From Magnetovibrionaceae bacterium (GTDB lineage: Bacteria; Pseudomonadota; Alphaproteobacteria; Rhodospirillales; JBMYSY01), in NCBI GenBank assembly GCA_049603795.1, contig JBMYSY010000006.1:307-64306 (forward strand): 64,000 bases of DNA. Direction: 5' to 3'. This document shows, piece by piece, positions 1-64,000 of the stretch (within the stretch, counting starts at the first letter, position 1; each line of letters starts with the position of its first letter). The notes under the pieces are model-generated. The model did no database searches, was not told the DNA's origin, and worked only from the letters and a program-made list of their open reading frames with translations. A program made the translations under genes and the position numbers.

Positions 1-840
1 CTGGCGTAACTGTACGACCGCGTGGGCCTTGACGGTCGGGTTGTGGGGGTTGGTCAAGCCGACCGGTTTTAGCGGGCCATAGCGCAGTGTCTCCCGGCCC
101 CGTTCGGCCATGACCTCGATCGGCAGGCAGCCCTCGAAGTAGGGGGTGTCTTTCTCCCACTGCTTGAAGTCGGTCTTATCGCCTTCGATCAGGGCCGTGA
201 TGAAGGTCTCGTAGGCCTCTTTGTCGAGCGGACAGTTGATGTAGTCCGACCCCGTGCCCTTGTCATAGCGGGATTGGAACCAGGCCTTGTCAAAGTCGAT
301 GCTGTCCTTGTGCACGATGGGCGCGATGGCATCAAAGAAGGCCAGGGCATCTTCGCCCGTTTCCGACCGGATCGCCTCGGCCAGGTCGGGAGCGGTCAGC
401 GGGCCGGTTGCGATGATCGTCGAACCCCAATCCTCCGGCGGCAGGCCGGTCAGCTCACCGCGCTCCAGAGTGACCAGGGGATGGTCCGCCAGGGCCTTCG
501 TCACCCCTTGAGAGAAACCATCGCGATCAACCGCAAGCGCGCCGCCCGCCGGGACCGCGTGTTCGTCGCCTTTGGACAAAATCAGCGAACCCGCGCGCCG
601 CATTTCTTCGTGCAGCAGGCCAACCGCGTTCAGCTCGGCATCGTCGGACCGGAAGGAGTTCGAACAGACCAGTTCGGCCAGACCATCCGTCTGGTGGGCC
701 GGTGTTTCGCGGACCGGGCGCATTTCGTGCAGGATCACCGGCAGTCCGGCGGAGGCGATTTGCCAGGCGGCCTCGGAACCGGCCAGGCCGCCGCCGACCA
801 CGTGGATCGGTTTCGTCTTGGGGGAGGATGTATCAGTCAT
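1..840 (-). CDS. trmFO: methylenetetrahydrofolate--tRNA-(uracil-5)-methyltransferase TrmFO (N-terminal 280 codons; C-terminus runs off the window)
   Basis: Hand translation of the minus strand from the ATG at complement 838-840: [67 protein letters not shown] GxGxxG fold and Gid/TrmFO-like sequence. The frame is open to position 1 and is absent from the ORF track because no stop lies in the window. Confidence 0.85.
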
Positions 841-1003
841 GGCCCCCACATACGGAAAGCGACGGCTTTTCGCAACAGGAGTCGGCAGAAAGGCTTTTCT
901 GAGGCGCGATGAGCGGCTAATTCAAGGTCGGTCACCGTGCCGCTGGATTGGGTCCCGGAGTGGGCTTCCGGGGCGGACTTCGCGCTGAGAGGGAAGAAGC
1001 GAA

Positions 1004-1459
1004 ATGGATAACTTGGAAGGCGTCTTTAGCAACAATCTGGTCCTGGCCCTGGTCCTGGTCGCGGCTGCGATCATGCTGAACAGGTCGATGCCGCGTTGGA
1101 CCGCCGGTTGTCCGTTCATCTCGCCGAAGGACGCGGAGAAGAAGATCGACAAGACCCCGGGTATCGTCGTCTTGGATGTGAGAACCGAAGCAGAATACAG
1201 CGGGAAGAAGGGGCATATTCCGGGGGCCGTGAACCTGCCCATGGCCGAGGTGGCGCTGCGCCTGGAAAGCATTGAAAAGAAGCTTTCGAACCTGAAAGAC
1301 CAACCGATCCTGATCCACTGCGCAGCGGAAGGCCGGGCGGCAAAGGTGGCCAAAAGGCTGCGCAAGGCGGGCTTTTCCGACCTTTCCGTGATCCAGGGGG
1401 GATTCAGCGCCTGGCGGCGCGCCGACCTGCCGGTCGAGGTCGAGGAAAAAGAGGGCTGA
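1004..1459 (+). CDS. rhodanese-domain sulfurtransferase with N-terminal membrane anchor
   Basis: VVLDVRTEAEY..GHIPGAVNLP..ILIHCAAEGRAAKVAKRL..GGFSAW. Active-site loop C-X4-R; hydrophobic N-terminus. Confidence 0.8.
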   Translation: MDNLEGVFSNNLVLALVLVAAAIMLNRSMPRWTAGCPFISPKDAEKKIDKTPGIVVLDVRTEAEYSGKKGHIPGAVNLPMAEVALRLESIEKKLSNLKDQPILIHCAAEGRAAKVAKRLRKAGFSDLSVIQGGFSAWRRADLPVEVEEKEG

Positions 1460-2491
1460 TCAACCTTCCGGCAGTTCCAATCCTAGGTCGTCGATGGAAC
1501 CCAAAGGCTGCCAGCGGCTGATTTCTTCCAGGATGTTCTGGCGCTGGGCGGGGGAGACATCGGCCTCGACTTCCGCCTGAATCACCTCTGCCCGGGCGGC
1601 TGCGGCGCTGCCGGGCTGAAGCCGCTGGACCAGACCGAGCCAGAAATAGGCCCGCCGGGCCTCATAGGCTTTAACGCGGCGCTGGTTGTTTTCTTCCACG
1701 GCCCGGTTGTCCGCGAAGTAGGTGCCGAGAGCCAGTTGCGCCGGGCCGTAGCCCTGACGGGCGGAACGCGCAAACCATTCGGCTGCCAGATCGTCCACCG
1801 GCAGCAGTCCGCCGAGACCATTCAACCTTGCGCGGCCCAGCAGAAACTGGGCATCCGCCCTTCCGGCCGTGGCCGCCTGTTCCAGAAGGTCGAGCGCCAT
1901 GGCCGCATTGGCGGGAACGCCGATCCCGGCGGTCAAGACTTGTGCGCCAAGGACCTTGGCCGCGTCATCGCCTTTTCGGGCCCCTTCCAGGCAGAGCTGG
2001 GCACCGCGTTCCGGGTCTGTCGGTACGTCAGCGCGGCCCTGGAGATAAAGTCCGCCCAGCGCGCAGAGCCCGGCGACCTGGCCTGCCGCGATGGCGCGCC
2101 GGTACCAGGCCATGGCTTCCAGGCCCGATGCGGCCCGACCCCGCCCGATGGCAAAGCAGCCCCCCAGGTCCAGGTAGGCCCTGCTCAGGCCCTTGGATGC
2201 CGCGCGTTCGAACCAGTCACAGGCAATTCCGGGGCTGGGGGCACGGCCCAATCCCAGCCAGTGCATGCGGCCGAGATTGACCATGGCGATCGGGTCCCCC
2301 TGCAGGGCGCGTGCGCGGAACAGCCCGTCGGCGGTTAACCAGTCGCCGGATTCCACCGCAAGTCTAGCCGGATCGGGCAGGTTCAGGTCGAAAGCAGACT
2401 GGGCTTCAACCGGGCGACAGAGCCCGCCAAAGAACCAAAACGTGACGGCGGTCAACGCAAAGACCCTAAAAAAGCTATTGATTTGGCGCAT
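1460..2491 (-). CDS. Sel1-repeat (SLR/TPR-like) secreted protein
   Basis: N-terminal signal-like segment. Repeated A-x-WY/WF-x-x-AA-x-G motifs (WFERAASKG, AWYRRAIAAG, EWFARSARQG) typical of Sel1 repeats. Confidence 0.75.
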   Translation of the reverse strand: MRQINSFFRVFALTAVTFWFFGGLCRPVEAQSAFDLNLPDPARLAVESGDWLTADGLFRARALQGDPIAMVNLGRMHWLGLGRAPSPGIACDWFERAASKGLSRAYLDLGGCFAIGRGRAASGLEAMAWYRRAIAAGQVAGLCALGGLYLQGRADVPTDPERGAQLCLEGARKGDDAAKVLGAQVLTAGIGVPANAAMALDLLEQAATAGRADAQFLLGRARLNGLGGLLPVDDLAAEWFARSARQGYGPAQLALGTYFADNRAVEENNQRRVKAYEARRAYFWLGLVQRLQPGSAAAARAEVIQAEVEADVSPAQRQNILEEISRWQPLGSIDDLGLELPEG

Positions 2492-2573
2492 GAATTGGCT
2501 CGACGCGATGAAACGGTTTCAAAGGGCAGCATATCACGTCGGGAAGGGTTGAAGAGATGCCAAGAGGTTTAAC

Positions 2574-3464
2574 TTGCGATTTCTTCTTTTTGCCAACATG
2601 CTGCGCCTTTCGGGTGGGATGATGCTTGGTCGTTTAGCCTTGATCGGGAGTTCACTCGTGCCGCCGATTTCTCCAGCCGTTCCGCGCGTCCTGGGCCTGG
2701 TCATCATGATGATCGGGGTAGGGTTTCTCGCGTTCGGATCGGCAAGGGCGGAGGACCGCAATCCCTCCCGGCAGGTCGAGGACCAAACCTCGTCACCGCT
2801 GGAACTGCTGGTCTTTGAGCGTCCACCTTACTATCAGGTCGATCCCATCGACGGCATTGTCGGACTGGTCGTGGAGCCGGTCGAAAGGGCGCTCGAAGCG
2901 GCCGGTATCGCTTTTCGATGGCAGGTTTCCCCTTCGTCCGAGCACCTGGATATCGTTCGGCGGAATGATCGTCCCGTCTGCGCCACGGGCTGGTTCCGCA
3001 CGCCGGAGCGGGAGACCTTTGCTCGGTTCACCAAGGCCGTCTATCAGGATCGCCCCATGGCGATTCTTATCCGCTCCGATAACGAACGCGCGCTGCGCCA
3101 CGATGCGATAGCCGACCTGATCAACGACCGTGGGCTGACCTTCGGACGTAAGTTGGGCTTTTCCTATGGCACGGCTTTGGACGCTATGCTGAGCGAGGCT
3201 CGCCCGCCTGCCTTCACGACGGCGCAAAACATGAAGGGCATGATCCGATTGTTGGTTTCCAAACGGTTCGACTATCTGTTTGCAGCGGCGGAAGAAGCCG
3301 AAACCCTGGTCGAGACCCTGGGTGGCAGAAGCGGTTCCGTGAAAATCCGCTTCCCCAAGGGGACCCCGCCAGCCAACACCCGCCACCTGATGTGCAGCCT
3401 TTCGGTGCCGGAAGCCGTAATCCGCAAAGTGGATGCGGCCCTGGTTCGCGACCAGCGCCCCTGA
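2574..3464 (+). CDS. periplasmic solute-binding protein family 3-like protein (orphan, no permease or ATPase nearby)
   Basis: Signal/anchor segment followed by LLVFERPPYY..GIVGLVVEPVERALEAAGI..W..PERETFARFTKAVYQDR, which resembles SBP_bac_3 orphans. The track ORF starts at an alternative start codon; an in-frame ATG at 2598 is also possible. Confidence 0.5.
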   Translation: MRFLLFANMLRLSGGMMLGRLALIGSSLVPPISPAVPRVLGLVIMMIGVGFLAFGSARAEDRNPSRQVEDQTSSPLELLVFERPPYYQVDPIDGIVGLVVEPVERALEAAGIAFRWQVSPSSEHLDIVRRNDRPVCATGWFRTPERETFARFTKAVYQDRPMAILIRSDNERALRHDAIADLINDRGLTFGRKLGFSYGTALDAMLSEARPPAFTTAQNMKGMIRLLVSKRFDYLFAAAEEAETLVETLGGRSGSVKIRFPKGTPPANTRHLMCSLSVPEAVIRKVDAALVRDQRP

Positions 3465-3482
3465 CGGTCCTATGGTCCCCGC

Positions 3483-4355
3483 ATGATCATCTCTGCCAGC
3501 TATCGGACAGACATCCCGGCTTTCTATGCCGATTGGTTTGTGGAGCGATTGGCCCTGGGCCGGGTTGATGTCCGAAACCCCTATTCGGCGCGCGTCGATA
3601 CGGTGGATCTTCGTCCTCAATCCGTTGACGGTTTTGTCTTCTGGACCCGCAATATGGCTCCCTTCACGGATGCGCTTCGGCTGGTCGAGGATGCGGGCTA
3701 TCCCTTTACCGTCCAGTACACGGTGACCGGCTATCCGCGGCTGCTGGAAGAACGGGTCATCCGGCCGGAGCAGGCGATCCGGAGCATTCAAGACTTGAGC
3801 GATCAATTCGGCCCCCGGGCGGTGGTCTGGCGCTATGACCCGATCATCCTGTCCCAACAGACGGATACCGCCTGGCATCTGGAGACCTTCAGGTCGCTTT
3901 TGGCCGAACTGGAGGGCTATGTCGATGAATGTGCCCTGTCCTTCATGGAACCTTATGCGAAGACCCAACGGAACCTGAAACCCGTGGCGGCTGAGCTTGC
4001 CCTTCGAGAGCCGGACGAGGCCGCGAAGCTTGATCTCTTGAATGAACTTGCCCCCATGGCCGAAGAGGCGGGTGTGCAATTGACGCTTTGCACCCAGCCT
4101 GCCCTGGTCGATGCGTCTGGCTTGCCCGCAGCACGATGCGTCGATGCGGACAGGCTCTCAGACGTCGCCGGCTATGAAATCGAGGCCAAGGTCAAGGGCA
4201 ACCGGAAGGGATGCTTGTGTCACGAATCCCGCGACATTGGTGCCTACGACACTTGCCCGCACGGCTGCCTCTATTGCTACGCGGTCAATGATCGAGACAA
4301 GGCCGTAGCCCGCTACAAGGAGCACCGTCCTTCGGACAAGGGGCTCTGCCTTTAG
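3483..4355 (+). CDS. DUF1848-like protein with C-terminal CX3CX2C cysteine cluster
   Basis: [49 protein letters not shown]. Recognised from memory as the DUF1848 family. Its stop overlaps the uvrA stop (4352-4355). Confidence 0.6.
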
Positions 4356-7198
4356 GCGGACTGTTTGGCTTGGCTTTTTTGCAGATAGGGTGTCAGGTAT
4401 TTTCCGGTGTAACTGGCCGGTTCCGCTGCCACCTCTTCCGGCCGGCCCGCTGCCACCAGCTGGCCCCCTTTCGAGCCGCCTTCGGGGCCGAGGTCGATGA
4501 TCCAATCGGCGGTCTTGATGACCTCCAGGTTGTGTTCGATCACCAGGACCGTGTTGCCCTGTTCGACCAGGGTGTGCAGCACCTCGAGCAGCTTGCGCAC
4601 GTCTTCGAAATGCAGGCCCGTGGTGGGTTCGTCCAGGATGTAGAAGGTCTTTCCGGTGGAGCGGCGGCTGAGTTCCTTGGACAGCTTCACCCGCTGCGCC
4701 TCGCCGCCGGAGAGTGTTGTCGCCTGTTGGCCGAGGTGAATGTAGCCGAGGCCAACCTTTTGTAAGGTCACCATCTTGTCGCGGATGGCGGGGACCGCCT
4801 TGAAGAAATCCACCGCTTCATCGACCGTGAGGTCCAGCACGTCGGCGATGGATTTGCCCCGGAAGGTGATATCGAGCGTTTCCCGGTTGTAGCGCTTGCC
4901 CTTGCACTGGTCGCACTGGACGTAGACGTCGGGCAGGAAGTGCATCTCGATCTTGATCACGCCATCGCCCTGGCAGGCCTCGCAGCGTCCGCCCTTGACG
5001 TTGAAGGAGAACCGGCCTGGCTTGTAACCGCGCGCCTGGGACTCCGGCAGACCGGCAAACCAATCGCGGATCGGCGTGAAGGCTCCGGTATAGGTCGCCG
5101 GGTTGGAGCGGGGGGTGCGACCGATGGGGCTCTGGTCGATGTCGACCACCTTGTCGATCAGTTCCAGGCCCTTGAGGCTGGCGTGTTCTCCCGGGTGCTC
5201 CCGCGCACCGTTCAACCGACGCGCCAGGGCCTTATAGAGGGTTTCGATCACCAGGGTCGACTTGCCGCCGCCGGAGACGCCGGTGACGCAGGTAAAGGTG
5301 CCAAGCGGGAAATCAACGTCGATGCCGTTCAGGTTGTTCGCCGTTGCCCCCTTCAGCTTAAGGGCCTTGGTCTTCTTGATCGGGCGGCGCTTTGCGGGCA
5401 GGGGAACTTCTCGCGCGCCGGTCAGATACTGGCCGGTCAGGCTGGCGGGGTTGGCCATGACGTCGGCAGGTACGCCTTGAGCGACCACCTTGCCGCCGTG
5501 CACCCCGGCACCGGGACCCATGTCCACCAGGTAATCGGCCTTGCGGATGGCGTCTTCGTCGTGCTCGACCACGATGACCGTGTTGTCGAGGTCGCGCAGG
5601 CGGGTGAGGGTTTCCAGCAAGCGATCATTGTCGCGTTGGTGCAGGCCGATGGAAGGCTCGTCCAGAACATAAAGCACACCGGTGAGGCCGGAGCCGATCT
5701 GGGAGGCAAGACGGATGCGCTGACTTTCGCCGCCCGACAGGGTGCCGGAAGACCGCGACAGCGTCAGGTATTCCAGGCCCACGTTGCGCAAGAACCCAAG
5801 ACGCTCGTTGATCTCCCGCAGAATCCGCCTAGCGATTTCCTGATCCTTGGCCCCCAGTTTGTCTTCGAGTGCCAGGAACCAATCGCCCGCCTGATCGATG
5901 GAGAAGTCGGTGACTTCCGAGACATGCAGGCCGGCGATTTTGACGGCAAGCGCCTCGGGTTTAAGCCGGGCCCCGCCGCAGGCCTCGCAGGGGGCAACGG
6001 TCTGGAAGCGGGAAAGTTCGTCCCGGACCCAGTTGGAATCGGTTTCCCGCCAGCGCCTTTCCATATTCGGAATAACCCCTTCAAAGGGCTTGCGGACCTC
6101 ATAGGAGCGGATGCCATCGTCATAGCGCATCAGGACCGTCTCGCCGCCGGAGCCATAAAGAATGGCATTCCGGACCGCTGCGGTGAGCTTTCCAAAAGGC
6201 GTCGTGAGCTTGAAGTCATAATGCTTGGCGAGGCCTTCCAGCGTCTGGCCATAGTACTTCGACGAGGAGTTGGCCCAGGGCGCGATGGCACCGGATTTCA
6301 GGCTGATGGTGTCGTCCGGCACGACCAGATCGGGATCGAAAAACATCTCGGTTCCCAATCCGTCGCAGGCCGGGCAGGCACCGAAAGGGTTGTTGAAGGA
6401 AAACAGCCGGGGTTCGACCTCATCAATGGTGAAGCCGGAGACCGGACAGGCGAATTTGGCCGAAAAGGTGATGCGCTCTTCCGTGTCCGCGTTGTCCATG
6501 AAGACAAGACCGTCGGCCAGGTCGAGCGCGGTCTCCAGGCTGTCTGCGAGGCGGGTTTCCAGGCCTTCGCGGACCACAAGCCGGTCCACCACCACCTCGA
6601 TATCGTGTTTGACCTTTTTGTTCAGGGCGGGCACCTCGTCCAGGTCGTAAAGTTCTCCATCGACCCGGACACGCTGGAAGCCGCGCTTGGCAAGCTCGGC
6701 CATTTCCTTTTTGTATTCGCCTTTGCGGCCCCGGACGATGGGGGCCAGCAGATAGAGCCTTGTTCCTTCCTCCAAGGTCATAACCCGATCAACCATCTGG
6801 CTCACGGTCTGGCTTTCGATCGGCAAGCCGGTCGCGGGCGAATGGGGCACGCCAACGCGGGCCCAGAGCAGGCGCATATAGTCGTAGATCTCGGTCACCG
6901 TACCGACGGTCGAACGTGGGTTGCGGCTGGTTGTCTTCTGTTCGATGGAGATGGCTGGCGACAGGCCTTCAATGGCGTCAACATCCGGCTTCTGCATCAG
7001 TTCCAGGAACTGTCGCGCATAGGCGGATAGGCTTTCCACATAGCGCCGCTGGCCCTCGGCATAGATCGTATCGAAGGCGAGCGAGGACTTGCCCGACCCG
7101 GAAAGCCCGGTGATCACTGTCAATGTATTGCGGGGAATATCCAGGCTGACATCGCGCAGATTATGTTCCCGCGCGCCGCGGATAATGATCTTGTCCAT
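4352..7198 (-). CDS. uvrA: excinuclease ABC subunit A
   Basis: 948 aa. [37 protein letters not shown], two ABC ATPase modules and zinc-finger Cys motifs. Unambiguous UvrA. Confidence 0.98.
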
Positions 7199-7741
7199 GG
7201 AGATAACGCTTTCGCCTAGATGCGGCCTTCAGATGGCCAATACGGGATGGAGGGCGGGATCGGGAGAACGGTACGGGACTGAAATCGAAGAGCAACCCGA
7301 ATTTCGACGCCAGGCCACCTGCTGGTCTCGGTAATATGGGCTTTCAAGCCTGGGATGGAAAGCTTCGCACAAGCCAGTGGTTGTCAATAGCAACAATGAA
7401 GCCAGGGTTGTGGAAAACCTCGTGGATGAAAACACCTAAGGCGCTGGTACCACGTCAAAAAGACCAAAGCGAAAGTCCGGAGGCCAAAAAGCGTAAAATC
7501 TATAGTGCATTGATTTTAAAGACGAAAAATATCCAATATCATAAATTCGTAACGAGAAATTTCTGAACCCCGGAATGGCCGACTCCCCGGCTCCGACATG
7601 TGGAAAGTGTTCACACTGTCGGGGGCTTGTAGCCGTCTTCAACCGCCATGTCACAAAACGGGAACTCTCTGAAACGCAACTGAAAAGGTCCGGTATAGCC
7701 TTCGTGCGGAGGTCTCGGTTGTCGGCTTGAAAGTCAAATTT

Positions 7742-7756
7742 GTTCGTTTTTTGTTC
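7742..7756. promoter_or_regulatory. alphaproteobacterial-type LexA (SOS) box GTTC-N7-GTTC
   Basis: GTTCGTTTTTTGTTC read directly in the uvrA-ssb divergent intergenic region, about 147 nt upstream of the ssb ATG. It matches the GTTC-N7-GTTC direct-repeat consensus described for Alphaproteobacteria. Confidence 0.6.
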
Positions 7757-7902
7757 TTGAGTTGAGTGAGCTTTTCGGTCAGGGTTCCGGTTCGGGTTTC
7801 CGACTGGTCGGAGGCGAGGTGCCGCGTTAACCTTTTCTCCGACAGCTTGGCTTCGATTCGGGCCGGGCTTTACAAAAATTGAAAGCGTCGAGAGGGCAGA
7901 TC

Positions 7903-8424
7903 ATGGCTGGCAGCGTGAACAAGGTGATTTTGGTGGGCAATCTGGGCCGCGACCCGGAGGTCCGGCATTCCCAGAATGGCGCGAAGATCGTCAACTTCTC
8001 CATCGCCACCTCCGAGAGCTGGAACGACAAGGCCTCGGGCGAACGGCGCGAAAAGACCGAATGGCATCGTATTGTTGTGTTTAACGAGCGCATTGCCGAC
8101 GTGGTCGAACGCTACGTACGCAAGGGCTCAAAAGTCTACGTCGAGGGTTCCCTGCAGACCCGCAAATGGCAGGGCCAGGATGGTCAGGAGCGTTACACGA
8201 CCGAGGTGGTGATTGATCGCTTCAAGGGCGAATTGACCATGCTGGACAGCCGCAACGCCGGCGGCAGCGGGGGCTACGCCTCCGGGGACCCTGGACCGAG
8301 CGATCCTTACGGCGATTCCTACGGCGGTCCGTCTTCGGGCGGCGGCGGCGGCGGTTCCCAGCCCTCCGGTCCGTCGGGCGGCGCACGCCCAGGTGCCGAT
8401 CTGGACGACGAAATTCCGTTCTGA
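7903..8424 (+). CDS. ssb: single-stranded DNA-binding protein
   Basis: [41 protein letters not shown].., Gly-rich tail ending DDEIPF. The ATG at 7903 has an AGAGGG Shine-Dalgarno sequence. The track ORF starts 24 nt earlier at TTG. Confidence 0.95.
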
Positions 8425-8426
8425 CT

Positions 8427-9215
8427 ATGGGCCAGACGACAGGAACCAAGTTTTACGATGGCCAATTGCCCGCAGGCGCTGACTCCTGGGAGACTGTGCG
8501 CGACTCTCTCCCAAGGTCCCTGCTTGAAAAGTACGAGGTGCATAGTTTCCGAAACGCCGCCATCGTTTTAGGCCAAGCGCTAGCTGACGATTTCGATGAA
8601 ATTGCTGAGGCTCTTGCCCGCTTCAATCTCACGACGGATATGATAAGGACTGCCGGTGGAAATGAGTCAGCTATTCCAAAGGCGTTTAGCGAAGTCTTGA
8701 GGCCTTTGGGTTGGCAGGAGACCAAGATACAAGGGGACTTGTTAGTTCGAATAGAATCCGTCCAGGGAACTGGAAATGCTCGAAGGAAAGTAACGGATAC
8801 AGTTACAAAAGAGAATTTTTTGGATGGTCATAAAATTGATTACGTTAAGAACCGCATAGCATTTGACCTAGAGTGGAATAGTAAAGATCAGACATTTGAC
8901 CGCGACCTGTATGCGTTTAGCGCTTTTTTTCAATGTGGCATCATTGATGCGGCTGTTTTGGTTACACGGTCGGCGAGCTTGAATCCAGTTTTTCAAGATC
9001 TTGGACATTCGCTAACGGCTACAGGCGAAGTTGAAACAAATCGGTCTGGTGAGCCTAGGCTGGTGAAAGGAAAATTCGGGGCTAGTACAACCTGGATGGG
9101 GAAGCTCCTCTATCGTTTGAATGCTGGTAGAAATGGTGGTTGCCCGGTGCTAGCCGTCGGTATCTCTCCAGCTTGTATCTCCGATTTGGAATTGGGAGTT
9201 CAAGATGACCAATAA
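8427..9215 (+). CDS. type II restriction endonuclease, BglII/BstYI-like
   Basis: Core HKIDYVKNRIAFDLEWNSKD (D-X8-D-X-E) and C-terminal LNAGRNGGCPVLAVGISP parallel the BstYI segments TDFVKDRVAIEVQFG and IRQGRGVPAVPLVLIGVAP as I recall them. Low-GC gene overlapping a methylase gene. Confidence 0.6.
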   Translation: MGQTTGTKFYDGQLPAGADSWETVRDSLPRSLLEKYEVHSFRNAAIVLGQALADDFDEIAEALARFNLTTDMIRTAGGNESAIPKAFSEVLRPLGWQETKIQGDLLVRIESVQGTGNARRKVTDTVTKENFLDGHKIDYVKNRIAFDLEWNSKDQTFDRDLYAFSAFFQCGIIDAAVLVTRSASLNPVFQDLGHSLTATGEVETNRSGEPRLVKGKFGASTTWMGKLLYRLNAGRNGGCPVLAVGISPACISDLELGVQDDQ

Positions 9216-9834
9216 GGCTGCCGTTGATCTCCATGCCTCTCTAGAAGGACTGTCTTTCTCTACGATTTTAGCTGATCCTCCGTGGAGATTTCAGAACAGA
9301 ACAGGAAAGATGGCCCCGGAGCACAAGCGGCTGAACCGCTATGACACGATGACCTTGGAAGATATTTGTGGATTGCCAGTCGAACAGTACGCGAACGACC
9401 CTTCCCACTTATATTTATGGGTTCCGAATGCCCTTTTGCCTGATGGTTTGGCTGTAATGGAAGCCTGGGGGTTTCAGTATAAGTCCAATTTGGTTTGGCA
9501 TAAGATTAGAAAAGATGGTGGAAGCGATGGGCGCGGTGTTGGATTTTACTTCAGGAATGTAACTGAACTCGTACTTTTTGGCGTGCGAGGAAAAAACGCG
9601 AGAACGTTGCCCCCCGCTCGGAGCCAAGTAAATTTGCTGGCGACAAGGAAGCGTGAGCATTCCAGAAAGCCGGATGAATTGTATGACATCATTGAAGCCT
9701 GCAGCTCTGGTCCACGACTGGAGCTATTCGCGCGCGGACGTCGGGAGGGATGGCACCTTTGGGGCAATGAATCCGATCATTATGAGATCAATTGGGAGAC
9801 CTATTCCCATCACAGTCAGGTTGCCGCTACTTGA
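9205..9834 (+). CDS. MT-A70 family DNA methyltransferase (probable N6-adenine)
   Basis: ILADPPWRFQNR (DPPW catalytic motif), ..LYLWVPN.., ..HSRKPDELYDIIE.., LFARGRREGWHLWGNE. Overlaps the endonuclease gene by 11 nt. Confidence 0.8.
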   Translation: MTNKAAVDLHASLEGLSFSTILADPPWRFQNRTGKMAPEHKRLNRYDTMTLEDICGLPVEQYANDPSHLYLWVPNALLPDGLAVMEAWGFQYKSNLVWHKIRKDGGSDGRGVGFYFRNVTELVLFGVRGKNARTLPPARSQVNLLATRKREHSRKPDELYDIIEACSSGPRLELFARGRREGWHLWGNESDHYEINWETYSHHSQVAAT

Positions 9835-9983
9835 ATGAAATCGGCCCGTAACACCCCTGTCACGTTGTTGTCTGGCCGGGCCGCGCCATGCTATTTTACC
9901 GCCTCTTTGAAGGGGCGAATCCGGCTGTGATTTCGGATGGCCGAGCTCCTTTTTCAATAGCTTGATTTGATTGGACTTTTTTC

Positions 9984-12800
9984 GTGACGTCACCGCCCGA
10001 TACGCCACCGGAAGATCCCTCCGGCGCCAGCCCCAGTGGATCCGGCTTCGATCCCGTCACCATCGAAGAGGAAATGCGCAAGTCCTACCTCGATTACGCC
10101 ATGAGCGTGATCGTGAGCCGGGCCTTGCCGGACGCGCGTGACGGTCTGAAACCTGTCCACCGCCGTATCATCCATTCCATGAACGAAAACGGCTTCGACG
10201 CGACGAAGCCCTATCGCAAATCGGCGCGTATCGTGGGCGAGGTCATGGGTCGCTATCACCCCCACGGTGATCAGGCGATCTATGACGCCATGGTTCGTAT
10301 GGCCCAGCCCTTCGCCATGCGCCTGATGCTGGTTGATGGCCAGGGCAACTTCGGCTCCATGGACGGCGATAAGCCGGCTGCCATGCGCTATACCGAGGCC
10401 CGCATGGCCAAGGCGGCCCACGCCCTGATCGACGATATCGACATGGATACGGTCGATTTTCAGCCGAACTACGACGAAACGGCGCGCGAACCCATCGTGC
10501 TGCCGGCCCGCTTCCCGAACCTTCTGGTCAACGGAGCCGGTGGTATCGCCGTCGGCATGGCGACCAATATCCCCCCGCACAATCTGGGCGAGATGATCGA
10601 TGCCTGTAAGGTGCTGATCGAACGGCCCGAGACGACCATCGAAGAATTGATGGAAACCATCGTGCCGGGCCCCGACTTCCCGACCGGGGGGCTGATCCTG
10701 GGTCGGACCGGTATCCGGAACGCTTTCATGACCGGGCGCGGGTCCGTGATCATGCGCGGCAAGACCGAGATCGAAGATATCCGAAAAGACCGCCAAGCGA
10801 TCATCGTCACCGAGGTCCCCTATCAGGTGAACAAGGCGCGCATGATCGAAATCATGGCCGAATGCGTGCGCGACAAGAAGATCGAGGGCATTTCGGATTT
10901 GCGTGATGAGTCCGACCGCCACGGCATCCGCGTCGTGATCGAGATCAAACGTGACCACATGGCCGAGGTCGTGCTCAACCAATTGTTCCGCTTCACGCCG
11001 TTGCAGACCACCTTCGGGGTCAACATGCTGGCGCTCGACGGTGGTCGGCCGCGCATGATGAACCTGAAGGAAATGCTGGTCGCCTTCATCGCCCACCGCG
11101 AAGAAGTGATCCGTCGCCGGACGGCCTATCTGCTGGGCAAGGCCCGCGACAAGGCCCACGTCCTGGCCGGACTCGCGGTGGCCGTCGCCAACGTGGACGA
11201 GGTGATCCGACTGATCCGCGAAGCCGCCGACCCGCAGGAGGCGCGCGAGGCCCTGATGGCGCGGAACTGGCCCGCCCAAGAAGTTGAACCCTTCATTGCC
11301 CTGCTAGATGACCCGGGCCACGCGGTCGTCGATGGCCATTACAAGCTCTCGGAAGCTCAGGCCAAGGCGATTCTGGACCTACGTCTGCACCGCCTCACGG
11401 GCCTGGAGCGCGATAAGATCGGCGAGGATCTCAAGAAGCTCTGCGACGAGATTGAAGAACTGCTGCACATCCTGGGTTCCCGCGAGCGCCTCTACGAGGT
11501 GATGGTCGAAGAGTTGGACGAGGTGCGGGAGAACTTCGCGGACGAGCGCCGGACCCAGATCGAAGAGAATGAATTCGAACACGATATCGAGGACCTGATC
11601 CAGCGCGAGGACATGGTCGTGACCGTGTCCAATGCCGGTTATATCAAACGTGTACCGGTCTCCGCCTATCGTGCGCAAAAGCGCGGCGGCAAGGGCCGGG
11701 CCGGCATGGCGACCAAGGACGAGGATTTCGTCGAACAGGTCTACATCGTCAATACCCACACGCCGGTGCTGTTCTTCTCGTCCGCCGGCATGGTCTACAA
11801 GCTGAAGGTCTACCGCCTGCCGCTCGGCAACCCGCAATCAAAGGGCAAGGCCTTGGTGAACCTGCTGCCGTTGAGCGAGGGCGAGACGATTTCCACCGTC
11901 ATGCCCCTGCCGGAAGACGAGGACAGCTGGAATGATCTCTTCGTGCTCTTTGCCACTGCCAGCGGCGGTATCCGCCGCAACCGGCTGTCCGATTTCACCA
12001 ACGTCATGGCCAACGGTAAAATTGCCATGAAGCTGGATGAGGGCGACTGGTTGGTTCGGGTCCGGACGGCGAGCGAAGACGATGATGTCCTGATCGCGAC
12101 GGCCGGCGGCAAGTGCATTCGCTTCCCCGTGCCCGATGTCCGGGTCTTTTCCGGTCGGACTTCGACCGGTGTCCGGGCGATCAAACTCGCCAAGGATGAC
12201 CAGGTGATCGGTCTTTCATGCGTGAAGCATTTCGAGGTCGAGACCGAACAACGCGATGCCTATCTGCAAAGCCGCAATGCCGCACGGCGGCTTCAGGGCG
12301 GCGACTATACGGATCGGGCCGGCGATCTGGCGAAGGACCGGGAACTGGCTGCGCGGCTCGACGAACCTGCGTTCCAGGAAATGCTGGCATGCGAAGAATT
12401 TCTACTGACGGTTACGGATGACGGCTTCGGCAAGCGGACATCGGCCTACGAATACCGCACAACAGCCCGCGGTGGCCAGGGGATCAGCAACATGGACCTG
12501 AAGCGTTCCAGTGGCGAAGGTGCTGGAATTGCTTCGGTTTTCGTGGTCCTTGATGAAGATCAGATCGTCATGGTTTCCAACAGCGGCCAGATCATTCGCT
12601 GCCCGGTGGACGGCATCAGCTTCTCCGGTCGAGCCGCCCGCGGGGTGACGTTATTTAACGTCGCTGAGGGGGAAAGGGTTGTTTCCGTCTCGCGTTTGCG
12701 AGATATGGAAGGGGATGACGAGGGTGAAGGAGCTGAAGAAGAGGCCGAGTCCGCTTCTGACGCAGCAGAGCCATCGCCATCAGGCGAACCGAGCGAATAG
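9984..12800 (+). CDS. gyrA: DNA gyrase subunit A
   Basis: 938 aa. [41 protein letters not shown]..; acidic C-terminal tail. GTG start as in the track. Confidence 0.97.
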
Positions 12801-12933
12801 GCGCAAGATCAGCGAAGAAGGCGCGAGTATGCTGATCAGCCTGAAGTGAAAAGTGACCTGGGATGACATCCGGGGCACGACCGCGGGGGAAAGGGTGCGG
12901 TCGGGTTCCTTCACCTGGGTGGGAGCGACCTCC

Positions 12934-13512
12934 ATGACATCGAACCCGAATCCGGCCCCGCATGAGACGGCGGCCCCCGACCGCGCCCACAGAGGTGTCT
13001 ATCCCGGTACCTTCGATCCGCCGACGAACGGCCATATGGATATCATTCGCCGTGCAACCCGGCTGGTTGACAATCTGATTGTCGGCGTCGCCGCCAACCC
13101 GGCCAAGGCACCGCTTTTCAGCTTGGAAGACCGCTGTTCCATGGTGCGCGCCGAAATCAACCGGATGGATATCCGCGACGGCACCCTGATCGAGGTGGTG
13201 CCTTTCGACAACCTGCTGATGGATTTTGTTATGCAGCAGGGCGCGAATGTGATCGTGCGGGGCTTACGTGCCGTCTCCGATTTTGAATACGAGTTTCAGA
13301 TGGCCGGTATGAACGCCCGACTGAACCGTTCGGTCGAGACAGTCTTCCTGATGGCCTCTGATCGCCATCAATTCATTTCAAGCCGATTCGTTAAGGAAAT
13401 CGGACGTTTGAACGGTGATATCTCCGAGTTCGTCAGCGCTGACGTCCGAGAGATCCTGATGGAACGCTTCCGCCTCATCAATGGCAAAGGCCGGGGGTCA
13501 AACGGGGCTTGA
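12934..13512 (+). CDS. coaD: phosphopantetheine adenylyltransferase
   Basis: GVYPGTFDPPTNGHMDIIRRA..SDFEYEFQMAGMN..ISSRFVKEI. The ATG at 12934 has a GGGAGC Shine-Dalgarno sequence. The track ORF extends 27 codons further upstream. Confidence 0.9.
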   Translation: MTSNPNPAPHETAAPDRAHRGVYPGTFDPPTNGHMDIIRRATRLVDNLIVGVAANPAKAPLFSLEDRCSMVRAEINRMDIRDGTLIEVVPFDNLLMDFVMQQGANVIVRGLRAVSDFEYEFQMAGMNARLNRSVETVFLMASDRHQFISSRFVKEIGRLNGDISEFVSADVREILMERFRLINGKGRGSNGA

Positions 13513-13589
13513 AGTCTCGGGCCTGGATGGATAATGTCCAGCCTCCGAACGGCACCGGGCTTCATTTGCACCGTCGTTTCGGCCCATGA

Positions 13590-13665
13590 GCGCGCTTAGC
13601 TCAGCTGGTAGAGCAACTGACTTTTAATCAGTAGGTCACAGGTTCGACTCCTGTAGCGCGTACCA
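13590..13665 (+). tRNA. tRNA-Lys (anticodon UUU)
   Basis: Hand-folded cloverleaf: acceptor GCGCGCT/AGCGCGT, D arm GCTC-AGCTGGT-AGAGC, anticodon stem ACTGA/TCAGT with loop CTTTTAA, T arm ACAGG-TTCGACT-CCTGT, encoded CCA. Confidence 0.9.
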
Positions 13666-13673
13666 ATCGGAGA

Positions 13674-13705
13674 GGGGCTTGGGCTGCGTGTCCAGGCCCC
13701 TTTTT
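13674..13705 (+). terminator. rho-independent terminator after tRNA-Lys
   Basis: GGGGCTTGG-loop-CCAGGCCCC followed by TTTTT. Confidence 0.6.
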
Positions 13706-13935
13706 CGTGTGCGGCTGTCAGGTTAATTGGCTCGAGAGAGGTGGCTAAGCACTCGGGGGCGACTTTTTTGACCCGCATATTAGAAAAATCTGTTAGCGTC
13801 TGAGTTGTTGTCGCTTTCGGCAAATCCGGATGGTGGATCTGGCGAGCACATATTGCCCCAGGTATCATCCATCCAGATAGAGTGCATAGCCCAGTAAATG
13901 GGATAGGGTTGCCAGGCATCATCGGGGGATGGGGT

Positions 13936-16113
13936 ATGCCGAGCCTTCTTAGACTTTTAAGGTCCGTGGTCTTCGCCGGAACCTTGTCGTTCGCCATCTG
14001 GCCAGCCTGCGCAGTCAAGGCGAATCCAACCTTTCAGGATGTGTTCGACAAGCACAACTCGGTCATGCTGTTGATCGATCCGCAGACCGGAAGCATTGCC
14101 GATGCCAATCCGGCTGCCGCTGCGTTCTATGGGTATAGTCGCGATGACTTGCGGACCATGTTTATTCAGAATATCAATCAGTTGACGGCGGAGCAGGTGA
14201 AAGAAGAGAGGCAACTCGCCAAGAGCGAAGGTCGGAACTTCTTCATTTTTCGTCATCAACTGGCCAATGGTGATATTCGAACGGTCGAGGTTAAATCGGT
14301 ACCCTTTACATTCGATGGCCGCGTTCTGCTGCATTCGATCATCCGTGATATTTCACGCGAGCGGAGTATTGCCAATGAGCTCTGGCATTATCAATCGCGG
14401 CTGGAAGACATGGTCCAACAGCAGACGGAGGAGATCAGAAAGAAGACGGATATCCTCGTCGTGATCCTGGGTTCGGGTGCCCTTGTCTTATCGGTCTTTG
14501 TTCTTCTGCTCTTGCTGTCCCTGCGCCGACATCACCAAGCCGAGCGACTCCTTTTGGAAAATCGCGAACACTACCGAAGCATGGTCAATGGATTGGAGGC
14601 CCACTTCCTCTATAAGCACGATACCGAGGGCGTTTTTACCTATGTCTCTCCGTCGATTACGCCGCTGCTCGGATATTCGGAGCAAGAGTTCTTAACGTCG
14701 TTTGAGACCTACCTGACGGATTCCCCGCTGAACCATGCCTGTATCAAGCATACGGAAGGCAGCATTCGGGGCGAACAACAGCCGCCCTATATTGTGGAGA
14801 TTTTTCACAAGGACGGCAGCATCCGAACCCTGGAGGTTTTGGAACGCCCCGTGCGAGACCTCGACCAGAGGGTGGTTGCGGTCGAAGGCATTGCTCAGGA
14901 CATAACCGAGCGCAAACAGGCTGAGGCGATGATTCTTCAGGCGAAGGATGACGCTGAAAAGGCCAACAAAACCAAATCCCAGTTCCTGGCTTCCATGAGC
15001 CATGAACTCCGAACACCATTGAATGCTGTTCTCGGTTTTGCCCAGTTGCTGCAGTTTGACGTTCGCTACCCGTTGAATGCGGTTCAGAACGAACATGTGG
15101 AGAGCATTCTGTCCGGAGGTCGGCACCTGCTGGGGCTGGTCGATGAGATTCTTGAACTGTCAAAAATCGAGGCGGATCAACTGACGATCACCCTTGAGGA
15201 AGTTTCTGCGCGGGAGGTTATTCGTGACAGCATTGCGCTGGCCAGTTCTCTCAGTGTGGAGCGAAACGTCGAGATCATCGACAATACAGAGGAGACCCTG
15301 TCGGCCGCATTGAGGACGGACCGCACGCGGTTGAAGCAGGTTCTTGTCAACCTGCTGTCCAATGCCATCAAGTTCAACGATGACGGCGGCACGGTTATGA
15401 TCGATAGCGAAGAACTTCCGAACGGCTACCTCAGAATTGCGGTGGCGGATACGGGTATCGGAATTGCGCCTGAAGACAAAGAAAACGTCTTTCAGTTGTT
15501 TCACCGATTGGACGCCGATCCTGGTGTTGCGAGGGAAGGAACGGGGATCGGCCTGACCATCACGAAATCCATCCTGGAGCATATGGCCGGTTCAATCAAT
15601 TTTAGTAGCGAGGTCAATAAAGGAACCAAATTTTGGGTCGAAATTCCTTTGTTCAGCAATGATGACGTCATGATTTGGACGGAATCCATGGTTACAGGCG
15701 TTGATGCCATCGATTCTGATCATAAAGTATTGATGGGTTTGTTGAACCGGATCAGTAAAAGTTCCGTCGATTCGGATGGGATTGATGATATTGTCTCTGA
15801 ACTTGTTGAGTACACGAGCTATCACTTCTCGCGTGAAGAAGCGATCATGGAAATTTGTGAGTATCCCGGTCTGGAAGACCATTTGGAAATCCACAAGTCC
15901 ATTCGCGCTCAGGTCGCGGGCCTTGCCGACAAGTGGCGCGAGGACAAGGGCGAAGATGCCTTGTCGAACCTCCACAAGTTTATGCAGGACTGGCTCTATT
16001 CGCACATCATCCATGAAGACACGAAAATCGAGGGGCATGCGAAGGGGAAGAAGAGAGAGATCAAGCACGCCCTGGAAACCTTGACTTTCCTGGCGGAGGA
16101 CCGGGTCGCCTGA
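13936..16113 (+). CDS. PAS sensor histidine kinase with C-terminal hemerythrin-like domain
   Basis: Signal/TM segment, two PAS-like regions, a TM segment, H-box SHELRTPLNAVLGF, N/G boxes (NAIKFN, GTGIGL). The tail carries DSDHKVL..YHFSREEAIM..HLEIHKS..WLYSHIIHEDTK (H, HxxxE, H, HxxxxD iron ligand pattern). ATG at 13936. Confidence 0.8.
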   Translation: MPSLLRLLRSVVFAGTLSFAIWPACAVKANPTFQDVFDKHNSVMLLIDPQTGSIADANPAAAAFYGYSRDDLRTMFIQNINQLTAEQVKEERQLAKSEGRNFFIFRHQLANGDIRTVEVKSVPFTFDGRVLLHSIIRDISRERSIANELWHYQSRLEDMVQQQTEEIRKKTDILVVILGSGALVLSVFVLLLLLSLRRHHQAERLLLENREHYRSMVNGLEAHFLYKHDTEGVFTYVSPSITPLLGYSEQEFLTSFETYLTDSPLNHACIKHTEGSIRGEQQPPYIVEIFHKDGSIRTLEVLERPVRDLDQRVVAVEGIAQDITERKQAEAMILQAKDDAEKANKTKSQFLASMSHELRTPLNAVLGFAQLLQFDVRYPLNAVQNEHVESILSGGRHLLGLVDEILELSKIEADQLTITLEEVSAREVIRDSIALASSLSVERNVEIIDNTEETLSAALRTDRTRLKQVLVNLLSNAIKFNDDGGTVMIDSEELPNGYLRIAVADTGIGIAPEDKENVFQLFHRLDADPGVAREGTGIGLTITKSILEHMAGSINFSSEVNKGTKFWVEIPLFSNDDVMIWTESMVTGVDAIDSDHKVLMGLLNRISKSSVDSDGIDDIVSELVEYTSYHFSREEAIMEICEYPGLEDHLEIHKSIRAQVAGLADKWREDKGEDALSNLHKFMQDWLYSHIIHEDTKIEGHAKGKKREIKHALETLTFLAEDRVA

Positions 16114-16147
16114 GGTTCTTATACCACGGAGTGCAGGTAGAGACCGA

Positions 16148-17563
16148 TCAACCGCGCTGGCGTAGGTCCGAGGGCAGGGTGATTGTCGCCTTCAGGCCGC
16201 CCAGATCAGATTGATCCAATGCGAGGCGGCCATCGTAAAGCTCGATAATGTCGCCCACGATGGCGAGGCCGAAACCGGTACCGGGCGGTGCCTCATCCAG
16301 GCGTTTTCCCCAATTGAGCGCAGCTTCCCGGGCCTCTGGCGCGATTCCGGGGCCATCGTCCTCGACTGTCAGCAGCAGCCCTTCCGCCCCTATTTCTGCA
16401 GAAATCCGGATTGTTTCTTCCGCGTACTTGTGAGCGTTGGAGACAAGATTGGAGATCATGGCTTCCAGATCGTGGCGGGGCAGGGCAAACGACAGCTCCT
16501 CAGCACAGCGGACCTGTATATCGACGGGTGTGCGCCGGTAGACGATGGAGAAACCTTCGGCCAGGTCCTGGAGCACCGGTCGTACCTCGACCCGACGGGA
16601 ATCGCCGGATTCCGGTCCGATGGCACGGGCGAGACTGGAATACCGATTCACCAGTCCCGCCATGCGCCTGATCTGCCGGTCCAGTTTTTCCTCTTCCGGG
16701 TTGCCCTGGATGGCATTTTTCATGACGGCCAGCGGGTGGTTGATGTCGTGGGCGATCTTGGAAACGTACTTGCGCGTTCGTTCGATCAGCCTCGCGTTCT
16801 GGACCAAAAGGCCGTTCACCCGGCTCACCGCCCGGTCGAGTTCGCGGGGAAAGCGTCCTTCAATGGTCTCGGTTTCGCCGGCTTCATAGGCATCCATGGC
16901 GCGGGCCAGCCGTTGCAGTTGTCCCCGCAGGGCCAAAATCACCAGCAACATCAAACTCGAAACCACCAGCGCCAAAGGCAGGCTCGCGATCAAAACAAGA
17001 GGTTGCAGCCGTTCCGCATGACGGGCGACATAGGCGTCGTATCGATCCAGACCGATGCCGATCAGGTAGTGCACCCGGATTGGGCCGGTTGCTCCGTCCG
17101 CTCCGGCGAAGGGCGGTTGTTCATCGACAATCCGTTCCGCAAGCCGCATCGGCCCAAGTTCGGTTTCAGCCTCCCGCAGGATGAATTTCGGTGTCGGCCT
17201 GTCCAGCGAAGGGGTCAGGGTCGCGCCGGTCATACCCAGCAGGTCCGATTGATCAATGACCGCGCCGTCTTCCATGATCTGCCAGGTCCAGCCCACGTCG
17301 GGCCCACCGGGGACCGAAGAGGCCCTGGGGCGCTGGCGGGTGGCGCGAGACGGCTCGTTCGCATCGATAAAAGAGGCCGCCCAGTAGCCGCGCACCTGAT
17401 CGGAAAATTCCAGCAGTCGGGTATCGACGACGTCTGCCGAAACCTTGGCGACCGTCGCCTGAAACAGAGCCCAGAACAGAAGGAAGCTGACGGCCGTCAG
17501 GGCCAGGACCCAGAGCACGAGGCGCCCCACCAGGGTTTGCAGGACCGGGCCCAGAGGGCTCAT
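16148..17563 (-). CDS. two-component sensor histidine kinase
   Basis: Two TM segments, H-box KIAHDINHPLAVM, HATPase motifs VEDDGPGI, GTGFGLAIV. Overlaps the upstream response regulator gene by 4 nt. Confidence 0.85.
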   Translation of the reverse strand: MSPLGPVLQTLVGRLVLWVLALTAVSFLLFWALFQATVAKVSADVVDTRLLEFSDQVRGYWAASFIDANEPSRATRQRPRASSVPGGPDVGWTWQIMEDGAVIDQSDLLGMTGATLTPSLDRPTPKFILREAETELGPMRLAERIVDEQPPFAGADGATGPIRVHYLIGIGLDRYDAYVARHAERLQPLVLIASLPLALVVSSLMLLVILALRGQLQRLARAMDAYEAGETETIEGRFPRELDRAVSRVNGLLVQNARLIERTRKYVSKIAHDINHPLAVMKNAIQGNPEEEKLDRQIRRMAGLVNRYSSLARAIGPESGDSRRVEVRPVLQDLAEGFSIVYRRTPVDIQVRCAEELSFALPRHDLEAMISNLVSNAHKYAEETIRISAEIGAEGLLLTVEDDGPGIAPEAREAALNWGKRLDEAPPGTGFGLAIVGDIIELYDGRLALDQSDLGGLKATITLPSDLRQRG

Positions 17564-18246
17564 GCGCCGTCTTGCTCCGCATCGCCGAGTCTCAGGCGGT
17601 AGCCATGGCCGAACACGGTTTCGATCCGGTCCTTGCCGATCTTGTCACGCAGTCGGCTGATGAAGACCGGCACTTCATTGCCGGTCTTGGCGATGTCGCC
17701 GTCGAAATTGTGCGAGGCCAGTTCATCAGCCGAGGAGGGGCGGCCCTTGTTCACCATCAGGTAGTGCAGGATGCGGTATTCGGAGGGCGTCAACTTGACC
17801 GGCTTGCCCTCCTGCCAGACCTTGATGGACTGGGTGTCCATACGGATGCCTCCAGCCTCTAGCACGGGCTTGGTGACCGTCGGGCCACCGGAATTGACCA
17901 CGCCGCGCAGCCAGTCGAGCAGCAACTCCAGGTCCACCGGCTTGGTCAGGTAGTTGGTTGCGCCGGCCCGCACACCTTCCTTCATGTCGGCCACTTCCTT
18001 GCGGGATCCGGTCAACACGATCACGGGCATGGTCAGCCCCTTGTCGCGCCAGCGGCGAAGGACGCTGAACCCGTCCATGGTGGGCAGGCCGGGGTCCAGA
18101 ATGACCGCGTCGTAAGGGGTCTCCAGACCGTATTCCAACCCTTCCTCGCCATCATGCACCACATCGACGGCGAAAGATTCGTCGCGCAGCATCTCGGCGA
18201 TCTGGTCGGCCAGTTCGGGGTCGTCTTCCATGACAAGAATGCGCAT
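17560..18246 (-). CDS. OmpR/PhoB-family response regulator
   Basis: MRILVMEDD..DVVHDG..ILDPGLP..D.., winged-helix LTPSEYRILHYL..FISRLRDKIG..IETVFGHGYRL. Confidence 0.9.
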   Translation of the reverse strand: MRILVMEDDPELADQIAEMLRDESFAVDVVHDGEEGLEYGLETPYDAVILDPGLPTMDGFSVLRRWRDKGLTMPVIVLTGSRKEVADMKEGVRAGATNYLTKPVDLELLLDWLRGVVNSGGPTVTKPVLEAGGIRMDTQSIKVWQEGKPVKLTPSEYRILHYLMVNKGRPSSADELASHNFDGDIAKTGNEVPVFISRLRDKIGKDRIETVFGHGYRLRLGDAEQDGA

Positions 18247-18251
18247 GGCGG

Positions 18252-18740
18252 TTATCTCCTTTGGCCACCCAAGGGGCCGCCCCGGTCGGTGTTCTGCCGG
18301 AAGCCGGGCATGCTGGGTTTCACGCTCCGGCCCTCGGGCCCGCTGAAACGGCGTCCGCCGCTGGCCGAATCACCGACAACACCGCCGGTCTCCGGATCAA
18401 TGTAGACCAAAATCACCCGATCATCCGGTCTCAGAATGCGGACCTCGTAGACAAAGCCGCGACGGGTGTTGCGGATGTGGGTTCCCAGCACGCGACCCCG
18501 ATACTTAGGGTTATTGGCCAGTCGGGAGAGCGCCCCGGAGATATCGGCGCTGCGCCTGCTTTTGGCCTGAACGGTTTGGGCGAGAGACGGCCCCCCCAGC
18601 CCATACGCCTTCGCACCCATATTTGGCGCGGCCAAAGGTTTCGCGGCCAAAGGTCTCGCAACAAGGGGGGCAGCATCCCACAGAAGGAGCGCCCCTCCAA
18701 CGAGGAGCGCAAGGACGGTTCGGGCAAGCAGCTGTTTCAT
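18252..18740 (-). CDS. PepSY-domain secreted protein
   Basis: Signal peptide. GRVLGTHIRNTRRGFVYEVRILRPDDRVILVYIDPETGGVV is a PepSY-like fold signature. First gene of the PepSY-RR-HK operon. Confidence 0.65.
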   Translation of the reverse strand: MKQLLARTVLALLVGGALLLWDAAPLVARPLAAKPLAAPNMGAKAYGLGGPSLAQTVQAKSRRSADISGALSRLANNPKYRGRVLGTHIRNTRRGFVYEVRILRPDDRVILVYIDPETGGVVGDSASGGRRFSGPEGRSVKPSMPGFRQNTDRGGPLGGQRR

Positions 18741-18936
18741 CGTGATCCGGTCTACACCATTCCCCGTTAACAGGGAACTTCCGGCCCGTTAGGCGATGTT
18801 TATGGACCTTACAATCTCCTAACAGCCCCGGCATGCAATCTCAAAACGGCTTGCGTCATGTTGGTCTCCATCGCCGATCAAGCCGCGCCACTGACTGCGG
18901 CTTCACATCAGATGATTGATTGAAAGGAGACCGACC

Positions 18937-19674
18937 ATGTTGACCCGAACCCGCACCACCCTGAGGCGCATCGGATTTAGTCTTGTGGCCGCTGCCATGC
19001 TGGCGGCATCTCTGCCAATGACCGCCCAGGCCGCTCCCCCGTGGGAACGGGTCGGTTATGAAAACCATACCCATGTCCATGTCTATAACGACAATCGGCC
19101 CGATTGGAAAAAGGCCAAGAAGTGGAAAAAGTGGAAGAAGCGTCAGCAGCGACAAGCCCGCAAGCAAACCGTTGTCCACCGCGAGGTCCACAAGACCGTC
19201 AATCACTACTACAACACACCGGCTCCGCACCACCAGACCGGCAGCAACACGGCGACAAACACGGGCGGCCTCCTGGACATCAGCAAGCAGACGGGCGGCA
19301 CGATTATTGGTGCCATCCTCGGTGGCGCTGCGGGAACGCAGATCGGTAAGGGCAAGGGAAACACCGCCGCCATTGTGGCCGGTGCCGTGCTGGGCGGTGT
19401 GCTGGGCAATCAGGTCGGCAAGTCCATGGACCGCAATGATCTGGCGACCTTCAATAACGCCCTGGAGACCGCGCCGACGGGCAATCCGGTCAGCTGGACC
19501 AATCCGGACAGCGGTGTGCGCTACGACGTGACGCCGACCCGCACCTGGCAGAACGATGCCGGCGCTTTCTGTCGCGACTATTCCACCTGGGTCTTCATCG
19601 ACGGATACGAGGAAGAGGTCACCGGCACCGCCTGCCGGGACGGTAATGGTACCTGGGTTGCCCAGAATTACTGA
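18937..19674 (+). CDS. glycine-zipper / 17-kDa-surface-antigen-like outer-membrane protein with His/Lys/Trp-rich insert
   Basis: Signal peptide ..LPMTAQA, basic tract KKAKKWKKWKKRQQRQARK, Gly zipper GGTIIGAILGGAAGTQIGKG..AGAVLGGVLGNQVG. C-terminal NPVSWTNPDSGVRYDV..FCRDY..GTACRDGNGTW. ATG at 18937 with an AAGGAG Shine-Dalgarno sequence. Confidence 0.65.
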   Translation: MLTRTRTTLRRIGFSLVAAAMLAASLPMTAQAAPPWERVGYENHTHVHVYNDNRPDWKKAKKWKKWKKRQQRQARKQTVVHREVHKTVNHYYNTPAPHHQTGSNTATNTGGLLDISKQTGGTIIGAILGGAAGTQIGKGKGNTAAIVAGAVLGGVLGNQVGKSMDRNDLATFNNALETAPTGNPVSWTNPDSGVRYDVTPTRTWQNDAGAFCRDYSTWVFIDGYEEEVTGTACRDGNGTWVAQNY

Positions 19675-19713
19675 GATTCCTGGAACGCCTGATCAAGCCA
19701 GCGGGAGGTTGAA

Positions 19714-20628
19714 ATGAAACCCCATACCCTGACCAAGAGGCTGTTCGCCGGCCTGGGCTTGGCCCTTCTGGTCCATGCCGCCGCCCCGGTCGCCGTAGCT
19801 GAAGCGGCACCGGTCCGAGATGTTGCCTTTCAGGCCATGGCATCGGAGCTGCTCGACGGCCTGAAGGATGCGGATGTCCGTTCGCTTCCGGCGCAAAGCG
19901 GCTACGGCAAGCCCAGCCTTGCCGTGCAACCCTTTACCGAAGCGGCCTCGCCGGTGGGCGCACAAGCGGCCAACGGGTTCAACCGGCGCTTGCTTGCGCA
20001 TCTACAGGCCAAGGGGCGGGATAACTTCCAGTTTATTGACCGCCAGGCCGTGGAAGCCGTGATCAGGGATATCCGCAGCGACAGTTCCGATCCGCACCTG
20101 GTCGATCAGCGGATTACCGAACTGCGGGCGGCCTCCCGCGCTGACATCCTGGTGCTGGGGCATCTGGAAAGGCGGGGTGATCGACTGGTGTTGAGCTATC
20201 AGGCCGTCAATGCCGAAGATGCCCGCATCCTTGCCGTCTCACGCCCTCGGGATGTTCGGATGGCGGATCACGATGCGCTATTGGCCGAACGAAGCGGCTG
20301 GCCGAATCCGGATGAGCCCGCACCAGGCATCCAGATCCCTCCGTCCCCGCGCGCTCAGCCCGTGACACCGGTCGAGGTCGCGCCGCTCGATCTCTCTGAC
20401 ATCGACCTGGAAACCGTCTCCTTGCCCCGTCCTGCGGACTATCGCCCCCGCGTGGACGAAGCGGAGCAGCTGCTCGCCCGGAAGGGCTATGACCCCGGTC
20501 CGGTCGACGGCGTGATGACCCGGCAGACCCGCAAGGCCCTGCGCGCCTACCAGTCCGATTCCGCCCTGCCCATCAACGGCCGTTTGACCCGGCAAGTGGT
20601 GGAAAACCTCCGCCGTGACCGCCGCTAG
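19714..20628 (+). CDS. secreted protein with C-terminal peptidoglycan-binding (PG_binding_1) domain
   Basis: Signal peptide. The N-terminal domain resembles FlgO/LpoB-like periplasmic modules. C-terminal AEQLLARKGYDPGPVDGVMTRQTRKALRAYQSDSALPINGRLT is a classic PG_binding_1 signature. Confidence 0.7.
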   Translation: MKPHTLTKRLFAGLGLALLVHAAAPVAVAEAAPVRDVAFQAMASELLDGLKDADVRSLPAQSGYGKPSLAVQPFTEAASPVGAQAANGFNRRLLAHLQAKGRDNFQFIDRQAVEAVIRDIRSDSSDPHLVDQRITELRAASRADILVLGHLERRGDRLVLSYQAVNAEDARILAVSRPRDVRMADHDALLAERSGWPNPDEPAPGIQIPPSPRAQPVTPVEVAPLDLSDIDLETVSLPRPADYRPRVDEAEQLLARKGYDPGPVDGVMTRQTRKALRAYQSDSALPINGRLTRQVVENLRRDRR

Positions 20629-20656
20629 GGCGACCTTAAAGCCGAGGAGAAACCTC

Positions 20657-21133
20657 ATGATAACGCCACCTGCCGACAGCGCCACAGCAGAAAGCGCCAT
20701 GACCGAGATCGCTCTCGCGCTCGCCATGGGCTTCTTCAGCCTGATGGTCCTCACCCTGATCTCCATGGGTGCGGGCCAGCCCCAAGCGCCAGAGAAAAAG
20801 GCCGCTGACCGCTCCAGCCGGGCTGTGGTCCTGGCCGAAACCGCCGATTCAGAGCCCATTACGGGTACCGTTGAAACCGGTGACGGGGATTTCTTTGTCA
20901 TTTTTCATGGGCAACGCCTGCTCAACGAAGCGCTTGAGCCTTTGGAGACCGGGGCCATCGTGCGCCTTGCCGGGGACCGGCGGGTTGTCTTGGCGATTGA
21001 CCCGAAAATACCACTCGATCAGGCGCTAAAGGCCAGGGCGAGCATCGGTGCGCCGAACCTGGTGGTTGCACCGCTCGATCAAGCTTGGCTCGACAGGCTC
21101 GCTCAACTTCGCAAAATGGAGGCACAGCCATGA
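20657..21133 (+). CDS. ExbD/TolR-like bitopic membrane protein (tentative)
   Basis: Short cytoplasmic N-terminus, one TM (TEIALALAMGFFSLMVLTLISM), periplasmic domain ..FFVIFHGQRLL..RRVVLAIDPKIPLDQALKARASIGAPNLVVAPL laid out like the ExbD C-domain. ATG at 20657 with a GAGGAG Shine-Dalgarno sequence. Its stop overlaps the next start (ATGA). Confidence 0.45.
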   Translation: MITPPADSATAESAMTEIALALAMGFFSLMVLTLISMGAGQPQAPEKKAADRSSRAVVLAETADSEPITGTVETGDGDFFVIFHGQRLLNEALEPLETGAIVRLAGDRRVVLAIDPKIPLDQALKARASIGAPNLVVAPLDQAWLDRLAQLRKMEAQP

Positions 21134-21681
21134 GCGGTCCCTTTACGACCCGTCGCCGGGTGTTCTTAGGGCTGGCCGGGTTTCTGGCAGTCTCGACCGT
21201 CGGCCCTGCTCTCGGCCATCACACCGGGAATGGCCGGGTAAAGTTGAAAGCCGTCAGCGCAAGGCAGCGCCGCCGCATCCAACGAATGGTCGTTCGCGAA
21301 GCCCTGGATCTGGGCGTCCAGCCCTGGTTGGGGCTCGCCGTTGCCCATGTGGAATCCGACTTCAATCCAAGGGCGCTGAGCCCGGCGGGAGCCAGGGGCG
21401 TCATGCAGATCATGCCGGCGACAGCTCTCGGCGAATACGGCATCGAGGCCGATGCGCTTTGGCATCCGCGCCTGAACATCCGCATGGGCCTGCATTTTCT
21501 CAAACGCTTGATCCATCGCTACCAGGGCCGAACCGATCTTGCGCTGTCCTACTACAACGGTGGATCGCGCGTCGGGCGGCCAGGCAAGGCCCGCGTCCTG
21601 CCTTATACCCAGGCCTACGTCGACAAGGTTCATCGCCTCGCCCGGCGCTACGCCCGTGACATCGCCCTCGGGCGGGTCTGA
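21130..21681 (+). CDS. lytic transglycosylase (SLT domain) with Tat-like signal
   Basis: TTRRRVFLGLAG twin-arginine motif. SLT catalytic region LAVAHVESDFNPRALSPAGARGVMQIMP..YYNGG. Confidence 0.8.
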   Translation: MSGPFTTRRRVFLGLAGFLAVSTVGPALGHHTGNGRVKLKAVSARQRRRIQRMVVREALDLGVQPWLGLAVAHVESDFNPRALSPAGARGVMQIMPATALGEYGIEADALWHPRLNIRMGLHFLKRLIHRYQGRTDLALSYYNGGSRVGRPGKARVLPYTQAYVDKVHRLARRYARDIALGRV

Positions 21682-21710
21682 GCGACCTCATGATCGAAAG
21701 GAGACCGAAG

Positions 21711-22259
21711 ATGAAACTCGTGCACCAAACAGCTCTTCCTCTGGCCCTGATCGCAACATTGGCGGCCTGCAACATGAACAAGGCGCAGAATCCCATGGAC
21801 GGACTGGAGTTCAGGGAAGCGCGCTATCAGGAGATGATGCGCCTCAATGCCTTCGAGGCCTGCCGGGAACAGGGCCTTGAACTGGACCGACAAGCCCGGG
21901 CTCGGGGCTCCGCCGGAGCATTCCTCGCCAGCGCGGAGGTCTTGGCCGGCTGCAGCGGGGAGTTGTCTGCGGCCGCACCTCAGGGCGAAGAGGCCGAGGT
22001 GATGCGCACGGAAGCCCTGGCCATCACGAACTACATCAGGGGCGGTGATGTGGCACGTGCCCGCGCATTGTTCGATGGCTTCCGGGAAAGCTACCCCGAC
22101 CACGACCTCTACTTCGCGGACGGTTCGTCCTTCATTGCAACGACAGAGGCGCTGCTGGGCCGGTCGGAACCCCGGTCATTCGGCTCTTTCGCTGCTCTCA
22201 ACGTCAACAAGGTGATCAAGCACGAGATGCGCCGGTTGCACCGTTGGCAGGGTCGATAA
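21711..22259 (+). CDS. lipoprotein, unknown function (helical/TPR-like)
   Basis: MKLVHQTALPLALIATLAAC lipobox. The rest is predicted helical. No domain recognised. Confidence 0.55.
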   Translation: MKLVHQTALPLALIATLAACNMNKAQNPMDGLEFREARYQEMMRLNAFEACREQGLELDRQARARGSAGAFLASAEVLAGCSGELSAAAPQGEEAEVMRTEALAITNYIRGGDVARARALFDGFRESYPDHDLYFADGSSFIATTEALLGRSEPRSFGSFAALNVNKVIKHEMRRLHRWQGR

Positions 22260-22271
22260 GGAGATTTCATC

Positions 22272-23147
22272 ATGAAACCCAACAAAACCATGATCACGGC
22301 CCTTGTGGGTGCGGCTTTGATGGGCGGGACGATGACCGCCATTCCCGCAGCGGCCACCACCTGGCAGCCGACTGCCAGCGAGCGCCTGGTGAAGTTGCCG
22401 GGCAACCATCTGGAACGTGCCGTCGAGTCGGATGCCCGCCGGTCCGAACTCGGCCTCGCCATTCGGGATGCGGAAGAGCGCATTCAACTCAAAACCCAGG
22501 CGCTGGAGGATCTTCAGGGGGCCATAGATGCAGCCGACGGCGACCTTCGCACAGAACTGAATCACCTGTTTCTGCTGGAAAAGCAGGCCTATCTGAATCT
22601 GATGAAGGAAAGCCAGTCGCTGCGTCGAAAGGAGGCGCGGACGAAGCTGAAGCTTTACGAACGCCTCCTGGGCAAGATGGACCGCAAGCAGTCCTCCCGC
22701 ACCTCCGGGCAGGTTGCGCTGAAAGAGAAGCACGATGCAGCGCTCGCCCGCTTCGAACAGACCCGCCAGGCGATCGATACCAAGATCATGCAGTCCAGCC
22801 TAACGGCGGAAAGTCCCTACGCGCGGTCCTATGCCGAAAATCTGGCGGCCATCGAGAACCTGCAACGCGCGATAGACGACCATCCCATGAACCGGGCACC
22901 CGAACGTTTCGGTGTCCCCCTGACCCAGGCCGACTACCTGCGGGACCTGGTCGCGCGTCATCAGTCCGAGTTGAACATCATCGATCAGGAAAGCCAGATG
23001 CTGGGCTTCATGGCCAAGCTGGTCTCCCTCGATGCCCTGGCCCTGAGCGAGGGGATAAACGAGGCCGCCCTGGATGAGGATTGGGCGTCCCCTGAACAGC
23101 AAGAGAGTTCAATCTCTTCAGCGGTTTCGCTGTTTACCGGTTTTTGA
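22272..23147 (+). CDS. secreted coiled-coil protein, unknown function
   Basis: Signal peptide (..AIPAAAT). Long heptad-like charged helices (EERIQLKTQALEDLQGAIDAADGDLRTELNHL..). AAGGAG Shine-Dalgarno sequence before the ATG. The alternate-frame ORF 22244-23077 was rejected. Confidence 0.6.
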   Translation: MKPNKTMITALVGAALMGGTMTAIPAAATTWQPTASERLVKLPGNHLERAVESDARRSELGLAIRDAEERIQLKTQALEDLQGAIDAADGDLRTELNHLFLLEKQAYLNLMKESQSLRRKEARTKLKLYERLLGKMDRKQSSRTSGQVALKEKHDAALARFEQTRQAIDTKIMQSSLTAESPYARSYAENLAAIENLQRAIDDHPMNRAPERFGVPLTQADYLRDLVARHQSELNIIDQESQMLGFMAKLVSLDALALSEGINEAALDEDWASPEQQESSISSAVSLFTGF

Positions 23148-23161
23148 AAGGAGCCGAACCC

Positions 23162-23560
23162 ATGAAACACCTCCTGTTTGTCTTCTGTGTCCTGGCCTTA
23201 AGCATTCTTGCGCTGGGATTCGGTGCCTCCGCCGCTCAGGCCGGTAGCCTGGAAAATCTGGAACGCGAACGGGCGATCCTGTTGGACACCCTGCTAAACG
23301 CGGATCTTCCGGCAGCGGAACGCCAGAGCCGGCTCGAGATTTCCCGAAACCGGCTGGTAGACCTGGAACGGATGGTTATCCGGGACCCTTCCTTGGCCGA
23401 GAAGAACACGCCCATCGTCAGGGCCGCCTTCGACAACTACGATCTGACCTTCCTGGTCCATGCCTCCGTCGAGAAGGACCGCAATCTGGCGGATCATTGG
23501 CTGTCCGAAGTCGGTATCTCCAGCAATGCCATCCTAGGCGCGCGTCGGGGGCGCCGGTGA
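23162..23560 (+). CDS. small secreted helical protein, unknown function
   Basis: MKHLLFVFCVLALSILALGFGASAAQA signal peptide. AAGGAG Shine-Dalgarno sequence. No domain recognised. Confidence 0.55.
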   Translation: MKHLLFVFCVLALSILALGFGASAAQAGSLENLERERAILLDTLLNADLPAAERQSRLEISRNRLVDLERMVIRDPSLAEKNTPIVRAAFDNYDLTFLVHASVEKDRNLADHWLSEVGISSNAILGARRGRR

Positions 23561-23561
23561 T

Positions 23562-24116
23562 ATGAGCTTGCGAAAAACACCCGGCCTACTGGGCCAGTTT
23601 TCACGGACCGCAAGCTATCTGCTGGGAAGCCTGGCCATCCTGTCCGCCTCTGCAGTGGCTCTGACGTCGGGTTCTCCCGGCGACCTGTCGCGCTGGGTCT
23701 TGGAGGTCTTGGGCCTTGGCTTTGTCGGCCTGCTGTCCGGCCTGGTCTTCACCGCCGCCTTTTCCTATCTGCGCATGCAGTCCGCAGAAGGAGCGGAAGA
23801 GCGCCACTTCTGGCTCGCCTGCGGCCTTCAGGCCGCGAATGGCGTAACCACGCTGGCGCTTACCTTCACCTTGCTGGGGATCAGTCTCGGCATCGGCAGT
23901 CTGGCCGGGCGGGATCTCAATCCGGAGACAGTCCAAAGTGTGATCCGGGAACTGACCGCGAACTTCAGTCTTGCCTTCATGACCACCGTCGTCGGCCTGC
24001 CCGTCGCCGCCGTTCTGCGCGCCGGGTTGCTGATCCGGCATCAGCGCCTCGATCTCGAGGATTCCCGGCGGATTGAGATCCTCGCCCCCGCAGAGCCGAC
24101 CAAGGCTACTGTTTAG
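23562..24116 (+). CDS. MotA/TolQ/ExbB-like proton-channel family protein (minimal, 184 aa; tentative)
   Basis: Four hydrophobic segments. The C-terminal half LALTFTLLGISLGIGSLAG..(20 aa)..FSLAFMTTVVGLPVAAVLRAGLLI parallels ExbB IGLFGTVWGIMNSF....AEALLATAIGLVAAIPAVVIYN. Starts 1 nt after the previous stop. Confidence 0.5.
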   Translation: MSLRKTPGLLGQFSRTASYLLGSLAILSASAVALTSGSPGDLSRWVLEVLGLGFVGLLSGLVFTAAFSYLRMQSAEGAEERHFWLACGLQAANGVTTLALTFTLLGISLGIGSLAGRDLNPETVQSVIRELTANFSLAFMTTVVGLPVAAVLRAGLLIRHQRLDLEDSRRIEILAPAEPTKATV

Positions 24117-24125
24117 GAGCTTCCC

Positions 24126-24581
24126 ATGTCACATCTACTCTTCAACATCGCCGTTCTCGCCGCCCTGGTCTATCTGTTCGCCGGGGACCACCCGGCGGTG
24201 GAAAAGGCCATGAACCGTATGGAAACTCTGGGCTTGCAGGCAGCCTCGACGGTCAGCGGAAATCAGCCCCAGGCCCCCAGCCTCAAGCCGGGACCCCCTA
24301 AGGTACAGGAGGAGGTGCCTTCGCCGCCCGCGGCACCGGTCGAGACCATAGAAGGAGAGGGCGCTTTTGATCCTGTGATTGCCGCAGAACCAGAACGAGC
24401 CGGACCGGCTGAAGACCCAGCCGTCGCCAGTCGAAGGGAAGAGGTTTTGGCCTCGACCGGTCCGAGGCAGGCCCCGGCAGAGGCTGATCCCGGATTCATG
24501 GACCCGGCCACGCGGGCCGAGGAACTGATGCGGCTGGCCGAGGACCTGGAACTGATGGCGGCGGAACGGTGGCCACAATGA
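24126..24581 (+). CDS. bitopic membrane protein with Pro-rich periplasmic region
   Basis: N-terminal TM LLFNIAVLAALVYLFAG, then QPQAPSLKPGPPKVQEEVPSPPAAPVE. No domain recognised. Confidence 0.5.
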   Translation: MSHLLFNIAVLAALVYLFAGDHPAVEKAMNRMETLGLQAASTVSGNQPQAPSLKPGPPKVQEEVPSPPAAPVETIEGEGAFDPVIAAEPERAGPAEDPAVASRREEVLASTGPRQAPAEADPGFMDPATRAEELMRLAEDLELMAAERWPQ

Positions 24582-25531
24582 CCCGGCAAGGGGGCAGGGT
24601 AAGAGGGTTTCGGGCCTATGCTCTGTCAGGTGTAATTCTGCTGGCCTTCCTGGCTTGGCAGCAAGCAAGCTTGCCATCGGAAGAAGACAACAGGCCTCAA
24701 AATCCGGAGAAGGCGGCATTCCAGCAACCCCTTGATCATCAACCTCCGCCAGAGATCCTCCGCCAGAGGCCGGTTCGGCTTCCCCCGCCCCCAAGGTTGG
24801 CCGCTGTCCCCTCGTCGGTAGGAGCCGAATCACAGGTTAGAGCTGTTTCGCCGGTCACCAGACCTTTGCAACCCCGCGCAGAAGCAGAGGTGAAGCCCGA
24901 AACGGTTGTCCCGATCAAGCCCACCCCGAGGCCAAAGCAAACCGATATGGCGCGGACCGAAACGGGGCCGATCAAAGCGGCCAGCACGGCGGAAGATCGC
25001 CAGGACAGCCTTCCTGCTGGGCGGGTATTACTCACCTTGATGGAACATGGCGAAGGCCCCAGCATTGAAATTGCTTGGCCGGACGACCGATCGGCCTGGG
25101 CACCGCTCTATCGCAGACTGACCGGATGTCATGGTGTGACCACGGTGCTGCTGGCGGGGGATGGTCGGGTCTTTGATCAGGGCGGAACCCCGGGCCAGGG
25201 GCGCCGGTTGGACAGGGATCGCTGGAGCACCTTTATTCGCCATCCGAAAGGTGACCTGGTGCACCAGGAAAAGCGCCGGATTCAGGCTATCCGACACCGT
25301 CATGGCCTGATCGAGGCTCGCCCGGTCCGGCTCTTTCCCCGCCACGTCGATGCCGCTTTTCTCGGTCAACTGGCCGCAACCCTCGGTGGAAGCTATCGGG
25401 ATGCCGAGGTGATCCGCGCCACTTATGGCCTCGACGGGGCTACGCTGGTCGTCGGAGACATCACCGTAGACGGCAGGCCAATCAAGAGCGACATGCGCTT
25501 GGCATCTCGCAAATCCGGTTGCGGGCGCTGA
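24578..25531 (+). CDS. TonB/TolA-architecture protein (TM + Pro-rich spacer + unassigned about 190-aa C-domain)
   Basis: TM YALSGVILLAFLAW, spacer PPPEILRQRPVRLPPPPRL..KPETVVPIKPTPRPK. The C-domain is not recognisable as TonB_C. ATGA overlap with the previous gene. Confidence 0.5.
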   Translation: MTRQGGRVRGFRAYALSGVILLAFLAWQQASLPSEEDNRPQNPEKAAFQQPLDHQPPPEILRQRPVRLPPPPRLAAVPSSVGAESQVRAVSPVTRPLQPRAEAEVKPETVVPIKPTPRPKQTDMARTETGPIKAASTAEDRQDSLPAGRVLLTLMEHGEGPSIEIAWPDDRSAWAPLYRRLTGCHGVTTVLLAGDGRVFDQGGTPGQGRRLDRDRWSTFIRHPKGDLVHQEKRRIQAIRHRHGLIEARPVRLFPRHVDAAFLGQLAATLGGSYRDAEVIRATYGLDGATLVVGDITVDGRPIKSDMRLASRKSGCGR

Positions 25532-25565
25532 CAGACGGCGACGTTCGAGACTCTGGCAGCAAAAA

Positions 25566-25605
25566 CCCCCGGCGCATGTGACCCGCTGTCGGGTCGCGCC
25601 GGGGG
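25566..25605 (-). terminator. rho-independent terminator (minus-strand T-tract; may act in both directions)
   Basis: CCCCCGGCGC ..inner hairpin.. GCGCCGGGGG preceded by AAAAA on the plus strand (U-tract for the minus-strand Sel1 gene). Lies between convergent genes. Confidence 0.6.
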
Positions 25606-25673
25606 GATTCGGTTCACTTGGCGCATCCGCGCCTTAATCCTGTTTCGCGCGTCAGCGCCAGGGAAAACAGCTG

Positions 25674-26195
25674 TTAATTCGTCAACTGCGAAGCCAGGGC
25701 AATGGCTTGGGCCTTCTGGTCTTCCGTCAGGGTCGCCGAGACCTCCAGGATCATGTCTTCGGCATCCTTGTGCCCCTTTTCGCGGGCGGCAAGCAGGTAG
25801 GCATATCCGCGGACAACGTCCTGCGGGACACCGGAACCGGCCATGTAAAGGCGGCCCATGTTGAAGGTCGAGACCAGGTGACCTTTGTTGGCTGCGAGTT
25901 GGAACCACTTGGCCGCCTCGGCCGGGTCAGCATCGACGCCGCGGCCGTTGAAGAACAACCAGCCGTAATAGAACTGGGCTTCGACATGGCCGGCTTCCGC
26001 CGCTGCCTTGTACCACCGGCGGGCTTCAATCAGGTCTTTTTCGATGCCCATGCCCCGGTGATAGGCGCGGCCAAGTTCGAATTGAGATCCTGAATTTCCG
26101 TTCTGAGCCGAGGAGATAATCTGTTCAATCGGCTGTGCGCTCGCAGGCAGGGAAATGGCAAGCAAGGACAACGCCAGGATAAAGGTTTTAACCAT
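25674..26195 (-). CDS. Sel1-repeat secreted protein
   Basis: Signal peptide ..LPASAQP. Repeats ARRWYKAAAEAGH, AAKWFQLAANKGH. Confidence 0.8.
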   Translation of the reverse strand: MVKTFILALSLLAISLPASAQPIEQIISSAQNGNSGSQFELGRAYHRGMGIEKDLIEARRWYKAAAEAGHVEAQFYYGWLFFNGRGVDADPAEAAKWFQLAANKGHLVSTFNMGRLYMAGSGVPQDVVRGYAYLLAAREKGHKDAEDMILEVSATLTEDQKAQAIALASQLTN

Positions 26196-26419
26196 GATGG
26201 AATCTTTCGAACTGGTTCAGTAGGTCAGGGGTCACACGCAAAAGTCTGGGTCATAGGAAGTTGCCATCGCTGGCATCGGTTAAAGGCTGAAACCGAACCC
26301 AGCCCCGCATGAAGCCGATACCGGAAGCCCTGCGGACTCCAAATCAACTTCGCTCTTTAGATGTCCGGTTTGACCCCTGTTGTCAACTTACCCACCGGAC
26401 AGAATTGTCAGTCGGACGA

Positions 26420-27907
26420 TTATCGTTTTGTGTACCAGTCCGCAGCGGAAAAGCGCTCGTAAAGGGCTCCGGCCAGGACCTTGAAAGCGAGCGCGCTCGG
26501 GTGGCCGTCGCCGACAATGATCAATTCCGAAGGGTCGATTCCCTGATCGTCAAACAGGGTGGTGAAATCCAGAACGGGCACTCCGCGTTCGGTCAGGGGG
26601 GCGATCAGGTTAGCCTGTGCCTCGACCGAGCCGGGATAGAGCGCGACATAGCAGGCAGCACCGTCGGTTTTCGCCTCAAAAAGGCTGCAGGCCTGCGCCA
26701 AAAGGGCGGCGGCAAGTCGGTAGCCGTCCCCGGATTCGAACAAGGCATCGAAAGAGGCATTGAAGCGCTCGATCAACCGGCTGTTGGCCGCGATCGCATT
26801 CAAGAAGGCGCGCAGCGGTCGACCGGAGGTAAAGTTGCCGGCGCGTTCGACCGAGCCTGTCTCCGTCAGTCGGTAATACGGCATATGGTGGCCCCAATTG
26901 GTCACCACATGGTGGGACCCCAGGAGCCTCGGAATGTGGCCATCCTTGAACAGATAGACCGCAACAGGGGTCTGGCCCGAAGCGACAGGGCTGAGCCGAC
27001 CGGCCTCCAGGAGCGCCAGAATTTGCTGTGGGCCATAGCCGTGAAAGCCGTAATTGCGCAGTTCTGCCTCGGGCATCAGCTGGGCCAGTCGGGCGGCCAG
27101 GGTCTCGCCGTCGGCCAGGCCCTCTCCAAAGGCGAAAGAGCCGCCGAACAGGTTGATCTGGACGGTCTTGTCGCCGTCGTTACCGCTTTGTGGTGTCTTG
27201 CGGAAACCCAATTCGTTGATGGTGTAGACGGCATCGTAGACCAGTTGGTCGCCCCGGGTCTTACGGGTCGTTGCTGTGATATTGGGGTTTGCGCTGTATC
27301 CCAGGTCAGCGTCGAACCGGAAATAGCTTTGATAGTAGGTGCCTTCGGTCCGAACAGGGCCTTTGGGTTGGGATGGCCTGCCTTCTGATTCCTGGCCTGC
27401 GCTAGCAGGTGCTGACGAAGTCTCAGGCAGCAGGCGCGCGGCCCCTTCCGCTGCGCCGATCAAGCCGAAAAGAAGGGCCGCGTTGGCCGCAATGACGATT
27501 GATCCCGAAGCGAGGACCATGCTCAAAACCAGGACCAAGAGGCCGCCACCGACAAAGATCAACATCCGGTCCGGTGTCAGCTGAATGTCCGGATGAAAGA
27601 CGGCAAAACCCAGAACGGTCAGGGCCATCGGCAGGGCGCACAAGCCAAACAGCTGAAACATGCGGCGTCCCGGCCGGAGATTTCGTTCCAGTGATCGCGC
27701 GGTCCGGGGGGCAATCAGCAGAAGGCTCGCGGCCAAAGTCAGGGCGACGACGACGACCGCCATTTGTTCGTAGGGTCCGAAAGCGGGGTCGCCGATGCCA
27801 AACTTCGGCCCCAGCAGGATCACAGCCAGAACCAGGAGTGATCCGCAGATACCCATCGCAGCAACCAGGCGGACGAAAATCACAAGGCTGAAGAGGTTTT
27901 TCGCCAT
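26420..27907 (-). CDS. polytopic membrane protein with C-terminal SGNH/AlgJ-AlgX-like domain
   Basis: Four or five N-terminal TM helices. Block I-like INLFGGSFAFGEG and block V-like IIVGDGHPSALA. ATG at 27907; the 56-codon upstream extension in the track was rejected. Confidence 0.55.
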   Translation of the reverse strand: MAKNLFSLVIFVRLVAAMGICGSLLVLAVILLGPKFGIGDPAFGPYEQMAVVVVALTLAASLLLIAPRTARSLERNLRPGRRMFQLFGLCALPMALTVLGFAVFHPDIQLTPDRMLIFVGGGLLVLVLSMVLASGSIVIAANAALLFGLIGAAEGAARLLPETSSAPASAGQESEGRPSQPKGPVRTEGTYYQSYFRFDADLGYSANPNITATTRKTRGDQLVYDAVYTINELGFRKTPQSGNDGDKTVQINLFGGSFAFGEGLADGETLAARLAQLMPEAELRNYGFHGYGPQQILALLEAGRLSPVASGQTPVAVYLFKDGHIPRLLGSHHVVTNWGHHMPYYRLTETGSVERAGNFTSGRPLRAFLNAIAANSRLIERFNASFDALFESGDGYRLAAALLAQACSLFEAKTDGAACYVALYPGSVEAQANLIAPLTERGVPVLDFTTLFDDQGIDPSELIIVGDGHPSALAFKVLAGALYERFSAADWYTKR

Positions 27908-28073
27908 GGCGATGAGGGGTCTCGGATAGGGTTCGCGTTTGAAGACGTCCGCGTTCTGCGCGCGCCGGATTTTTGGGGATTTGGGCTTGTCTTCCAAGCA
28001 TTTTCTGCGTTCCCTAGCCTCATCCTCATCGCCACCCCCACGTTTTGATGCCGGGGGCCTGGAAGACGGACCC

Positions 28074-28847
28074 ATGGAAGCAAGCCTTTTCGATCAGCAC
28101 GCGCAATTGGAAGACCGGCATTGGTGGTTTACCGCCAGGCGTTCGATTCTATCCGATATCGTGGCGCGCCTTGTGGCGGGTATTCGCACGCCCAAGGTCC
28201 TGGACGTCGGATGCGGTACCGGCGGCATGACAGCCTGGATCGGGCGGCGCTGGTCTTGCACGGGACTCGACGTGTCGGAACAGGCGATTTCGCGGGCAAG
28301 ATTGCTCTATCCCGAAGCGGACTTCATCCAAGGGCGGATGCCGGAGAGCGTCGAACACCTGGCGGGTGAGGCCGATGTCTTCATGCTGTTGGATGTTCTT
28401 GAACATATCGAGGATGACCGCGCCTTCCTGGCGGACCTGGTCGCGATCATGCCGACCGGCTCTCGCCTGTTGATCACGGTCCCGGCGGACCCGGCGCTCT
28501 GGTCAGAGCACGACGTGACCGCCGGCCATGTGCGGCGATATGTCGGATCTGAACTCAGCGCGCTTTTTCAGGGGCTGCCGCTTCGATGCGATCTGCAGAC
28601 GCCCTTTAACAGCCTTCTCTACCCCATCATCAAGTTCATCCGCCAGCGAGGCTGGAAAGTGGGACAGGACGGTTCGGATTTCAGCCTGCCATCCCCGCCG
28701 GTCAATGGCACACTCAGGATGCTGTTTGCTGCCGAAGGGTTCTTCATCCGTCGCGGGTTGAAGACGGGACGCCCGGCCTTTCCCGCAGGGGTCAGCCTGC
28801 TGGCCGTTTTGACCCGTCTGCCCGATCAAGCGGAAGCCTCGTCATGA
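28074..28847 (+). CDS. class I SAM-dependent methyltransferase
   Basis: HWWFTARR.., motif I VLDVGCGTGGM, ..DVFMLLDVLEHIEDD.. ATG at 28074. ATGA overlap with the GT2 gene. Confidence 0.8.
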   Translation: MEASLFDQHAQLEDRHWWFTARRSILSDIVARLVAGIRTPKVLDVGCGTGGMTAWIGRRWSCTGLDVSEQAISRARLLYPEADFIQGRMPESVEHLAGEADVFMLLDVLEHIEDDRAFLADLVAIMPTGSRLLITVPADPALWSEHDVTAGHVRRYVGSELSALFQGLPLRCDLQTPFNSLLYPIIKFIRQRGWKVGQDGSDFSLPSPPVNGTLRMLFAAEGFFIRRGLKTGRPAFPAGVSLLAVLTRLPDQAEASS

Positions 28848-29881
28848 CAAGCCCTGGCGCAAAGCCGGATGTGAAGGGGCCGGACATTCAGGGAAAGCAC
28901 ATTGTCGTGCTGACAGCGGTCTACAACGACTGGGAATCCCTGGCTTTGCTGCTGCCGGAGATCGATCACGCCTTTGCAGGGAGTGGTGCGAGAGTGGATG
29001 TGGTCGTTGTCGACGATGGTTCCGCAGAGCGGGGCGGGCGGGACAGCATCCCGGGACTGGAACTGGGCGAAATTCGCGATATCCACGAAATCGAATTGGC
29101 CTCCAACCAGGGAAATCAGCGCGCGCTTGCCATTGGCGTGGCGCATATCGCCGAAAACCTGCCTTGCGATTATCTTGTCGTGATGGATGCCGACCACGAG
29201 GACAAGCCCGAAGACATTCCGTCTCTGTTGAGTGAAACATTGAGCGAAGAACAACCCTGTATCATCTTCGCCGGACGGGGCAAGCGGACCGAGGGCCGCC
29301 TGTTCGCGGCTGGCTATTCGATCTTTCGCCTGCTTTACCGGGCCCTGACGGGCATTCGCATTCAGATGGGCAACTTTTCGGTTGTCCCCGGATCCATGGT
29401 GGCAAGGCTGGCCCATCAGGCACCCCTCTGGCACCACTATTCGTCTGCGATTCTCAGATCCAAATTGCCTTACCGGGTGGTTCCGAAGGCGCGGGGTACC
29501 CGCAGGCTTGGCCAGAGCGGCATGAACCCGTTGCGGCTGATCGTCCATGCCTTCAGCGGCCTGACGGTTTTCGCCGATATCGCGGCTGTCCGTCTGATCC
29601 TGACGTCCATCGTGCTTGCCGGCCTGGTGCTGACCGGCGCGATCGTCGTGGCGCTGTTGAAACTCGGTACCGATTTGCCGATTGTCGGCTGGACCTCGAT
29701 TTTCGCCGGGATCCTCTTGGTCATGGTGGCTCAGGCGCTGGCGGCTTCTCTCAACCTGTTGTTCATGGTGTTGTTCCTGAAAAGCCAGCCCGCGATGATT
29801 CCGGCGCATGACTACCGGCGTTTTATTCTGCGCGAGGCGTCGCTTCGCCCTCTGTCGGAGACTCCGCCGGAGCCCTCTTGA
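28844..29881 (+). CDS. family-2 glycosyltransferase, polyprenyl-phosphate sugar synthase type (GtrB/ArnC/DPM1-like)
   Basis: IVVLTAVYNDWESL..VVVVDDGS..LVVMDADHED (DxD). Two C-terminal TM helices, as in GtrB/ArnC. Confidence 0.75.
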   Translation: MTSPGAKPDVKGPDIQGKHIVVLTAVYNDWESLALLLPEIDHAFAGSGARVDVVVVDDGSAERGGRDSIPGLELGEIRDIHEIELASNQGNQRALAIGVAHIAENLPCDYLVVMDADHEDKPEDIPSLLSETLSEEQPCIIFAGRGKRTEGRLFAAGYSIFRLLYRALTGIRIQMGNFSVVPGSMVARLAHQAPLWHHYSSAILRSKLPYRVVPKARGTRRLGQSGMNPLRLIVHAFSGLTVFADIAAVRLILTSIVLAGLVLTGAIVVALLKLGTDLPIVGWTSIFAGILLVMVAQALAASLNLLFMVLFLKSQPAMIPAHDYRRFILREASLRPLSETPPEPS

Positions 29882-31526
29882 TGATCATGATCGTATCCAG
29901 CGCCTCGACCTCGTGGCCTTTGTAGCGGAAGGGGCGGGGGATGTCCTTCGGTTCCCGGCTGTAGGCCCTGTCCACGATGGCATAGCGCCAGGGGATGTCA
30001 TCGATCTGATGCCATTCCTGGTTCATGCGCACCGCATTTCGCCAGATGTTGAACATCTGGTCTTCGGGGAAGATGCGGTTGATCACGTCCCGGTAGGCTT
30101 TGACACTGGACAGTTCCACACTGTGCCGCGCGATAAAGGGTTTCGACGGGACTTTAAAGGCCCAGAGGCGGAGTTCCCCTTTTTCGATGGGTAGGGCGAA
30201 AACCTTCTCCACCTCGGCGACGCGCGAGCGCGCCCAATCCGCATGGTCATTGTGGGTGCGAACCGCTTCGAAGCCGGCCTGGGCCACAACCAGGAGGACC
30301 AGCGCGCAGGTGGCCCGCAGCAGGGTTTTGCCAACCAGTTGGCCAAGGGCCAGCAGCATGACAGGCCAGAGCGCCGAAATGGCGATCAGATAGTTGTTCC
30401 CCGGGTGTTTCAGGACCGCCAGCATGCCCAGCAGAATGCCGAGACCGGCGAACAACAAAAGGCAAACCGCCCTGGGGTCAGCCTCGGCCGCGCGTCGCTT
30501 TTCCGGGACCAGCAGGTTCAGGGCTACGACGATCAATGCGCCAAATCCAAGAACCCAGGATAACATGGCGAAGAAGTTGAGGTTGCGCCAGCCATTGAGG
30601 AAGGCCGTCCAGGCCTTGGCAAAATCCATAAATCCTTCCTCCCCGGCCCCTTGATAGCCCGTGTGACCGAAGAAGGAGAAATGGAACGACAGCATCCTGG
30701 GGATCTGATCCTGGCCCAGGAAAGCCATGCAGAAAATCAGGAAGACCAGCGCAAAACCGCCGATGAAGGCCAGGGCGGCGATGGCGGTCTGTTTCCAGCC
30801 GGGCCGTGCGAGGGCTGCCCAGAGCACTGAGGCGGCCCCCAGCGCCCCAGCCCAGGGAAGATAGTTCAGCTTGATCAGGTAGGCGAAGCAGGCAGCGCCC
30901 CCCACCAGACCGAAGCGGACAACCAGGGTCTTCCAGGCAACCTGTTCGGTCGTGAAGGAACGGTATCCGGCGGCAAACGACATCCAGGCGACGAGAACGG
31001 CAAAGGTCTCCGGCATCATCTGCTGAAGGCCCGCGTACCATAGATAGGCCTGGCTGAGCGGTGCCAGGGCGATTGCGCTGCGGACCATGACGTCCAGGCC
31101 CCGCGCCAGCCGCCAGAACAGTACGGCGGAAAGGAGGCCGATCAGCAAGGTCAAGGCATGGACAGTGGTCTGGAACGGCTCGGGGTTTTCGATGTGGGCG
31201 AGGAAAGCGGCCTCCGCGCCGGGGAAGGCGGGCAGCAGGCTGACGCGGTAGGCCAGCCAACTCGCGATCTGGTAGAACACGCCCGGGTGCATGTACTGGT
31301 GAAACCCGTGACGCCGTCCACCGCGTTCAAACAGCCACTGGTCCACATTCAGGCCGTGGCCAAGGGTATGGTAGGCGTATTCCTGGTTCGTGATCCAAAA
31401 AGGTAAGTAATTGAAAACGCAAGTATAAAGCCAAAAAACACACAGGGTTAGCAATAGGGTGGCCAGGATAGCCGCATTAAGGGGGGACCGGCTAAGGGCT
31501 TCACCCCTGGTATGATCGAAGGACAT
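29823..31526 (-). CDS. large polytopic membrane protein, possible GT-C-type glycosyltransferase
   Basis: At least 10 hydrophobic segments followed by a soluble domain of about 130 aa. Sits next to a polyprenyl-P GT2. ATG at 31526 (MSFDHTRG). The upstream 175 codons in the track are Arg/Pro-rich and overlap the divergent gene, so they were rejected. Confidence 0.45.
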   Translation of the reverse strand: MSFDHTRGEALSRSPLNAAILATLLLTLCVFWLYTCVFNYLPFWITNQEYAYHTLGHGLNVDQWLFERGGRRHGFHQYMHPGVFYQIASWLAYRVSLLPAFPGAEAAFLAHIENPEPFQTTVHALTLLIGLLSAVLFWRLARGLDVMVRSAIALAPLSQAYLWYAGLQQMMPETFAVLVAWMSFAAGYRSFTTEQVAWKTLVVRFGLVGGAACFAYLIKLNYLPWAGALGAASVLWAALARPGWKQTAIAALAFIGGFALVFLIFCMAFLGQDQIPRMLSFHFSFFGHTGYQGAGEEGFMDFAKAWTAFLNGWRNLNFFAMLSWVLGFGALIVVALNLLVPEKRRAAEADPRAVCLLLFAGLGILLGMLAVLKHPGNNYLIAISALWPVMLLALGQLVGKTLLRATCALVLLVVAQAGFEAVRTHNDHADWARSRVAEVEKVFALPIEKGELRLWAFKVPSKPFIARHSVELSSVKAYRDVINRIFPEDQMFNIWRNAVRMNQEWHQIDDIPWRYAIVDRAYSREPKDIPRPFRYKGHEVEALDTIMIIKRAPAESPTEGEATPRAE

Positions 31527-31709
31527 GATTTTTCGCTCTAGGAAGACGGCAACGCCGAGGCCGCGGAAGGTGGGCGTATAGTGACCATCGCACTGTAGGA
31601 AAGCAACACATCCACCTTGCCTGGGCTTCGCCGCCCGGCCTATCTTCTCGAGCCCATAGGTGCCATGGGGGGCACCGGGAGCCGGGCGTTCGGGTATTAA
31701 GGGTTTTCC

Positions 31710-32978
31710 ATGGCAGAACCGCAGGCGACACCGATCCCAGGCGGGAAATCGCCCGAGTTCGATCCACATCGGCGGGAAGGGCAGCGGCGGGGGTGGCTCC
31801 AGCTCTCGGGTTTGGGCCTTGCAGGCCTCGTCGCCGCCTTTTTGTTTTCGCTTCAGCTTTCCCGGACGGCGATTGATTTCGACCGACCGAGCCTCGGGGA
31901 AGATACCGGCTACGTCTATGGAACGGATGACCGGGATTGGCTGCATTGCGGTACAGCAAACCTGGAAATGCTGAGGCAGGCGCCCTGCCGGATGGCCATG
32001 GCGAGAGGGGCCGATCCGGCGGTGGTATGGCTGGCCGCGTCCCATCTTCATACCATCACCAAGATGGCTCCCGGCGAAAAGACGGCGGCTGGCCTGCTGG
32101 CGGAGCGGCTGTCCCGGCGAGGGGGCTACCTGGCGGCGTTCAGCATGGGGAATGCCAATTACCAGGAAATGCTGACCACATACCTGGCGGTCAGGAAGGA
32201 CGTTAAACCACAGCTTCTGATGGTCGGAGCGGTCTTGGATGACATGCGCGAGGATGGGCTCCGGAAGAATGCCCGGACCACGTTACTGGCGGATCATGAC
32301 GATCTTCCCGGCTCCGAACCCCTTCAAAGAATCATGGAACGGCTGGAAGGTCGGTACAGTTCCGCCGCGAACCCCGGTCCCGCAAATCAGCCGACCCGAA
32401 GCGATCCTGTTGAAGGCGAGAGTTATCTTCTCGCCGGTTGGCAGGACCGGACGGAACGTGCGATCAACGCCTGGCTGGAAGAAAACTGGTCGCTCTGGGG
32501 TTATCGCGATCAGGCGAGGGGGCGTCTTCGGCTTGCTTTGGCCGATCTGAGACACGACATCGGGGTCTTGCGCCATCGGTTGACGGGGGGGGCGGAGACG
32601 ATCCAGTCCACGGTTTTTCCGGCTGCGATCTATGCGGACAACCTGCTGGCTTTTAGGGCCCTGGCCGATTTGGTGGCAGCGGATGGCGGGAGGCTCTTGA
32701 CCTACATTGCCCCCCGGCCACCGGAAGGCCTGTTTCCCTATCTGCCGGACCAGTACAACCGGTTCAAAGCAGAGATGCGAGACATTACCGAGGGCGTTGG
32801 CGGGGTTTTCGTCAATCTTGAAGACAGCGTTGCCGAAGGGAACTGGAACGGTCGCGTCTATAATCAGTACGGCCAGTTCCGCCAGGATTATTTCCACTTC
32901 AGCGGCGACGGCCATGCGGCCCTTGCCGAAGATTTGGCAGCGCAGTTGACCGGCCTGCTTACCGGTGAGGAACGCTGA
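31710..32978 (+). CDS. membrane-anchored SGNH/DltD-AlgJ-like protein (partner of MBOAT)
   Basis: N-terminal TM LGLAGLVAAFLFSL. C-terminal YFHFSGDGHAALAEDLA resembles SGNH block V. Overlaps the MBOAT gene by 14 nt. Confidence 0.45.
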   Translation: MAEPQATPIPGGKSPEFDPHRREGQRRGWLQLSGLGLAGLVAAFLFSLQLSRTAIDFDRPSLGEDTGYVYGTDDRDWLHCGTANLEMLRQAPCRMAMARGADPAVVWLAASHLHTITKMAPGEKTAAGLLAERLSRRGGYLAAFSMGNANYQEMLTTYLAVRKDVKPQLLMVGAVLDDMREDGLRKNARTTLLADHDDLPGSEPLQRIMERLEGRYSSAANPGPANQPTRSDPVEGESYLLAGWQDRTERAINAWLEENWSLWGYRDQARGRLRLALADLRHDIGVLRHRLTGGAETIQSTVFPAAIYADNLLAFRALADLVAADGGRLLTYIAPRPPEGLFPYLPDQYNRFKAEMRDITEGVGGVFVNLEDSVAEGNWNGRVYNQYGQFRQDYFHFSGDGHAALAEDLAAQLTGLLTGEER

Positions 32979-34485
32979 GCCCGTGGTCTTCAACTCCGTT
33001 ACCTTCCTGATTTTCCTGAGCACTTTCGTCACGGCCTATTGGCTGTTGCCGGACCGGCCCAGACGGGCGCTGATTTTTCTCGGCAGCCTGACGTTCTATG
33101 GGTTCTGGCGGATCGATTTTTTGGTCGTGTTATTGTTGTCCTGCGCGGTGGATTTCATCGCGGCGCGCAGGATCGAGGCGGCGGACAATCAACGGCAGCG
33201 GTGCCTCTGGCTGGCCGGCAGCCTTTGCGTCAATCTGGGTCTGCTGGTCTTTTTCAAGTACGCCTATTTTCTGGCCGACAATGCCAACAGCATTGCGGGC
33301 CTGTTCGGGATGGGGGAGATCACCATCACCTGGCAGATCCCCCTGTTGCTCGGCATCAGCTTCTATACCTTCCAGTCGATCAGCTACACGATCGATGTCT
33401 ACAGGGGCCTGATCAAGGCGGAGCGGCGATTCATACCCTTCGCCAACTATGTGATCTTCTTTCCGCAGCTGGTCGCCGGGCCGATCCTGCGCTACCGGGA
33501 GGTGGCACCTCAGCTGAAAGATAGGCCTCCCTTCCAGCCAGATGAATTGGCCGAGGGGATCAAGCGGGTTCTGATCGGCCTGTTCTTGAAGGTGTGTTGT
33601 GCTGATGTGATCGCTCCCTTCGTCGATGCCGGCTATGCCGTCCCGGCGTCTTCGCTCAGCCCCATCGATGTCGTGGTTTTGGCCTGTCTGTTCGGTTTCC
33701 AGATCTACTTCGATTTCGCGGCCTACTCGCATATAGCCATTGGGACGGCGGGAATGATGGGCATCCGCTTTGTCGAGAACTTCAACTGGCCCTATCACGC
33801 TACCTCACCACGACAGTTCTGGCAGCGATGGCACATCAGTCTGTCCAGCTGGATCAGGGATTATGTCTATCTGCCGTTGACCGGCGGGCGGTTCGTAGAC
33901 CGTTCAACGGGAGGTATCGGGGAGGTGCTTCGCGATGATGCGAAGGAGAGCCTGGCCGTTGTGGCTTCCAGCTTTGATCGGGCCAAGGCGTTGGTCTTGA
34001 CCTGGCTGTTGATGGGCCTTTGGCATGGGGCGAACTGGACCTTCGTTCTCTGGGGTGCCTGGCATGCCATGACCATTTTGCTCTGGCGTCTGCTGCGCCT
34101 GCCGGAACAGCCGAAAGGGTTTGCTCTACCTCTCTGCTGGATGCTCACCTTCGGTGCCGCCATGATCGGCTGGCTTCCTTTCCGGGCGGCCTCTCTGGGG
34201 GATGCCTTGACCATGCTGACCACCTTGTTCTGGCCGGGGGCATGGGTGTCGGCGCTTACCGGCCAGTCTGCATTGCTGGCGCTCCCGCGCGAGAGTTACT
34301 GGGTCTTTATCCTGGTTCTGCCGGTGATGCTTTTAGCCAAACCCGCCTGGGGCCTGGCCAAAAATATCAGCGCAAAGCTTCCCATGGGCTATGCGCTGAT
34401 CGAGTTCATCGCCCTGGTCGGGCTGATGATCATGGTCTTCCTGTACCTCAGACCCTTGGACCTGTTTATCTACTTCCAGTTCTGA
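32965..34485 (+). CDS. MBOAT-family O-acyltransferase (AlgI/PatA/DltB-like)
   Basis: FNSVTFLIF.., ISFYTFQSISYTIDVYRG, FFPQLVAGPI, RQFWQRWHISLSSWIRDYVYLPL. Classic AlgI-type motifs including the conserved His. Confidence 0.88.
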   Translation: MRNAEPVVFNSVTFLIFLSTFVTAYWLLPDRPRRALIFLGSLTFYGFWRIDFLVVLLLSCAVDFIAARRIEAADNQRQRCLWLAGSLCVNLGLLVFFKYAYFLADNANSIAGLFGMGEITITWQIPLLLGISFYTFQSISYTIDVYRGLIKAERRFIPFANYVIFFPQLVAGPILRYREVAPQLKDRPPFQPDELAEGIKRVLIGLFLKVCCADVIAPFVDAGYAVPASSLSPIDVVVLACLFGFQIYFDFAAYSHIAIGTAGMMGIRFVENFNWPYHATSPRQFWQRWHISLSSWIRDYVYLPLTGGRFVDRSTGGIGEVLRDDAKESLAVVASSFDRAKALVLTWLLMGLWHGANWTFVLWGAWHAMTILLWRLLRLPEQPKGFALPLCWMLTFGAAMIGWLPFRAASLGDALTMLTTLFWPGAWVSALTGQSALLALPRESYWVFILVLPVMLLAKPAWGLAKNISAKLPMGYALIEFIALVGLMIMVFLYLRPLDLFIYFQF

Positions 34486-34498
34486 GGCAGGGGTTCCG

Positions 34499-34900
34499 TT
34501 ACAGACCCAGATCCATCAGTTTACGGATGTTGTCTTTGCTGGTGTCGGCGACGATGCGACCCAGCTCCGCATCGCCTCGCAGGACGATCAGCGTGGAGCG
34601 CCGTGGAATGTCGCGGGAGGTGCGGACCTCTGCCTTCTCGTAGGTATCCCAATCGACCCGAATAAAGGTCATGGCAGCGTCATAGGCCAGGTTTTCGGCG
34701 CGCAGTTCCGCGATGGTATTTTCCTGGGATCGGCAGGTGCCGCACCAGGAAGCCGCATAGTCAACGAACAGGGTCTTGCCTTCAGCCAGCAGTTCTTTGA
34801 TCAGGCCGGGCGAGTAATCCAGTGGCTTGTCTGCGGCGTGGACGGGCAGCGCCGCTGCGCTGAACAGCAAGACAAGGGCGATTGCCATTCTCTTCAACAT
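34499..34900 (-). CDS. secreted thioredoxin-fold protein
   Basis: Signal peptide ..LPVHAADK. WCGTC redox motif. Confidence 0.8.
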   Translation of the reverse strand: MLKRMAIALVLLFSAAALPVHAADKPLDYSPGLIKELLAEGKTLFVDYAASWCGTCRSQENTIAELRAENLAYDAAMTFIRVDWDTYEKAEVRTSRDIPRRSTLIVLRGDAELGRIVADTSKDNIRKLMDLGL

Positions 34901-35083
34901 GGGTAAGACCTTTCCCTCTTTCTTGAACCTGACCGAGGGGCGTGAATATCGATTTCACCCCTAAGCCTGTAGGGTTATACGCCCCCTCATCGAAAGGTGA
35001 AAGTTCTTATGATTGAAATGTTTTGATTCGTTTCCGCCTTTTGGGTGAGGTGGCTGTAAGCCCGTCGCCCCATCCGGAAGGCC

Positions 35084-36682
35084 TTACAAAACGACGGCAG
35101 CCCCATCGCTCCGGGGGTCGGTCGCAGCCTCGAAAACGCCTTGGGGGCCGACCCTGACCGCTCCGGCATGGCCCATGGTGCTGGTGAAGGGTTCCAGGAT
35201 TTCGACATCGTGCCCGGCGGTGGCGAGCGCCTCGATCAGGGCGGGATCAAAGCGGCTTTCGAGCTTCAGGGTCGTCGTCTCCTCACCCCAAGTTCGGCCT
35301 AAAAGCCAGCGCGGCGCGGTAATGGCTGTCTGCAGGGGCTGGCCGAAAATCGCATGGCGACTGAAGACGGCGGCCTGGCTTTGCGGTTGGCCTTCCCCAC
35401 CCATATTCCCATAGGCCAGCCAGGAGCCATCGGCGAGCTTTGCGAGGCCTGGGATCAATGTATGGAAAGGGCGCTTGCCGGGTTCCAGCGCGTTGGGGTG
35501 GGCGGGGGCGAGCGTAAAGCCAGCACCCCGGTTCTGGATCACCACCCCGGTTGCGGCCGGAACGCAGCCAGATCCGAATTCCCAATAGGTGCTCTGAATG
35601 AAACTGACCGTCCGGCCTTCGGCATCGGCGGCACCCATCCAGATGGTATCGCCCGGTTTGGTGTCCTGGGGCCAGGGCAGGGCGCGGGTCGGTTCGATCT
35701 TTGCCGCCAGCTGGTCCAGGATATCAGGGCTCAACCAGGTTTTCGGGTCCTGGGTCATCCAGGGGCCATCGGCGAGGTGGGCGTTGCGCAGGATAAAGGC
35801 CTGCTTGGTGGCCTCCACCAGTCCGTGGATATGGGCAAAGCTCTCGGCTTCCGTTATGCCGAGGCGCTCGAACAGGCCCAGGATCATGAGTGCGCTGACC
35901 CCCTGGGTCGGCGGCGTCATGGCGTAGAGAGATCCGCCGTAGGCTCGCAGCTTCAGCGGCTCGATCAGCCTGGCCTTCTGACCCTCGAAATCGCTGCGCC
36001 GGAGCGGGCTGCCAAGGTGCTCGAGTCCGCTGCCCAAGGCCTGGCCCAGGTCCCCGCGATAGAAACTGTCCAACCCATCCCGAATCAGGGCCTCCAGCGT
36101 GTCGGCCAGTTCTGGCTGACGGAAAACCTGTCCAACCTCCGTCGAGCCCTTGCCCAGATAGGTTGTGGCAAATCCCGGCTGGTCAGCCAGTTCCGCCCTT
36201 TTCGCTGCTGTCAACTCGGCCTGGCCCCGGGTAACGACAAAACCTTCCCGCGCGCGGCAGAGGGCATCGCCGAGCAAGACGTCCAGCGGCATTGTTCCTT
36301 CCCAGTGAGCAGCATGCGCAAGTGCTGCCTGCCAGCCGGAAATCGTACCGGGCACGGTCAATGCTGCCCTGGGGCCACGAGTCGGGATCACTCTGACGTC
36401 GGCGTAAGAATTCAGCGTCGCCAGGGCTGCTGCGGGTCCTGCCGCGTCGATCCCGATGGGCTCCTTGCCCGGCTCGGCGATCAGCCAGAAACCGTCGCCG
36501 CCAAGGCTGTTCATATGGGGGTAAACCACGGCGATGGTGGCCGCCATGGCGACCATGGCTTCCACCGCGTTGCCGCCCTCTTTGAGGATCTGAGCACCAG
36601 CCTCGGCTGCCAGGTGATGGGGGGCGGTGGTCGCGCCCTTCAGGCCACGTCTTGTGTAGAGCATCGACTCGTCTTTCGTCAT
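35084..36682 (-). CDS. ggt: gamma-glutamyltransferase family protein
   Basis: APHHLAAEAGAQILKEGGNAVEAMVA.., GDTIWMGAADAEGRTVSFIQSTYWEFGSG (autoprocessing Thr region), HTLIPG. Start ambiguous (36682 or 36664). Confidence 0.85.
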   Translation of the reverse strand: MTKDESMLYTRRGLKGATTAPHHLAAEAGAQILKEGGNAVEAMVAMAATIAVVYPHMNSLGGDGFWLIAEPGKEPIGIDAAGPAAALATLNSYADVRVIPTRGPRAALTVPGTISGWQAALAHAAHWEGTMPLDVLLGDALCRAREGFVVTRGQAELTAAKRAELADQPGFATTYLGKGSTEVGQVFRQPELADTLEALIRDGLDSFYRGDLGQALGSGLEHLGSPLRRSDFEGQKARLIEPLKLRAYGGSLYAMTPPTQGVSALMILGLFERLGITEAESFAHIHGLVEATKQAFILRNAHLADGPWMTQDPKTWLSPDILDQLAAKIEPTRALPWPQDTKPGDTIWMGAADAEGRTVSFIQSTYWEFGSGCVPAATGVVIQNRGAGFTLAPAHPNALEPGKRPFHTLIPGLAKLADGSWLAYGNMGGEGQPQSQAAVFSRHAIFGQPLQTAITAPRWLLGRTWGEETTTLKLESRFDPALIEALATAGHDVEILEPFTSTMGHAGAVRVGPQGVFEAATDPRSDGAAVVL

Positions 36683-36943
36683 TGTCGCGACCGGCCTGCC
36701 AGCCGATGGCCCAAGAAGCACCTTGCACGAGGTGGGGGCACAAGAAAATCAGAACAAGGTAAGCAGCCCGAAAAATGACAGAGGGTTTTCTGTCCCTCGG
36801 CCAGAGAACCATGGATCTACCTATGAGCGATTTTCACCAAAAGGTTGAGATGTTGCCCCTCGCAAAATATCCTGTTGGTAGAATTGACCATTTCACCGTT
36901 TTCTGGGATATACTTTCGTGTGCTTTTCGAAACCAGCTAGACG

Positions 36944-38263
36944 ATGACGGATATGACGGACCTGGGTGCAATCATGGCGGGCTTGGCCTTGGTTACCCTG
37001 GCCGGTTTCTTGGGATATTTGGCGCTCAAGTATCGCCGACTTCGCCGGGCATATGAAGCTCAGGCGCGAGACGTCTATGACCTGAAAGTCAACGAATTCA
37101 CCCACCAGCAACTGATCAAGGCCACACAGGAGGGTTACTGGTTCATTGAGCCTTCGGGGCGCACGCTGGATGTCAATCCGGCGCTGTGTCGGATCCTGGA
37201 TCGTTCCAGGGAAGAGATCATCGCGGGCACGATCTATGACTTTGTTGATGACGAAAATCGCAAGGTCTTCGAAGAGCAACTGGAGAAACGAAAACGGGGT
37301 ATCAGCGGTGCCTACGAAATTGCCCTCCAGCGACCTGACGGCACGAATGTGATTTGCATCAACAACCCCGCTCCGATCTATGATCTGGACGGCAAACACG
37401 TCGGCTCTATCGGCCTTTGGACCGATGTGTCGGAGCTTCGGGAAACCACCCGCCGTCTCGAGATCGCGTTGGGCGAAGCGGAAGCCGCCAACCGGACAAA
37501 ATCCGAATTCCTGGCGAACATGAGTCACGAGCTGCGGACGCCGCTCAATGCCATCTTGGGCTTTTCCAGCGTGATCCGCGAAGGCGTGTTCGGGAAGCTG
37601 GAGAACGACCGCTACCTCGATTACATCAACAGTATCCACGATTCCGGCAGCCATCTTCTGGAATTGATCAACGACATTCTGGACCTGTCGAAGATCGAGG
37701 CGGGATCGCTCTCCCTCGACGCTGAACCACAAGACATTGCCCTAATTTCAAAAGCTGTGGTCACTGTCTTGAAGCCCAGGGCGATTGGCTCGGGCGTCAT
37801 GGTGAACAACCAGGTTACCCTGGGCCTGCCCCTGATCTGCGGGGATGAACGGCGGCTCAAACAGATCCTGTTCAATCTGCTGAGCAATGCCATCAAGTTC
37901 ACACCCGAAGGGGGCGCGGTGAGTTTGAGTTCGTCTCAATCCGGTTCAGGGGAACTGGCGATCTCGGTTTCCGATACGGGGATTGGCATGACCCAGGAGG
38001 AACTGGTTGTTGCCCAGTCGCGCTTCGGTCAGGTCGACAGTTCGCTCGCCCGACAGCACGAAGGAACCGGGCTTGGTCTGCCACTGACAAAAGCTCTAAT
38101 CGAACTGCACGATGGTAAGATCGTGATTGAAAGTAAGAAGGGGCGTGGCACCACGGTGACGATCACTTTCCCGCCGTCTCGGCTGCTCTTCGAAGCTGCT
38201 GAACTGCCCGAAGCTGCTGGCGATACCCATCGCGAAGTGGAGCCGGTGCAGGCCAAAAAGTGA
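36944..38263 (+). CDS. PAS sensor histidine kinase
   Basis: TM segment, PAS (GYWFIEPSGRTLDVNPALCRIL), SHELRTPLNAILGF, NAIKFT, GTGLGL. Confidence 0.88.
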   Translation: MTDMTDLGAIMAGLALVTLAGFLGYLALKYRRLRRAYEAQARDVYDLKVNEFTHQQLIKATQEGYWFIEPSGRTLDVNPALCRILDRSREEIIAGTIYDFVDDENRKVFEEQLEKRKRGISGAYEIALQRPDGTNVICINNPAPIYDLDGKHVGSIGLWTDVSELRETTRRLEIALGEAEAANRTKSEFLANMSHELRTPLNAILGFSSVIREGVFGKLENDRYLDYINSIHDSGSHLLELINDILDLSKIEAGSLSLDAEPQDIALISKAVVTVLKPRAIGSGVMVNNQVTLGLPLICGDERRLKQILFNLLSNAIKFTPEGGAVSLSSSQSGSGELAISVSDTGIGMTQEELVVAQSRFGQVDSSLARQHEGTGLGLPLTKALIELHDGKIVIESKKGRGTTVTITFPPSRLLFEAAELPEAAGDTHREVEPVQAKK

Positions 38264-38299
38264 ACGGCACGGACGAGCCGATTTTCGAGCCTCCAAACT

Positions 38300-38914
38300 T
38301 CATCCGATCACCAGATCAAACGTCCCTTTGTAACCGTCTTCGGTCTCGACCAGTTGGACCGTTACGGCTTCGCGGGCCGCAGCGCCTTTAAGCCGCCGGT
38401 AAAGGAAATCCCGCCCGTTTCCGGGTTCGCCCAGTACATACATCTGGGTGGTCAGGACGGGGAAGCCACGGGCCTTGACCTTGAAATGGATATGCGGCGT
38501 ACGACCGGGGTAGGGCACCGGTCGGATGGTGCGAAACCGGTAGGCACCATTGGCATCCGAGATCGTCCGACCGAAGCCCTGAAAGCCCAGATCCCAATTG
38601 CCGCCCCGATCACGCCGGTGGTGATAGGCACCGTTGGCATCGCATTGCCATAGGTCAATCTGTGCCCCAATGACCAAACCGCCATCGGACGTCTTCACCC
38701 GGCCGACCAGATCCAGCGGTGTGCCCTTTGCCCGCTCGGGGTGGCCATCCACATGGGTCAGGTCCGTATCATGTTCCTTGGGCAACAGGTCAGGATAAAA
38801 CGGACCTTCGGCCTGTTCGGGCGTTCGCAAAAAGCCCAGCCCCATTGCGGGCCGTATCAGGCCGACCCCGGCAACCGCCATCCCGGAAACCAGAACCGAC
38901 CTGCGGCTTTTCAT
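38300..38914 (-). CDS. intradiol ring-cleavage dioxygenase-like protein with Tat signal
   Basis: MKSRRSVLVSG.., GPFYPD, IDLWQCDANGAYHH, GRTPHIHFKV. Confidence 0.75.
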   Translation of the reverse strand: MKSRRSVLVSGMAVAGVGLIRPAMGLGFLRTPEQAEGPFYPDLLPKEHDTDLTHVDGHPERAKGTPLDLVGRVKTSDGGLVIGAQIDLWQCDANGAYHHRRDRGGNWDLGFQGFGRTISDANGAYRFRTIRPVPYPGRTPHIHFKVKARGFPVLTTQMYVLGEPGNGRDFLYRRLKGAAAREAVTVQLVETEDGYKGTFDLVIG

Positions 38915-38924
38915 GGACCGCTCC

Positions 38925-39248
38925 TCAGCCCAGTTTGACCGCTGTGCCGTTGGCGGAAACCATCAACATGGATTTGTCCTGACCGCCAATCGATTCGTAA
39001 TCCAGGTCCACCGCGACAATGGCGTCCGCGCCGAGTTCCTGAGCCTCGGCAATCATGTCACCGATGGAAAGGTCCTTGGCTTTCTTCAGTTCTTTTTCGT
39101 ATGACCCCGACCTGCCGCCGACGATATCGCGGATGCCTGCAAAGAAGTCCCGGAAAACGTTCGTGCCCATGACGGCTTCGCCCGAAACAACGCCCAGGTA
39201 TTGGATAACGCGCTTGCCCTCGACTGAGTCGGTGGTGGTGACGATCAT
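38925..39248 (-). CDS. ybjQ: YbjQ/UPF0145 family protein
   Basis: [54 protein letters not shown]. 107 aa. The upstream 101 codons in the track were rejected. Confidence 0.85.
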
Positions 39249-39324
39249 GCTGTTCTCTCCGTGGTTGGCAGAACCCTTGATGCCGGGTGCCTTGGTAGGA
39301 AAATGAAAAGGCTGAAGAGAAACT

Positions 39325-40566
39325 CTAGCGCTTCTGAGGAGGGCTGCAAGGGTCTGGTGAGGCCCGCAGCCGACTGACGACGGCAGCAGAGGCCAGAAGC
39401 ATGGCCGCCGAGGCTGCGAGCGCCGCATCCAATCCGCCGATCTGATACAGAAGACCCGAGAGGATGGTGCCCAACAAGCGCCCGACGGCATTGGCTGCAT
39501 AGTAAAAACCAACGTCCATCGCGACGCGATCATGGTCTGCCAGATGAACAATCAGATAGGAATGCAGCGACGAATTGATCGCGAACAGAACACCGAACAC
39601 CATCAGGCCGCCCAGGACCACCACCGAGGCGGACTGTCCGGTCCAGACAAGGACGAGGATGACAACCGGGATCAGGCCCAATAGAGAGGCAGCGCCCGCC
39701 GCGACGCCTCCGCCCGGATCTTTCGGCAGCATCTTCGGCGCCCCGGCCTGGACGAAGCCATAGCCGATCACCCAAAGGGCCATGAAGGTGCCGGTTGCCG
39801 TAAAATCCCAGCCCAGGACACCGCTGAGAAACAAGGGCAGGGCAACCACAAACCAGACATCCCGTGCCCCGAACAGGAAAACCCGGGCCAGTGACAGACG
39901 GTTGATCGAGGCATCCTTGGACAGCAATGCCTTGCCGAGCCGCGCGGATTTGGCCCGCCCGAGATCGGTTTTCAAACTGAACAGACTGGCGGCGAGTACC
40001 AGGGCCAGGGCGGCTGCCATGGCATAGAGACCGCCCGTGAAACCGAGCCCTTCCAGCAGCACACCGCCCAGGAAAAAGCCGAGGCCCTTCAGGGCGTTCT
40101 TGGATCCTGTCAGGAGGGCCACCCATTTGAACAAGGTGCCTTCGCCCGCAACCCGCTTGATCGCGCTTTTGGACGACATCTTGGTCAGGTCCTTGGCCAC
40201 GCCGGAAAAGGCCTGCGCCAGGGCGACATAGGTGATGGAAAGCGCCAGCGCCCAGTCAGGTTCAACGGCGGACAACATCAAGAGTGCGCCGATCTGGATC
40301 GCCAAGCCGGACAGCAACGTCAATCGGAGGCCGAACCGCGCGCCCAACCAACCGCCAAATAGGTTGGTGACGATGCCTGCTATTTCGTAGAGCACGAACA
40401 GCATCGCCAAATCAAAGGGCGAAAACCCGAGCCCATCAAAGTGCAGCAGAACCAGCAGCCGAAGCGCACCATCGGTCAGGGTAAAAGCCCAATAGGCTGC
40501 CGTGACGCCGGCGTAGGCGCGAAGGTCGGTGCTTGGCAGAGGCGAGGGGGCCTTGGCCTGTGTCAC
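39325..40566 (-). CDS. arsJ: MFS transporter, probable organoarsenical (1-arseno-3-phosphoglycerate) efflux permease ArsJ
   Basis: 12-TM MFS protein. 4-nt overlap with an upstream GAPDH gene that follows an ArsR gene, which is the gene context characteristic of ArsJ. Confidence 0.6.
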
Positions 40567-41594
40567 AGGGCCGCGCCCACCTTTCGGGCCAGCTCAACCA
40601 TGCGGTTCACATATCCCCATTCGTTGTCATACCAGGCGATCACTTTCACCATGGTGCCGTCGGTGACGATGGTCGCCGGTCCATCCACGATGCCGGAACG
40701 GGGGTCATTGGTGTAGTCCGCGCTGACCAGCGGTTTCTCTTCAAAGCCCAGAATGCCTTTCAACTCGCCCTTGGCATAAGAGCGGAAAAGCTCGTTCACG
40801 TCCTCGACGGTCGTGGGGGCCGAAACCTCGAAGACAGCATCCGTGATCGAAGCATTCAAAAGCGGCACCCGGACCGCGATGCCGTTCAGCCGTCCTGTCA
40901 ATTCGGGATAGATCTTGGTGATGGCGGTCGCCGAACCCGTCGAGGTCGGGATAAGCGAATTCAGGCCGGAGCGGGCCCGGCGTAGGTCATTCTTGCCCGC
41001 TGCCTGCGGCCCATCGACCATGACTTGCGTATTGGTGACGTCGTGGATCGTGGTGATCAGGCCATGGGTGATGCCGATTTCCTCGTGCAGGACCTTGACC
41101 ACAGGGGCAAGGCAATTGGTCGTGCAGGACGCCGCTGTGACGAGGTGATGGGTCTCCGGTTCGTAGAGGTGATCGTTGCAGCCCATGACGATGTTGAGCG
41201 CGCCCTCCTTGACCGGTGCCGCGACGATAACCTTGGCAACGCCCTGATCGAAATAGGTCTGGAGTGTCTCCGTCGTGCGGAACTTGCCCGAACATTCCAG
41301 GACGATGTCGCAGCCGGCGGCTTTCCAGTCCACCGCGCCGATCGTACTTTCCTGCGTAAAGGGAATGGTCCGGCCATCCACCGTAAGGCTGTGGGGCGTA
41401 TTGCTGATCTCATGGGGCCAGCGGCCATGGACGGTATCGAAGGCCAACAGATGGGCAGCAACTTCCGCCGTTCCGCCGGGCTCGTTGATATGGACGATTT
41501 CAATCGTCTGATCAGTCGAATTGGTGTCCAGGGCGACACGGGTCGATAACCGTCCCATGCGGCCAAATCCGTTGATGCCAATTTTCAAACTCAT
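40563..41594 (-). CDS. gap: type I glyceraldehyde-3-phosphate dehydrogenase (ars-associated paralogue)
   Basis: [13 protein letters not shown].., [10 protein letters not shown] catalytic Cys, WYDNEWGY. Confidence 0.92.
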
Positions 41595-41615
41595 GAGGTG
41601 GGCTCCCCTTTGTCT

Positions 41616-41939
41616 TTAACGGGTCTCTCTGGCGGGAAGGCCGCAGATATCGGGTCTGCCCCGGCAGCAATCCTCGGTCAGGAAAGCGACGAGAGATGCC
41701 GTACCTTCGATGTTGGCCGTATAGCGAATGGACCTGCCCTGCCGGTGTGCGGAGACCAGGCGGGCGCGTTCCAGAACCGCCAGTTGGTTCGATAGTGTCG
41801 AAGCCGCGAGACCCAGCCGATCTGCAATCTCACCGGCCGCAAGCCCTTCGTCGCCGACCGAAATCAGCAATCGAAAGGTGGTCAGCCGACTGTCATGGGC
41901 CAGGGCGGAGAAAGCGCTGATGGCTTCATTCATTTCCAT
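41616..41939 (-). CDS. arsR: ArsR/SmtB-family metalloregulator
   Basis: FSALAHDSRLTTFRLL..LAAGEIADRLGLAASTLSNQLAVLERARLV wHTH. C-terminal Cys triad DCCRGRPDIC (CC-X5-C). Confidence 0.85.
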   Translation of the reverse strand: MEMNEAISAFSALAHDSRLTTFRLLISVGDEGLAAGEIADRLGLAASTLSNQLAVLERARLVSAHRQGRSIRYTANIEGTASLVAFLTEDCCRGRPDICGLPARETR

Positions 41940-42047
41940 AATTCATGAAATAACGAATAGTTTTGGATGCGTCCAATGAAGGTTTTGTGACTTGAAAGAA
42001 AAAAACGCCGCTTGGGTTCTGTCGCGATTCTGGAGTACACCAGCCGG

Positions 42048-42596
42048 ATGGATAGCCCACCCCCACTTCCGTTCCGGATTGAATACGACAAGGTCGCCTG
42101 CGCCGTGATGACGGTTACCGCAGGCCTTATGGCTTTGCTGGGTGGTTTGTTGGCTTGGGATCCGACAATCTTTGCCGGTACCGAAGAGGCGGTGGATGAC
42201 CGTGCCGGCCGGGTCATCGGACTGCTCTGCTTGGCCTTTTTTGGTGCCTGTGCCCTGGCCTGGGGCGGGAACTACTTTGCCCGTCACCCGGCCTTGGCCT
42301 TCGATGCAGACGGATTTCGGGTCGCCCAACTCGTCTCGTCGGATCCGCTCTTTATTCCCTGGCCAGAGGTGAAAGAGGTCAGGCTGCGCAAACAGCGCCG
42401 CCTGCGCCATGTTTCGGTCGATCTGGTCCGGCCCGAGCGCCTGCTCGAGACCGGAACCTGGCCGGACCGGCTGGTTCGGTTCTGGAACAAAAAGGTCTTT
42501 GGCACACCGCTCCATATCGCGACATTGTCCATTGACCTGACGGCAGAACAACTGGCTGCTATTTTGCGCCATCACGCCGGTCTGGAAGACGTTTAG
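42048..42596 (+). CDS. hypothetical membrane protein (two TM helices + soluble domain)
   Basis: The ORF has plausible composition and two hydrophobic segments. No domain recognised. Start at the ATG at 42048. Confidence 0.4.
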   Translation: MDSPPPLPFRIEYDKVACAVMTVTAGLMALLGGLLAWDPTIFAGTEEAVDDRAGRVIGLLCLAFFGACALAWGGNYFARHPALAFDADGFRVAQLVSSDPLFIPWPEVKEVRLRKQRRLRHVSVDLVRPERLLETGTWPDRLVRFWNKKVFGTPLHIATLSIDLTAEQLAAILRHHAGLEDV

Positions 42597-44383
42597 CGGC
42601 CCCCGTAGAGCGCTTCCAGCCGGTCGTCGAAGGCTGCCTTCACAACATGGCGACGCGCCTTCATGGTCGGCGTCATCATTTCGTTTTCGATGGTGAAAGG
42701 GGTGGGGGAGACGCTGATGCGTCGCACCCGTTCGATCACGGACAATTCGGGGTTCACTTTGTCGATGACGGCCTGCAAGGCTTTGCGCAGGTCGTCATCA
42801 TCGGCCAACTGCTGCAGATCGTTTGGCTTTTCATTGTCTTTGGCCCAACCCTTCAGCCAGTCGGGATCCGGCACGACAAGGGCAACCAGGTGCGGCTTCT
42901 TGTCGCCATAGACCATGACCTGATGGATTTCCGGCTCGACCGCAATGATGCCCTCGATCCGCGCGGGCGAAATGTTGTCGCCGCCGGAATTGACGATGAT
43001 ATCTTTCTTGCGATCAGTGATCATCAAGTGGCCGTCTTCGTCGAAGGTGCCGATGTCGCCGGTATGCAGCCAGCCGTCCTTGATCACGCTGGCGGTGTCT
43101 TCCTCGCGCCCCCAGTAGCCCTTCATGACCATGTCGCCGCGTGCCAGGATTTCCCCGTCTTCCGCGATTCTGACGTCCACATCCAGGGCCGGGGGGCCGA
43201 CGGTGTGAATTTTCGGGCTGTTCGGTCGGTTGCAGCTGATCAGCGGTGCTGATTCGGTCTGGCCGTAGCCCTGAAGCAGCCGGAGGCCCAGAGCCGTAAA
43301 GAACCGCCCGATCTCCGGGTTGAGCGCGGCCCCACCGGAGACCAGGGCTTTCAGCCGTCCGCCGAAGCGGGCCCGGACCTTGTCGCGCACCATGCTATCG
43401 ACGGCGGCGTCCTGGACCCGCTCGAAAACGCCCAGCTTTTCGCCGTCCAGTTTCTTCAATCCCAGTTCGAGCGCCTTGCCGAAGAACTGCTGCTTTGTCC
43501 CGCCTTCCTTGCGCACGCCGGCGGTAATCCGGGCGTGCAGCATCTCATAGAGCCGGGGGACGGCAGTCATGATCGTGGGCCGCGCTTCCTGCATGTTGGT
43601 CGCCAGGCTGCCCAGGTCTTCGGCGTAGTAGATCTGCGCCCCGATGGAGACCGGGAAGAAGTGACCCGCCAGGTGTTCGTATGAATGGGACAGCGGCAGG
43701 AAGGACAGAAAGACCTCGTCCTCCAGTCCGAATTCATCCAGTAGATGCTGCGCCGCGCGCACGTTGTGCAGCAGATTGCGGTGGGTCAGCATCACGCCTT
43801 TTGGCACGCCGCCGGTGCCGGATGTGTAGATCAGACAGGCGACATCATCGAGCCGGATGGCGCGGGCACCTTCGATGATGTTGTCGTGCCCGTCTTCGCC
43901 TTGTTCGATCAAGGCTTTCCAGGGCAGAACCTTAACCTGTCCGGTGTCTTCGAGTTTCCAGTCCTCGACCGCGACCACAAAGGGCAGATCGATCTCAGCC
44001 GCAGCCGGCAGCAGGTTGGCTGCGATTTCCCGGGTGGAGCAGATGGCGGCCACGGCACCCGAATCGGATAAGACGTGCTTGTGGTCATTCGAGGTATTCG
44101 TGACGTAGGCGGGGACCGTAATGGCACCCGCAGCCATGATCGCGAAGTCGGCGACGACCCATTCGGGGCGGTTTTCGGCAGCCAGGACCACGCGGTCGCC
44201 GGGCTTCACACCTTCCGCACGGAGGGCTCGGGCCAGGGCCGAGACCTGGCGCGAGACCTGTGTCCAACTCATCGGCCAGTACTGACCCCCGGATTTGGAC
44301 CAAAGGAAGGGCTTGTCCCGTAAGTTCTCAACCTGGTCGAAAAACAGGGTTACGAGGTTGGGGCCGCTGGCATCTGCGCGCAT
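42593..44383 (-). CDS. long-chain fatty acid--CoA ligase (AMP-dependent synthetase)
   Basis: IYTSGTGGVPKGVMLTHRN, GYGQTE, TGDIG..DEDGHLMITDRKKD. Confidence 0.9.
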   Translation of the reverse strand: MRADASGPNLVTLFFDQVENLRDKPFLWSKSGGQYWPMSWTQVSRQVSALARALRAEGVKPGDRVVLAAENRPEWVVADFAIMAAGAITVPAYVTNTSNDHKHVLSDSGAVAAICSTREIAANLLPAAAEIDLPFVVAVEDWKLEDTGQVKVLPWKALIEQGEDGHDNIIEGARAIRLDDVACLIYTSGTGGVPKGVMLTHRNLLHNVRAAQHLLDEFGLEDEVFLSFLPLSHSYEHLAGHFFPVSIGAQIYYAEDLGSLATNMQEARPTIMTAVPRLYEMLHARITAGVRKEGGTKQQFFGKALELGLKKLDGEKLGVFERVQDAAVDSMVRDKVRARFGGRLKALVSGGAALNPEIGRFFTALGLRLLQGYGQTESAPLISCNRPNSPKIHTVGPPALDVDVRIAEDGEILARGDMVMKGYWGREEDTASVIKDGWLHTGDIGTFDEDGHLMITDRKKDIIVNSGGDNISPARIEGIIAVEPEIHQVMVYGDKKPHLVALVVPDPDWLKGWAKDNEKPNDLQQLADDDDLRKALQAVIDKVNPELSVIERVRRISVSPTPFTIENEMMTPTMKARRHVVKAAFDDRLEALYGGR

Positions 44384-44686
44384 GTTGTCTCCCGATCAGT
44401 TTCGTGTTTCCCCCAAGAGCCTACGTTGCGGCCTATTGGCGGGGGTGAGTGGGCGGGCACTCTTATTGTATTCTAAGGAGCGTTCGCAATTTCCGCCTTT
44501 TGTACGACGCCTGTTTGGTGTTGGATGGGTTCTCGTAAGTCCCCGACGGCCTGTCGACGGGAAAAGAACGCGCCCTTTGACGGGTTTTGACCTTGAGCAA
44601 TCGATGGTCGGCGCACACTCTTCCGACAGAAGCCGATAGCCGACGACAGATCAAAATATGGAACGCGAGCACCGGAGCGACAAGTC

Positions 44687-46495
44687 ATGGATGCGCCTTC
44701 GCCGCATATGATTGAGACCGATAGCCAACCCCCGGTCGGGGAGGTTCCGGAATGGAACTTGAGCCAAGTTTACCAGGACCCTGAAGACCCGGCGATCCGC
44801 AAGACCCTGCGAGAGGCGATGGACCGGGCTGTAACCTTCCGCGACGCGTACCGGGATCGGCTGGCTGAACTCTCGGGTCGGGAGTTGGGCGAAGCGGTCG
44901 AGGCTTACGAAGTGATCAGCGAAGCCGCGCACAAGGCCATCGGCTACGCGCAGCTTTTGTCGGCGGCCGATGTCAGCGATCCCGTGCGTGCCCGCTTTCT
45001 GCAGACCATGCAGGAGAAGGTGAACGACATCTTCTCGGAGACGCTTTTCTTCGCCCTGGAAATCAACCGGATTCCGGAAGAGGTGTTGGAAGAGCAACTG
45101 AAAGACCCGAAGGCCGCGCGATACGCCCCCTGGCTGAACGACATGAGGGTCTACCGCAAGCACCAACTGTCGGACGAATTGGAACAGCTGCTGCATGACA
45201 AGTCGGTAACCGGCCGGTCGGCCTGGTCGCGCTTGTTCGAAGAACAGCTGGCCTTCATGCGCTTTGATCTGGATGGAGAGAAGAAAACCCTCTCGGACGT
45301 CTTGAATAACCTTTCCGACAAAGACGCCGCTCTGCGCGAACGGTCGGCCTTGTCTCTGTCGCGAGGGCTGACGGAAAACATCCACATCTTTACGCTGGTC
45401 ACCAATGTGCTCGCCAAAGACAAGGAAACCGAAGACCTCTGGCGGGAATACCCAAGGCCCATATCAGCACGGAACCTCGGCAACCAGGTTGAGGACGAAG
45501 TAGTCGAGGCCCTGGTGAACTCCATCAAGGGGGCCTACGAGACTTTGGGCCATCGCTACTATCAGCTGAAGGCACGCTGGTTCGGCGTAGACAAGCTGAA
45601 CTGGTGGGACCGCAATGCGCCCCTGCCGGACATTGACGAGCGCCTGTTCACTTGGGACGAAGCCCGCGAGACCGTCTTGTCCGCCTATCACGCTTTCGAA
45701 CCTGAAATGGCGAGGGTCGCGAAACGCTTCTTTGACGAGGAATGGATCGACGCCCGTCTGCGGCCGGGCAAGAATTCCGGTGCCTTTTCGCATTCCCTGG
45801 TACCCAGTGTGCACCCCTATATCCTGATGAACTTCCACGGCAAATCACGCGACGTGATGACGCTGGCCCACGAGTTGGGCCATGGCGTCCATCAGGTCCT
45901 CGCCGCCGATCAGGGCATGCTGATGGCGAATACGCCGCTCACGCTGGCCGAGACGGCCTCGGTCTTTGGGGAAATGCTGACCTTCCGTTCGCTCTTGGAG
46001 CGCGAGACCGATCCCGCCCGGCGGCGCGTGCTGCTGGCCGGAAAGGTCGAAGACATGATGAATACGGTTGTTCGTCAGGTCGCCTTCCACCAATTCGAAG
46101 AGGCGGTCCATGCCGAACGGCCCAACGGTGAACTCTCCGCCGACCGGCTGGGGGAAATCTGGCTGGATGTGCAGCGCCAGAGCCTGGGCCCGGCCTTCCG
46201 TTTCGATGATGACTATCGCTGCTATTGGGCCTATATCCCGCACTTTGTGCATGCTCCCTTCTATGTATATGCCTATGCCTTCGGTGACTGTCTGGTGAAC
46301 AGCCTTTACGACACCTTCCAGAAGGGCTTTCCCGGCTTTCAGAGCAAATATCTTGAAATGCTCCGGGCCGGTGGGACATTAAGGCACAAGGAACTGCTGG
46401 CACCGTTCGGTCTGGATGCCAGTGATCCGGATTTCTGGCGTCGGGGTCTCGGCGTCATATCGGGTTTCATCGACGAGCTGGAACAAACACTGTAA
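44687..46495 (+). CDS. pepF: M3-family oligoendopeptidase F
   Basis: 602 aa, HELGHGVH zinc motif, PepF-like length and layout. Confidence 0.88.
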   Translation: MDAPSPHMIETDSQPPVGEVPEWNLSQVYQDPEDPAIRKTLREAMDRAVTFRDAYRDRLAELSGRELGEAVEAYEVISEAAHKAIGYAQLLSAADVSDPVRARFLQTMQEKVNDIFSETLFFALEINRIPEEVLEEQLKDPKAARYAPWLNDMRVYRKHQLSDELEQLLHDKSVTGRSAWSRLFEEQLAFMRFDLDGEKKTLSDVLNNLSDKDAALRERSALSLSRGLTENIHIFTLVTNVLAKDKETEDLWREYPRPISARNLGNQVEDEVVEALVNSIKGAYETLGHRYYQLKARWFGVDKLNWWDRNAPLPDIDERLFTWDEARETVLSAYHAFEPEMARVAKRFFDEEWIDARLRPGKNSGAFSHSLVPSVHPYILMNFHGKSRDVMTLAHELGHGVHQVLAADQGMLMANTPLTLAETASVFGEMLTFRSLLERETDPARRRVLLAGKVEDMMNTVVRQVAFHQFEEAVHAERPNGELSADRLGEIWLDVQRQSLGPAFRFDDDYRCYWAYIPHFVHAPFYVYAYAFGDCLVNSLYDTFQKGFPGFQSKYLEMLRAGGTLRHKELLAPFGLDASDPDFWRRGLGVISGFIDELEQTL

Positions 46496-46573
46496 AGGCC
46501 AGCACCGTTCGATTGACAGCCGTCGACCCGCGCCTCTGGGGGAGAGGCAGGCCCATTTTTGAGGGGGACGAAA

Positions 46574-47410
46574 ATGGACGCCAGTGCCTATCCTGAAAGA
46601 CTGTCTTCGGCCTTTCCGACCGGCCTGGAGGTTCTGCACGAGCCGTCCAGATGGTCGGATGGCCGCTATCGCCCGCCTTTGGTTTTCCTGCATGGGGCCT
46701 TTTCCGGGGGCTGGATTTGGGCCGAAAATTTTATGCCCTGGTTTGCGGAAGCGGGCTACGACTGCTTCGCACCCAGTTTTCGGGGGCATGGCAAGAGCAG
46801 CGGCATAGAACGGCTGCATGAATTCGGCATCGACGACTATGTGGAGGATGCGCTACGGGTGATCTCGGCGCTTGGCGATGCCCCGGTGCTGGTCGGCCAC
46901 TCCATGGGTGGATATGTGGTCCAGAAACTTTTGGCCCGCATTGACGTGGAAGCCTATTGCCTGATGGCTTCCGTTCCACCGACCGGCCTGATGGGGCCTG
47001 CGATCACCATGGCGTGGTTCCAGCCCTGGTTGCTCTGGCGGATCGGAGAAATTCAGCATCAGGGCGTGGACATTGCGCGGCCCGAGACCTTCCGCGAAGC
47101 CCTTTTCCGTGAAGATATTCCAGAAGAGCTTGCGGCTACCTATATGTCTAGGGCGCAAAATGAATCCCGGCGTGCCACGCTCGATATGTATGGTCCGGCG
47201 GTGTCGGATCCCTGGCGGCTCCGTGTCTTTCCGGCTCTTGTCATGGGTGCGCAGATGGACCGTCTGATCGCACCGATGCACGTCCGCCAGACAGCCGCCA
47301 TTGTCGGCACCACTGCCAGACTGCTGCCCGACCTGGGCCATGGTATGATGTTGGAGCGGGACTGGGAGAGTGCGGCAAAGGTATTATTGGAGTTTCTGGA
47401 GGCTTTATGA
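46574..47410 (+). CDS. alpha/beta hydrolase
   Basis: PLVFLHGAF.., nucleophile elbow GHSMGG, C-terminal LGHGMM. Confidence 0.8.
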   Translation: MDASAYPERLSSAFPTGLEVLHEPSRWSDGRYRPPLVFLHGAFSGGWIWAENFMPWFAEAGYDCFAPSFRGHGKSSGIERLHEFGIDDYVEDALRVISALGDAPVLVGHSMGGYVVQKLLARIDVEAYCLMASVPPTGLMGPAITMAWFQPWLLWRIGEIQHQGVDIARPETFREALFREDIPEELAATYMSRAQNESRRATLDMYGPAVSDPWRLRVFPALVMGAQMDRLIAPMHVRQTAAIVGTTARLLPDLGHGMMLERDWESAAKVLLEFLEAL

Positions 47411-48750
47411 CCGAGACGAATTCCCTTCAAGGCCGGGTCCGACGATATGCGAAGGTGGGCACGGCGATGGGGGGACTGGCCGCCAAGGTTGCGGGCAGCC
47501 GGCTGATGGGCCGGGAGATCGGTGACGTCGCCAATGCGGAAGATCTGAAAGAAGCCCTCGGCGGGCTTAAGGGGCCGCTGATGAAGGTGGCTCAGATTCT
47601 GGCCACCATTCCGGACGTGCTCCCGGAAGAATACACCAAGGAACTGGCTCAGCTTCAGACCAATGCGCCGCCCATGGGCTGGACCTTCGTTAAGCGTCGC
47701 ATGTCCGGCGAACTGGGTACCGATTGGCGCAAGCGCTACGGCAGTTTCGAGCACGAGGCCTGTTCGGCAGCTTCCCTCGGCCAGGTTCATCGGGCAAACA
47801 GTCTGGGCGGGAAGCCTTTGGCGGTGAAGCTACAGTACCCGGACATGGCCTCGGCGGTCGAAGCCGACCTTCGTCAGTTGAACCTCGTCTTCTCGATCTA
47901 CCGGAGATACGACAAGGCGATTGACCCGTCCGAGATCCACAAGGAGCTCTCGGCCCGCTTGCGCGAAGAACTGGATTATGGTCGCGAGGCCCGAAACATG
48001 CGTCTCTATGGCGAGATGTTGATGGAGGAGGCCGGCGTTTTCGTTCCCGAGCCGGAGGAGGGGCTCTGCACCGACCGACTGCTCAGCATGAACTGGCTCG
48101 ACGGCCATCCGATCCTGACGGTGAAAGAAGCACCGATAGAGATCCGAAACGCCGTTGCCTTCAATATGTTCCGTGCCTGGTATGTACCCTTCTATCAGTA
48201 CGGCGTGATCCACGGCGACCCGCATCTCGGGAACTATTCCGTCCGCGATGACCAGGGTATCAATCTTCTGGATTTCGGCTGCATTCGTATCTTCCGCCCG
48301 GCTTTCGTCGGCGGGGTGATCAACCTCTACAAGGCGCTCCGGGATAATGACGAGGCCCTGGCGGTCCATGCCTACGAGACCTGGGGTTTCCGCGATCTTT
48401 CGAAAGACCTGATCGAGGTGCTGAACCAATGGGCCAGCTTCCTGTACGGACCGCTGATGAAGGACAAGGTCCAGAAGATCACCGAGACCAACGATACCCA
48501 ATATGGTGCGCAGGTGGCGACGAAGGTGCGGAAGGAACTCAATGCGCTGGGTGGTGTGACGGTTCCGCGTGAATTCGTCCTGATGGACCGCGCCGCGATC
48601 GGCCTGGGTGCCGTCTTCACCCACCTGGCCGCCGAGATCAACTGGTACCAGGTCTTTCACGAACTGGTGGGCGACTTTGACGAGGCGGCAGTGGCGGAGC
48701 GGCAAGGGGCTGCCATGATGGCGGCCGGGATCGAGTCCGACCCCACCTGA
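47407..48750 (+). CDS. ABC1/UbiB-family atypical kinase
   Basis: LKGPLMKVAQILATIPDVLPEEY..LQTNAPPM, AASLGQVHRA, HGDPHLGN. ATGA overlap with the hydrolase gene. Confidence 0.88.
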   Translation: MTETNSLQGRVRRYAKVGTAMGGLAAKVAGSRLMGREIGDVANAEDLKEALGGLKGPLMKVAQILATIPDVLPEEYTKELAQLQTNAPPMGWTFVKRRMSGELGTDWRKRYGSFEHEACSAASLGQVHRANSLGGKPLAVKLQYPDMASAVEADLRQLNLVFSIYRRYDKAIDPSEIHKELSARLREELDYGREARNMRLYGEMLMEEAGVFVPEPEEGLCTDRLLSMNWLDGHPILTVKEAPIEIRNAVAFNMFRAWYVPFYQYGVIHGDPHLGNYSVRDDQGINLLDFGCIRIFRPAFVGGVINLYKALRDNDEALAVHAYETWGFRDLSKDLIEVLNQWASFLYGPLMKDKVQKITETNDTQYGAQVATKVRKELNALGGVTVPREFVLMDRAAIGLGAVFTHLAAEINWYQVFHELVGDFDEAAVAERQGAAMMAAGIESDPT

Positions 48751-48857
48751 TCATTTCTTTTGCTGCCGATCCGCGGGCGACGTGACATCGCTTGAGCTAA
48801 TATGTTAGTGTCCCGCCAGAGAGCCGCCCCCAAAAGCCATCAGCTTTGGCAGACGTT

Positions 48858-48904
48858 GGGGGACGTCGGGCGGCTCCGCCCGGGGGGGACGTCGGGCGGC
48901 TCCG
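48858..48904. repeat. two 21-nt direct repeats GGGGGACGTCGGGCGGCTCCG (period 26 nt)
   Basis: Read directly at 48858-48878 and 48884-48904. An upstream segment AGAGCCGCCCCC (about 48828-48839) is complementary to part of each copy. Confidence 0.8.
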
Positions 48905-48964
48905 TCGGGGGGCGATGGGGATTTTGATCTCATCAGTTGACATCCCGCTTTTTTAGCAGGCGGA

Positions 48965-49891
48965 TCAAGACGCCTGATCGGCTGCCTTCTCTGCGCGGTC
49001 CTCGCCAGATGGGGCGGATCCGGAGGGATCGGGAAGCGGGCAGGGGCCCTGACAAATCTCGACCAGATTGACCACCGGTCCATCATTCTTCGGCCAGATC
49101 TGCAAAGGCACCGGCTGGTCTCCCTTGGCGATGAAGAGTTCAAATTCCCTCTCCCGCCAGCGGGGTTCCCATTTCTTGCGAAAACCCGCAAGCGGGTCGG
49201 TGCCGAAGGTCAGCACCCAGACATCGCGAGCCTCGCCGTCAATGGTCTTGGTTGTCTCTTCAGTGATGGTCCAGACCATATCATAGCGGCGTTTGCCGTC
49301 GAAGACGGGCACGCTTCTGCGTTTTCCCACCATCGGGTTGTCGGCAACGAATTCCAGGCCGGCTACGAGACCGCTTAAGGGATCGATCACGCCTCGGCGC
49401 ATGTCTTCCGTGACATCCTCGCGGGGGCCTTCAATTTCTTCCGGCGCGGGACGATCCGACTCTGCGCGGATCCCTGGTTCATCGGGGGCTTCCCAAGTGC
49501 GGACCTGGCTTTCGGCCAGATCGCCCCGGGCCCGGAACCGGGTTGCTATTTCGCGTTCGCGTTTGGAATTCGTGTAGGCGCTCACAAAGCGGTCGGGCAA
49601 GGGGCCGTCGGCGGACAGGCTGCCCATCGAGTCTGATTTGGCGCGTAGCCCGAATACCCAATCCGCCAAGCCCCTGGTCTGGACGCGCAACCCGTTCTTG
49701 AACGACCGGGTTTCTTCATCGCGTGTGAGATCGATCGCCACATCGGCAACATGCAGTCCGCCGAAATAGGCCTCGAAGCGCAGATGCTGCGGTACCTCTG
49801 CCCGGATCGCATTCGGAGCCAAGAGTGCGCCAAAGCCCAGAGTTGCCGCCAGGATCGACGTTTTGAAAGAGGGGAGGAGACTGTCTTCCAT
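48965..49891 (-). CDS. secreted hypothetical protein, DUF3108-like
   Basis: Signal peptide ..APNAIRAE. YFGGLHVADVAIDL and an overall beta-rich composition resemble DUF3108 (from memory). ATG at 49891. Confidence 0.45.
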   Translation of the reverse strand: MEDSLLPSFKTSILAATLGFGALLAPNAIRAEVPQHLRFEAYFGGLHVADVAIDLTRDEETRSFKNGLRVQTRGLADWVFGLRAKSDSMGSLSADGPLPDRFVSAYTNSKREREIATRFRARGDLAESQVRTWEAPDEPGIRAESDRPAPEEIEGPREDVTEDMRRGVIDPLSGLVAGLEFVADNPMVGKRRSVPVFDGKRRYDMVWTITEETTKTIDGEARDVWVLTFGTDPLAGFRKKWEPRWREREFELFIAKGDQPVPLQIWPKNDGPVVNLVEICQGPCPLPDPSGSAPSGEDRAEKAADQAS

Positions 49892-50101
49892 AAGCCCGAT
49901 ATAGCGCTTGTTTCGCCATCGCAAAGACCGTTCATCAAAAAAACTGCACTTGTAGGCGATTGTTTCCGATGTCGAACGGTTATGATCCGCTGCGTGCTGG
50001 TACCGCCCGTGGGGCTTGGCACGGCTGTCGCGCAACGGGTAGTCTGATGTCAGTGTTGAAGGCGCGATCAGCTTTCGTCCGGAAAAGGGTTCAGCGCGAC
50101 G

Positions 50102-50656
50102 ATGAAAAAACGGTCATTGGCCATGGGCGACATTCTGTACGCCGAAGGCGAGGATTCCGAGTTCGCTTACATCGTCGACAAGGGACGCGTCGGCCTGTTC
50201 AAGACCATCGATGGCGAGGAATTGCAGTTGGCGACCATCTGCCCGGGCGAGATGCTGGGGGAACTGGCGATGTTGGAAGGCTCTGTGCGGTTGGCAACGG
50301 CCCGTGCTCTTGAGCCGGTCAGCGTGGTCGAGATATCCCGCCAGCAGGTGATGGAGCGTCTGAAATCGGCTGATCCCTTTACCAGGGGCTTCGTTCGCAC
50401 CCTTTTCGGTCAGCTGCGCAACCTGCACAGAACCTACCTGCGGCGCGCCCGTAGTGCCGACGATTATCTTAACGTCATTACCTTCTATACCCACAAACTG
50501 CGGCTCTATATGGAGAAGCCCGCAGCCAAGGGGGAGGCGTCCGAGACCCTGAAGCGGCTCGATACCATCGATAAATCTGTCGCGGAATTGCGTGATCTCT
50601 ATCTTGATCACATGGATAAGCGATTTGACGAACTGACAGAAAACGACGTTTCCTGA
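50102..50656 (+). CDS. cyclic-nucleotide-binding domain protein
   Basis: GDILYAEGEDSEFAYIVDKGRV.L......PGEMLGELAML......TARA. cNMP-binding beta-barrel signature. No DNA-binding HTH is evident. Confidence 0.75.
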   Translation: MKKRSLAMGDILYAEGEDSEFAYIVDKGRVGLFKTIDGEELQLATICPGEMLGELAMLEGSVRLATARALEPVSVVEISRQQVMERLKSADPFTRGFVRTLFGQLRNLHRTYLRRARSADDYLNVITFYTHKLRLYMEKPAAKGEASETLKRLDTIDKSVAELRDLYLDHMDKRFDELTENDVS

Positions 50657-50853
50657 GAGTTTAGCCGCTTGGAAGGTCAGGAAGGCCTTCTACATGACGG
50701 AATTTTGTTACAATCTGTTGATACCTACCCGAAAGTCCTGTTGTCTTGATCAGGCCTTACGGGCATAACAGCGCGGCTTTCCGCCGACGGCCAGTAGGGG
50801 ATGGCAGTGCGGAAATCGGGGGGATTAGACCGAGTTACAAAGGGATCACATCT

Positions 50854-52002
50854 ATGAAGATCGCCATACCCAAGGAGCGCCGCCCCGGGGAAACCCGAGT
50901 TGCGGCCTCGGCGGATTTGGTCAAGAAGCTCATTGGATTGGGCTTCGAGGTCACCGTCGAAAAAGGTGCAGGAGCCAGTGCCAACCTGCCTGATGACGTC
51001 CTGAAAGAAGCAGGCGCGAAGATCGGCAAGGATGCTGCGACCACCTTGAAGACCGCCGATGTGGTGCTAAAGATCCAGCGCCCCGTTATCGGTGGAGCCA
51101 AGGACGAACTGAAGCATTACAAGAAGGGCGCGATCCTGATCGCGTCGTTGAATGCACTGACCGAAAAAGCCGACATGGAAAAGCTGGCCAAGGCCGGTGT
51201 CGATGCCTACGCCATGGAGTTGATGCCCCGCATCACCCGGGCACAGTCGATGGATATCCTGTCGTCCCAGTCCAACCTGGCGGGCTACAAGGCCGTGCTG
51301 GACGGTGCAGCCGAGTTCAACCGCGCCATGCCGATGATGATGACCGCTGCCGGGACCATCGCACCCGCTAAGGTCTTTGTCATGGGGGCCGGTGTCGCCG
51401 GACTGCAGGCCATTGCCACAGCGAAGCGCCTCGGTGCCGTCGTGACAGCCACCGACGTCCGCCCGGCGACCAAGGAGCAGGTGGAAAGCCTGGGCGGTAA
51501 GTTCCTGGTTGTTGACCCGGAAATGGAAAAAGACGCCCAGACCGAAGGCGGCTACGCCAAGCAGATGCCGCCGGAGTACTTCGAAAAGCAAAAGGCTGTC
51601 GTTGCCGAACACCTGAAAAAACAGGACATCGTCATCACGACCGCCCTGATTCCGGGGCGTCCGGCGCCGGTGCTGATCACCGAAGAGATGGTGAAAACCA
51701 TGAACCCGGGTTCGGTCATCGTTGACCTGGCCGTGGAAGCGGGCGGCAACTGCCCGATTTCCGAACGTGGCAAGGTGGTCGTCAAGCACGGCGTCACCCT
51801 GGTGGGGCACGAGAACGTCGCGGGCCGGCTGGCCACCGACGCATCGACCCTGTTCGCGAAGAACCTGCTGAACTTCCTGTCCCCCCATGTGGACAAGGAA
51901 GCCAAGACGCTGGCCTTCGACCAGGAAGACGAGACGGTCAAGGGCACCTGTGTGGTGCGTGACGGCGCGGTCGTGTTGCCTGCGCTGCTTGAGGGGAGCT
52001 GA
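50854..52002 (+). CDS. pntAA: NAD(P) transhydrogenase subunit alpha part 1
   Basis: MKIAIPKERRPGETRVAA.., VMGAGVAGLQAIATAKRLGA. Confidence 0.93.
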   Translation: MKIAIPKERRPGETRVAASADLVKKLIGLGFEVTVEKGAGASANLPDDVLKEAGAKIGKDAATTLKTADVVLKIQRPVIGGAKDELKHYKKGAILIASLNALTEKADMEKLAKAGVDAYAMELMPRITRAQSMDILSSQSNLAGYKAVLDGAAEFNRAMPMMMTAAGTIAPAKVFVMGAGVAGLQAIATAKRLGAVVTATDVRPATKEQVESLGGKFLVVDPEMEKDAQTEGGYAKQMPPEYFEKQKAVVAEHLKKQDIVITTALIPGRPAPVLITEEMVKTMNPGSVIVDLAVEAGGNCPISERGKVVVKHGVTLVGHENVAGRLATDASTLFAKNLLNFLSPHVDKEAKTLAFDQEDETVKGTCVVRDGAVVLPALLEGS

Positions 52003-52005
52003 TCC

Positions 52006-52428
52006 ATGGACTCAGCAACGATTTCCGAAAAGGCGGCTGATCTTTCCAACAAGCTGAATACGCTTGCCGGAGATGCCGCCAACATCGCCAACGAGGCGGC
52101 CTTGATGGTTGCCCAAAGCTCGGGCGCTGCGGCGGGCCACACCGAATGGACCTTCCTCAGCTTGTTCTTCATCTTCGTGATGGCCTGTTTCGTGGGCTTT
52201 TATGTGGTCTGGTCGGTGACCCCGGCGCTGCACTCGCCCCTGATGGGCGTCACCAATGCCATCTCATCCGTGATTATTGTGGGCGGCCTGTTGGCCGCCG
52301 GGCCGGCCGAGATGGACTTTTCTGCGATCATGGGCTTCCTCGCCGTGTTGCTGGCCTCCGTGAACATCTTCGGCGGCTTCATCGTGACCCAGCGCATGTT
52401 GGCCATGTTCAAAAAGAAAAAGAAGTAA
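52006..52428 (+). CDS. pntAB: NAD(P) transhydrogenase subunit alpha part 2 (membrane)
   Basis: TM helices, [20 protein letters not shown]. Confidence 0.9.
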
Positions 52429-52443
52429 GGGGAGACCGGAACC

Positions 52444-53838
52444 ATGACACCGACTTTGACCGGTTTCGCCTATATGGCGTCATCCATCCTGTTCATCCTG
52501 GCGCTTCGCGGGTTGAGCTCTCCTGAATCGGCCCGTATGGGCAACATGTTCGGCATTGCCGGCATGGTGATTGCCATCGCCACCACGCTCGCCAGCCCCG
52601 AGGTGACCAACTACGTGATGATCATCATCGCCTTGTTGATCGGGGGCAGCATCGGCACCGTGGTCGCCCGCAAGATCGAGATGACGGCCCTGCCGCAGCT
52701 CGTCGCCGCCTTCCACAGCCTTGTGGGGCTGGCCGCCGTCTTTGTGGCCGCCGCAGCCTTCTACCATCCGGAAGCCTATGGCATCGGAACCTTCGGGGAT
52801 ATCGGTGCGGGCAGTTTGGTGGAAATGGCGCTTGGCACTGCGATTGGTGCAATTACCTTCACCGGCTCGTTGATCGCCTTCGCTAAGCTGCAAGGTATCA
52901 TGTCCGGCGCGCCTCTGGTCTTCACGGGTCAGCACAAGCTGAACTTCTTCCTGGCGCTTGGGCTCCTGCTCAGCATCATCTGGATGGTGGAAAGTCAGGA
53001 CCAGATGGCCTTTTGGGTCATCGTGCTGATTGCATTGGCTCTGGGCTTCCTTTTGATCCTGCCGATCGGCGGGGCGGATATGCCTGTTGTTGTGTCCATG
53101 CTGAATTCGTACTCCGGCTGGGCCGCCTGCGGCATCGGCTTCACGCTCGCCAACCCGGCGCTGATCGTGACCGGGGCTCTGGTCGGCTCTTCGGGGGCGA
53201 TCCTCAGCTACATCATGTGTAAGGGCATGAACCGCTCGATCTTTAATGTGTTGCTCGGTGGCTTTGGTGGCGAGGCTGCTGGCCCGGCTGCCGGTGGTGC
53301 CGCTGGTGACAAGTCGGTCAAGGCGGGCTCCGCGGACGATGCGGCCTTCATCATGGGCAATGCCTCCAAGGTCATCATCGTGCCGGGCTATGGCATGGCC
53401 GTGGCCCAGGCCCAGCATGCCCTGCGTGAAATGGCGGATCTGCTGAAAGCGGAGGGTGTGGAAGTCTCTTACGCCATCCACCCCGTCGCCGGCCGTATGC
53501 CGGGGCATATGAACGTGCTTTTGGCCGAGGCCAACGTGCCCTATGACGAAGTGTTCGAACTGGAAGAGATCAACAACGAGTTTTCGACCGCGGACGTGGC
53601 CTTCATCATCGGTGCGAACGACGTCACCAACCCGGCGGCCAAGACCGACCCCAGTTCGGCCATCTACGGTATGCCGATCCTGGATGTGGAGAAGGCGGGA
53701 ACGGTGCTGTTCATCAAGCGCTCCATGGCGTCGGGCTATGCTGGCGTCGACAACGAACTCTTCTTCCGCGACAACACCATGATGCTGTTCGGCGACGCGA
53801 AGAAGATGACCGAAGAGATCGTCCAGGCCCTGGGCTAA
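52444..53838 (+). CDS. pntB: NAD(P) transhydrogenase subunit beta
   Basis: 464 aa, VPGYGMAVAQAQH.., AIHPVAGRMPGHMNVLLAEA. Confidence 0.95.
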   Translation: MTPTLTGFAYMASSILFILALRGLSSPESARMGNMFGIAGMVIAIATTLASPEVTNYVMIIIALLIGGSIGTVVARKIEMTALPQLVAAFHSLVGLAAVFVAAAAFYHPEAYGIGTFGDIGAGSLVEMALGTAIGAITFTGSLIAFAKLQGIMSGAPLVFTGQHKLNFFLALGLLLSIIWMVESQDQMAFWVIVLIALALGFLLILPIGGADMPVVVSMLNSYSGWAACGIGFTLANPALIVTGALVGSSGAILSYIMCKGMNRSIFNVLLGGFGGEAAGPAAGGAAGDKSVKAGSADDAAFIMGNASKVIIVPGYGMAVAQAQHALREMADLLKAEGVEVSYAIHPVAGRMPGHMNVLLAEANVPYDEVFELEEINNEFSTADVAFIIGANDVTNPAAKTDPSSAIYGMPILDVEKAGTVLFIKRSMASGYAGVDNELFFRDNTMMLFGDAKKMTEEIVQALG

Positions 53839-53866
53839 GGCGAAATCTCCAAGGTTTAAAGATCAA

Positions 53867-53899
53867 GGGCGGGGCCTCCGGGCTCCGCCCTTCTTCGTT
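53867..53899 (+). terminator. rho-independent terminator after pntB
   Basis: GGGCGGGGCC-TCCG-GGCTCCGCCC followed by TTCTTCGTT. Confidence 0.55.
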
Positions 53900-53941
53900 G
53901 GGCGGCTTGACACGGAAGGCCGGTCGCGGCCTTCTCTCGGC

Positions 53942-54775
53942 ATGATCAGAGTTGCAACGGAAAAAGCAGAGTCGTCCTGGTTGGGCAGACGGATCGCGGG
54001 CCTTTGGGTGCGACCGGAATCCCTCCAGGCACCCGAACCCATCGTCCTGCTGCACGAAGCGCTTGGCAGTATTGGTCAGTGGACGAAGCGTCGCAGAGAC
54101 GCGGGCCCAATCGATGTCGCGTCCGAACTGGCAGCCGCCACAGGCCGCGCCGTCCTTGCCTTCGATCGGTTGGGCCATGGGGCTTCGGATGGTTTTGCAG
54201 CCGAACGGCACGACGCCTATCTGCGCGAAGAGGGCGCACGGGCGCTTCCCTCTATCCTGGACGGCTTCGGGGTGGAGCGGGCCGTGCTGCTGGGCCATTC
54301 GGACGGCGGGTCAATAGCGCTGGTTTTTGCCGGGCACCACCCCGACCGTTGTATCGGCCTGGTCTCGGAAGCCGCCCATGTGATCGTCGAAGACATCACG
54401 CTCGCCGGAATCAGGCAGGCCGAGGATGTCTATGCCCGGCCTGACCAGCGTCTGGCACAAGGTCTCGCCAAGTATCACGGTGACAAGACCGATGCCCTGT
54501 TCCGTGCCTGGTCAGAGACCTGGACGAGAGCCTCTTTCTCGGACCTGGACCTCTGTCCGGACATTGAGCCCGCGACCGCACCTGCGCTGATTATCCAGGG
54601 TGTGGATGACGAATACGGCTCCCCGGAACAGGTTCGCCTGATCGCGCAGCATTACGGCAAGGCAGGTGGCGGCGGGGCTCAGACCTGGCTCGTGCCCGAT
54701 TGCCGCCACATCCCGCACTTCGAGGCGCATGAGATCGTGCTCGGCCGCATTGCAGCTTTCATCAAGGCGCTTTAA
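53942..54775 (+). CDS. alpha/beta hydrolase
   Basis: VLLHEALGS.., GHSDGG nucleophile elbow, ..CRHIPHFE. Confidence 0.8.
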   Translation: MIRVATEKAESSWLGRRIAGLWVRPESLQAPEPIVLLHEALGSIGQWTKRRRDAGPIDVASELAAATGRAVLAFDRLGHGASDGFAAERHDAYLREEGARALPSILDGFGVERAVLLGHSDGGSIALVFAGHHPDRCIGLVSEAAHVIVEDITLAGIRQAEDVYARPDQRLAQGLAKYHGDKTDALFRAWSETWTRASFSDLDLCPDIEPATAPALIIQGVDDEYGSPEQVRLIAQHYGKAGGGGAQTWLVPDCRHIPHFEAHEIVLGRIAAFIKAL

Positions 54776-55692
54776 CTGGCCCTAATGCTGGCGGCGTAGC
54801 GGGTGCCGAGGTAGGTGCTGATCAGGATGATCGCAGCACCCGTCCCGGTTTCGAGCGTGATTTCTTCTGAGAGCAGCAGCACGGCGAACAGCGCGCCGAA
54901 GATCGGCTCCGTGCCCATCAGGAAGCTCACCCTCGTCGGGTTGGTGAAGCGCACGGCGGCGTTCTGGATGTAGAAGGCACCCAGCGTGCAGAACCCTGCC
55001 AGGAACAGCAGTGCCGTCCAGAAGGCCTGATCGGAGGGAAGCGAGAGCCCTTCCGGTCCATGGAGAAACAGGGCCGTCCCGCCGGTTATGACGGCGACCA
55101 CGACGAACTGCACGGTGCTAAGGCTGGTGGACGTCAGCGGACGATCCTTCAGCAGGCGGTTGGTGGAGATCACCATGACCGCGCGCAGGATGGCGGCACC
55201 TAAGATCAGAAAGTCGCCGGGATTGAGCTCAAAACTGCTGCGGTAGACCATCAGTCCGGTACCAAAGCAGGAACACAGAGCACAAAGCAGGATGGTCGTC
55301 GGCGGACGTCGTCCCTCCAGCAAGCTGTCGAGGACTGGCGTGATAATGATACAAAGCGAGATCAGGAATGCCGCATTCGTTGCAGTTGTGTAGAAAACCC
55401 CAAAGGTTTCGGCAACGAAAATCATCGACAGGATCACGCCCAGGAGAGCGCCGCGCAGGATGTCAGCGATCGCAGCTTCGGCCAATTCCTTGTAGGTGAG
55501 GGGCAAAAGTACGATCAGGGTGATCGCGAAACGGAAAAAGATCAGCGATAGCACGGGTACGAAGATCAGGGCTTCTTTGGCGACGGCATAGCTCGCCCCC
55601 CAGACACAGGCTACAAACAGCAGGCTGATATCAGCCAAAAGCAACTTCTTCGCATCCGAAATGCGAGCCAAAGCAATCGACATTTTTGGCAT
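54772..55692 (-). CDS. DMT-superfamily (EamA) transporter
   Basis: 10 TM segments, duplicated EamA-type layout, WGASYAV near the N-terminus. Confidence 0.8.
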   Translation of the reverse strand: MPKMSIALARISDAKKLLLADISLLFVACVWGASYAVAKEALIFVPVLSLIFFRFAITLIVLLPLTYKELAEAAIADILRGALLGVILSMIFVAETFGVFYTTATNAAFLISLCIIITPVLDSLLEGRRPPTTILLCALCSCFGTGLMVYRSSFELNPGDFLILGAAILRAVMVISTNRLLKDRPLTSTSLSTVQFVVVAVITGGTALFLHGPEGLSLPSDQAFWTALLFLAGFCTLGAFYIQNAAVRFTNPTRVSFLMGTEPIFGALFAVLLLSEEITLETGTGAAIILISTYLGTRYAASIRAS

Positions 55693-55789
55693 CCCCCTTT
55701 AAGACCAGCCCTCGCCCCCAGCCCGAAACGGCACATTGGAGAGAAAAGTCGATCTAAATTTCTATTTAAAATGGCAAAAGTGAGCCTGT

Positions 55790-56560
55790 TTAGCGCTTCG
55801 TGAAGGCTATGACCAGGACATCTCGGTAGGCGGTCGGTTTTCGCGGATCTTTACGAGCGACCGCTGAGACCCCGTGCATTACACGTGCGTCGGCACCAAT
55901 CATGATGTCGCACGGATCGTTCATGGTGAAGGTCGCGAGCGTCTTGCGGTTGTTATCCGTAATTTTGGTTTCGCCGCCGGTCACGTTGCTGCGGCGGACC
56001 AACATCGAACAGATGAAATCAACGCCGTCCCTGTGCAGCCCTTCCGGGCTGGGTTCACCCTCAGCTTCCCCAGCAATGATGCGGTACGGATGCAGCTTGA
56101 TATTCCAGGCGGCATGTTCGGAAGCTTTGGTATAGGCCGCCCCCAGCCAATGGATGAGACCCATAAAGAAAGGGTGCTCCAGAAAGGTCTCTTCAATCGG
56201 TTCAAAGTGCCGCTTGAAGCCACCATTTAGGGAGTTGATGTAAGCGGGCTGTTCGTAGGCTTCATGAGCGAGCAGGGTCAGCGCGTGGCTCTCGTTATCA
56301 TAATGCAGTTGGCTGTAGCGGCGGAATCGATAGGTACCACCATCGCGCATGTGTGTGTCGAGCAGCAGGTGCTCCCAATAGCGGGCAAACGTCGCGAATT
56401 GGGCCTCATTGAAGAAAGACCAGAGCTGACGGTTGACCTTGCCCTTGCCATGCCAGAAGCCGCTGATTCTAAGGGCGTCGGCAAGATCTTTGCCGTGCGC
56501 GACCGAAGCCTTGAAAGATGGTTTGCCGGGATTGGCGGCAGTTAGAGAAGAAAGGGTCAT
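55790..56560 (-). CDS. 2OG-Fe(II) dioxygenase family protein (PF10014-like; amino-acid hydroxylase type)
   Basis: GLHRDGVDFICSML (HxD), ..MHGVSAV distal His. Length and layout resemble the 2OG-Fe_Oxy_2 family. 4-nt overlap with the upstream ArgG-like gene. Confidence 0.6.
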   Translation of the reverse strand: MTLSSLTAANPGKPSFKASVAHGKDLADALRISGFWHGKGKVNRQLWSFFNEAQFATFARYWEHLLLDTHMRDGGTYRFRRYSQLHYDNESHALTLLAHEAYEQPAYINSLNGGFKRHFEPIEETFLEHPFFMGLIHWLGAAYTKASEHAAWNIKLHPYRIIAGEAEGEPSPEGLHRDGVDFICSMLVRRSNVTGGETKITDNNRKTLATFTMNDPCDIMIGADARVMHGVSAVARKDPRKPTAYRDVLVIAFTKR

Positions 56561-57798
56561 CCTGCGATCCTCCAGGCGGTGGGCTGCGCAACATCGAGCC
56601 CGCCTTGGGGCTGAATGAGGTCAGACAGGCTGCGGGCGCCGCGCAGGCGCGTAATCTCTAGCTCCCACTGGTCGCGGTCGGTCAGGTAGAGCGGCTTTTC
56701 TGCCCGGATGGAGATCGGCAGGCAGGATTGATGCGTGACTCGAAGCGTCACCGAACCCGTGACCCGCTGGCAGAGATGATCAATGCCGGCTTGCGCGGCC
56801 TGCTTCAGGTTGCTGTACCAACGGCCCTCGACGGCTTCTGTGGTCCAGATTGGCTCCAGGGATTGCTTGAACGCGATTGAGGCCGCATCAAGCGTTGCCA
56901 TCTCCAGTTGCCGTAGCGTGTCCATGGTGACGAGCGCGGCGGGAGCTTCGCGGACCTCCAAAACTTTTTCACCGGCATACAGGTGTTCCAGGCCGACAAA
57001 GCGGCCGTGGCCGAAGGCGCCGATTTCCTGATTCAGGCGGCTGATGGCGGTCTGGAAGTCGATGGATTCGCCATCCAGAGAGACCAGATTGCCGACCTCG
57101 AATCCGAGCGTGATTTCGATCGGGGCCAACGTCGGGCTGTGCTTGGTCCAGGTAAAAGCTTCCTCAGGGATTTCAAACTGCTCAGGGTTGTCCAGGGGGC
57201 CTGATTCAAACTCGCGACACCACAGATTGGCATCGCCGCTCAGTTTGCGTTCGGCGAAGAAACTCAGGCCCTGGGTGGCCAATTCGGCAGCCTTCTCTTC
57301 CCGGGTGACGGCGCTGTATTCGTAAGGGCTGCCATAAAAACCCTCGAAGCCACCATATTCAATGGCCTGGTTCAGGCGTCGAAGACTGTTCTGCGACTGA
57401 TTTGCTGTATGGAAGATTGCAACCGCGCCGACTGATGCGGCATGCCTTCTGGCCGCTTCAACGATGACCGGTCGGCTAAGCGAAGAACTGACGGGATAGC
57501 TGCCGAGATAACGCGCCTGGGCGCGAAGCGCCGGACGTACGGCCGTTTCCGTGAAAGCCGCCTTGAGGTCTTTTTCGATCAGCTTGGCACCGAAAGATGT
57601 GGCCGTTTTCCTCAGCTTAAAGGCATCGACACCTTCGCCCAGGTCGACACAGAGGGCGTGAACCTGCGAGTAGCCTGCTTTTTGAAGTTTATACAATAAA
57701 AAAGCACTATCCAGTCCACCGCTAAACAACGTAACAATGGGTTCGTCTTTGAAATCAAAATCAATTATATCTTGAAAGCTTCTAATTTTTGTCGGCAT
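56557..57798 (-). CDS. argininosuccinate-synthase-like PP-loop ATP pyrophosphatase (ArgG paralogue)
   Basis: IVTLFSGGLDSAFLL PP-loop. SSLSRPVIV, FHTANQSQNS, LSGDANLWCREFESGPLDNP and GRFVGLEH..EVREAP parallel ArgG blocks. The ATG at 57798 has a GGGGG Shine-Dalgarno sequence; the longer ORF reaches 57852. Confidence 0.65.
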   Translation of the reverse strand: MPTKIRSFQDIIDFDFKDEPIVTLFSGGLDSAFLLYKLQKAGYSQVHALCVDLGEGVDAFKLRKTATSFGAKLIEKDLKAAFTETAVRPALRAQARYLGSYPVSSSLSRPVIVEAARRHAASVGAVAIFHTANQSQNSLRRLNQAIEYGGFEGFYGSPYEYSAVTREEKAAELATQGLSFFAERKLSGDANLWCREFESGPLDNPEQFEIPEEAFTWTKHSPTLAPIEITLGFEVGNLVSLDGESIDFQTAISRLNQEIGAFGHGRFVGLEHLYAGEKVLEVREAPAALVTMDTLRQLEMATLDAASIAFKQSLEPIWTTEAVEGRWYSNLKQAAQAGIDHLCQRVTGSVTLRVTHQSCLPISIRAEKPLYLTDRDQWELEITRLRGARSLSDLIQPQGGLDVAQPTAWRIAG

Positions 57799-58080
57799 TT
57801 CAATTCCCCCAGCGATCATAGCCAAGAAAATTTTTTTCCGGCTTTCGGTCATTCGTTCGGCGGGGTTTATATTTCAAAAATATTTAGAGTCAATTGATTA
57901 AATTTATTTGGTCTGCCTAACTTTAAAATGTAAGATAATATTATTGATTTTTTTCTATGCAGAACTTTGGTTTTTGAGGGGCAAAATTTACCTTAAAATT
58001 TTTGGGGGTTTAGGTGGGGCGGGCCAGCGAATGGCGGCCTGCATGGTTTTTCTACCGTCGTGGCGAACCGACGGGCAAAC

Positions 58081-58114
58081 AAAAGGCCCGGGGCATTGCT
58101 GCTCCGGGCCTTTT
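58081..58114 (-). terminator. rho-independent terminator after ndk (symmetric A/T flanks)
   Basis: AAAA-GGCCCGG-loop-CCGGGCC-TTTT. Confidence 0.65.
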
Positions 58115-58151
58115 CGCCGGGTGGCTTAGAAAGTCTACGGGGTCTGACGTA

Positions 58152-58574
58152 TCAGCCGACCACTTCGCAGGCCGAGAAGAAGTAGGCGATCTCGATGGCT
58201 GCGTTTTCCGGGCTGTCGGAACCGTGCACGGAGTTTTCCTGCACGTTCTGGCCGTGGGCCGCGCGGATCGTGCCTTCGTCGGCGTTGGCCGGGTTTGTGG
58301 CACCCATGATTTCGCGGTTCTTCAGGATCGCGCCTTCGCCTTCCAGGACCTGGACGACCACGGGGCCGGAGCACATGTAGTCGGTCAGTTCGTCGAAGAA
58401 GGAGCGTTCCTTGTGAACGGCGTAGAAGCCTTCCGCCTGGGACTTGGTCAGGTGGACACGCTTTTGCGCCACGATGCGCAGTCCGGCGTCTTCAAAAAAA
58501 GTGTTGATCTTGCCGGTGATGTTCCGCGCGGTGGCGTCCGGCTTGATGATGGATAGGGTGCGCTCGATTGCCAT
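58152..58574 (-). CDS. ndk: nucleoside diphosphate kinase
   Basis: [22 protein letters not shown]. Confidence 0.97.
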
Positions 58575-58834
58575 GCCCCCGGTCCTTCCCGTCTGTTGAG
58601 TGAAATGGTGCTAGGTCTGGATGGTTCCCGGGGCGTCGGCTTACCTTGCGTCCTGGTGAAGCCTGCTCCGGCTGGTGTTGCCTCTAGAGAGTTGCCCGTA
58701 CGGGCCATCCTTTTGGTTCTTGTTTTGTCACGGGCTTACGGCCCGCGCTGGGCCGGGTTATACCGGTGCCGGGCGTGGCCTGCAAGCTTCGCCGCTGATC
58801 GGTCGGGTGGGAGCCCATTACGCGTTGATTTTGT

Positions 58835-59920
58835 TCAAACCTTCTGCCTCCGGAGGTTAAGGCGAATGACCGCCTGCTCGGCAGCATGGAGGGCTCCTTC
58901 AATCAAGCCGGCCTCTTCTTCCGCCAGTTCTGAGCCCGCGAAGACCAACCCTAATCCGTCCAGTGCGCTGATGGCTGTCGGAATGCCGCCCGTGGGATGG
59001 GGGCTGGCACCGGCATCCAGGCCCGTCGCTGTGAAGGGAGTGTCAAACCAGGACTTGATGTGAACCGCGGTCGGTGTGGCGGCCCTGGGGCCGAAAAGAT
59101 CGGTCAATTGGCCGAGAGCAGCGGATTCGAGAGTCTTTCTTGGCGGGTTCTGTGCGACCAAGCTTGGATGCACGAACCCGAACAGCGCACCTTCCGTTGA
59201 GCCACTGGCAGGCGAGGCATCATGGATTTCCATCAGAGGACCCTGTTGGCTCATGGCATTGCCCGACAGGTTGGCTTCGCGCCAGAAGGGGCTGTCGTAG
59301 ACCGCCAGAACCTTGGCATGCCCGGCCATCCAGGTCGGAATGGCGCGAAGCACCTGGCGTGCGTCCGCCGGGACCACGGGGCCAAGATCGATGCTTTCCA
59401 CCGCCAGGCGCGGAGGAAGGGCGAAAAGGATCCTCGCGGCGTTGAAGTTGGCGGGGGCATCCCCGGTGGTCTTGGCTGCCAAGCGGAAGCCGGTCGCCTC
59501 GGCGTGGATCGATACCACAGGGCTCGATAGGCTCAGCCGGGATTCTGGCAGTCTTGATGCCAGCCCTCGCGCCAGTGCCTCCGCTCCGCCGTCGATCCTG
59601 AGCGCACCGGCCATGGGGGCAAAGTTCAGGTCACGGCGGATATGCCCGGTCGCATCTTCATAAACCAGGTTCCCCGTGCTGAATTGCTCAAAAAGGGTGA
59701 GCCCCAGGTCTTCGGCCAGGGCAAGGATGCGCTGCTGATGTGGCCAGACCCAGGCGGGTCCCAGATCGTAGGCGGCGCCCCCAGGCGTGGTCACGGACTT
59801 CATGCGCCCGCCGATCCGCCCCCGCGCCTCGACCAGATGCCAGTCGACGCCCATGTGTTCCAGCCGGGTGGCAGCAGCAAGGCCACAAAGGCCACCACCG
59901 ATGATCACGGCATCATTCAT
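58835..59920 (-). CDS. FAD-dependent amine-oxidase-family oxidoreductase
   Basis: MNDAVIIGGGLCGLAAA Rossmann motif. C-terminal ..VFAGSE.. typical of flavin amine oxidases. ATG at 59920. Confidence 0.75.
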   Translation of the reverse strand: MNDAVIIGGGLCGLAAATRLEHMGVDWHLVEARGRIGGRMKSVTTPGGAAYDLGPAWVWPHQQRILALAEDLGLTLFEQFSTGNLVYEDATGHIRRDLNFAPMAGALRIDGGAEALARGLASRLPESRLSLSSPVVSIHAEATGFRLAAKTTGDAPANFNAARILFALPPRLAVESIDLGPVVPADARQVLRAIPTWMAGHAKVLAVYDSPFWREANLSGNAMSQQGPLMEIHDASPASGSTEGALFGFVHPSLVAQNPPRKTLESAALGQLTDLFGPRAATPTAVHIKSWFDTPFTATGLDAGASPHPTGGIPTAISALDGLGLVFAGSELAEEEAGLIEGALHAAEQAVIRLNLRRQKV

Positions 59921-60032
59921 GACAAAAAAACTCCCACCGGGTCTGAAGCGCACTGCCTTTGGAGAGATGTCAGCACTTCGCGTCCAAAGACAAGGTTTGA
60001 GCAGAGCCGCAGAGGGGGGTAGAAGGACGCCC

Positions 60033-61901
60033 ATGCTTCATGTGAACGACCTGACCTACCGCATCGGCGGGCGAGTCCTTTTGGAAGATGCCACGCTTCA
60101 CCTGCCGGACGGCCACAGGGCCGGTCTGGTCGGGCGGAACGGTGCTGGCAAGACGACCCTGTTCCGTCTCATCCTGGGGGACCTTTCCCCGGATGCGGGG
60201 GGGCTCTCGATCCGTCCCCGCGCAAGGGTCGGCACCGTGGCCCAGGAAGTCCCCAGTGGCCCGGAAAGCCTGATCGATACGGTCCTCGCCGCCGATACCG
60301 AACGCTCGGCGCTGTTGGTCGAGGCCGAAAGCGCAACGGATCCGGAGCGGATCAGCGACATCCACACCCGACTTGCCGATATCGATGCCCATACGGCACC
60401 TGCGCGGGCTGCTTCGATCCTGGCAGGGCTCGGATTTGACGAGGCGGCCCAGGCGCGTCCCTGTTCCGATTTTTCCGGCGGTTGGCGGATGCGGGTGGCC
60501 CTTGCTGCGGCGCTGTTTTCCGCGCCGGATTTCCTGCTGTTGGATGAGCCGACGAACCACCTGGACCTGGAAGCGACGCTCTGGCTGACCAGCCACCTCG
60601 CCAACTGGCCGGGGACTCTTCTGGTGATCAGCCACGACCGGGACCTGCTGAACCAGGTGGTCGGCGAGATCGTCCACCTGGAACAATGCCGATTGGTCCG
60701 CTACCAGGGCGGATATGACCGGTTCGAACGCACCCGCGCCGAGGCTCAGGTGCTGCAGGCCAAGCTGCGATCCAAGCAGTTGGATGAACGCCGCCGGATC
60801 GAATCTTTTGTGGAACGGTTCCGTGCCAAGGCCACCAAGGCCCGCCAGGCGCAAAGCCGCCTGAAGATGCTGGCGCGCATGGAACCCATTGCCACCGTAA
60901 TCGAAGAAAGGACGGTGAGCTTTGATTTCCCTCAGCCCGATCCATTGTCACCGCCCCTGATCGCCCTGGAAAAGGCGGCTGTCGGCTACACGCCCGGAGC
61001 ACCGATCCTGAAGCGACTGGAACTCCGCATCGACATGGATGACAGGATCGCGCTCTTGGGGGCGAACGGTAATGGCAAGTCGACCTTGATTAAGCTTCTG
61101 TCTGATCGTCTGAAACCGGAAGACGGCAAGCTGCGCAAGAGCTCCAAGCTGAAGATCGGTTATTTCGCCCAACATCAGGCCGATGAACTCAGCCTTGCCG
61201 CGACCCCGGTGGAGGTCACCCAACAGCGTCTTCCCATGGCGACGGAGACCAAGGTGCGCGCGCACTTGGGGCGCTTCGGCTTTGGTGCGGATAAGGCGGA
61301 CACCAAGATCGGAAACCTGTCCGGCGGCGAAAAGGCGAGATTGTTGTTCGCTCTGATGAGCCTGGAGGCACCACACGTCCTTCTTTTGGACGAACCCACG
61401 AACCACCTGGACGTTGATAGTCGGGAAGCCCTGGTTCAGGCGCTAAATGCCTATGACGGGGCCGTCGTGTTGGTCAGTCACGACAGCCACCTGATCGAAC
61501 TGGTAGCCGACCGGCTCTGGTTGGTCGAGGACGGGTCTTGCCGGGAATTCGAAGGCGACCTGGGCGACTACCGGACACACCTGGCGGACCGCCGGAAGGG
61601 AGCCAACCGGGACCGAACGACGTCTTCGGAAGACCGCAAGCAGGCGCGACGAGACAGGGCGGCGGCCCGCGCCGAGACGGCCCCCTTGCGGAAGGCCGCC
61701 AAAGAGGCGGAGAAGCGCATGGAAAAGCTGGAGGCCGAAAAAGCCAAGGTCGAAGCCGCCCTCGCCAAGCCGTCGCTCTATGACGGGCCGCCTGAAAAGG
61801 TAACGGCCTTGCAGATCAAGCTGGGTGGCGTCGTCTCTGAACTTGAGGCCGCCGAGGAAGCCTGGCTGGAAGCCCAGGAGGCCCTGGAGCAACTGACGTA
61901 A
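60033..61901 (+). CDS. ABC-F family ATPase (Uup/YbiT-like)
   Basis: Two Walker A motifs (GRNGAGKTT, GANGNGKST), two LSGG signatures, inter-domain linker, C-terminal Lys/Glu coiled coil, no TM domain. ATG at 60033. Confidence 0.9.
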   Translation: MLHVNDLTYRIGGRVLLEDATLHLPDGHRAGLVGRNGAGKTTLFRLILGDLSPDAGGLSIRPRARVGTVAQEVPSGPESLIDTVLAADTERSALLVEAESATDPERISDIHTRLADIDAHTAPARAASILAGLGFDEAAQARPCSDFSGGWRMRVALAAALFSAPDFLLLDEPTNHLDLEATLWLTSHLANWPGTLLVISHDRDLLNQVVGEIVHLEQCRLVRYQGGYDRFERTRAEAQVLQAKLRSKQLDERRRIESFVERFRAKATKARQAQSRLKMLARMEPIATVIEERTVSFDFPQPDPLSPPLIALEKAAVGYTPGAPILKRLELRIDMDDRIALLGANGNGKSTLIKLLSDRLKPEDGKLRKSSKLKIGYFAQHQADELSLAATPVEVTQQRLPMATETKVRAHLGRFGFGADKADTKIGNLSGGEKARLLFALMSLEAPHVLLLDEPTNHLDVDSREALVQALNAYDGAVVLVSHDSHLIELVADRLWLVEDGSCREFEGDLGDYRTHLADRRKGANRDRTTSSEDRKQARRDRAAARAETAPLRKAAKEAEKRMEKLEAEKAKVEAALAKPSLYDGPPEKVTALQIKLGGVVSELEAAEEAWLEAQEALEQLT

Positions 61902-61977
61902 TCAGATTTTCAAACGGATCACGATCTGGCATGAAAGGGGGGATGAAACGCCTGCCTGTTCCCTGATCGGACGCCTG

Positions 61978-62835
61978 ATGATCCAGCACCTTCTGAAAGC
62001 GACACTGGATGCACTGCCCGACGGGGTCCTCATCGTTGATGGGGACCGCCAGGTTGTCTATTGCAACGAGACCTTTGAGCGGATGTGGGGCATTCCCGCT
62101 GACCTGATAGACGAGGGCAAGAGCCGCCAGTTGGTCACCTTTGTTTTGGAGCAGCTGCAAGACGGTCTGAGCTTCGCCAGGGATGTGGAGCGCATTTATC
62201 GAACCGATCAGCCTTCGCGCGACGAGGTCCGCCTGAAAGACGGTCGTGTGTTTGTGCGCCGGTCCGTCTGCTTTGACGGTTTTGACCGGTCGAACACCCG
62301 CATCTGGATTTTCACCGATGTGACCGAGGTCAAGAAGCTGCAGCGCGATTCCCTGACCGGATTGCTGAACCGGCGTCGCTTCGACGAGGAGTTCGCGGCC
62401 CTGCTGGAACGGGCGGAAGAAACCATCGCCCATGCGGTCGCCATCATCGATATCGATCACTTCAAACGCTATAACGATACCTATGGCCATGCGGCGGGCG
62501 ACAAGGTGATCCAGGCTGTCGGTGACCGGATCAGGGGGGCTCTGAACCGGAAAGGGGATCGCGGGTACCGGATCGGCGGCGAGGAATTTTTGGTCCTCTG
62601 TTCGGGGCGTACACCAAGCGACCTGACCTCCCATGTGGACACCATCCGCGAGGATGTCGCAGCACTGGGCCTACCCCATTCCGGGAACGACGGTTACGGT
62701 AAGATCACCCTGTCTGTCGGGCTGGGCGTGTTCTTCGGGCCGCAGGACGTCGATCCGATTTTCGAAGCCGTTGATCAGGCGCTCTACCGGTCAAAGAGAG
62801 AAGGGCGCAACCGGTTAACGATGGTCAATCTCTGA
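61978..62835 (+). CDS. PAS-GGDEF diguanylate cyclase
   Basis: PAS (LPDGVLIVDGDRQVVYCNETFERMWG), DHFKRYNDTYGH, RIGGEEF active site. Confidence 0.9.
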   Translation: MIQHLLKATLDALPDGVLIVDGDRQVVYCNETFERMWGIPADLIDEGKSRQLVTFVLEQLQDGLSFARDVERIYRTDQPSRDEVRLKDGRVFVRRSVCFDGFDRSNTRIWIFTDVTEVKKLQRDSLTGLLNRRRFDEEFAALLERAEETIAHAVAIIDIDHFKRYNDTYGHAAGDKVIQAVGDRIRGALNRKGDRGYRIGGEEFLVLCSGRTPSDLTSHVDTIREDVAALGLPHSGNDGYGKITLSVGLGVFFGPQDVDPIFEAVDQALYRSKREGRNRLTMVNL

Positions 62836-63048
62836 GATCGCTCCCCCCCCCGGAAACCACAAGAAACATCACGCCGCATCCGTCGCTTTCCCGGCTGAAA
62901 CGCAATGTGTATTATTAGGTGTATTAAACTGGAAAAAAGAATATAATTCGTCGTGTTTTGGGTTTACAGAACCTTTTTCGGTTGGTACCAGAAAGAAAGC
63001 GCATGGAACGCTCCTTGTGCAGATACATCGTTCATCCAAGAGGTTGCT

Positions 63049-63750
63049 ATGCCGAACAGTTTCAAATCCAACGTTGCTGCCCTCAGCGCGGGCCTTCTCG
63101 CCTTCGCGGTCGCTTCTGCGGCGCAGGCGGAGATGGCGACGATCGAAGTCGGCGAGTTCTACGTCGGTCTGGGGGCTGGCGGTGTCATGCCGGGTGACAC
63201 CACCATCTCCTCGGGCACTCAGGACGGTGTGACCTTCAACGGCAACGCCGAAATCGAATATGATCTGGGTTTCGCCGTCACCGGTGCTGCGGGTTATCAC
63301 ATCAACGATTATCTCGCTGTGGAGGCAGAAGTGGGTTATGCCCAGTTCGACCACGACAGTTTCAGTGGCTCCGGCACCATCACGTCAGGCGGCACGACAG
63401 TCTCCGGCAGCGCTTCTTCCACTCTTGATGGCACCGTGAAGACGTTTAGCGGGTTGGCTAACTTGATCGTATCGCCCTTCGGCGATATGGCGCTCCGACC
63501 CTATCTTGGGGCCGGCGTCGGCATGGTTGCCTACAACGAGGAAATCGACAAAGTGGGCACCCTGAGCCTCTCCTATGACGAATCGGACGAAGCCTTCATG
63601 GCTGCCGGCCTGGTCGGTCTCGACTATCGCTTCAGCGACCAACTCAGCATGGGCGGCCAATACCGCTATGTTTGGGCGGATACGGGTAGCGGGCTTGTCG
63701 ATGACATGACGGCGCATAGCCTCTTCCTGAAGCTGGACTACGCCTTTTGA
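63049..63750 (+). CDS. outer-membrane beta-barrel protein (OmpA-like/OMP_b-brl family)
   Basis: Signal peptide ..ASAAQA, alternating beta-strand pattern, C-terminal ..LKLDYAF. Confidence 0.8.
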   Translation: MPNSFKSNVAALSAGLLAFAVASAAQAEMATIEVGEFYVGLGAGGVMPGDTTISSGTQDGVTFNGNAEIEYDLGFAVTGAAGYHINDYLAVEAEVGYAQFDHDSFSGSGTITSGGTTVSGSASSTLDGTVKTFSGLANLIVSPFGDMALRPYLGAGVGMVAYNEEIDKVGTLSLSYDESDEAFMAAGLVGLDYRFSDQLSMGGQYRYVWADTGSGLVDDMTAHSLFLKLDYAF

Positions 63751-63778
63751 TACCGGCGGCAGCCGACAACTGACAAAG

Positions 63779-63804
63779 GGCGCTGAGCAATCAGCGCCTT
63801 TTTT
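63779..63804. terminator. bidirectional rho-independent terminator
   Basis: GGCGCTGA-GCAA-TCAGCGCC followed by TTTTTT, with AAA upstream. Lies between convergent genes. Confidence 0.75.
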
Positions 63805-63809
63805 GTTGT

Positions 63810-63998
63810 TCAATCTATGATGATGGCTTCCCAGCGAATGCGATCCGCCGGGCCGATGCCCTTGCAGGTTACCGTCACAGCCTCGGAAGAACTGAGTTGA
63901 AGGCGGGCGACAACTGTCACAGGCCTCGCCTCGGGATTGCCGAAGCGGACGTCGATGCCATCCGCATGGCCTGCGGCGAAAGCGACGTCTACCCCTTC
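63810..63998 (-). CDS. hypothetical protein, C-terminal 62 codons (5' end outside the window)
   Basis: Hand translation of the minus strand: ..EGVDVAFAAGHADGIDVRFGNPEARPVTVVARLQLSSSEAVTVTCKGIGPADRIRWEAIIID*. The frame is open to the window edge. No domain recognised. Confidence 0.35.
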   Translation of the reverse strand, partial: EGVDVAFAAGHADGIDVRFGNPEARPVTVVARLQLSSSEAVTVTCKGIGPADRIRWEAIIID

Positions 63999-64000
63999 AG

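Follow-up and report, generated by a model that had tools for sequence, protein, structure and literature searches.

The Tol–Pal system consists of TolQ, TolR, TolA, TolB, Pal, and CpoB, and the Ton system of ExbB, ExbD, and TonB. The Agl–Glt gliding complex is a trans-envelope complex whose output is neither uptake nor division, and in which a TolQR-type motor is combined with two TonB-like Pro-rich proteins (GltG and GltJ), TPR-containing periplasmic or lipoprotein components, and coiled-coil proteins. This complex of Myxococcus xanthus (PMC11761067) and its paralogue Nfs served us as a comparison system. The residues essential to the Tol and Ton motors include TolQ T145 and T178, acting with TolR Asp23 or ExbD Asp25 (PMC12905483). 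The genes for known A and B subunits are typically adjacent (PMC12505986).

Here we analyzed a 64,000-nt stretch of DNA from a Magnetovibrionaceae bacterium (GCA_049603795.1 JBMYSY010000006.1:307-64306), referred to as the window, which contains a cluster of envelope genes. The best explanation for this region, which we hold with about even confidence, is that it encodes one regulated envelope-spanning machine of a new, highly divergent Tol–Pal/Ton-like type. As had been proposed, the gene order is unlike exbB-exbD-tonB, tolQRA-tolB-pal, or motAB. Searches of Pfam, NCBIfam, PADLOC, PDB sequences, and the literature gave no characterized system onto which the set maps.

Operon structure

The region from 19714 to 25531 contains nine co-directional ORFs on the + strand (g1–g9). 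The original prediction described nine packed genes separated by –4 to +29 nt, including two ATGA overlaps, and we reproduced its coordinates, gaps, and overlaps. From g1 to g9 the intergenic gaps are, in order, 28, –4, 29, 12, 14, 1, 9, and –4 nt, and the ATGA overlaps lie at 21130–21133 (g2/g3) and 24578–24581 (g8/g9). Most of the starts are preceded by the Shine–Dalgarno motifs GGAG or AGGAG, and a consensus scan for terminators inside the cluster returned none that was convincing. A further gene, g0, ends 39 nt upstream of g1 and is the probable first gene of the operon. These data agree with the idea of a single operon and indicate that g0–g9 form a ten-gene operon encoding envelope proteins only.

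The window was also said to lack a TonB-dependent receptor, TolB, Pal, and flagellar genes. This holds for the large ORFs, which alone were covered and which encode UvrA, GyrA, a PAS/hemerythrin kinase, an ABC-F protein, and two products without a match. No TonB-dependent receptor was found in the cluster or among these large ORFs, and the cluster contains no TonB_C, TolA, TolB, or Pal domain and encodes no further recognized output partner.

Conservation across genomes

The block is present in 256 species-representative genomes (at least 256 species) of mostly marine Alphaproteobacteria. Co-conservation was counted in the loci of 51 species with full flanks. Five genes (g4, g5, g6, g7, and g9) occur in all 51 loci and are collinear in 50, while g3 is found in 46, g2 in 44, g1 in 31, and g0, located upstream of the cluster, in 29. 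The most divergent relative of g7 retains the same neighbors. This arrangement exceeds chance by far, and co-occurrence of the genes across genomes is strong. Flanking genes vary between genomes, and therefore the block is a self-contained module.

A longer version of the block, overlooked in the original prediction, is found in 30 of the 51 loci and has three extra genes for cytoplasmic or membrane proteins (x1–x3) and one for a GNA1162-like lipoprotein, x4. The products of x1 (approximately 550 aa) and x2 (approximately 180 aa) have no evident signal sequence, and that of x3 (approximately 430 aa) has one TM helix and, in Terasakiella, a DUF4384 C-terminus (E 8e-12). The window carries the short form, which lacks x1–x3.

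Putative upstream regulatory region and g0

Besides the nine genes, the larger unit comprises g0, a 46-bp operator-like element (18783–18828), and, in divergent orientation, a two-component system of the PhoQ type. The sensor histidine kinase (16148–17563, – strand) has orthologues that are 50–57% identical, lie next to the cluster in 17 of 17 short-variant loci, and have the Pfam domains HAMP_PhoQ and HATPase_c on record. The OmpR/PhoB-family response regulator (17560–18246, – strand), with Response_reg and Trans_reg_C on record for an identical protein, is the most conserved protein of the neighborhood at 72–78% identity across short-variant loci. Next to it, in a conserved arrangement, is a gene for a small secreted protein (18252–18740, – strand) that is a candidate PepSY-like protein and is predicted to be co-transcribed with the two-component system; its PepSY match (E 3.9e-4) is sub-threshold, at 21.1 bits where the cut-off is 24.

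The operator-like element lies in the divergent promoter region and occurs once in the 64-kb window. Its core, GTTAGGCGATGTTTATGGACCTTACAATCTCCTAAC, spans 18788–18823. The outer arms (GTTAGG...CCTAAC) are inverted repeats of each other, and inverted repeat I2 of the element has 15-nt arms that are 80% complementary. The inner half-sites, GTTTA/TTACA, are PhoP box-like and are followed by a –10-like hexamer, TGCAAT. With a regular expression, 11 loci were found to have the element in this position, between g0 and the gene for the PepSY-like protein, and by eye it is recognizable in approximately 15. We infer that this element is a candidate target of the response regulator.

Downstream of the element, g0 (18937–19674, + strand) encodes a glycine-zipper/17-kDa-surface-antigen-type outer-membrane lipoprotein, with matches to Rick_17kDa_Anti (E 3.4e-8), 17kDa_Anti_2 (E 2.6e-7), and Gly-zipper_Omp (E 3.2e-7). 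Neither g0, nor the element, nor the two-component system had been noticed earlier.

Peptidoglycan-handling proteins and a lipoprotein

Among the nine proteins, only SLT in g3 and PG_binding_1 in g1 pass curated HMM thresholds. These matches are secure and uphold the view that the cluster combines peptidoglycan binding with peptidoglycan cutting. The secreted g1 protein (19714–20628, + strand, 304 aa) has a CsgG/FlgO/LpoB-type domain at the N-terminus, joined by a linker to a PG_binding_1 domain (E 5.4e-11) at the C-terminus, and the latter is shared by 35 of 35 orthologues; its domain content clearly predicts peptidoglycan binding. The N-terminal assignment comes from these 35 orthologues, where CsgG was matched in 12 (best E 2.6e-7), FlgO in 9, LpoB in 2, and TolB_N in 1, and not from g1 of the window itself, where no N-terminal match was obtained. 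This N-terminal domain had been overlooked.

The start of g3 (21130–21681, + strand, 183 aa) overlaps the g2 stop. The SLT match (E 4.9e-20) firmly predicts a lytic transglycosylase, and the protein has the Tat-like signal TRRRVFLG, as originally described. The RR motif is present in only 21 of 64 orthologues, and many have a lipobox instead.

The lipoprotein g4 (21711–22259, + strand, 182 aa) was also correctly recognized. It has an LAAC lipobox, a pattern found in 57 of 77 orthologues, and conserved cysteines, of which C27, C58, and C88 are invariant. It also has a weak TPR-like repeat, which had escaped attention: TPR_6 matched sub-threshold in 10 of 33 orthologues (best E 2.5e-4) and in g4 of the window at E 0.01. 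No relative of g4 was found among PDB sequences.

Secreted and anchored proteins

Two secreted proteins, g5 (22272–23147, + strand, 291 aa) and g6 (23162–23560, + strand, 132 aa), have N-terminal signal-like segments and belong to undescribed families. The first is probably helical, has 24 invariant positions in 37 orthologues, and had no consistent match in Pfam, NCBIfam, or PDB. The second had no match in domain searches including NCBIfam and is the best conserved of the unknown-family proteins (44–71% identity).

The bitopic proteins g8 and g9 each combine, as predicted, a TM segment with a Pro-rich spacer. In g8 (24126–24581, + strand, 151 aa) a conserved N-terminal anchor, MKFLLFNxxVxAALxYLF, precedes a spacer with 18% Pro (residues 40–110) and a short conserved C-terminal helix. 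Domain searches of g8, NCBIfam included, gave no match. It was found by tblastn in 25 of 51 loci, and a gene for 151–182 aa lies between g7 and g9 in every locus for which called genes were listed. In g9 (24578–25531, + strand, 317 aa) the N-terminal anchor is followed by a spacer containing LPPPP (residues 30–140, 20% Pro) and a conserved C-terminal domain of approximately 170 aa. Across 34 orthologues, the anchor has S13 in 31, S/T17 in 29, and L/I/V24 in 31, with no His; the window protein has Ala at the otherwise conserved Ser13. There was no match to TonB_C or TolA in these 34 orthologues and no relative among PDB sequences. Thus, g9 is TonB/TolA-like in architecture only.

Candidate motor subunits

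The bitopic g2 protein (20657–21133, + strand, 158 aa) has a short cytoplasmic N-terminus, a TM helix, a disordered linker, and a periplasmic domain with the order beta-beta-alpha-beta-alpha-beta-alpha. In 48 relatives that are 33–51% identical to the window protein, the TM helix is near-invariant (NAMTEIALALAMGFFSxMVLT, 15 invariant positions), with an invariant Glu17 near its cytoplasmic end. AlphaFold gave pLDDT 85–95 for residues 71–158. The best four Foldseek matches in PDB were TolR 5by4 (prob 0.98, E 0.042) and ExbD 8vgd, 8p9r, and 8vgc (target-normalized TM 0.60–0.61, rmsd 2.8–3.0). Pfam ExbD matched neither g2 of the window nor any of the 48 relatives, and the g2 profile found no 5:2-motor protein among all PDB sequences. 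The acidic TM residue is Glu where Asp is usual, which counts against a motor. Taken together, these data weakly support a TolR/ExbD-like protein.

The g7 protein (23562–24116, + strand, 184 aa) is an inner-membrane protein with four TM segments (16–35, 44–70, 94–116, and 133–158) and no cytoplasmic domain, and is a candidate minimal MotA/TolQ/ExbB-like channel subunit (AlphaFold pLDDT 88). Conservation is concentrated in TM3–TM4 and includes invariant Thr, Gly, and Pro positions. The top 19 Foldseek matches in PDB were all 5:2-motor A subunits (PomA, TolQ, ExbB, or MotA), with E 0.11–0.54 and poor TM-scores of 0.18–0.34. MotA_ExbB matched sub-threshold in 25 of 80 relatives versus at most 5 for any other family, and scored 10.4 bits in g7 of the window against a cut-off of 22.9. 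No MotA/ExbB or other 5:2-motor protein was found with the g7 profile among all PDB sequences or 1.84 billion representatives. Genuine MotA and TolQ match each other in phmmer at only E 0.06, and therefore weak scores are expected at the distance of g7. The assignment of g7 to the MotA/TolQ/ExbB-like class is thus weakly supported.

With hhalign, g2 aligned with real ExbD/TolR sequences in the correct register (P 0.013, the best of the nine cluster proteins) and g7 gave P 0.037 (0.26 against TolQ only), where 18 comparisons were made and the significance of these values would be lost after correction. The alignment pairs TM3–TM4 of g7 with TM2–TM3 of TolQ and places the invariant T103 and T142 opposite T145 and T178, and G145-L146 opposite G181-L182. 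The original prediction of a stator pair with MotA_ExbB and ExbD folds is weakly supported in that structure searches rank the right classes first, at E-values of at least 0.04, and finds no support at the level of curated HMM thresholds. These signals are weak but mutually agreeing, and suggest, without going further than that, an ion-driven motor in the cluster. The two genes are four genes apart, and in different divergent operons in some species, which is atypical of known stators; this separation had not been remarked upon.

The main alternative is an envelope-stress or peptidoglycan-remodeling regulon without a motor, induced by the two-component system, in which the SlyB-like glycine-zipper lipoprotein, the peptidoglycan-binding protein, the SLT enzyme, the lipoproteins, and the anchors would provide passive reinforcement or remodeling. 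Here, g7 and g2 would be membrane scaffolds with a likeness to TolQ and TolR that is convergent or too distant for ion-driven work. We regard this as possible but somewhat unlikely. It fits with the SLT, PG_binding_1, and glycine-zipper domains being the only statistically secure ones, with the tight link to a PhoQ-type system and a conserved operator-like element, with stator evidence that is all sub-threshold, and with the separation of the A-like and B-like genes. However, a passive scaffold leaves unexplained the near-total invariance and buried Glu of the g2 TM helix in such diverged relatives, as well as the invariant positions in TM3–TM4 of g7. Moreover, two independent structure searches each yielded the matching subunit class of one motor family, and two Pro-rich periplasm-spanning anchors are a hallmark of force or signal transmission.

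Comparison with known systems

The divergent Tol–Pal/Ton-like machine that we favor resembles Tol–Pal in having candidates for a TolQ-like four-TM protein (g7) and a TolR-like one (g2), Pro-rich proteins that are anchored in the membrane and span the periplasm (g8 and g9), and a peptidoglycan-binding partner (g1) with an N-terminal domain of the CsgG/LpoB/TolB_N-type group. The TPR_6-like g4 is reminiscent of CpoB, g0 is an outer-membrane lipoprotein, and all parts are envelope-located and in one operon. By contrast, no cluster protein is a member of a Tol family at the HMM level, there is no TolB beta-propeller, and PG_binding_1 is found where Pal is OmpA-type. The cluster also differs in the Glu of its B-like TM helix, in an A-like subunit with four TMs and no cytoplasmic domain, in its non-adjacent A and B genes, in the added SLT enzyme and three unknown-family proteins, and in its link to a two-component system. 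The resemblance to Ton lies in the periplasmic domain of g2, which superposes on ExbD (target-normalized TM approximately 0.6), and in g9, which has a TonB-like arrangement of anchor, Pro-rich spacer, and globular domain at the C-terminus and whose anchor motif S-x3-[ST]-x6-[LIV] parallels the first part of SHLS. However, TonB_C, the His of this motif, a TonB-dependent receptor (in the cluster and large window ORFs), and ExbB/ExbD HMM matches are absent. Agl–Glt and Nfs share part types with the cluster, but homology was undetected, the sole signal being a low-complexity NCBIfam GltJ match (E 0.05). The cluster has far fewer parts and no outer-membrane beta-barrel components, and none of its host organisms is known to glide.

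In such a machine, g7 and g2 would form an ion-conducting inner-membrane complex, in which the membrane-embedded invariant Glu of g2 would stand where Asp is common. As g7 lacks a cytoplasmic domain, whatever work is done would have to be delivered on the periplasmic side, possibly through g2 and the anchored g8 and g9 to a periplasmic and outer-membrane module of g5 and g6 (putatively helical), g4, peptidoglycan-anchored g1, and g0. Local opening or remodeling of the sacculus by g3 could allow the complex to span or reshape it. The output would likely be envelope maintenance or remodeling (coupling of outer membrane, peptidoglycan, and inner membrane), with the machine switched on by the two-component system.

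Likenesses to MotAB/PomAB and the FlgO/FlgP/FlgT rings are the MotA-like four-TM topology of g7, the FlgO matches among g1 relatives (9 of 35), and a stator-like pair accompanied by peptidoglycan binding and a lytic transglycosylase. However, g7 has no cytoplasmic torque-generating domain, g2 has no OmpA-like/MotB peptidoglycan-binding domain and no plug match, and flagellar genes are in none of the inspected flanks.

It is improbable that the block is the inner-membrane and periplasmic platform of a larger surface apparatus, with its main structural or substrate genes elsewhere, serving secretion or the assembly of an adhesin, sheath, or appendage through the sacculus, and using x1–x3 as well in most species. 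Peptidoglycan-crossing, ring-forming machines typically come with their own lytic transglycosylase and a protein of the CsgG/FlgO type, and 30 of the 51 loci do add x1–x3 and x4. However, genes for an ATPase, secretin, usher, beta-barrel, or candidate substrate are not conserved within the block or next to it, its flanks vary and contain neither flagellar nor pilus genes where inspected, and the short form in the window does without x1–x3.

A Zorya-like or other anti-phage defense system built on a MotAB-like sensor, in which a ZorAB-type non-flagellar pair would be present, is very improbable: ZorA models match g7 weakly (E 0.006–0.09, the sole PADLOC matches of note), but none of the nine proteins matched ZorB, ZorC, ZorD, ZorE, a nuclease, or another effector in PADLOC, g7 has no long cytoplasmic tail, the defining feature of ZorA, the GC content of the block is that of its flanks, and the context is chromosomal and core-like rather than a defense island, where synteny with a two-component system of housekeeping type is stable, the block is in single copy, and conservation across orders looks vertical.

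Two details concern gene starts. The longest ORF for g4 begins at 21690. One gene caller gave g9 a shorter start (213 aa); the start at 24578 is favored because the orthologues are 327–343 aa long and the N-terminus is conserved.

Organization and regulation of the cluster

All nine plus-strand genes of the original prediction were found: g1 (19714-20628), g2 (20657-21133), g3 (21130-21681), g4 (21711-22259), g5 (22272-23147), g6 (23162-23560), g7 (23562-24116), g8 (24126-24581), and g9 (24578-25531). Start codons were chosen with support from orthologues and from an independent gene call on the identical contig. The genes are packed as tightly as had been proposed, with spacings of 28, -4, 29, 12, 14, 1, 9, and -4 nt from g1 to g9, and both ATGA overlaps (g2/g3 and g8/g9) can be seen directly in the sequence. 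Most starts are preceded by GGAG or AGGAG, a consensus scan gave no convincing internal terminator in the cluster, and the GC content of the cluster (0.61-0.64) is the same as that of its flanks. The unit is larger than had been proposed and also takes in g0 (18937-19674), a gene 39 nt upstream of g1 that encodes a glycine-zipper/17-kDa-antigen-type outer-membrane protein.

Upstream of g0 are divergent genes for a PepSY-like protein, an OmpR-family response regulator, and a histidine kinase, in whose orthologues a PhoQ-type HAMP domain was found. The divergent intergenic region between these two-component-system genes and g0 contains a 46 bp operator-like element (18783-18828). Its core, GTTAGGCGATGTTTATGGACCTTACAATCTCCTAAC, is followed by a TGCAAT -10-like hexamer, and within the element an inverted repeat, GTTAGG...CCTAAC, encloses the half-sites GTTTA/TTACA. 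The element is present as a single copy in the 64-kb window. A pattern search placed it at the corresponding site of at least 11 other species, and by eye it can be recognised in approximately 15. This arrangement suggests putative control of the g0-g9 operon by the response regulator. An Rfam scan of 18000-26500 gave no RNA family.

Conservation and forms of the cluster

A collection of 5.8 billion proteins yielded 989 relatives of the g7 family, none of which has a Pfam domain, and when one genome per species was scanned, g7 relatives turned up in 256 species. The carriers are nearly all marine Alphaproteobacteria (Terasakiella, Curvivirga, Sneathiella/Sneathiellales, Kiloniellales, Magnetovibrio, Thalassobaculaceae, and many Rhodospirillales MAGs). 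Maricaulis is also among the g7-family matches, as a protein name.

Co-occurrence of the genes had been put forward as a check on the prediction, and we counted it in the loci of 51 species where the sequence reaches 9 kb or more upstream of g7 and 2.5 kb or more downstream. The genes g4, g5, g6, g7, and g9 are present in all 51 and are collinear within 6 kb in 50 of them. The remaining genes are found in 46 (g3), 44 (g2), 31 (g1), and 29 (g0) of the 51 loci, and the fast-evolving g8 is detected by tblastn in 25. The flanks of the cluster vary from genome to genome, and the genes downstream of it in the window (Sel1, methyltransferase, GT2, and membrane proteins) are not conserved with it and were ruled out as part of the unit. 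For both reasons we consider the cluster to be a self-contained module.

The short form of the cluster, as in the window, was seen at 17 loci, all of which have the two-component system adjacent. At several of these (L010, L024, L040, L054, L062, L067, and L074) an extra gene for a secreted protein of ~250 aa, which is not in this window, directly follows the operator-like element and precedes g0. In the long form, which most species carry and which was seen at 30 loci, the genes x1, x2, and x3 are inserted between g3 and g4, and x4, which encodes a GNA1162-like lipoprotein, follows g9. These extra genes are at 4511-8003 and 12063-12749 of L002 and also occur in L009, L032, L060, L088, and others; none of them is in this window. 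The x1 (~550 aa) and x2 (~180 aa) products have no evident signal sequence, and x3 (~430 aa) has one transmembrane (TM) helix and, in Terasakiella, a C-terminal DUF4384 (E 8e-12). We do not claim a Lon-protease-like N-terminal domain in x3, for which a GxS...GEI...K pattern was seen by eye only and Pfam gave no support. The same neighbours are kept around the most divergent g7 relative examined, where they form two divergent operons, g4-g9 and g2-SLT-x1-x2-x3.

Proteins outside the putative stator pair

In the domain scan of all nine proteins with Pfam, NCBIfam, and PADLOC that had been called for, only SLT and PG_binding_1 were above threshold; the glycine zipper of g0 also exceeds its curated threshold. 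The lytic transglycosylase g3 matches SLT (PF01464) at 71.7 bits (E 4.9e-20, cut-off 21.3). For the Tat signal predicted for it, the window protein has the Tat-like motif TRRRVFLG; an RR motif like it occurs in only 21 of 64 orthologues, and these orthologues are frequently lipoproteins. PG_binding_1 (PF01471) covers residues 244-297 of g1 with 42.9 bits (cut-off 23) and is matched by 35 of 35 g1 orthologues. The N-terminal domain of g1 appears to be of the CsgG/FlgO/LpoB type, with CsgG matched in 12 of the 35 orthologues (best E 2.6e-7) and FlgO in 9, and the N-terminal domain of the window protein itself has no CsgG, FlgO, or LpoB HMM match. The lipoprotein g4 has a lipobox pattern in 57 of 77 orthologues and a TPR_6-like repeat in 10 of 33 (best E 2.5e-4). 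No Pfam or NCBIfam match was found for g5, g6, g8, or g9, and family profiles of g4, g5, g6, and g9 found no relevant relative among all PDB sequences. A search for internal paralogy among the cluster proteins (e.g. the g9 C-terminus against g2) returned only signal-peptide similarity.

Candidate stator proteins g7 and g2

The motor of the prediction rested on g7 as a MotA/ExbB-like channel protein (A subunit) and g2 as an ExbD/TolR-like protein (B subunit). There are four hydrophobic helices in g7. Only ~20 residues separate TM2 from TM3, so there is no cytoplasmic domain, and conservation is concentrated in TM3-TM4. The family HMM did not support the assignment, since g7 scored 10.4 bits (E 0.55) against MotA_ExbB (PF01618), below the cut-off of 22.9. 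Among 80 diverse g7 relatives, 25 have a sub-threshold match to MotA_ExbB (best E 0.022), and other families account for no more than 5 each. The top 19 Foldseek matches of g7 in the PDB are all PomA, TolQ, ExbB, or MotA, but with poor scores (E 0.11-0.54, TM 0.18-0.34, rmsd 12-26 A). The g7 family profile retrieved 184 clusters from 1.84 billion representatives, all of the same family and none of them MotA/ExbB, and nothing relevant from all PDB sequences. No genuine tolQ or exbB genes were found in the window or in 86 loci.

In ExbD and TolR, an acidic residue close to the cytoplasmic face is essential (D25 and D23, respectively; PMC12905483). The single N-terminal TM helix of g2 (M15-G38) is near-invariant across 48 relatives with 33-51% identity to the window protein, with 15 invariant positions (NAMTEIALALAMGFFSxMVLT), and Glu17, near its cytoplasmic end, is invariant in the 48 sequences. 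The motif MTE[IVL]AL is found in 48 of 60 g2 locus orthologues. Glu17 occupies the position of the essential ExbD/TolR Asp, as Glu and not Asp. Residues 71-158 are modelled by AlphaFold with pLDDT 85-95 in the order beta-beta-alpha-beta-alpha-beta-alpha. The four best PDB structure matches are TolR (5by4; probability 0.98, E 0.042) and three ExbD periplasmic domains (target-normalised TM 0.60-0.61, rmsd 2.8-3.0 A over 72-75 columns), but all TolR/ExbD fold matches are at E 0.042 or worse and none of the PDB structure matches reaches E 0.001. The family HMM failed here also, with no match to ExbD (PF02472) at E up to 10 in the 48 relatives or window g2, and the g2 family profile found no ExbD/TolR among PDB sequences.

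The two families were also compared with known subunits by hhalign. With a first TolQ/ExbB reference of 3 sequences only 10 columns aligned, and the TolQ reference stayed shallow because the homologue search gave only close Enterobacterales and Acinetobacter sequences. The final references combined verified TolQ/ExbB sequences with annotated exbB/tolQ-exbD/tolR loci on plasmids. Against these diverse references, g7 matched the A subunits (P 0.037) and g2 the B subunits (P 0.013), each ranking first among the nine cluster proteins and aligning in the expected register. The next-best cluster protein was g8 (P 0.17 against A and 0.053 against B), and the cross-controls gave P 0.32 for g7 against B and P 0.56 for g2 against A. 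As a yardstick, genuine MotA matches TolQ at only E 0.06. With the TolQ-only reference, g7 aligned over TM2-TM3 of TolQ (P 0.26), and in this alignment its invariant T103 and T142 are opposite TolQ T145 and T178 and its G145-L146 opposite G181-L182. The family's Thr/Gly/Pro channel motifs sit in the C-terminal TM hairpin; their conserved Thr residues are T145 and T178 in TolQ, where the pair is essential, and T148 and T181 in ExbB (PMC12905483). The stator signals of g2 and g7 are mutually consistent and none is significant alone.

Candidate transducers g8 and g9

A TonB/TolA architecture had been predicted for g8 and g9. The N-terminal anchor and Pro-rich spacer are there, with 18% Pro in residues 40-110 of g8 and 20% Pro, including LPPPP, in residues 30-140 of g9. 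The C-terminal domains of such transducers are not, as neither TonB_C nor TolA domain III was found in g8, g9, or 34 g9 orthologues. The TonB/TolA anchor carries the SHLS motif, S-x3-H-x6-L-x3-S (PMC12905483). Across the 34 orthologues the g9 anchor lacks the His, and Ser is not conserved at the fourth site; its pattern is S-x3-[ST]-x6-[LIV], with S13 in 31, S/T17 in 29, and L/I/V24 in 31 of them. Both window proteins depart from their families in the anchor, at sites that are otherwise nearly invariant: g9 has Ala13 (24614-24616) versus Ser in 31 of the 34 orthologues, and g8 has His3 (24126-24134) versus Phe in at least 95% of relatives.

One public gene call for g9 (L001 8163-8804) gives a product of 213 aa without the anchor and Pro-rich spacer. 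The orthologues, of 327-343 aa and with conserved N-termini, point instead to a longer product that begins at the ATGA overlap. Public annotation of this family may often be too short.

Models for the function of the cluster

The best-supported model, to which we assign about an even chance, is that the cluster encodes a regulated envelope-spanning machine working like Tol-Pal/Ton. In such a machine, g7 and g2 would form an ion-conducting inner-membrane complex whose output would necessarily be periplasmic, g8 and g9 would be two Pro-rich transducers, and g5, g6, g4, g1, and g0 would make up a periplasmic and outer-membrane module, with g3 opening the peptidoglycan locally. Several defining features of the known systems were looked for and are lacking, so we describe the cluster as working like Tol-Pal/Ton, not as a member. 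Membership in MotA_ExbB, ExbD, TonB, or Tol-Pal is not established. Unlike Tol-Pal, the cluster has neither a TolB beta-propeller nor an OmpA-type Pal, with no TolB, PD40, or OmpA match in g1-g9 or g0; a TolB_N match was seen in 1 of 35 g1 orthologues (E 0.16).

More tentatively, the cluster could represent an unrecognised class of ion-driven 5:2-type motor, in which an A-subunit pentamer surrounds a B-subunit dimer. Here a minimal four-helix g7 without a cytoplasmic domain and a Glu-based g2, encoded apart, would power through the two Pro-rich transducers a dedicated peptidoglycan-remodelling or outer-membrane-coupling machine of almost entirely undescribed families. It would be turned on by a two-component system of its own and occur widely in marine Alphaproteobacteria.

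The main rival is that the genes are a passive envelope-stress or peptidoglycan-remodelling regulon with no motor, which we think somewhat unlikely. Several features argue against a stator. The candidate A gene is not next to the candidate B gene, g2 being four genes upstream of g7 and, in L088-L090 and L078/L084, part of another operon on the opposite strand; the acidic residue of g2 is Glu; the g9 anchor is without the His of SHLS; and no TonB_C, TolA, TolB, or Pal was found in the cluster proteins and no TonB-dependent receptor in these or the large ORFs of the window. A passive regulon does not account for the invariant g2 helix with Glu17, or for TolR/ExbD and PomA/TolQ/ExbB/MotA as the top structure matches. 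That the cluster is the platform of a surface apparatus whose main genes lie elsewhere seems to us improbable. A Zorya-like defence function is unlikely, and a defence island or mobile element was rejected given the composition, the synteny, and the absence of effectors.

Relation to known motors

As predicted, no clean match to a characterised system was found in Pfam, NCBIfam, PADLOC, PDB sequences, or the parts of the literature searched. Those parts, which include recent surveys covering MotAB relatives and TonB/TolA force-transduction operons, contain no description of the cluster. Being invisible to Pfam, g7 and g2 would be easily missed by surveys that start from recognisable motor genes. 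Known ion-driven envelope motors fall into only a handful of families (Mot/Pom, Exb, Tol, Agl, GldLM, and Zor), each of which revealed a new way of powering work beyond the inner membrane. If the motor reading is true, the cluster would add a family unseen by HMM-based surveys, with a partner set that unites peptidoglycan cutting, peptidoglycan binding, and outer-membrane lipoproteins. If it is false, the cluster is still a widespread, regulated envelope module, and in either case at least six unannotated protein families are kept in hundreds of marine species. Cultured, tractable carriers include Terasakiella pusilla DSM 6293, Terasakiella brassicae, and Curvivirga aplysinae, so the hypothesis is directly testable; Maricaulis maris is probably also a carrier, judging from the protein name.

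Other loci in the window

Three other regions of the window drew our attention. Next to ssb, at 8427-9834, are genes for a restriction endonuclease of the BglII type (E 1.9e-44) and for an MT-A70 methyltransferase (E 4.5e-29), and GC is lower there (0.53-0.56 versus ~0.61); this is probably a restriction-modification unit inserted between uvrA and gyrA. The gene at 13882-16113, also of lower GC (0.52-0.55), encodes a histidine kinase that combines several PAS domains with a hemerythrin domain at the C-terminus (E 4.4e-15) and is a possible sensor of O2, NO, or iron. Downstream of the cluster, at 26420-32051, genes for a class I methyltransferase and a GT2 glycosyltransferase lie between a 551-aa multi-TM ORF and a 742-aa ORF, both without a Pfam match, and are followed at some distance by an MBOAT gene. 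This region, whose genes do not accompany the cluster in other genomes, probably serves the modification of surface polysaccharides.

What the first reader, a model, noticed from the sequence alone, without database searches (positions are those of the whole stretch)
54772..57852. ArgG-like PP-loop ligase + PF10014-type 2OG-Fe dioxygenase + EamA exporter: candidate small-molecule pathway
Three minus-strand genes lie in series. The first is an argininosuccinate-synthase paralogue (SGGLDS PP-loop and ArgG-like substrate blocks, but divergent). It overlaps by 4 nt a 2OG-Fe(II) dioxygenase of the family that, as I recall, includes free amino-acid hydroxylases. A DMT/EamA transporter gene follows after a 97-nt gap. 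No other arginine-biosynthesis gene is present. A plausible function is ATP-dependent adenylation and condensation on a ureido or carboxyl substrate, plus hydroxylation of an amino acid, then export. That would make a modified amino acid or a small siderophore- or toxin-like metabolite.
Basis: inference. Interest (0 to 1): 0.6.

Follow-up and report, generated by a model that had tools for sequence, protein, structure and literature searches.

The report
Nitrile-amino-acid synthesis and export cassette
These three genes are an intact copy of a rare, horizontally spread cassette (an ATP-dependent enzyme that turns an amide into a nitrile, an iron/2-oxoglutarate oxygenase and an exporter) that most likely makes and secretes a still-unidentified cyano amino acid, and is not an arginine-pathway enzyme.

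Summary
In detail: three intact minus-strand genes with a 4-nt overlap and a 97-nt gap. The "ArgG paralogue" is not an argininosuccinate synthase. The real argG lies on another contig. This gene passes NCBIfam NF038212 (argG_rel) and fails every argG model. It is 51% identical, without gaps, to ArtA (PDB 9LEH/9LEI), a fungal ATP-dependent nitrile synthetase that dehydrates a side-chain amide. It keeps ArtA's three reported amide-binding residues, groups with ArtA in a tree, and its model superposes on ArtA at 1.6 Å.

The second gene is a PF10014 Fe(II)/2OG oxygenase with an invariant H-x-D…H triad and Arg. Its nearest characterised relatives are HrmJ/BelL, IDO and TqaL. The third is an EamA exporter.

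In 73 of the 80 best related loci (about 40 genera, 4 phyla) the oxygenase follows the ArgG-like gene directly. In 70 the exporter is adjacent too. Fused versions exist. No other enzyme is conserved. The cassette was found in none of 460 sampled relatives, so it was probably acquired horizontally.

Most likely function: make and export an oxidised cyano amino acid, probably from Gln or Asn. The product is unknown. I found no paper on the cassette. This scan met the same module before on other DNA.

The parts
56557..57798 (-). ArgG-like PP-loop enzyme, an ArtA-type nitrile synthetase (NF038212 argG_rel). It is 413 aa from the likely start M19. The longest ORF extends to 57852 (431 aa).
   Evidence: NF038212 scores 529 bits against a cut-off of 425, and all argG equivalog models fall below their cut-offs. 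PDB 9LEI/9LEH 'nitrile synthetase' gives E 4e-122 with 51% identity over 381 ungapped residues. Q154/S205/D207 correspond to ArtA Q146/S197/D199. The AlphaFold model has pLDDT 91 and matches ArtA at TM 0.95 and rmsd 1.6 A. The RBS GGGGGA lies before the ATG at 57798.
55790..56560 (-). PF10014 Fe(II)/2-oxoglutarate oxygenase, translationally coupled to the upstream gene through an ATGA overlap.
   Evidence: PF10014 gives E 1e-60. H176, D178, H229 and R246 are invariant in 20 cassette homologues. The model has pLDDT 90.6. The nearest solved folds are 3pl0, 8w8h, HrmJ, IDO, BelL and TqaL.
55693..55789 (-). 97-nt intergenic spacer, with a GGGGGA ribosome-binding site near its 3' end, before the exporter gene.
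   Evidence: Read directly from the sequence. No Rfam match and no terminator-like site was found inside it.
54772..55692 (-). EamA/DMT-family transporter, the presumed exporter of the product. Its stop codon overlaps the stop of the convergent alpha/beta-hydrolase gene (shared TTAA at 54772-54775).
   Evidence: Two EamA repeats, E 1e-27. It is 36-59% identical to the EamA genes that flank the enzyme pair in 70 of 80 related loci. The stop-codon overlap is visible in the sequence.
57853..58010 (-). Very AT-rich upstream region (28.5% GC in a 60% GC window), the presumed promoter of the cassette. It is bounded upstream by the ndk terminator hairpin at 58081-58114.
   Evidence: Composition, sequence, hairpin I3. 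The sigma-70 consensus scan found no site, so the promoter itself is inferred.

Best explanation
This is a self-contained, horizontally acquired three-gene cassette that makes and exports a small nitrile-bearing amino acid. Step 1 is inferred from homology to ArtA. The ArgG-like enzyme binds ATP at its PP-loop and adenylates the carbonyl oxygen of a primary carboxamide on an amino-acid side chain, most likely L-glutamine or L-asparagine or an oxidised form of one. It then eliminates AMP to leave a nitrile (amide to nitrile, ATP to AMP + PPi). Unlike ArgG, it has no second, aspartate-like substrate. Step 2 is inferred from family membership and an intact catalytic site. The translationally coupled PF10014 Fe(II)/2OG oxygenase oxidises an unactivated C-H bond of the same amino-acid skeleton. 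Hydroxylation is the default outcome. Whether it acts before or after nitrile formation is unknown. Step 3 is inferred. The EamA transporter exports the product. What is shown here: the gene structure, the family assignments, the catalytic residues, the presence of the true argG elsewhere, and conservation of the trio as a unit across phyla. What is not shown: the substrate, the product and the direction of transport.
For: (1) This is not ArgG. It scores below the cut-offs of TIGR00032, NF001770, NF010392 and NF003385 but above that of NF038212. The true argG (641 bits) is on contig 21. (2) It is ArtA-like. PDB 9LEI/9LEH give E 4e-122 and 51% identity with no gap. ArtA's amide-contacting Q146/S197/D199 (PMC13060819) are conserved here as Q154/S205/D207, and they are invariant in a 25-sequence family alignment. 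The family separates from true ArgG with 100% SH-aLRT support. The window protein lies in a 100%-supported clade that also contains ArtA. The model fits ArtA (TM 0.95, 1.6 A) better than any ArgG (TM <= 0.85, 4-6 A). (3) ArtA/NitB are reported to catalyse only the amide-to-nitrile step on amino-acid side chains (PMC13060819). The A. lentulus protein that is 91% identical to ArtA lies 2.7 kb from an NRPS gene. (4) The oxygenase has an intact and invariant H-x-D...H + R site and a confident DSBH model. (5) Linkage is strong. The pair is adjacent in 73 of 80 loci and the exporter joins them in 70 of 80, across about 40 genera of Proteobacteria, Actinobacteria, Firmicutes and Cyanobacteria. No other enzyme is conserved. 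ArgG-like::PF10014 fusions exist. The two enzyme trees show the same groupings. (6) Independent support for nitrile chemistry comes from fungi. Homologues in Botrytis and Colletotrichum sit with a 2OG oxygenase and a nitrilase-family (CN_hydrolase) gene; an MFS transporter is present in the Botrytis locus only.
Against: I know ArtA's substrate only second-hand, from one citing preprint. S205 and D207 are also conserved in true ArgG, so only Q154 and the rebuilt HTANxSQNS loop are specific to the family. 51% identity does not guarantee the same substrate or even the same reaction outcome. The ArgG-derived pocket was built for the longer citrulline, so Gln or Asn is a guess. EamA proteins can import as well as export. 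Divergent LysR regulators, present in 34 related loci but absent here, are also typical of catabolic operons.
Confidence: 0.6

Rival explanations
1. The ArgG-like enzyme is still a ligase. It adenylates a ureido or carboxyl group and condenses it with an amine nucleophile to form a guanidino or amidino amino acid, which the oxygenase hydroxylates before export.
For: The fold and many ArgG active-site residues are retained: SGGxDS, R127, H148, N155, S205, D207, N209 and E216. The ancestral chemistry of the superfamily is adenylation followed by nucleophilic attack.
Against: The ArgG loop HGATGKGNDQ is rebuilt to HTANQSQNS in every family member. From memory, this loop helps bind aspartate. The only characterised members, ArtA and NitB, are reported to do dehydration only. 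The window protein lies in the same 100%-supported clade as ArtA.
Confidence: 0.1
2. The enzyme keeps a ureido substrate (citrulline-like). Without a nucleophile it eliminates AMP to give an N-cyano (cyanamide) amino acid in place of a C-nitrile. The oxygenase and exporter act as in the main model.
For: The pocket descends from a citrulline-binding pocket. Many residues outside the aspartate loop are shared with ArgG. Elimination from citrullyl-AMP would be chemically analogous to ArtA's reaction. This is inference.
Against: ArtA's reported substrate type is a carboxamide side chain. The motif blocks shown are nearly identical between ArtA and the window protein. No cyanamide amino acid from bacteria is known to me.
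Confidence: 0.07
3. The module is for uptake and catabolism or detoxification. EamA imports an amide or amino-acid analogue, which the two enzymes then transform.
For: Divergent LysR regulators sit next to the cassette in 34 loci from 22 genera. DMT transporters can work in either direction. In Burkholderia and Trinickia the ArgG-like gene sits with an FAA-family hydrolase, and in Trinickia also with an aldehyde dehydrogenase.
Against: Spending ATP to make a nitrile is not a sensible catabolic step. No nitrilase, amidase or aminotransferase is conserved with the bacterial trio. In Salmonella diarizonae and in A. lentulus the enzyme sits beside an NRPS, which is a biosynthetic setting.
Confidence: 0.08

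Closest known systems
ArtA / NitB, the argininosuccinate-synthetase-like nitrile synthetases of fungal auranthine-type pathways (PDB 9LEH, 9LEI; Zeng et al., ACS Catal 2025; Kishimoto et al., JACS 2025). I know both papers only through PMC13060819.
   Same: Same family (NF038212). 51% identity with no gaps. Same PP-loop and the same Q/S/D amide-contacting residues. Same clade in the tree. The model superposes at 1.6 A.
   Different: The closest homologue of ArtA lies 2.7 kb from an NRPS gene in Aspergillus. The window gene is instead coupled to a PF10014 oxygenase and an EamA exporter with no NRPS. The substrate and product of this bacterial cassette are unknown.
Argininosuccinate synthase ArgG (EC 6.3.4.5; TIGR00032, NF001770)
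   Same: Same two-domain fold and N-type PP-loop. About 25-30% identity.
   Different: It fails all ArgG model cut-offs. The HGATGKGNDQ loop is replaced. The genome has its own true argG and argH elsewhere.
HrmI/HrmJ and BelK/BelL. From memory, an N-oxygenase makes 6-nitronorleucine and the PF10014 enzyme HrmJ/BelL closes a nitrocyclopropane ring. PDB 9DQP, 9DQ0 and 8JMS.
   Same: The oxygenase belongs to the same Pfam family. The cassette profile matches HrmJ-ssa at 175 bits, nearly as well as the best hit 3pl0 at 193 bits. The logic of the pair is parallel: one enzyme installs a terminal electron-withdrawing group on an amino acid and a PF10014 enzyme acts on that amino acid.
   Different: Identity is only 25-39%, and HrmJ lies on a long branch outside the cassette oxygenases. 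The partner enzyme here is a nitrile synthetase and not an N-oxygenase. No NRPS follows.
IDO, L-isoleucine 4-hydroxylase, and related PF10014 free-amino-acid hydroxylases (PDB 6LNH; HilB, PMC3684760)
   Same: Same family, fold and metal site.
   Different: About 19% identity, E 1e-6. These enzymes are not paired with an ArgG-like enzyme.
QueC / ToyM, PP-loop nitrile synthetases that make preQ0 and toyocamycin
   Same: ATP-dependent nitrile formation on a PP-loop (HUP) domain. There is a weak QueC Pfam hit over the PP-loop.
   Different: They use a different subfamily and substrate (a deazapurine carboxylate). They carry out both amidation and dehydration with ammonia (PMC13060819). Fold match is only TM about 0.3-0.5.

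Membership tests
ArtA/NitB-type ASS-like nitrile synthetase (NCBIfam NF038212 argG_rel) | Scores above the curated cut-off of NF038212 | tested here: met
   529 bits against a cut-off of 425, covering model positions 1-379 of 381.
ArtA/NitB-type ASS-like nitrile synthetase (NCBIfam NF038212 argG_rel) | N-type PP-loop SGGxDS for ATP binding | tested here: met
   S44-G-G-L-D-S49. The motif is invariant in the family alignment.
ArtA/NitB-type ASS-like nitrile synthetase (NCBIfam NF038212 argG_rel) | Amide-contacting residues reported for ArtA (Q146, S197, D199) | tested here: met
   They correspond to Q154, S205 and D207 by the ungapped alignment to 9LEI. Only Q154 is family-specific, since ArgG has Gly there.
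ArtA/NitB-type ASS-like nitrile synthetase (NCBIfam NF038212 argG_rel) | Groups with ArtA and apart from true ArgG in a phylogeny | tested here: met
   The family/ArgG split has 100% SH-aLRT support. The window protein is in a 100%-supported 21-row clade that includes ArtA (quick search, no bootstrap).
ArtA/NitB-type ASS-like nitrile synthetase (NCBIfam NF038212 argG_rel) | ATP-dependent dehydration of a primary amide to a nitrile | not testable with these tools
   This needs an enzyme assay.
Argininosuccinate synthase ArgG | Scores above the equivalog cut-offs (TIGR00032 268 bits; NF001770 334 bits) | tested here: not met
   152 and 190 bits.
Argininosuccinate synthase ArgG | Conserved HGATGKGNDQ substrate loop | tested here: not met
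   HTANQSQNS occupies that position. About 30 positions switch between the family and true ArgG.
Argininosuccinate synthase ArgG | Provides the genome's ArgG function (sole copy) | tested here: not met
   A 641-bit true argG is on contig 21 and argH is on contig 23.
PF10014 Fe(II)/2OG oxygenase (IDO/HrmJ/TqaL family) | Pfam score above the gathering threshold, and a DSBH fold | tested here: met
   205 bits against 23.1. The model has pLDDT 90.6. The top 20 fold hits are all PF10014-type structures.
PF10014 Fe(II)/2OG oxygenase (IDO/HrmJ/TqaL family) | 2-His-1-carboxylate facial triad plus an Arg for the 2OG C5 carboxylate | tested here: met
   H176, D178, H229 and R246 are invariant in 20 cassette oxygenases. 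The role assigned to the Arg comes from general knowledge of the superfamily.
PF10014 Fe(II)/2OG oxygenase (IDO/HrmJ/TqaL family) | Acts on a free amino acid; reaction outcome (hydroxylation or cyclisation) | not testable with these tools
   This needs an assay.
EamA/DMT transporter | Two tandem EamA repeats | tested here: met
   Two matched stretches, E 1e-27.
Conserved ArgG-like / PF10014 / EamA cassette | Oxygenase gene directly downstream on the same strand, with the EamA gene adjacent | tested here: met
   The window order matches that of 50 loci in 31 genera. Overall 73 of 80 loci have the oxygenase and 70 of 80 have all three genes.

The most novel reading that the evidence does not exclude
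The PF10014 partner may not be a plain hydroxylase. Like its nearest characterised relatives HrmJ/BelL, which close a cyclopropane ring next to a nitro group, it could exploit the carbon made acidic by the new nitrile. That would give C-C ring closure or desaturation and yield a cyano-cyclopropyl or vinyl-nitrile amino acid. Such a product would be an undescribed class of secreted antimetabolite, made by a two-enzyme cassette that has spread among host-associated bacteria and apparently also into fungi.
Probability: 0.12. Interest if true: 0.8.

Novelty: new variant of a known kind. Interest (0 to 1): 0.55.

Why it matters
Few enzymatic routes to nitriles are known, and nitriles are valued warheads in drugs. 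The ASS-like nitrile synthetases were first characterised in 2025, in a fungal NRPS pathway. This locus shows the same enzyme type in a different and much commoner setting: a minimal, mobile cassette of two enzymes plus an exporter. The cassette occurs in rhizobia, Collimonas, Pseudomonas, Vibrio, Streptomyces, Paenibacillus and a cyanobacterium. Its product is not described in any paper I could reach. With only two enzymes and no other conserved partner, the pathway must start from a primary metabolite. That makes it unusually easy to reconstitute and a good route to a new non-proteinogenic amino acid and new biocatalysts. For genome annotation, it is a clear case where "argininosuccinate synthase" is the wrong name.

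Tried and rejected
(1) Literature. Only one preprint (PMC13060819) cites the ArtA and NitB papers. The JACS paper tried by DOI is not held and the ACS Catal paper was not looked up. No paper on the ArgG-like/PF10014/EamA cassette turned up. Several searches were swamped by 'acetonitrile' and 'cyanobacteria'.

(2) Empty-site and synteny test. I looked for the flanking hydrolase in 30 relatives. Homologues were only 33-43% identical, with no pntB or ndk next to them. The insertion site could therefore not be reconstructed.

(3) Mobile-element signatures. There are no meaningful flanking direct or inverted repeats and no integrase or transposase among the neighbouring ORFs.

(4) Riboswitch or leader that might name the substrate. 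There is no Rfam match in the cassette. The only hit is a sub-threshold ar35 match on the ndk terminator.

(5) The sigma-70 promoter scan found nothing.

(7) Placing HrmJ and 3pl0 among the cassette oxygenases. Both fall on very long branches and their position is unresolved.

(8) The idea that this is the housekeeping argG is rejected.

(9) A siderophore-type product is rejected as unlikely, because only two enzymes are conserved.


Full report
OBSERVATION. They are 56557..57852 (431 aa), 55790..56560 (256 aa) and 54772..55692 (306 aa). The first two overlap by ATGA, and a 97-nt spacer precedes the third. Pfam assigns Arginosuc_synth N- and C-terminal domains to the first, PF10014 (E 1e-60) to the second and two EamA repeats to the third. 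The first gene most likely starts at M19 (ATG at 57798). That start has a GGGGGA ribosome-binding site and agrees with the 413-aa gene call in the protein database. The neighbours are housekeeping genes: pntAB and an alpha/beta hydrolase on one side, and ndk, an amine oxidase and an ABC-F protein on the other.

NOT ArgG. The protein scores 529 bits on NCBIfam NF038212, 'argininosuccinate synthase-related protein', whose cut-off is 425. It falls well below the cut-offs of four argG equivalog models. The same genome has a true argG on contig 21 (641 bits against a cut-off of 334) and argH on contig 23. A tree of 57 family members and 6 true ArgGs separates the two groups with 100% SH-aLRT support on a very long branch. 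About 30 alignment positions are fixed differently in the two groups. The ArgG loop HGATGKGNDQVRFE becomes HTANxSQNSLRRLN in the family.

WHAT IT IS LIKE. The best match among solved structures is 9LEI/9LEH, 'nitrile synthetase ArtA', at E 4e-122. Identity is 51% over 381 residues without a single gap. An AlphaFold model (pLDDT 91) superposes on ArtA at TM 0.95 and 1.6 A. The best ArgG reaches TM 0.85 or less at 4-6 A. I could reach only one paper that discusses ArtA, the preprint PMC13060819. [quoted passage not shown] It places them in the context of the NRPS product auranthine. It also reports that Q146, S197 and D199 of ArtA contact the amide. Using the numbering offset in the crystal construct, these are Q154, S205 and D207 in the window protein. 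All three are conserved here and invariant in a 25-sequence alignment of bacterial and fungal members. S205 and D207 are shared with ArgG, so only Q154 and the rebuilt loop are family-specific. The crystallised ArtA is 91% identical to an Aspergillus lentulus protein whose gene lies 2.7 kb from an NRPS gene. In the tree the window protein pairs with a Magnetovibrio MAG (85% support). These two and a Bradyrhizobium sequence lie in a 100%-supported clade that also holds the rhizobial sequences and, nested among them, every fungal sequence including ArtA.

THE OXYGENASE. H176, D178 and H229 (the facial triad) and R246 are invariant in 20 cassette oxygenases from different genera. The model is confident (pLDDT 90.6). 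Its top fold matches are all PF10014-type structures. They are 3pl0 (Methylibium, uncharacterised), 8w8h, HrmJ (9DQP, 9DQ0), IDO (6LNH), BelL (8JMS) and TqaL (7EEH). A profile of the cassette oxygenases matches 3pl0 at 193 bits and HrmJ-ssa at 175 bits, far above IDO at 70 bits. In a tree the solved proteins sit on long, unresolved branches outside the cassette group, so none is an orthologue. From memory, HrmJ and BelL close a nitrocyclopropane ring on 6-nitronorleucine, TqaL forms an aziridine and IDO hydroxylates isoleucine. The family is therefore not restricted to hydroxylation.

LINKAGE. A pattern scan of one genome for each of 185,579 species found 316 loci that encode a relative. I examined the best 80. 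In 73 of them a PF10014 gene (100 bits or more) begins within 600 bp downstream on the same strand. In 70 an EamA gene is adjacent as well. Fifty loci from 31 genera have the window's order. Twenty loci, from Mesorhizobium, Rhizobium, Microvirga and Rhizorhapis, have the exporter upstream. The genera span Alpha-, Beta- and Gammaproteobacteria, Streptomyces, Paenibacillus and a cyanobacterium. Clustering all neighbouring ORFs showed no further conserved enzyme. The only other recurrent gene is a divergent LysR regulator, in 34 loci from 22 genera, and it is absent here. ArgG-like::PF10014 fusion proteins exist in Bradyrhizobium and Mesorhizobium. The oxygenase tree repeats the main groupings of the ArgG-like tree, and the closest relatives of all three window proteins are in the same genomes. 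The trio therefore travels as a unit. Exceptions show the enzyme in other settings: NRPS - ArgG-like - PF10014 - SerRS-like in Salmonella enterica subsp. diarizonae, and MFS - ArgG-like - FAA-hydrolase in Burkholderia paludis (the Trinickia locus shows ArgG-like - FAA-hydrolase with an aldehyde dehydrogenase). In Botrytis and Colletotrichum the homologue lies with a PF03171 2OG oxygenase, an AlaX-like protein and a nitrilase-family gene; an MFS transporter follows in Botrytis only. This independently points to nitrile chemistry combined with 2OG oxygenation.

ORIGIN. None of 60 genomes of the same order and none of 400 genomes sampled across the class has an NF038212 match above the cut-off. 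The cassette genes have slightly lower GC than their neighbours, 0.56-0.58 against 0.61-0.63. The 158 bp upstream are 28.5% GC. No repeats, integrase or tRNA mark the borders. No relative was close enough to show the empty site. Horizontal acquisition is thus well supported by distribution and only mildly supported by composition.

MECHANISM (inferred). The ArgG-like enzyme adenylates a side-chain carboxamide and eliminates AMP to leave a nitrile. The coupled Fe/2OG oxygenase oxidises the same amino-acid skeleton. EamA exports the product. Gln or Asn as the substrate is a guess. It rests on ArtA's reported chemistry, on the near identity of the conserved motif blocks between ArtA and the window protein, and on the absence of any enzyme that could supply an unusual precursor. 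The order of the two steps, the regiochemistry and the product are unknown.

NOVELTY. The enzyme family is known: NCBIfam has a model for it and ArtA/NitB were characterised in 2025. The cassette with a PF10014 oxygenase and an exporter is not described in any paper I could find. I could not read the two primary papers, and subscription literature is largely outside the library. This scan has already reported the same module on other DNA (e1-2998276, a fused and broken copy) and an NRPS-linked relative (e1-5263644). I reached ArtA independently before seeing those notes. The window's copy is an intact, ordinary member of the cassette.

Noticed in passing
L108 (Botrytis) 4391-15448; L096 (Colletotrichum) 1641-12785: Fungal homologues of the ArgG-like gene sit in a conserved cluster with a PF03171 2OG oxygenase, an AlaX-like (tRNA-synt_2c / tRNA_SAD) protein and a CN_hydrolase (nitrilase family) gene; an MFS transporter follows in the Botrytis locus only. 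In Aspergillus luchuensis the ArgG-like and AlaX-like parts are annotated as one 620-aa protein. An editing-domain protein beside a gene for an amino-acid analogue could be a self-protection device.
   Followed up: partly
Tree (rows FUN_*, ArtA_9LEI, L019, L020, L028): All 13 fungal sequences, including ArtA, form one clade (96% support) nested among alphaproteobacterial (rhizobial) cassette sequences. This suggests one bacterium-to-fungus transfer of the nitrile synthetase. Rooting relies on a very long outgroup branch.
   Followed up: partly
L045 (Salmonella enterica subsp. diarizonae) 30-11371: A 2646-aa NRPS (ending C-A-T-TE) is followed by an ArgG-like gene, a divergent PF10014 gene (34% identity) and a seryl-tRNA-synthetase-like gene. 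This is a likely NRPS pathway that uses the nitrile or oxidised amino acid as a building block.
   Followed up: partly
L037 (Burkholderia paludis) 6401-11144; L053 (Trinickia) 7986-11599: In this subclade the ArgG-like gene lacks a PF10014 partner and is followed by an FAA-hydrolase-family gene. Burkholderia has an MFS transporter upstream of it, and Trinickia has an aldehyde dehydrogenase after the hydrolase gene.
   Followed up: partly
window 57853-58010: A 158-bp tract of 28.5% GC lies directly upstream of the cassette in a 60% GC genome. It is the presumed promoter and a possible target of a xenogeneic silencer. No sigma-70 consensus site was found.
   Followed up: partly
window 58081-58114 (and 58077-58205, minus strand): The ndk terminator hairpin (15-nt arms, 4-nt loop) gives a sub-threshold Rfam match to the alphaproteobacterial sRNA ar35 (30.7 bits, gathering score 45). 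It is probably just the terminator.
   Followed up: no
window 54772-54775: The stop codons of the convergent alpha/beta-hydrolase gene and the EamA gene share the sequence TTAA, so there is no room for a terminator between them.
   Followed up: no
window 57799-57852 and 55684-55692: The longest ORFs overextend the likely starts. The ArgG-like gene probably starts at 57798 (M19) and the EamA gene at 55683 (M4). Each of these ATGs has a GGGGGA ribosome-binding site at normal spacing.
   Followed up: partly
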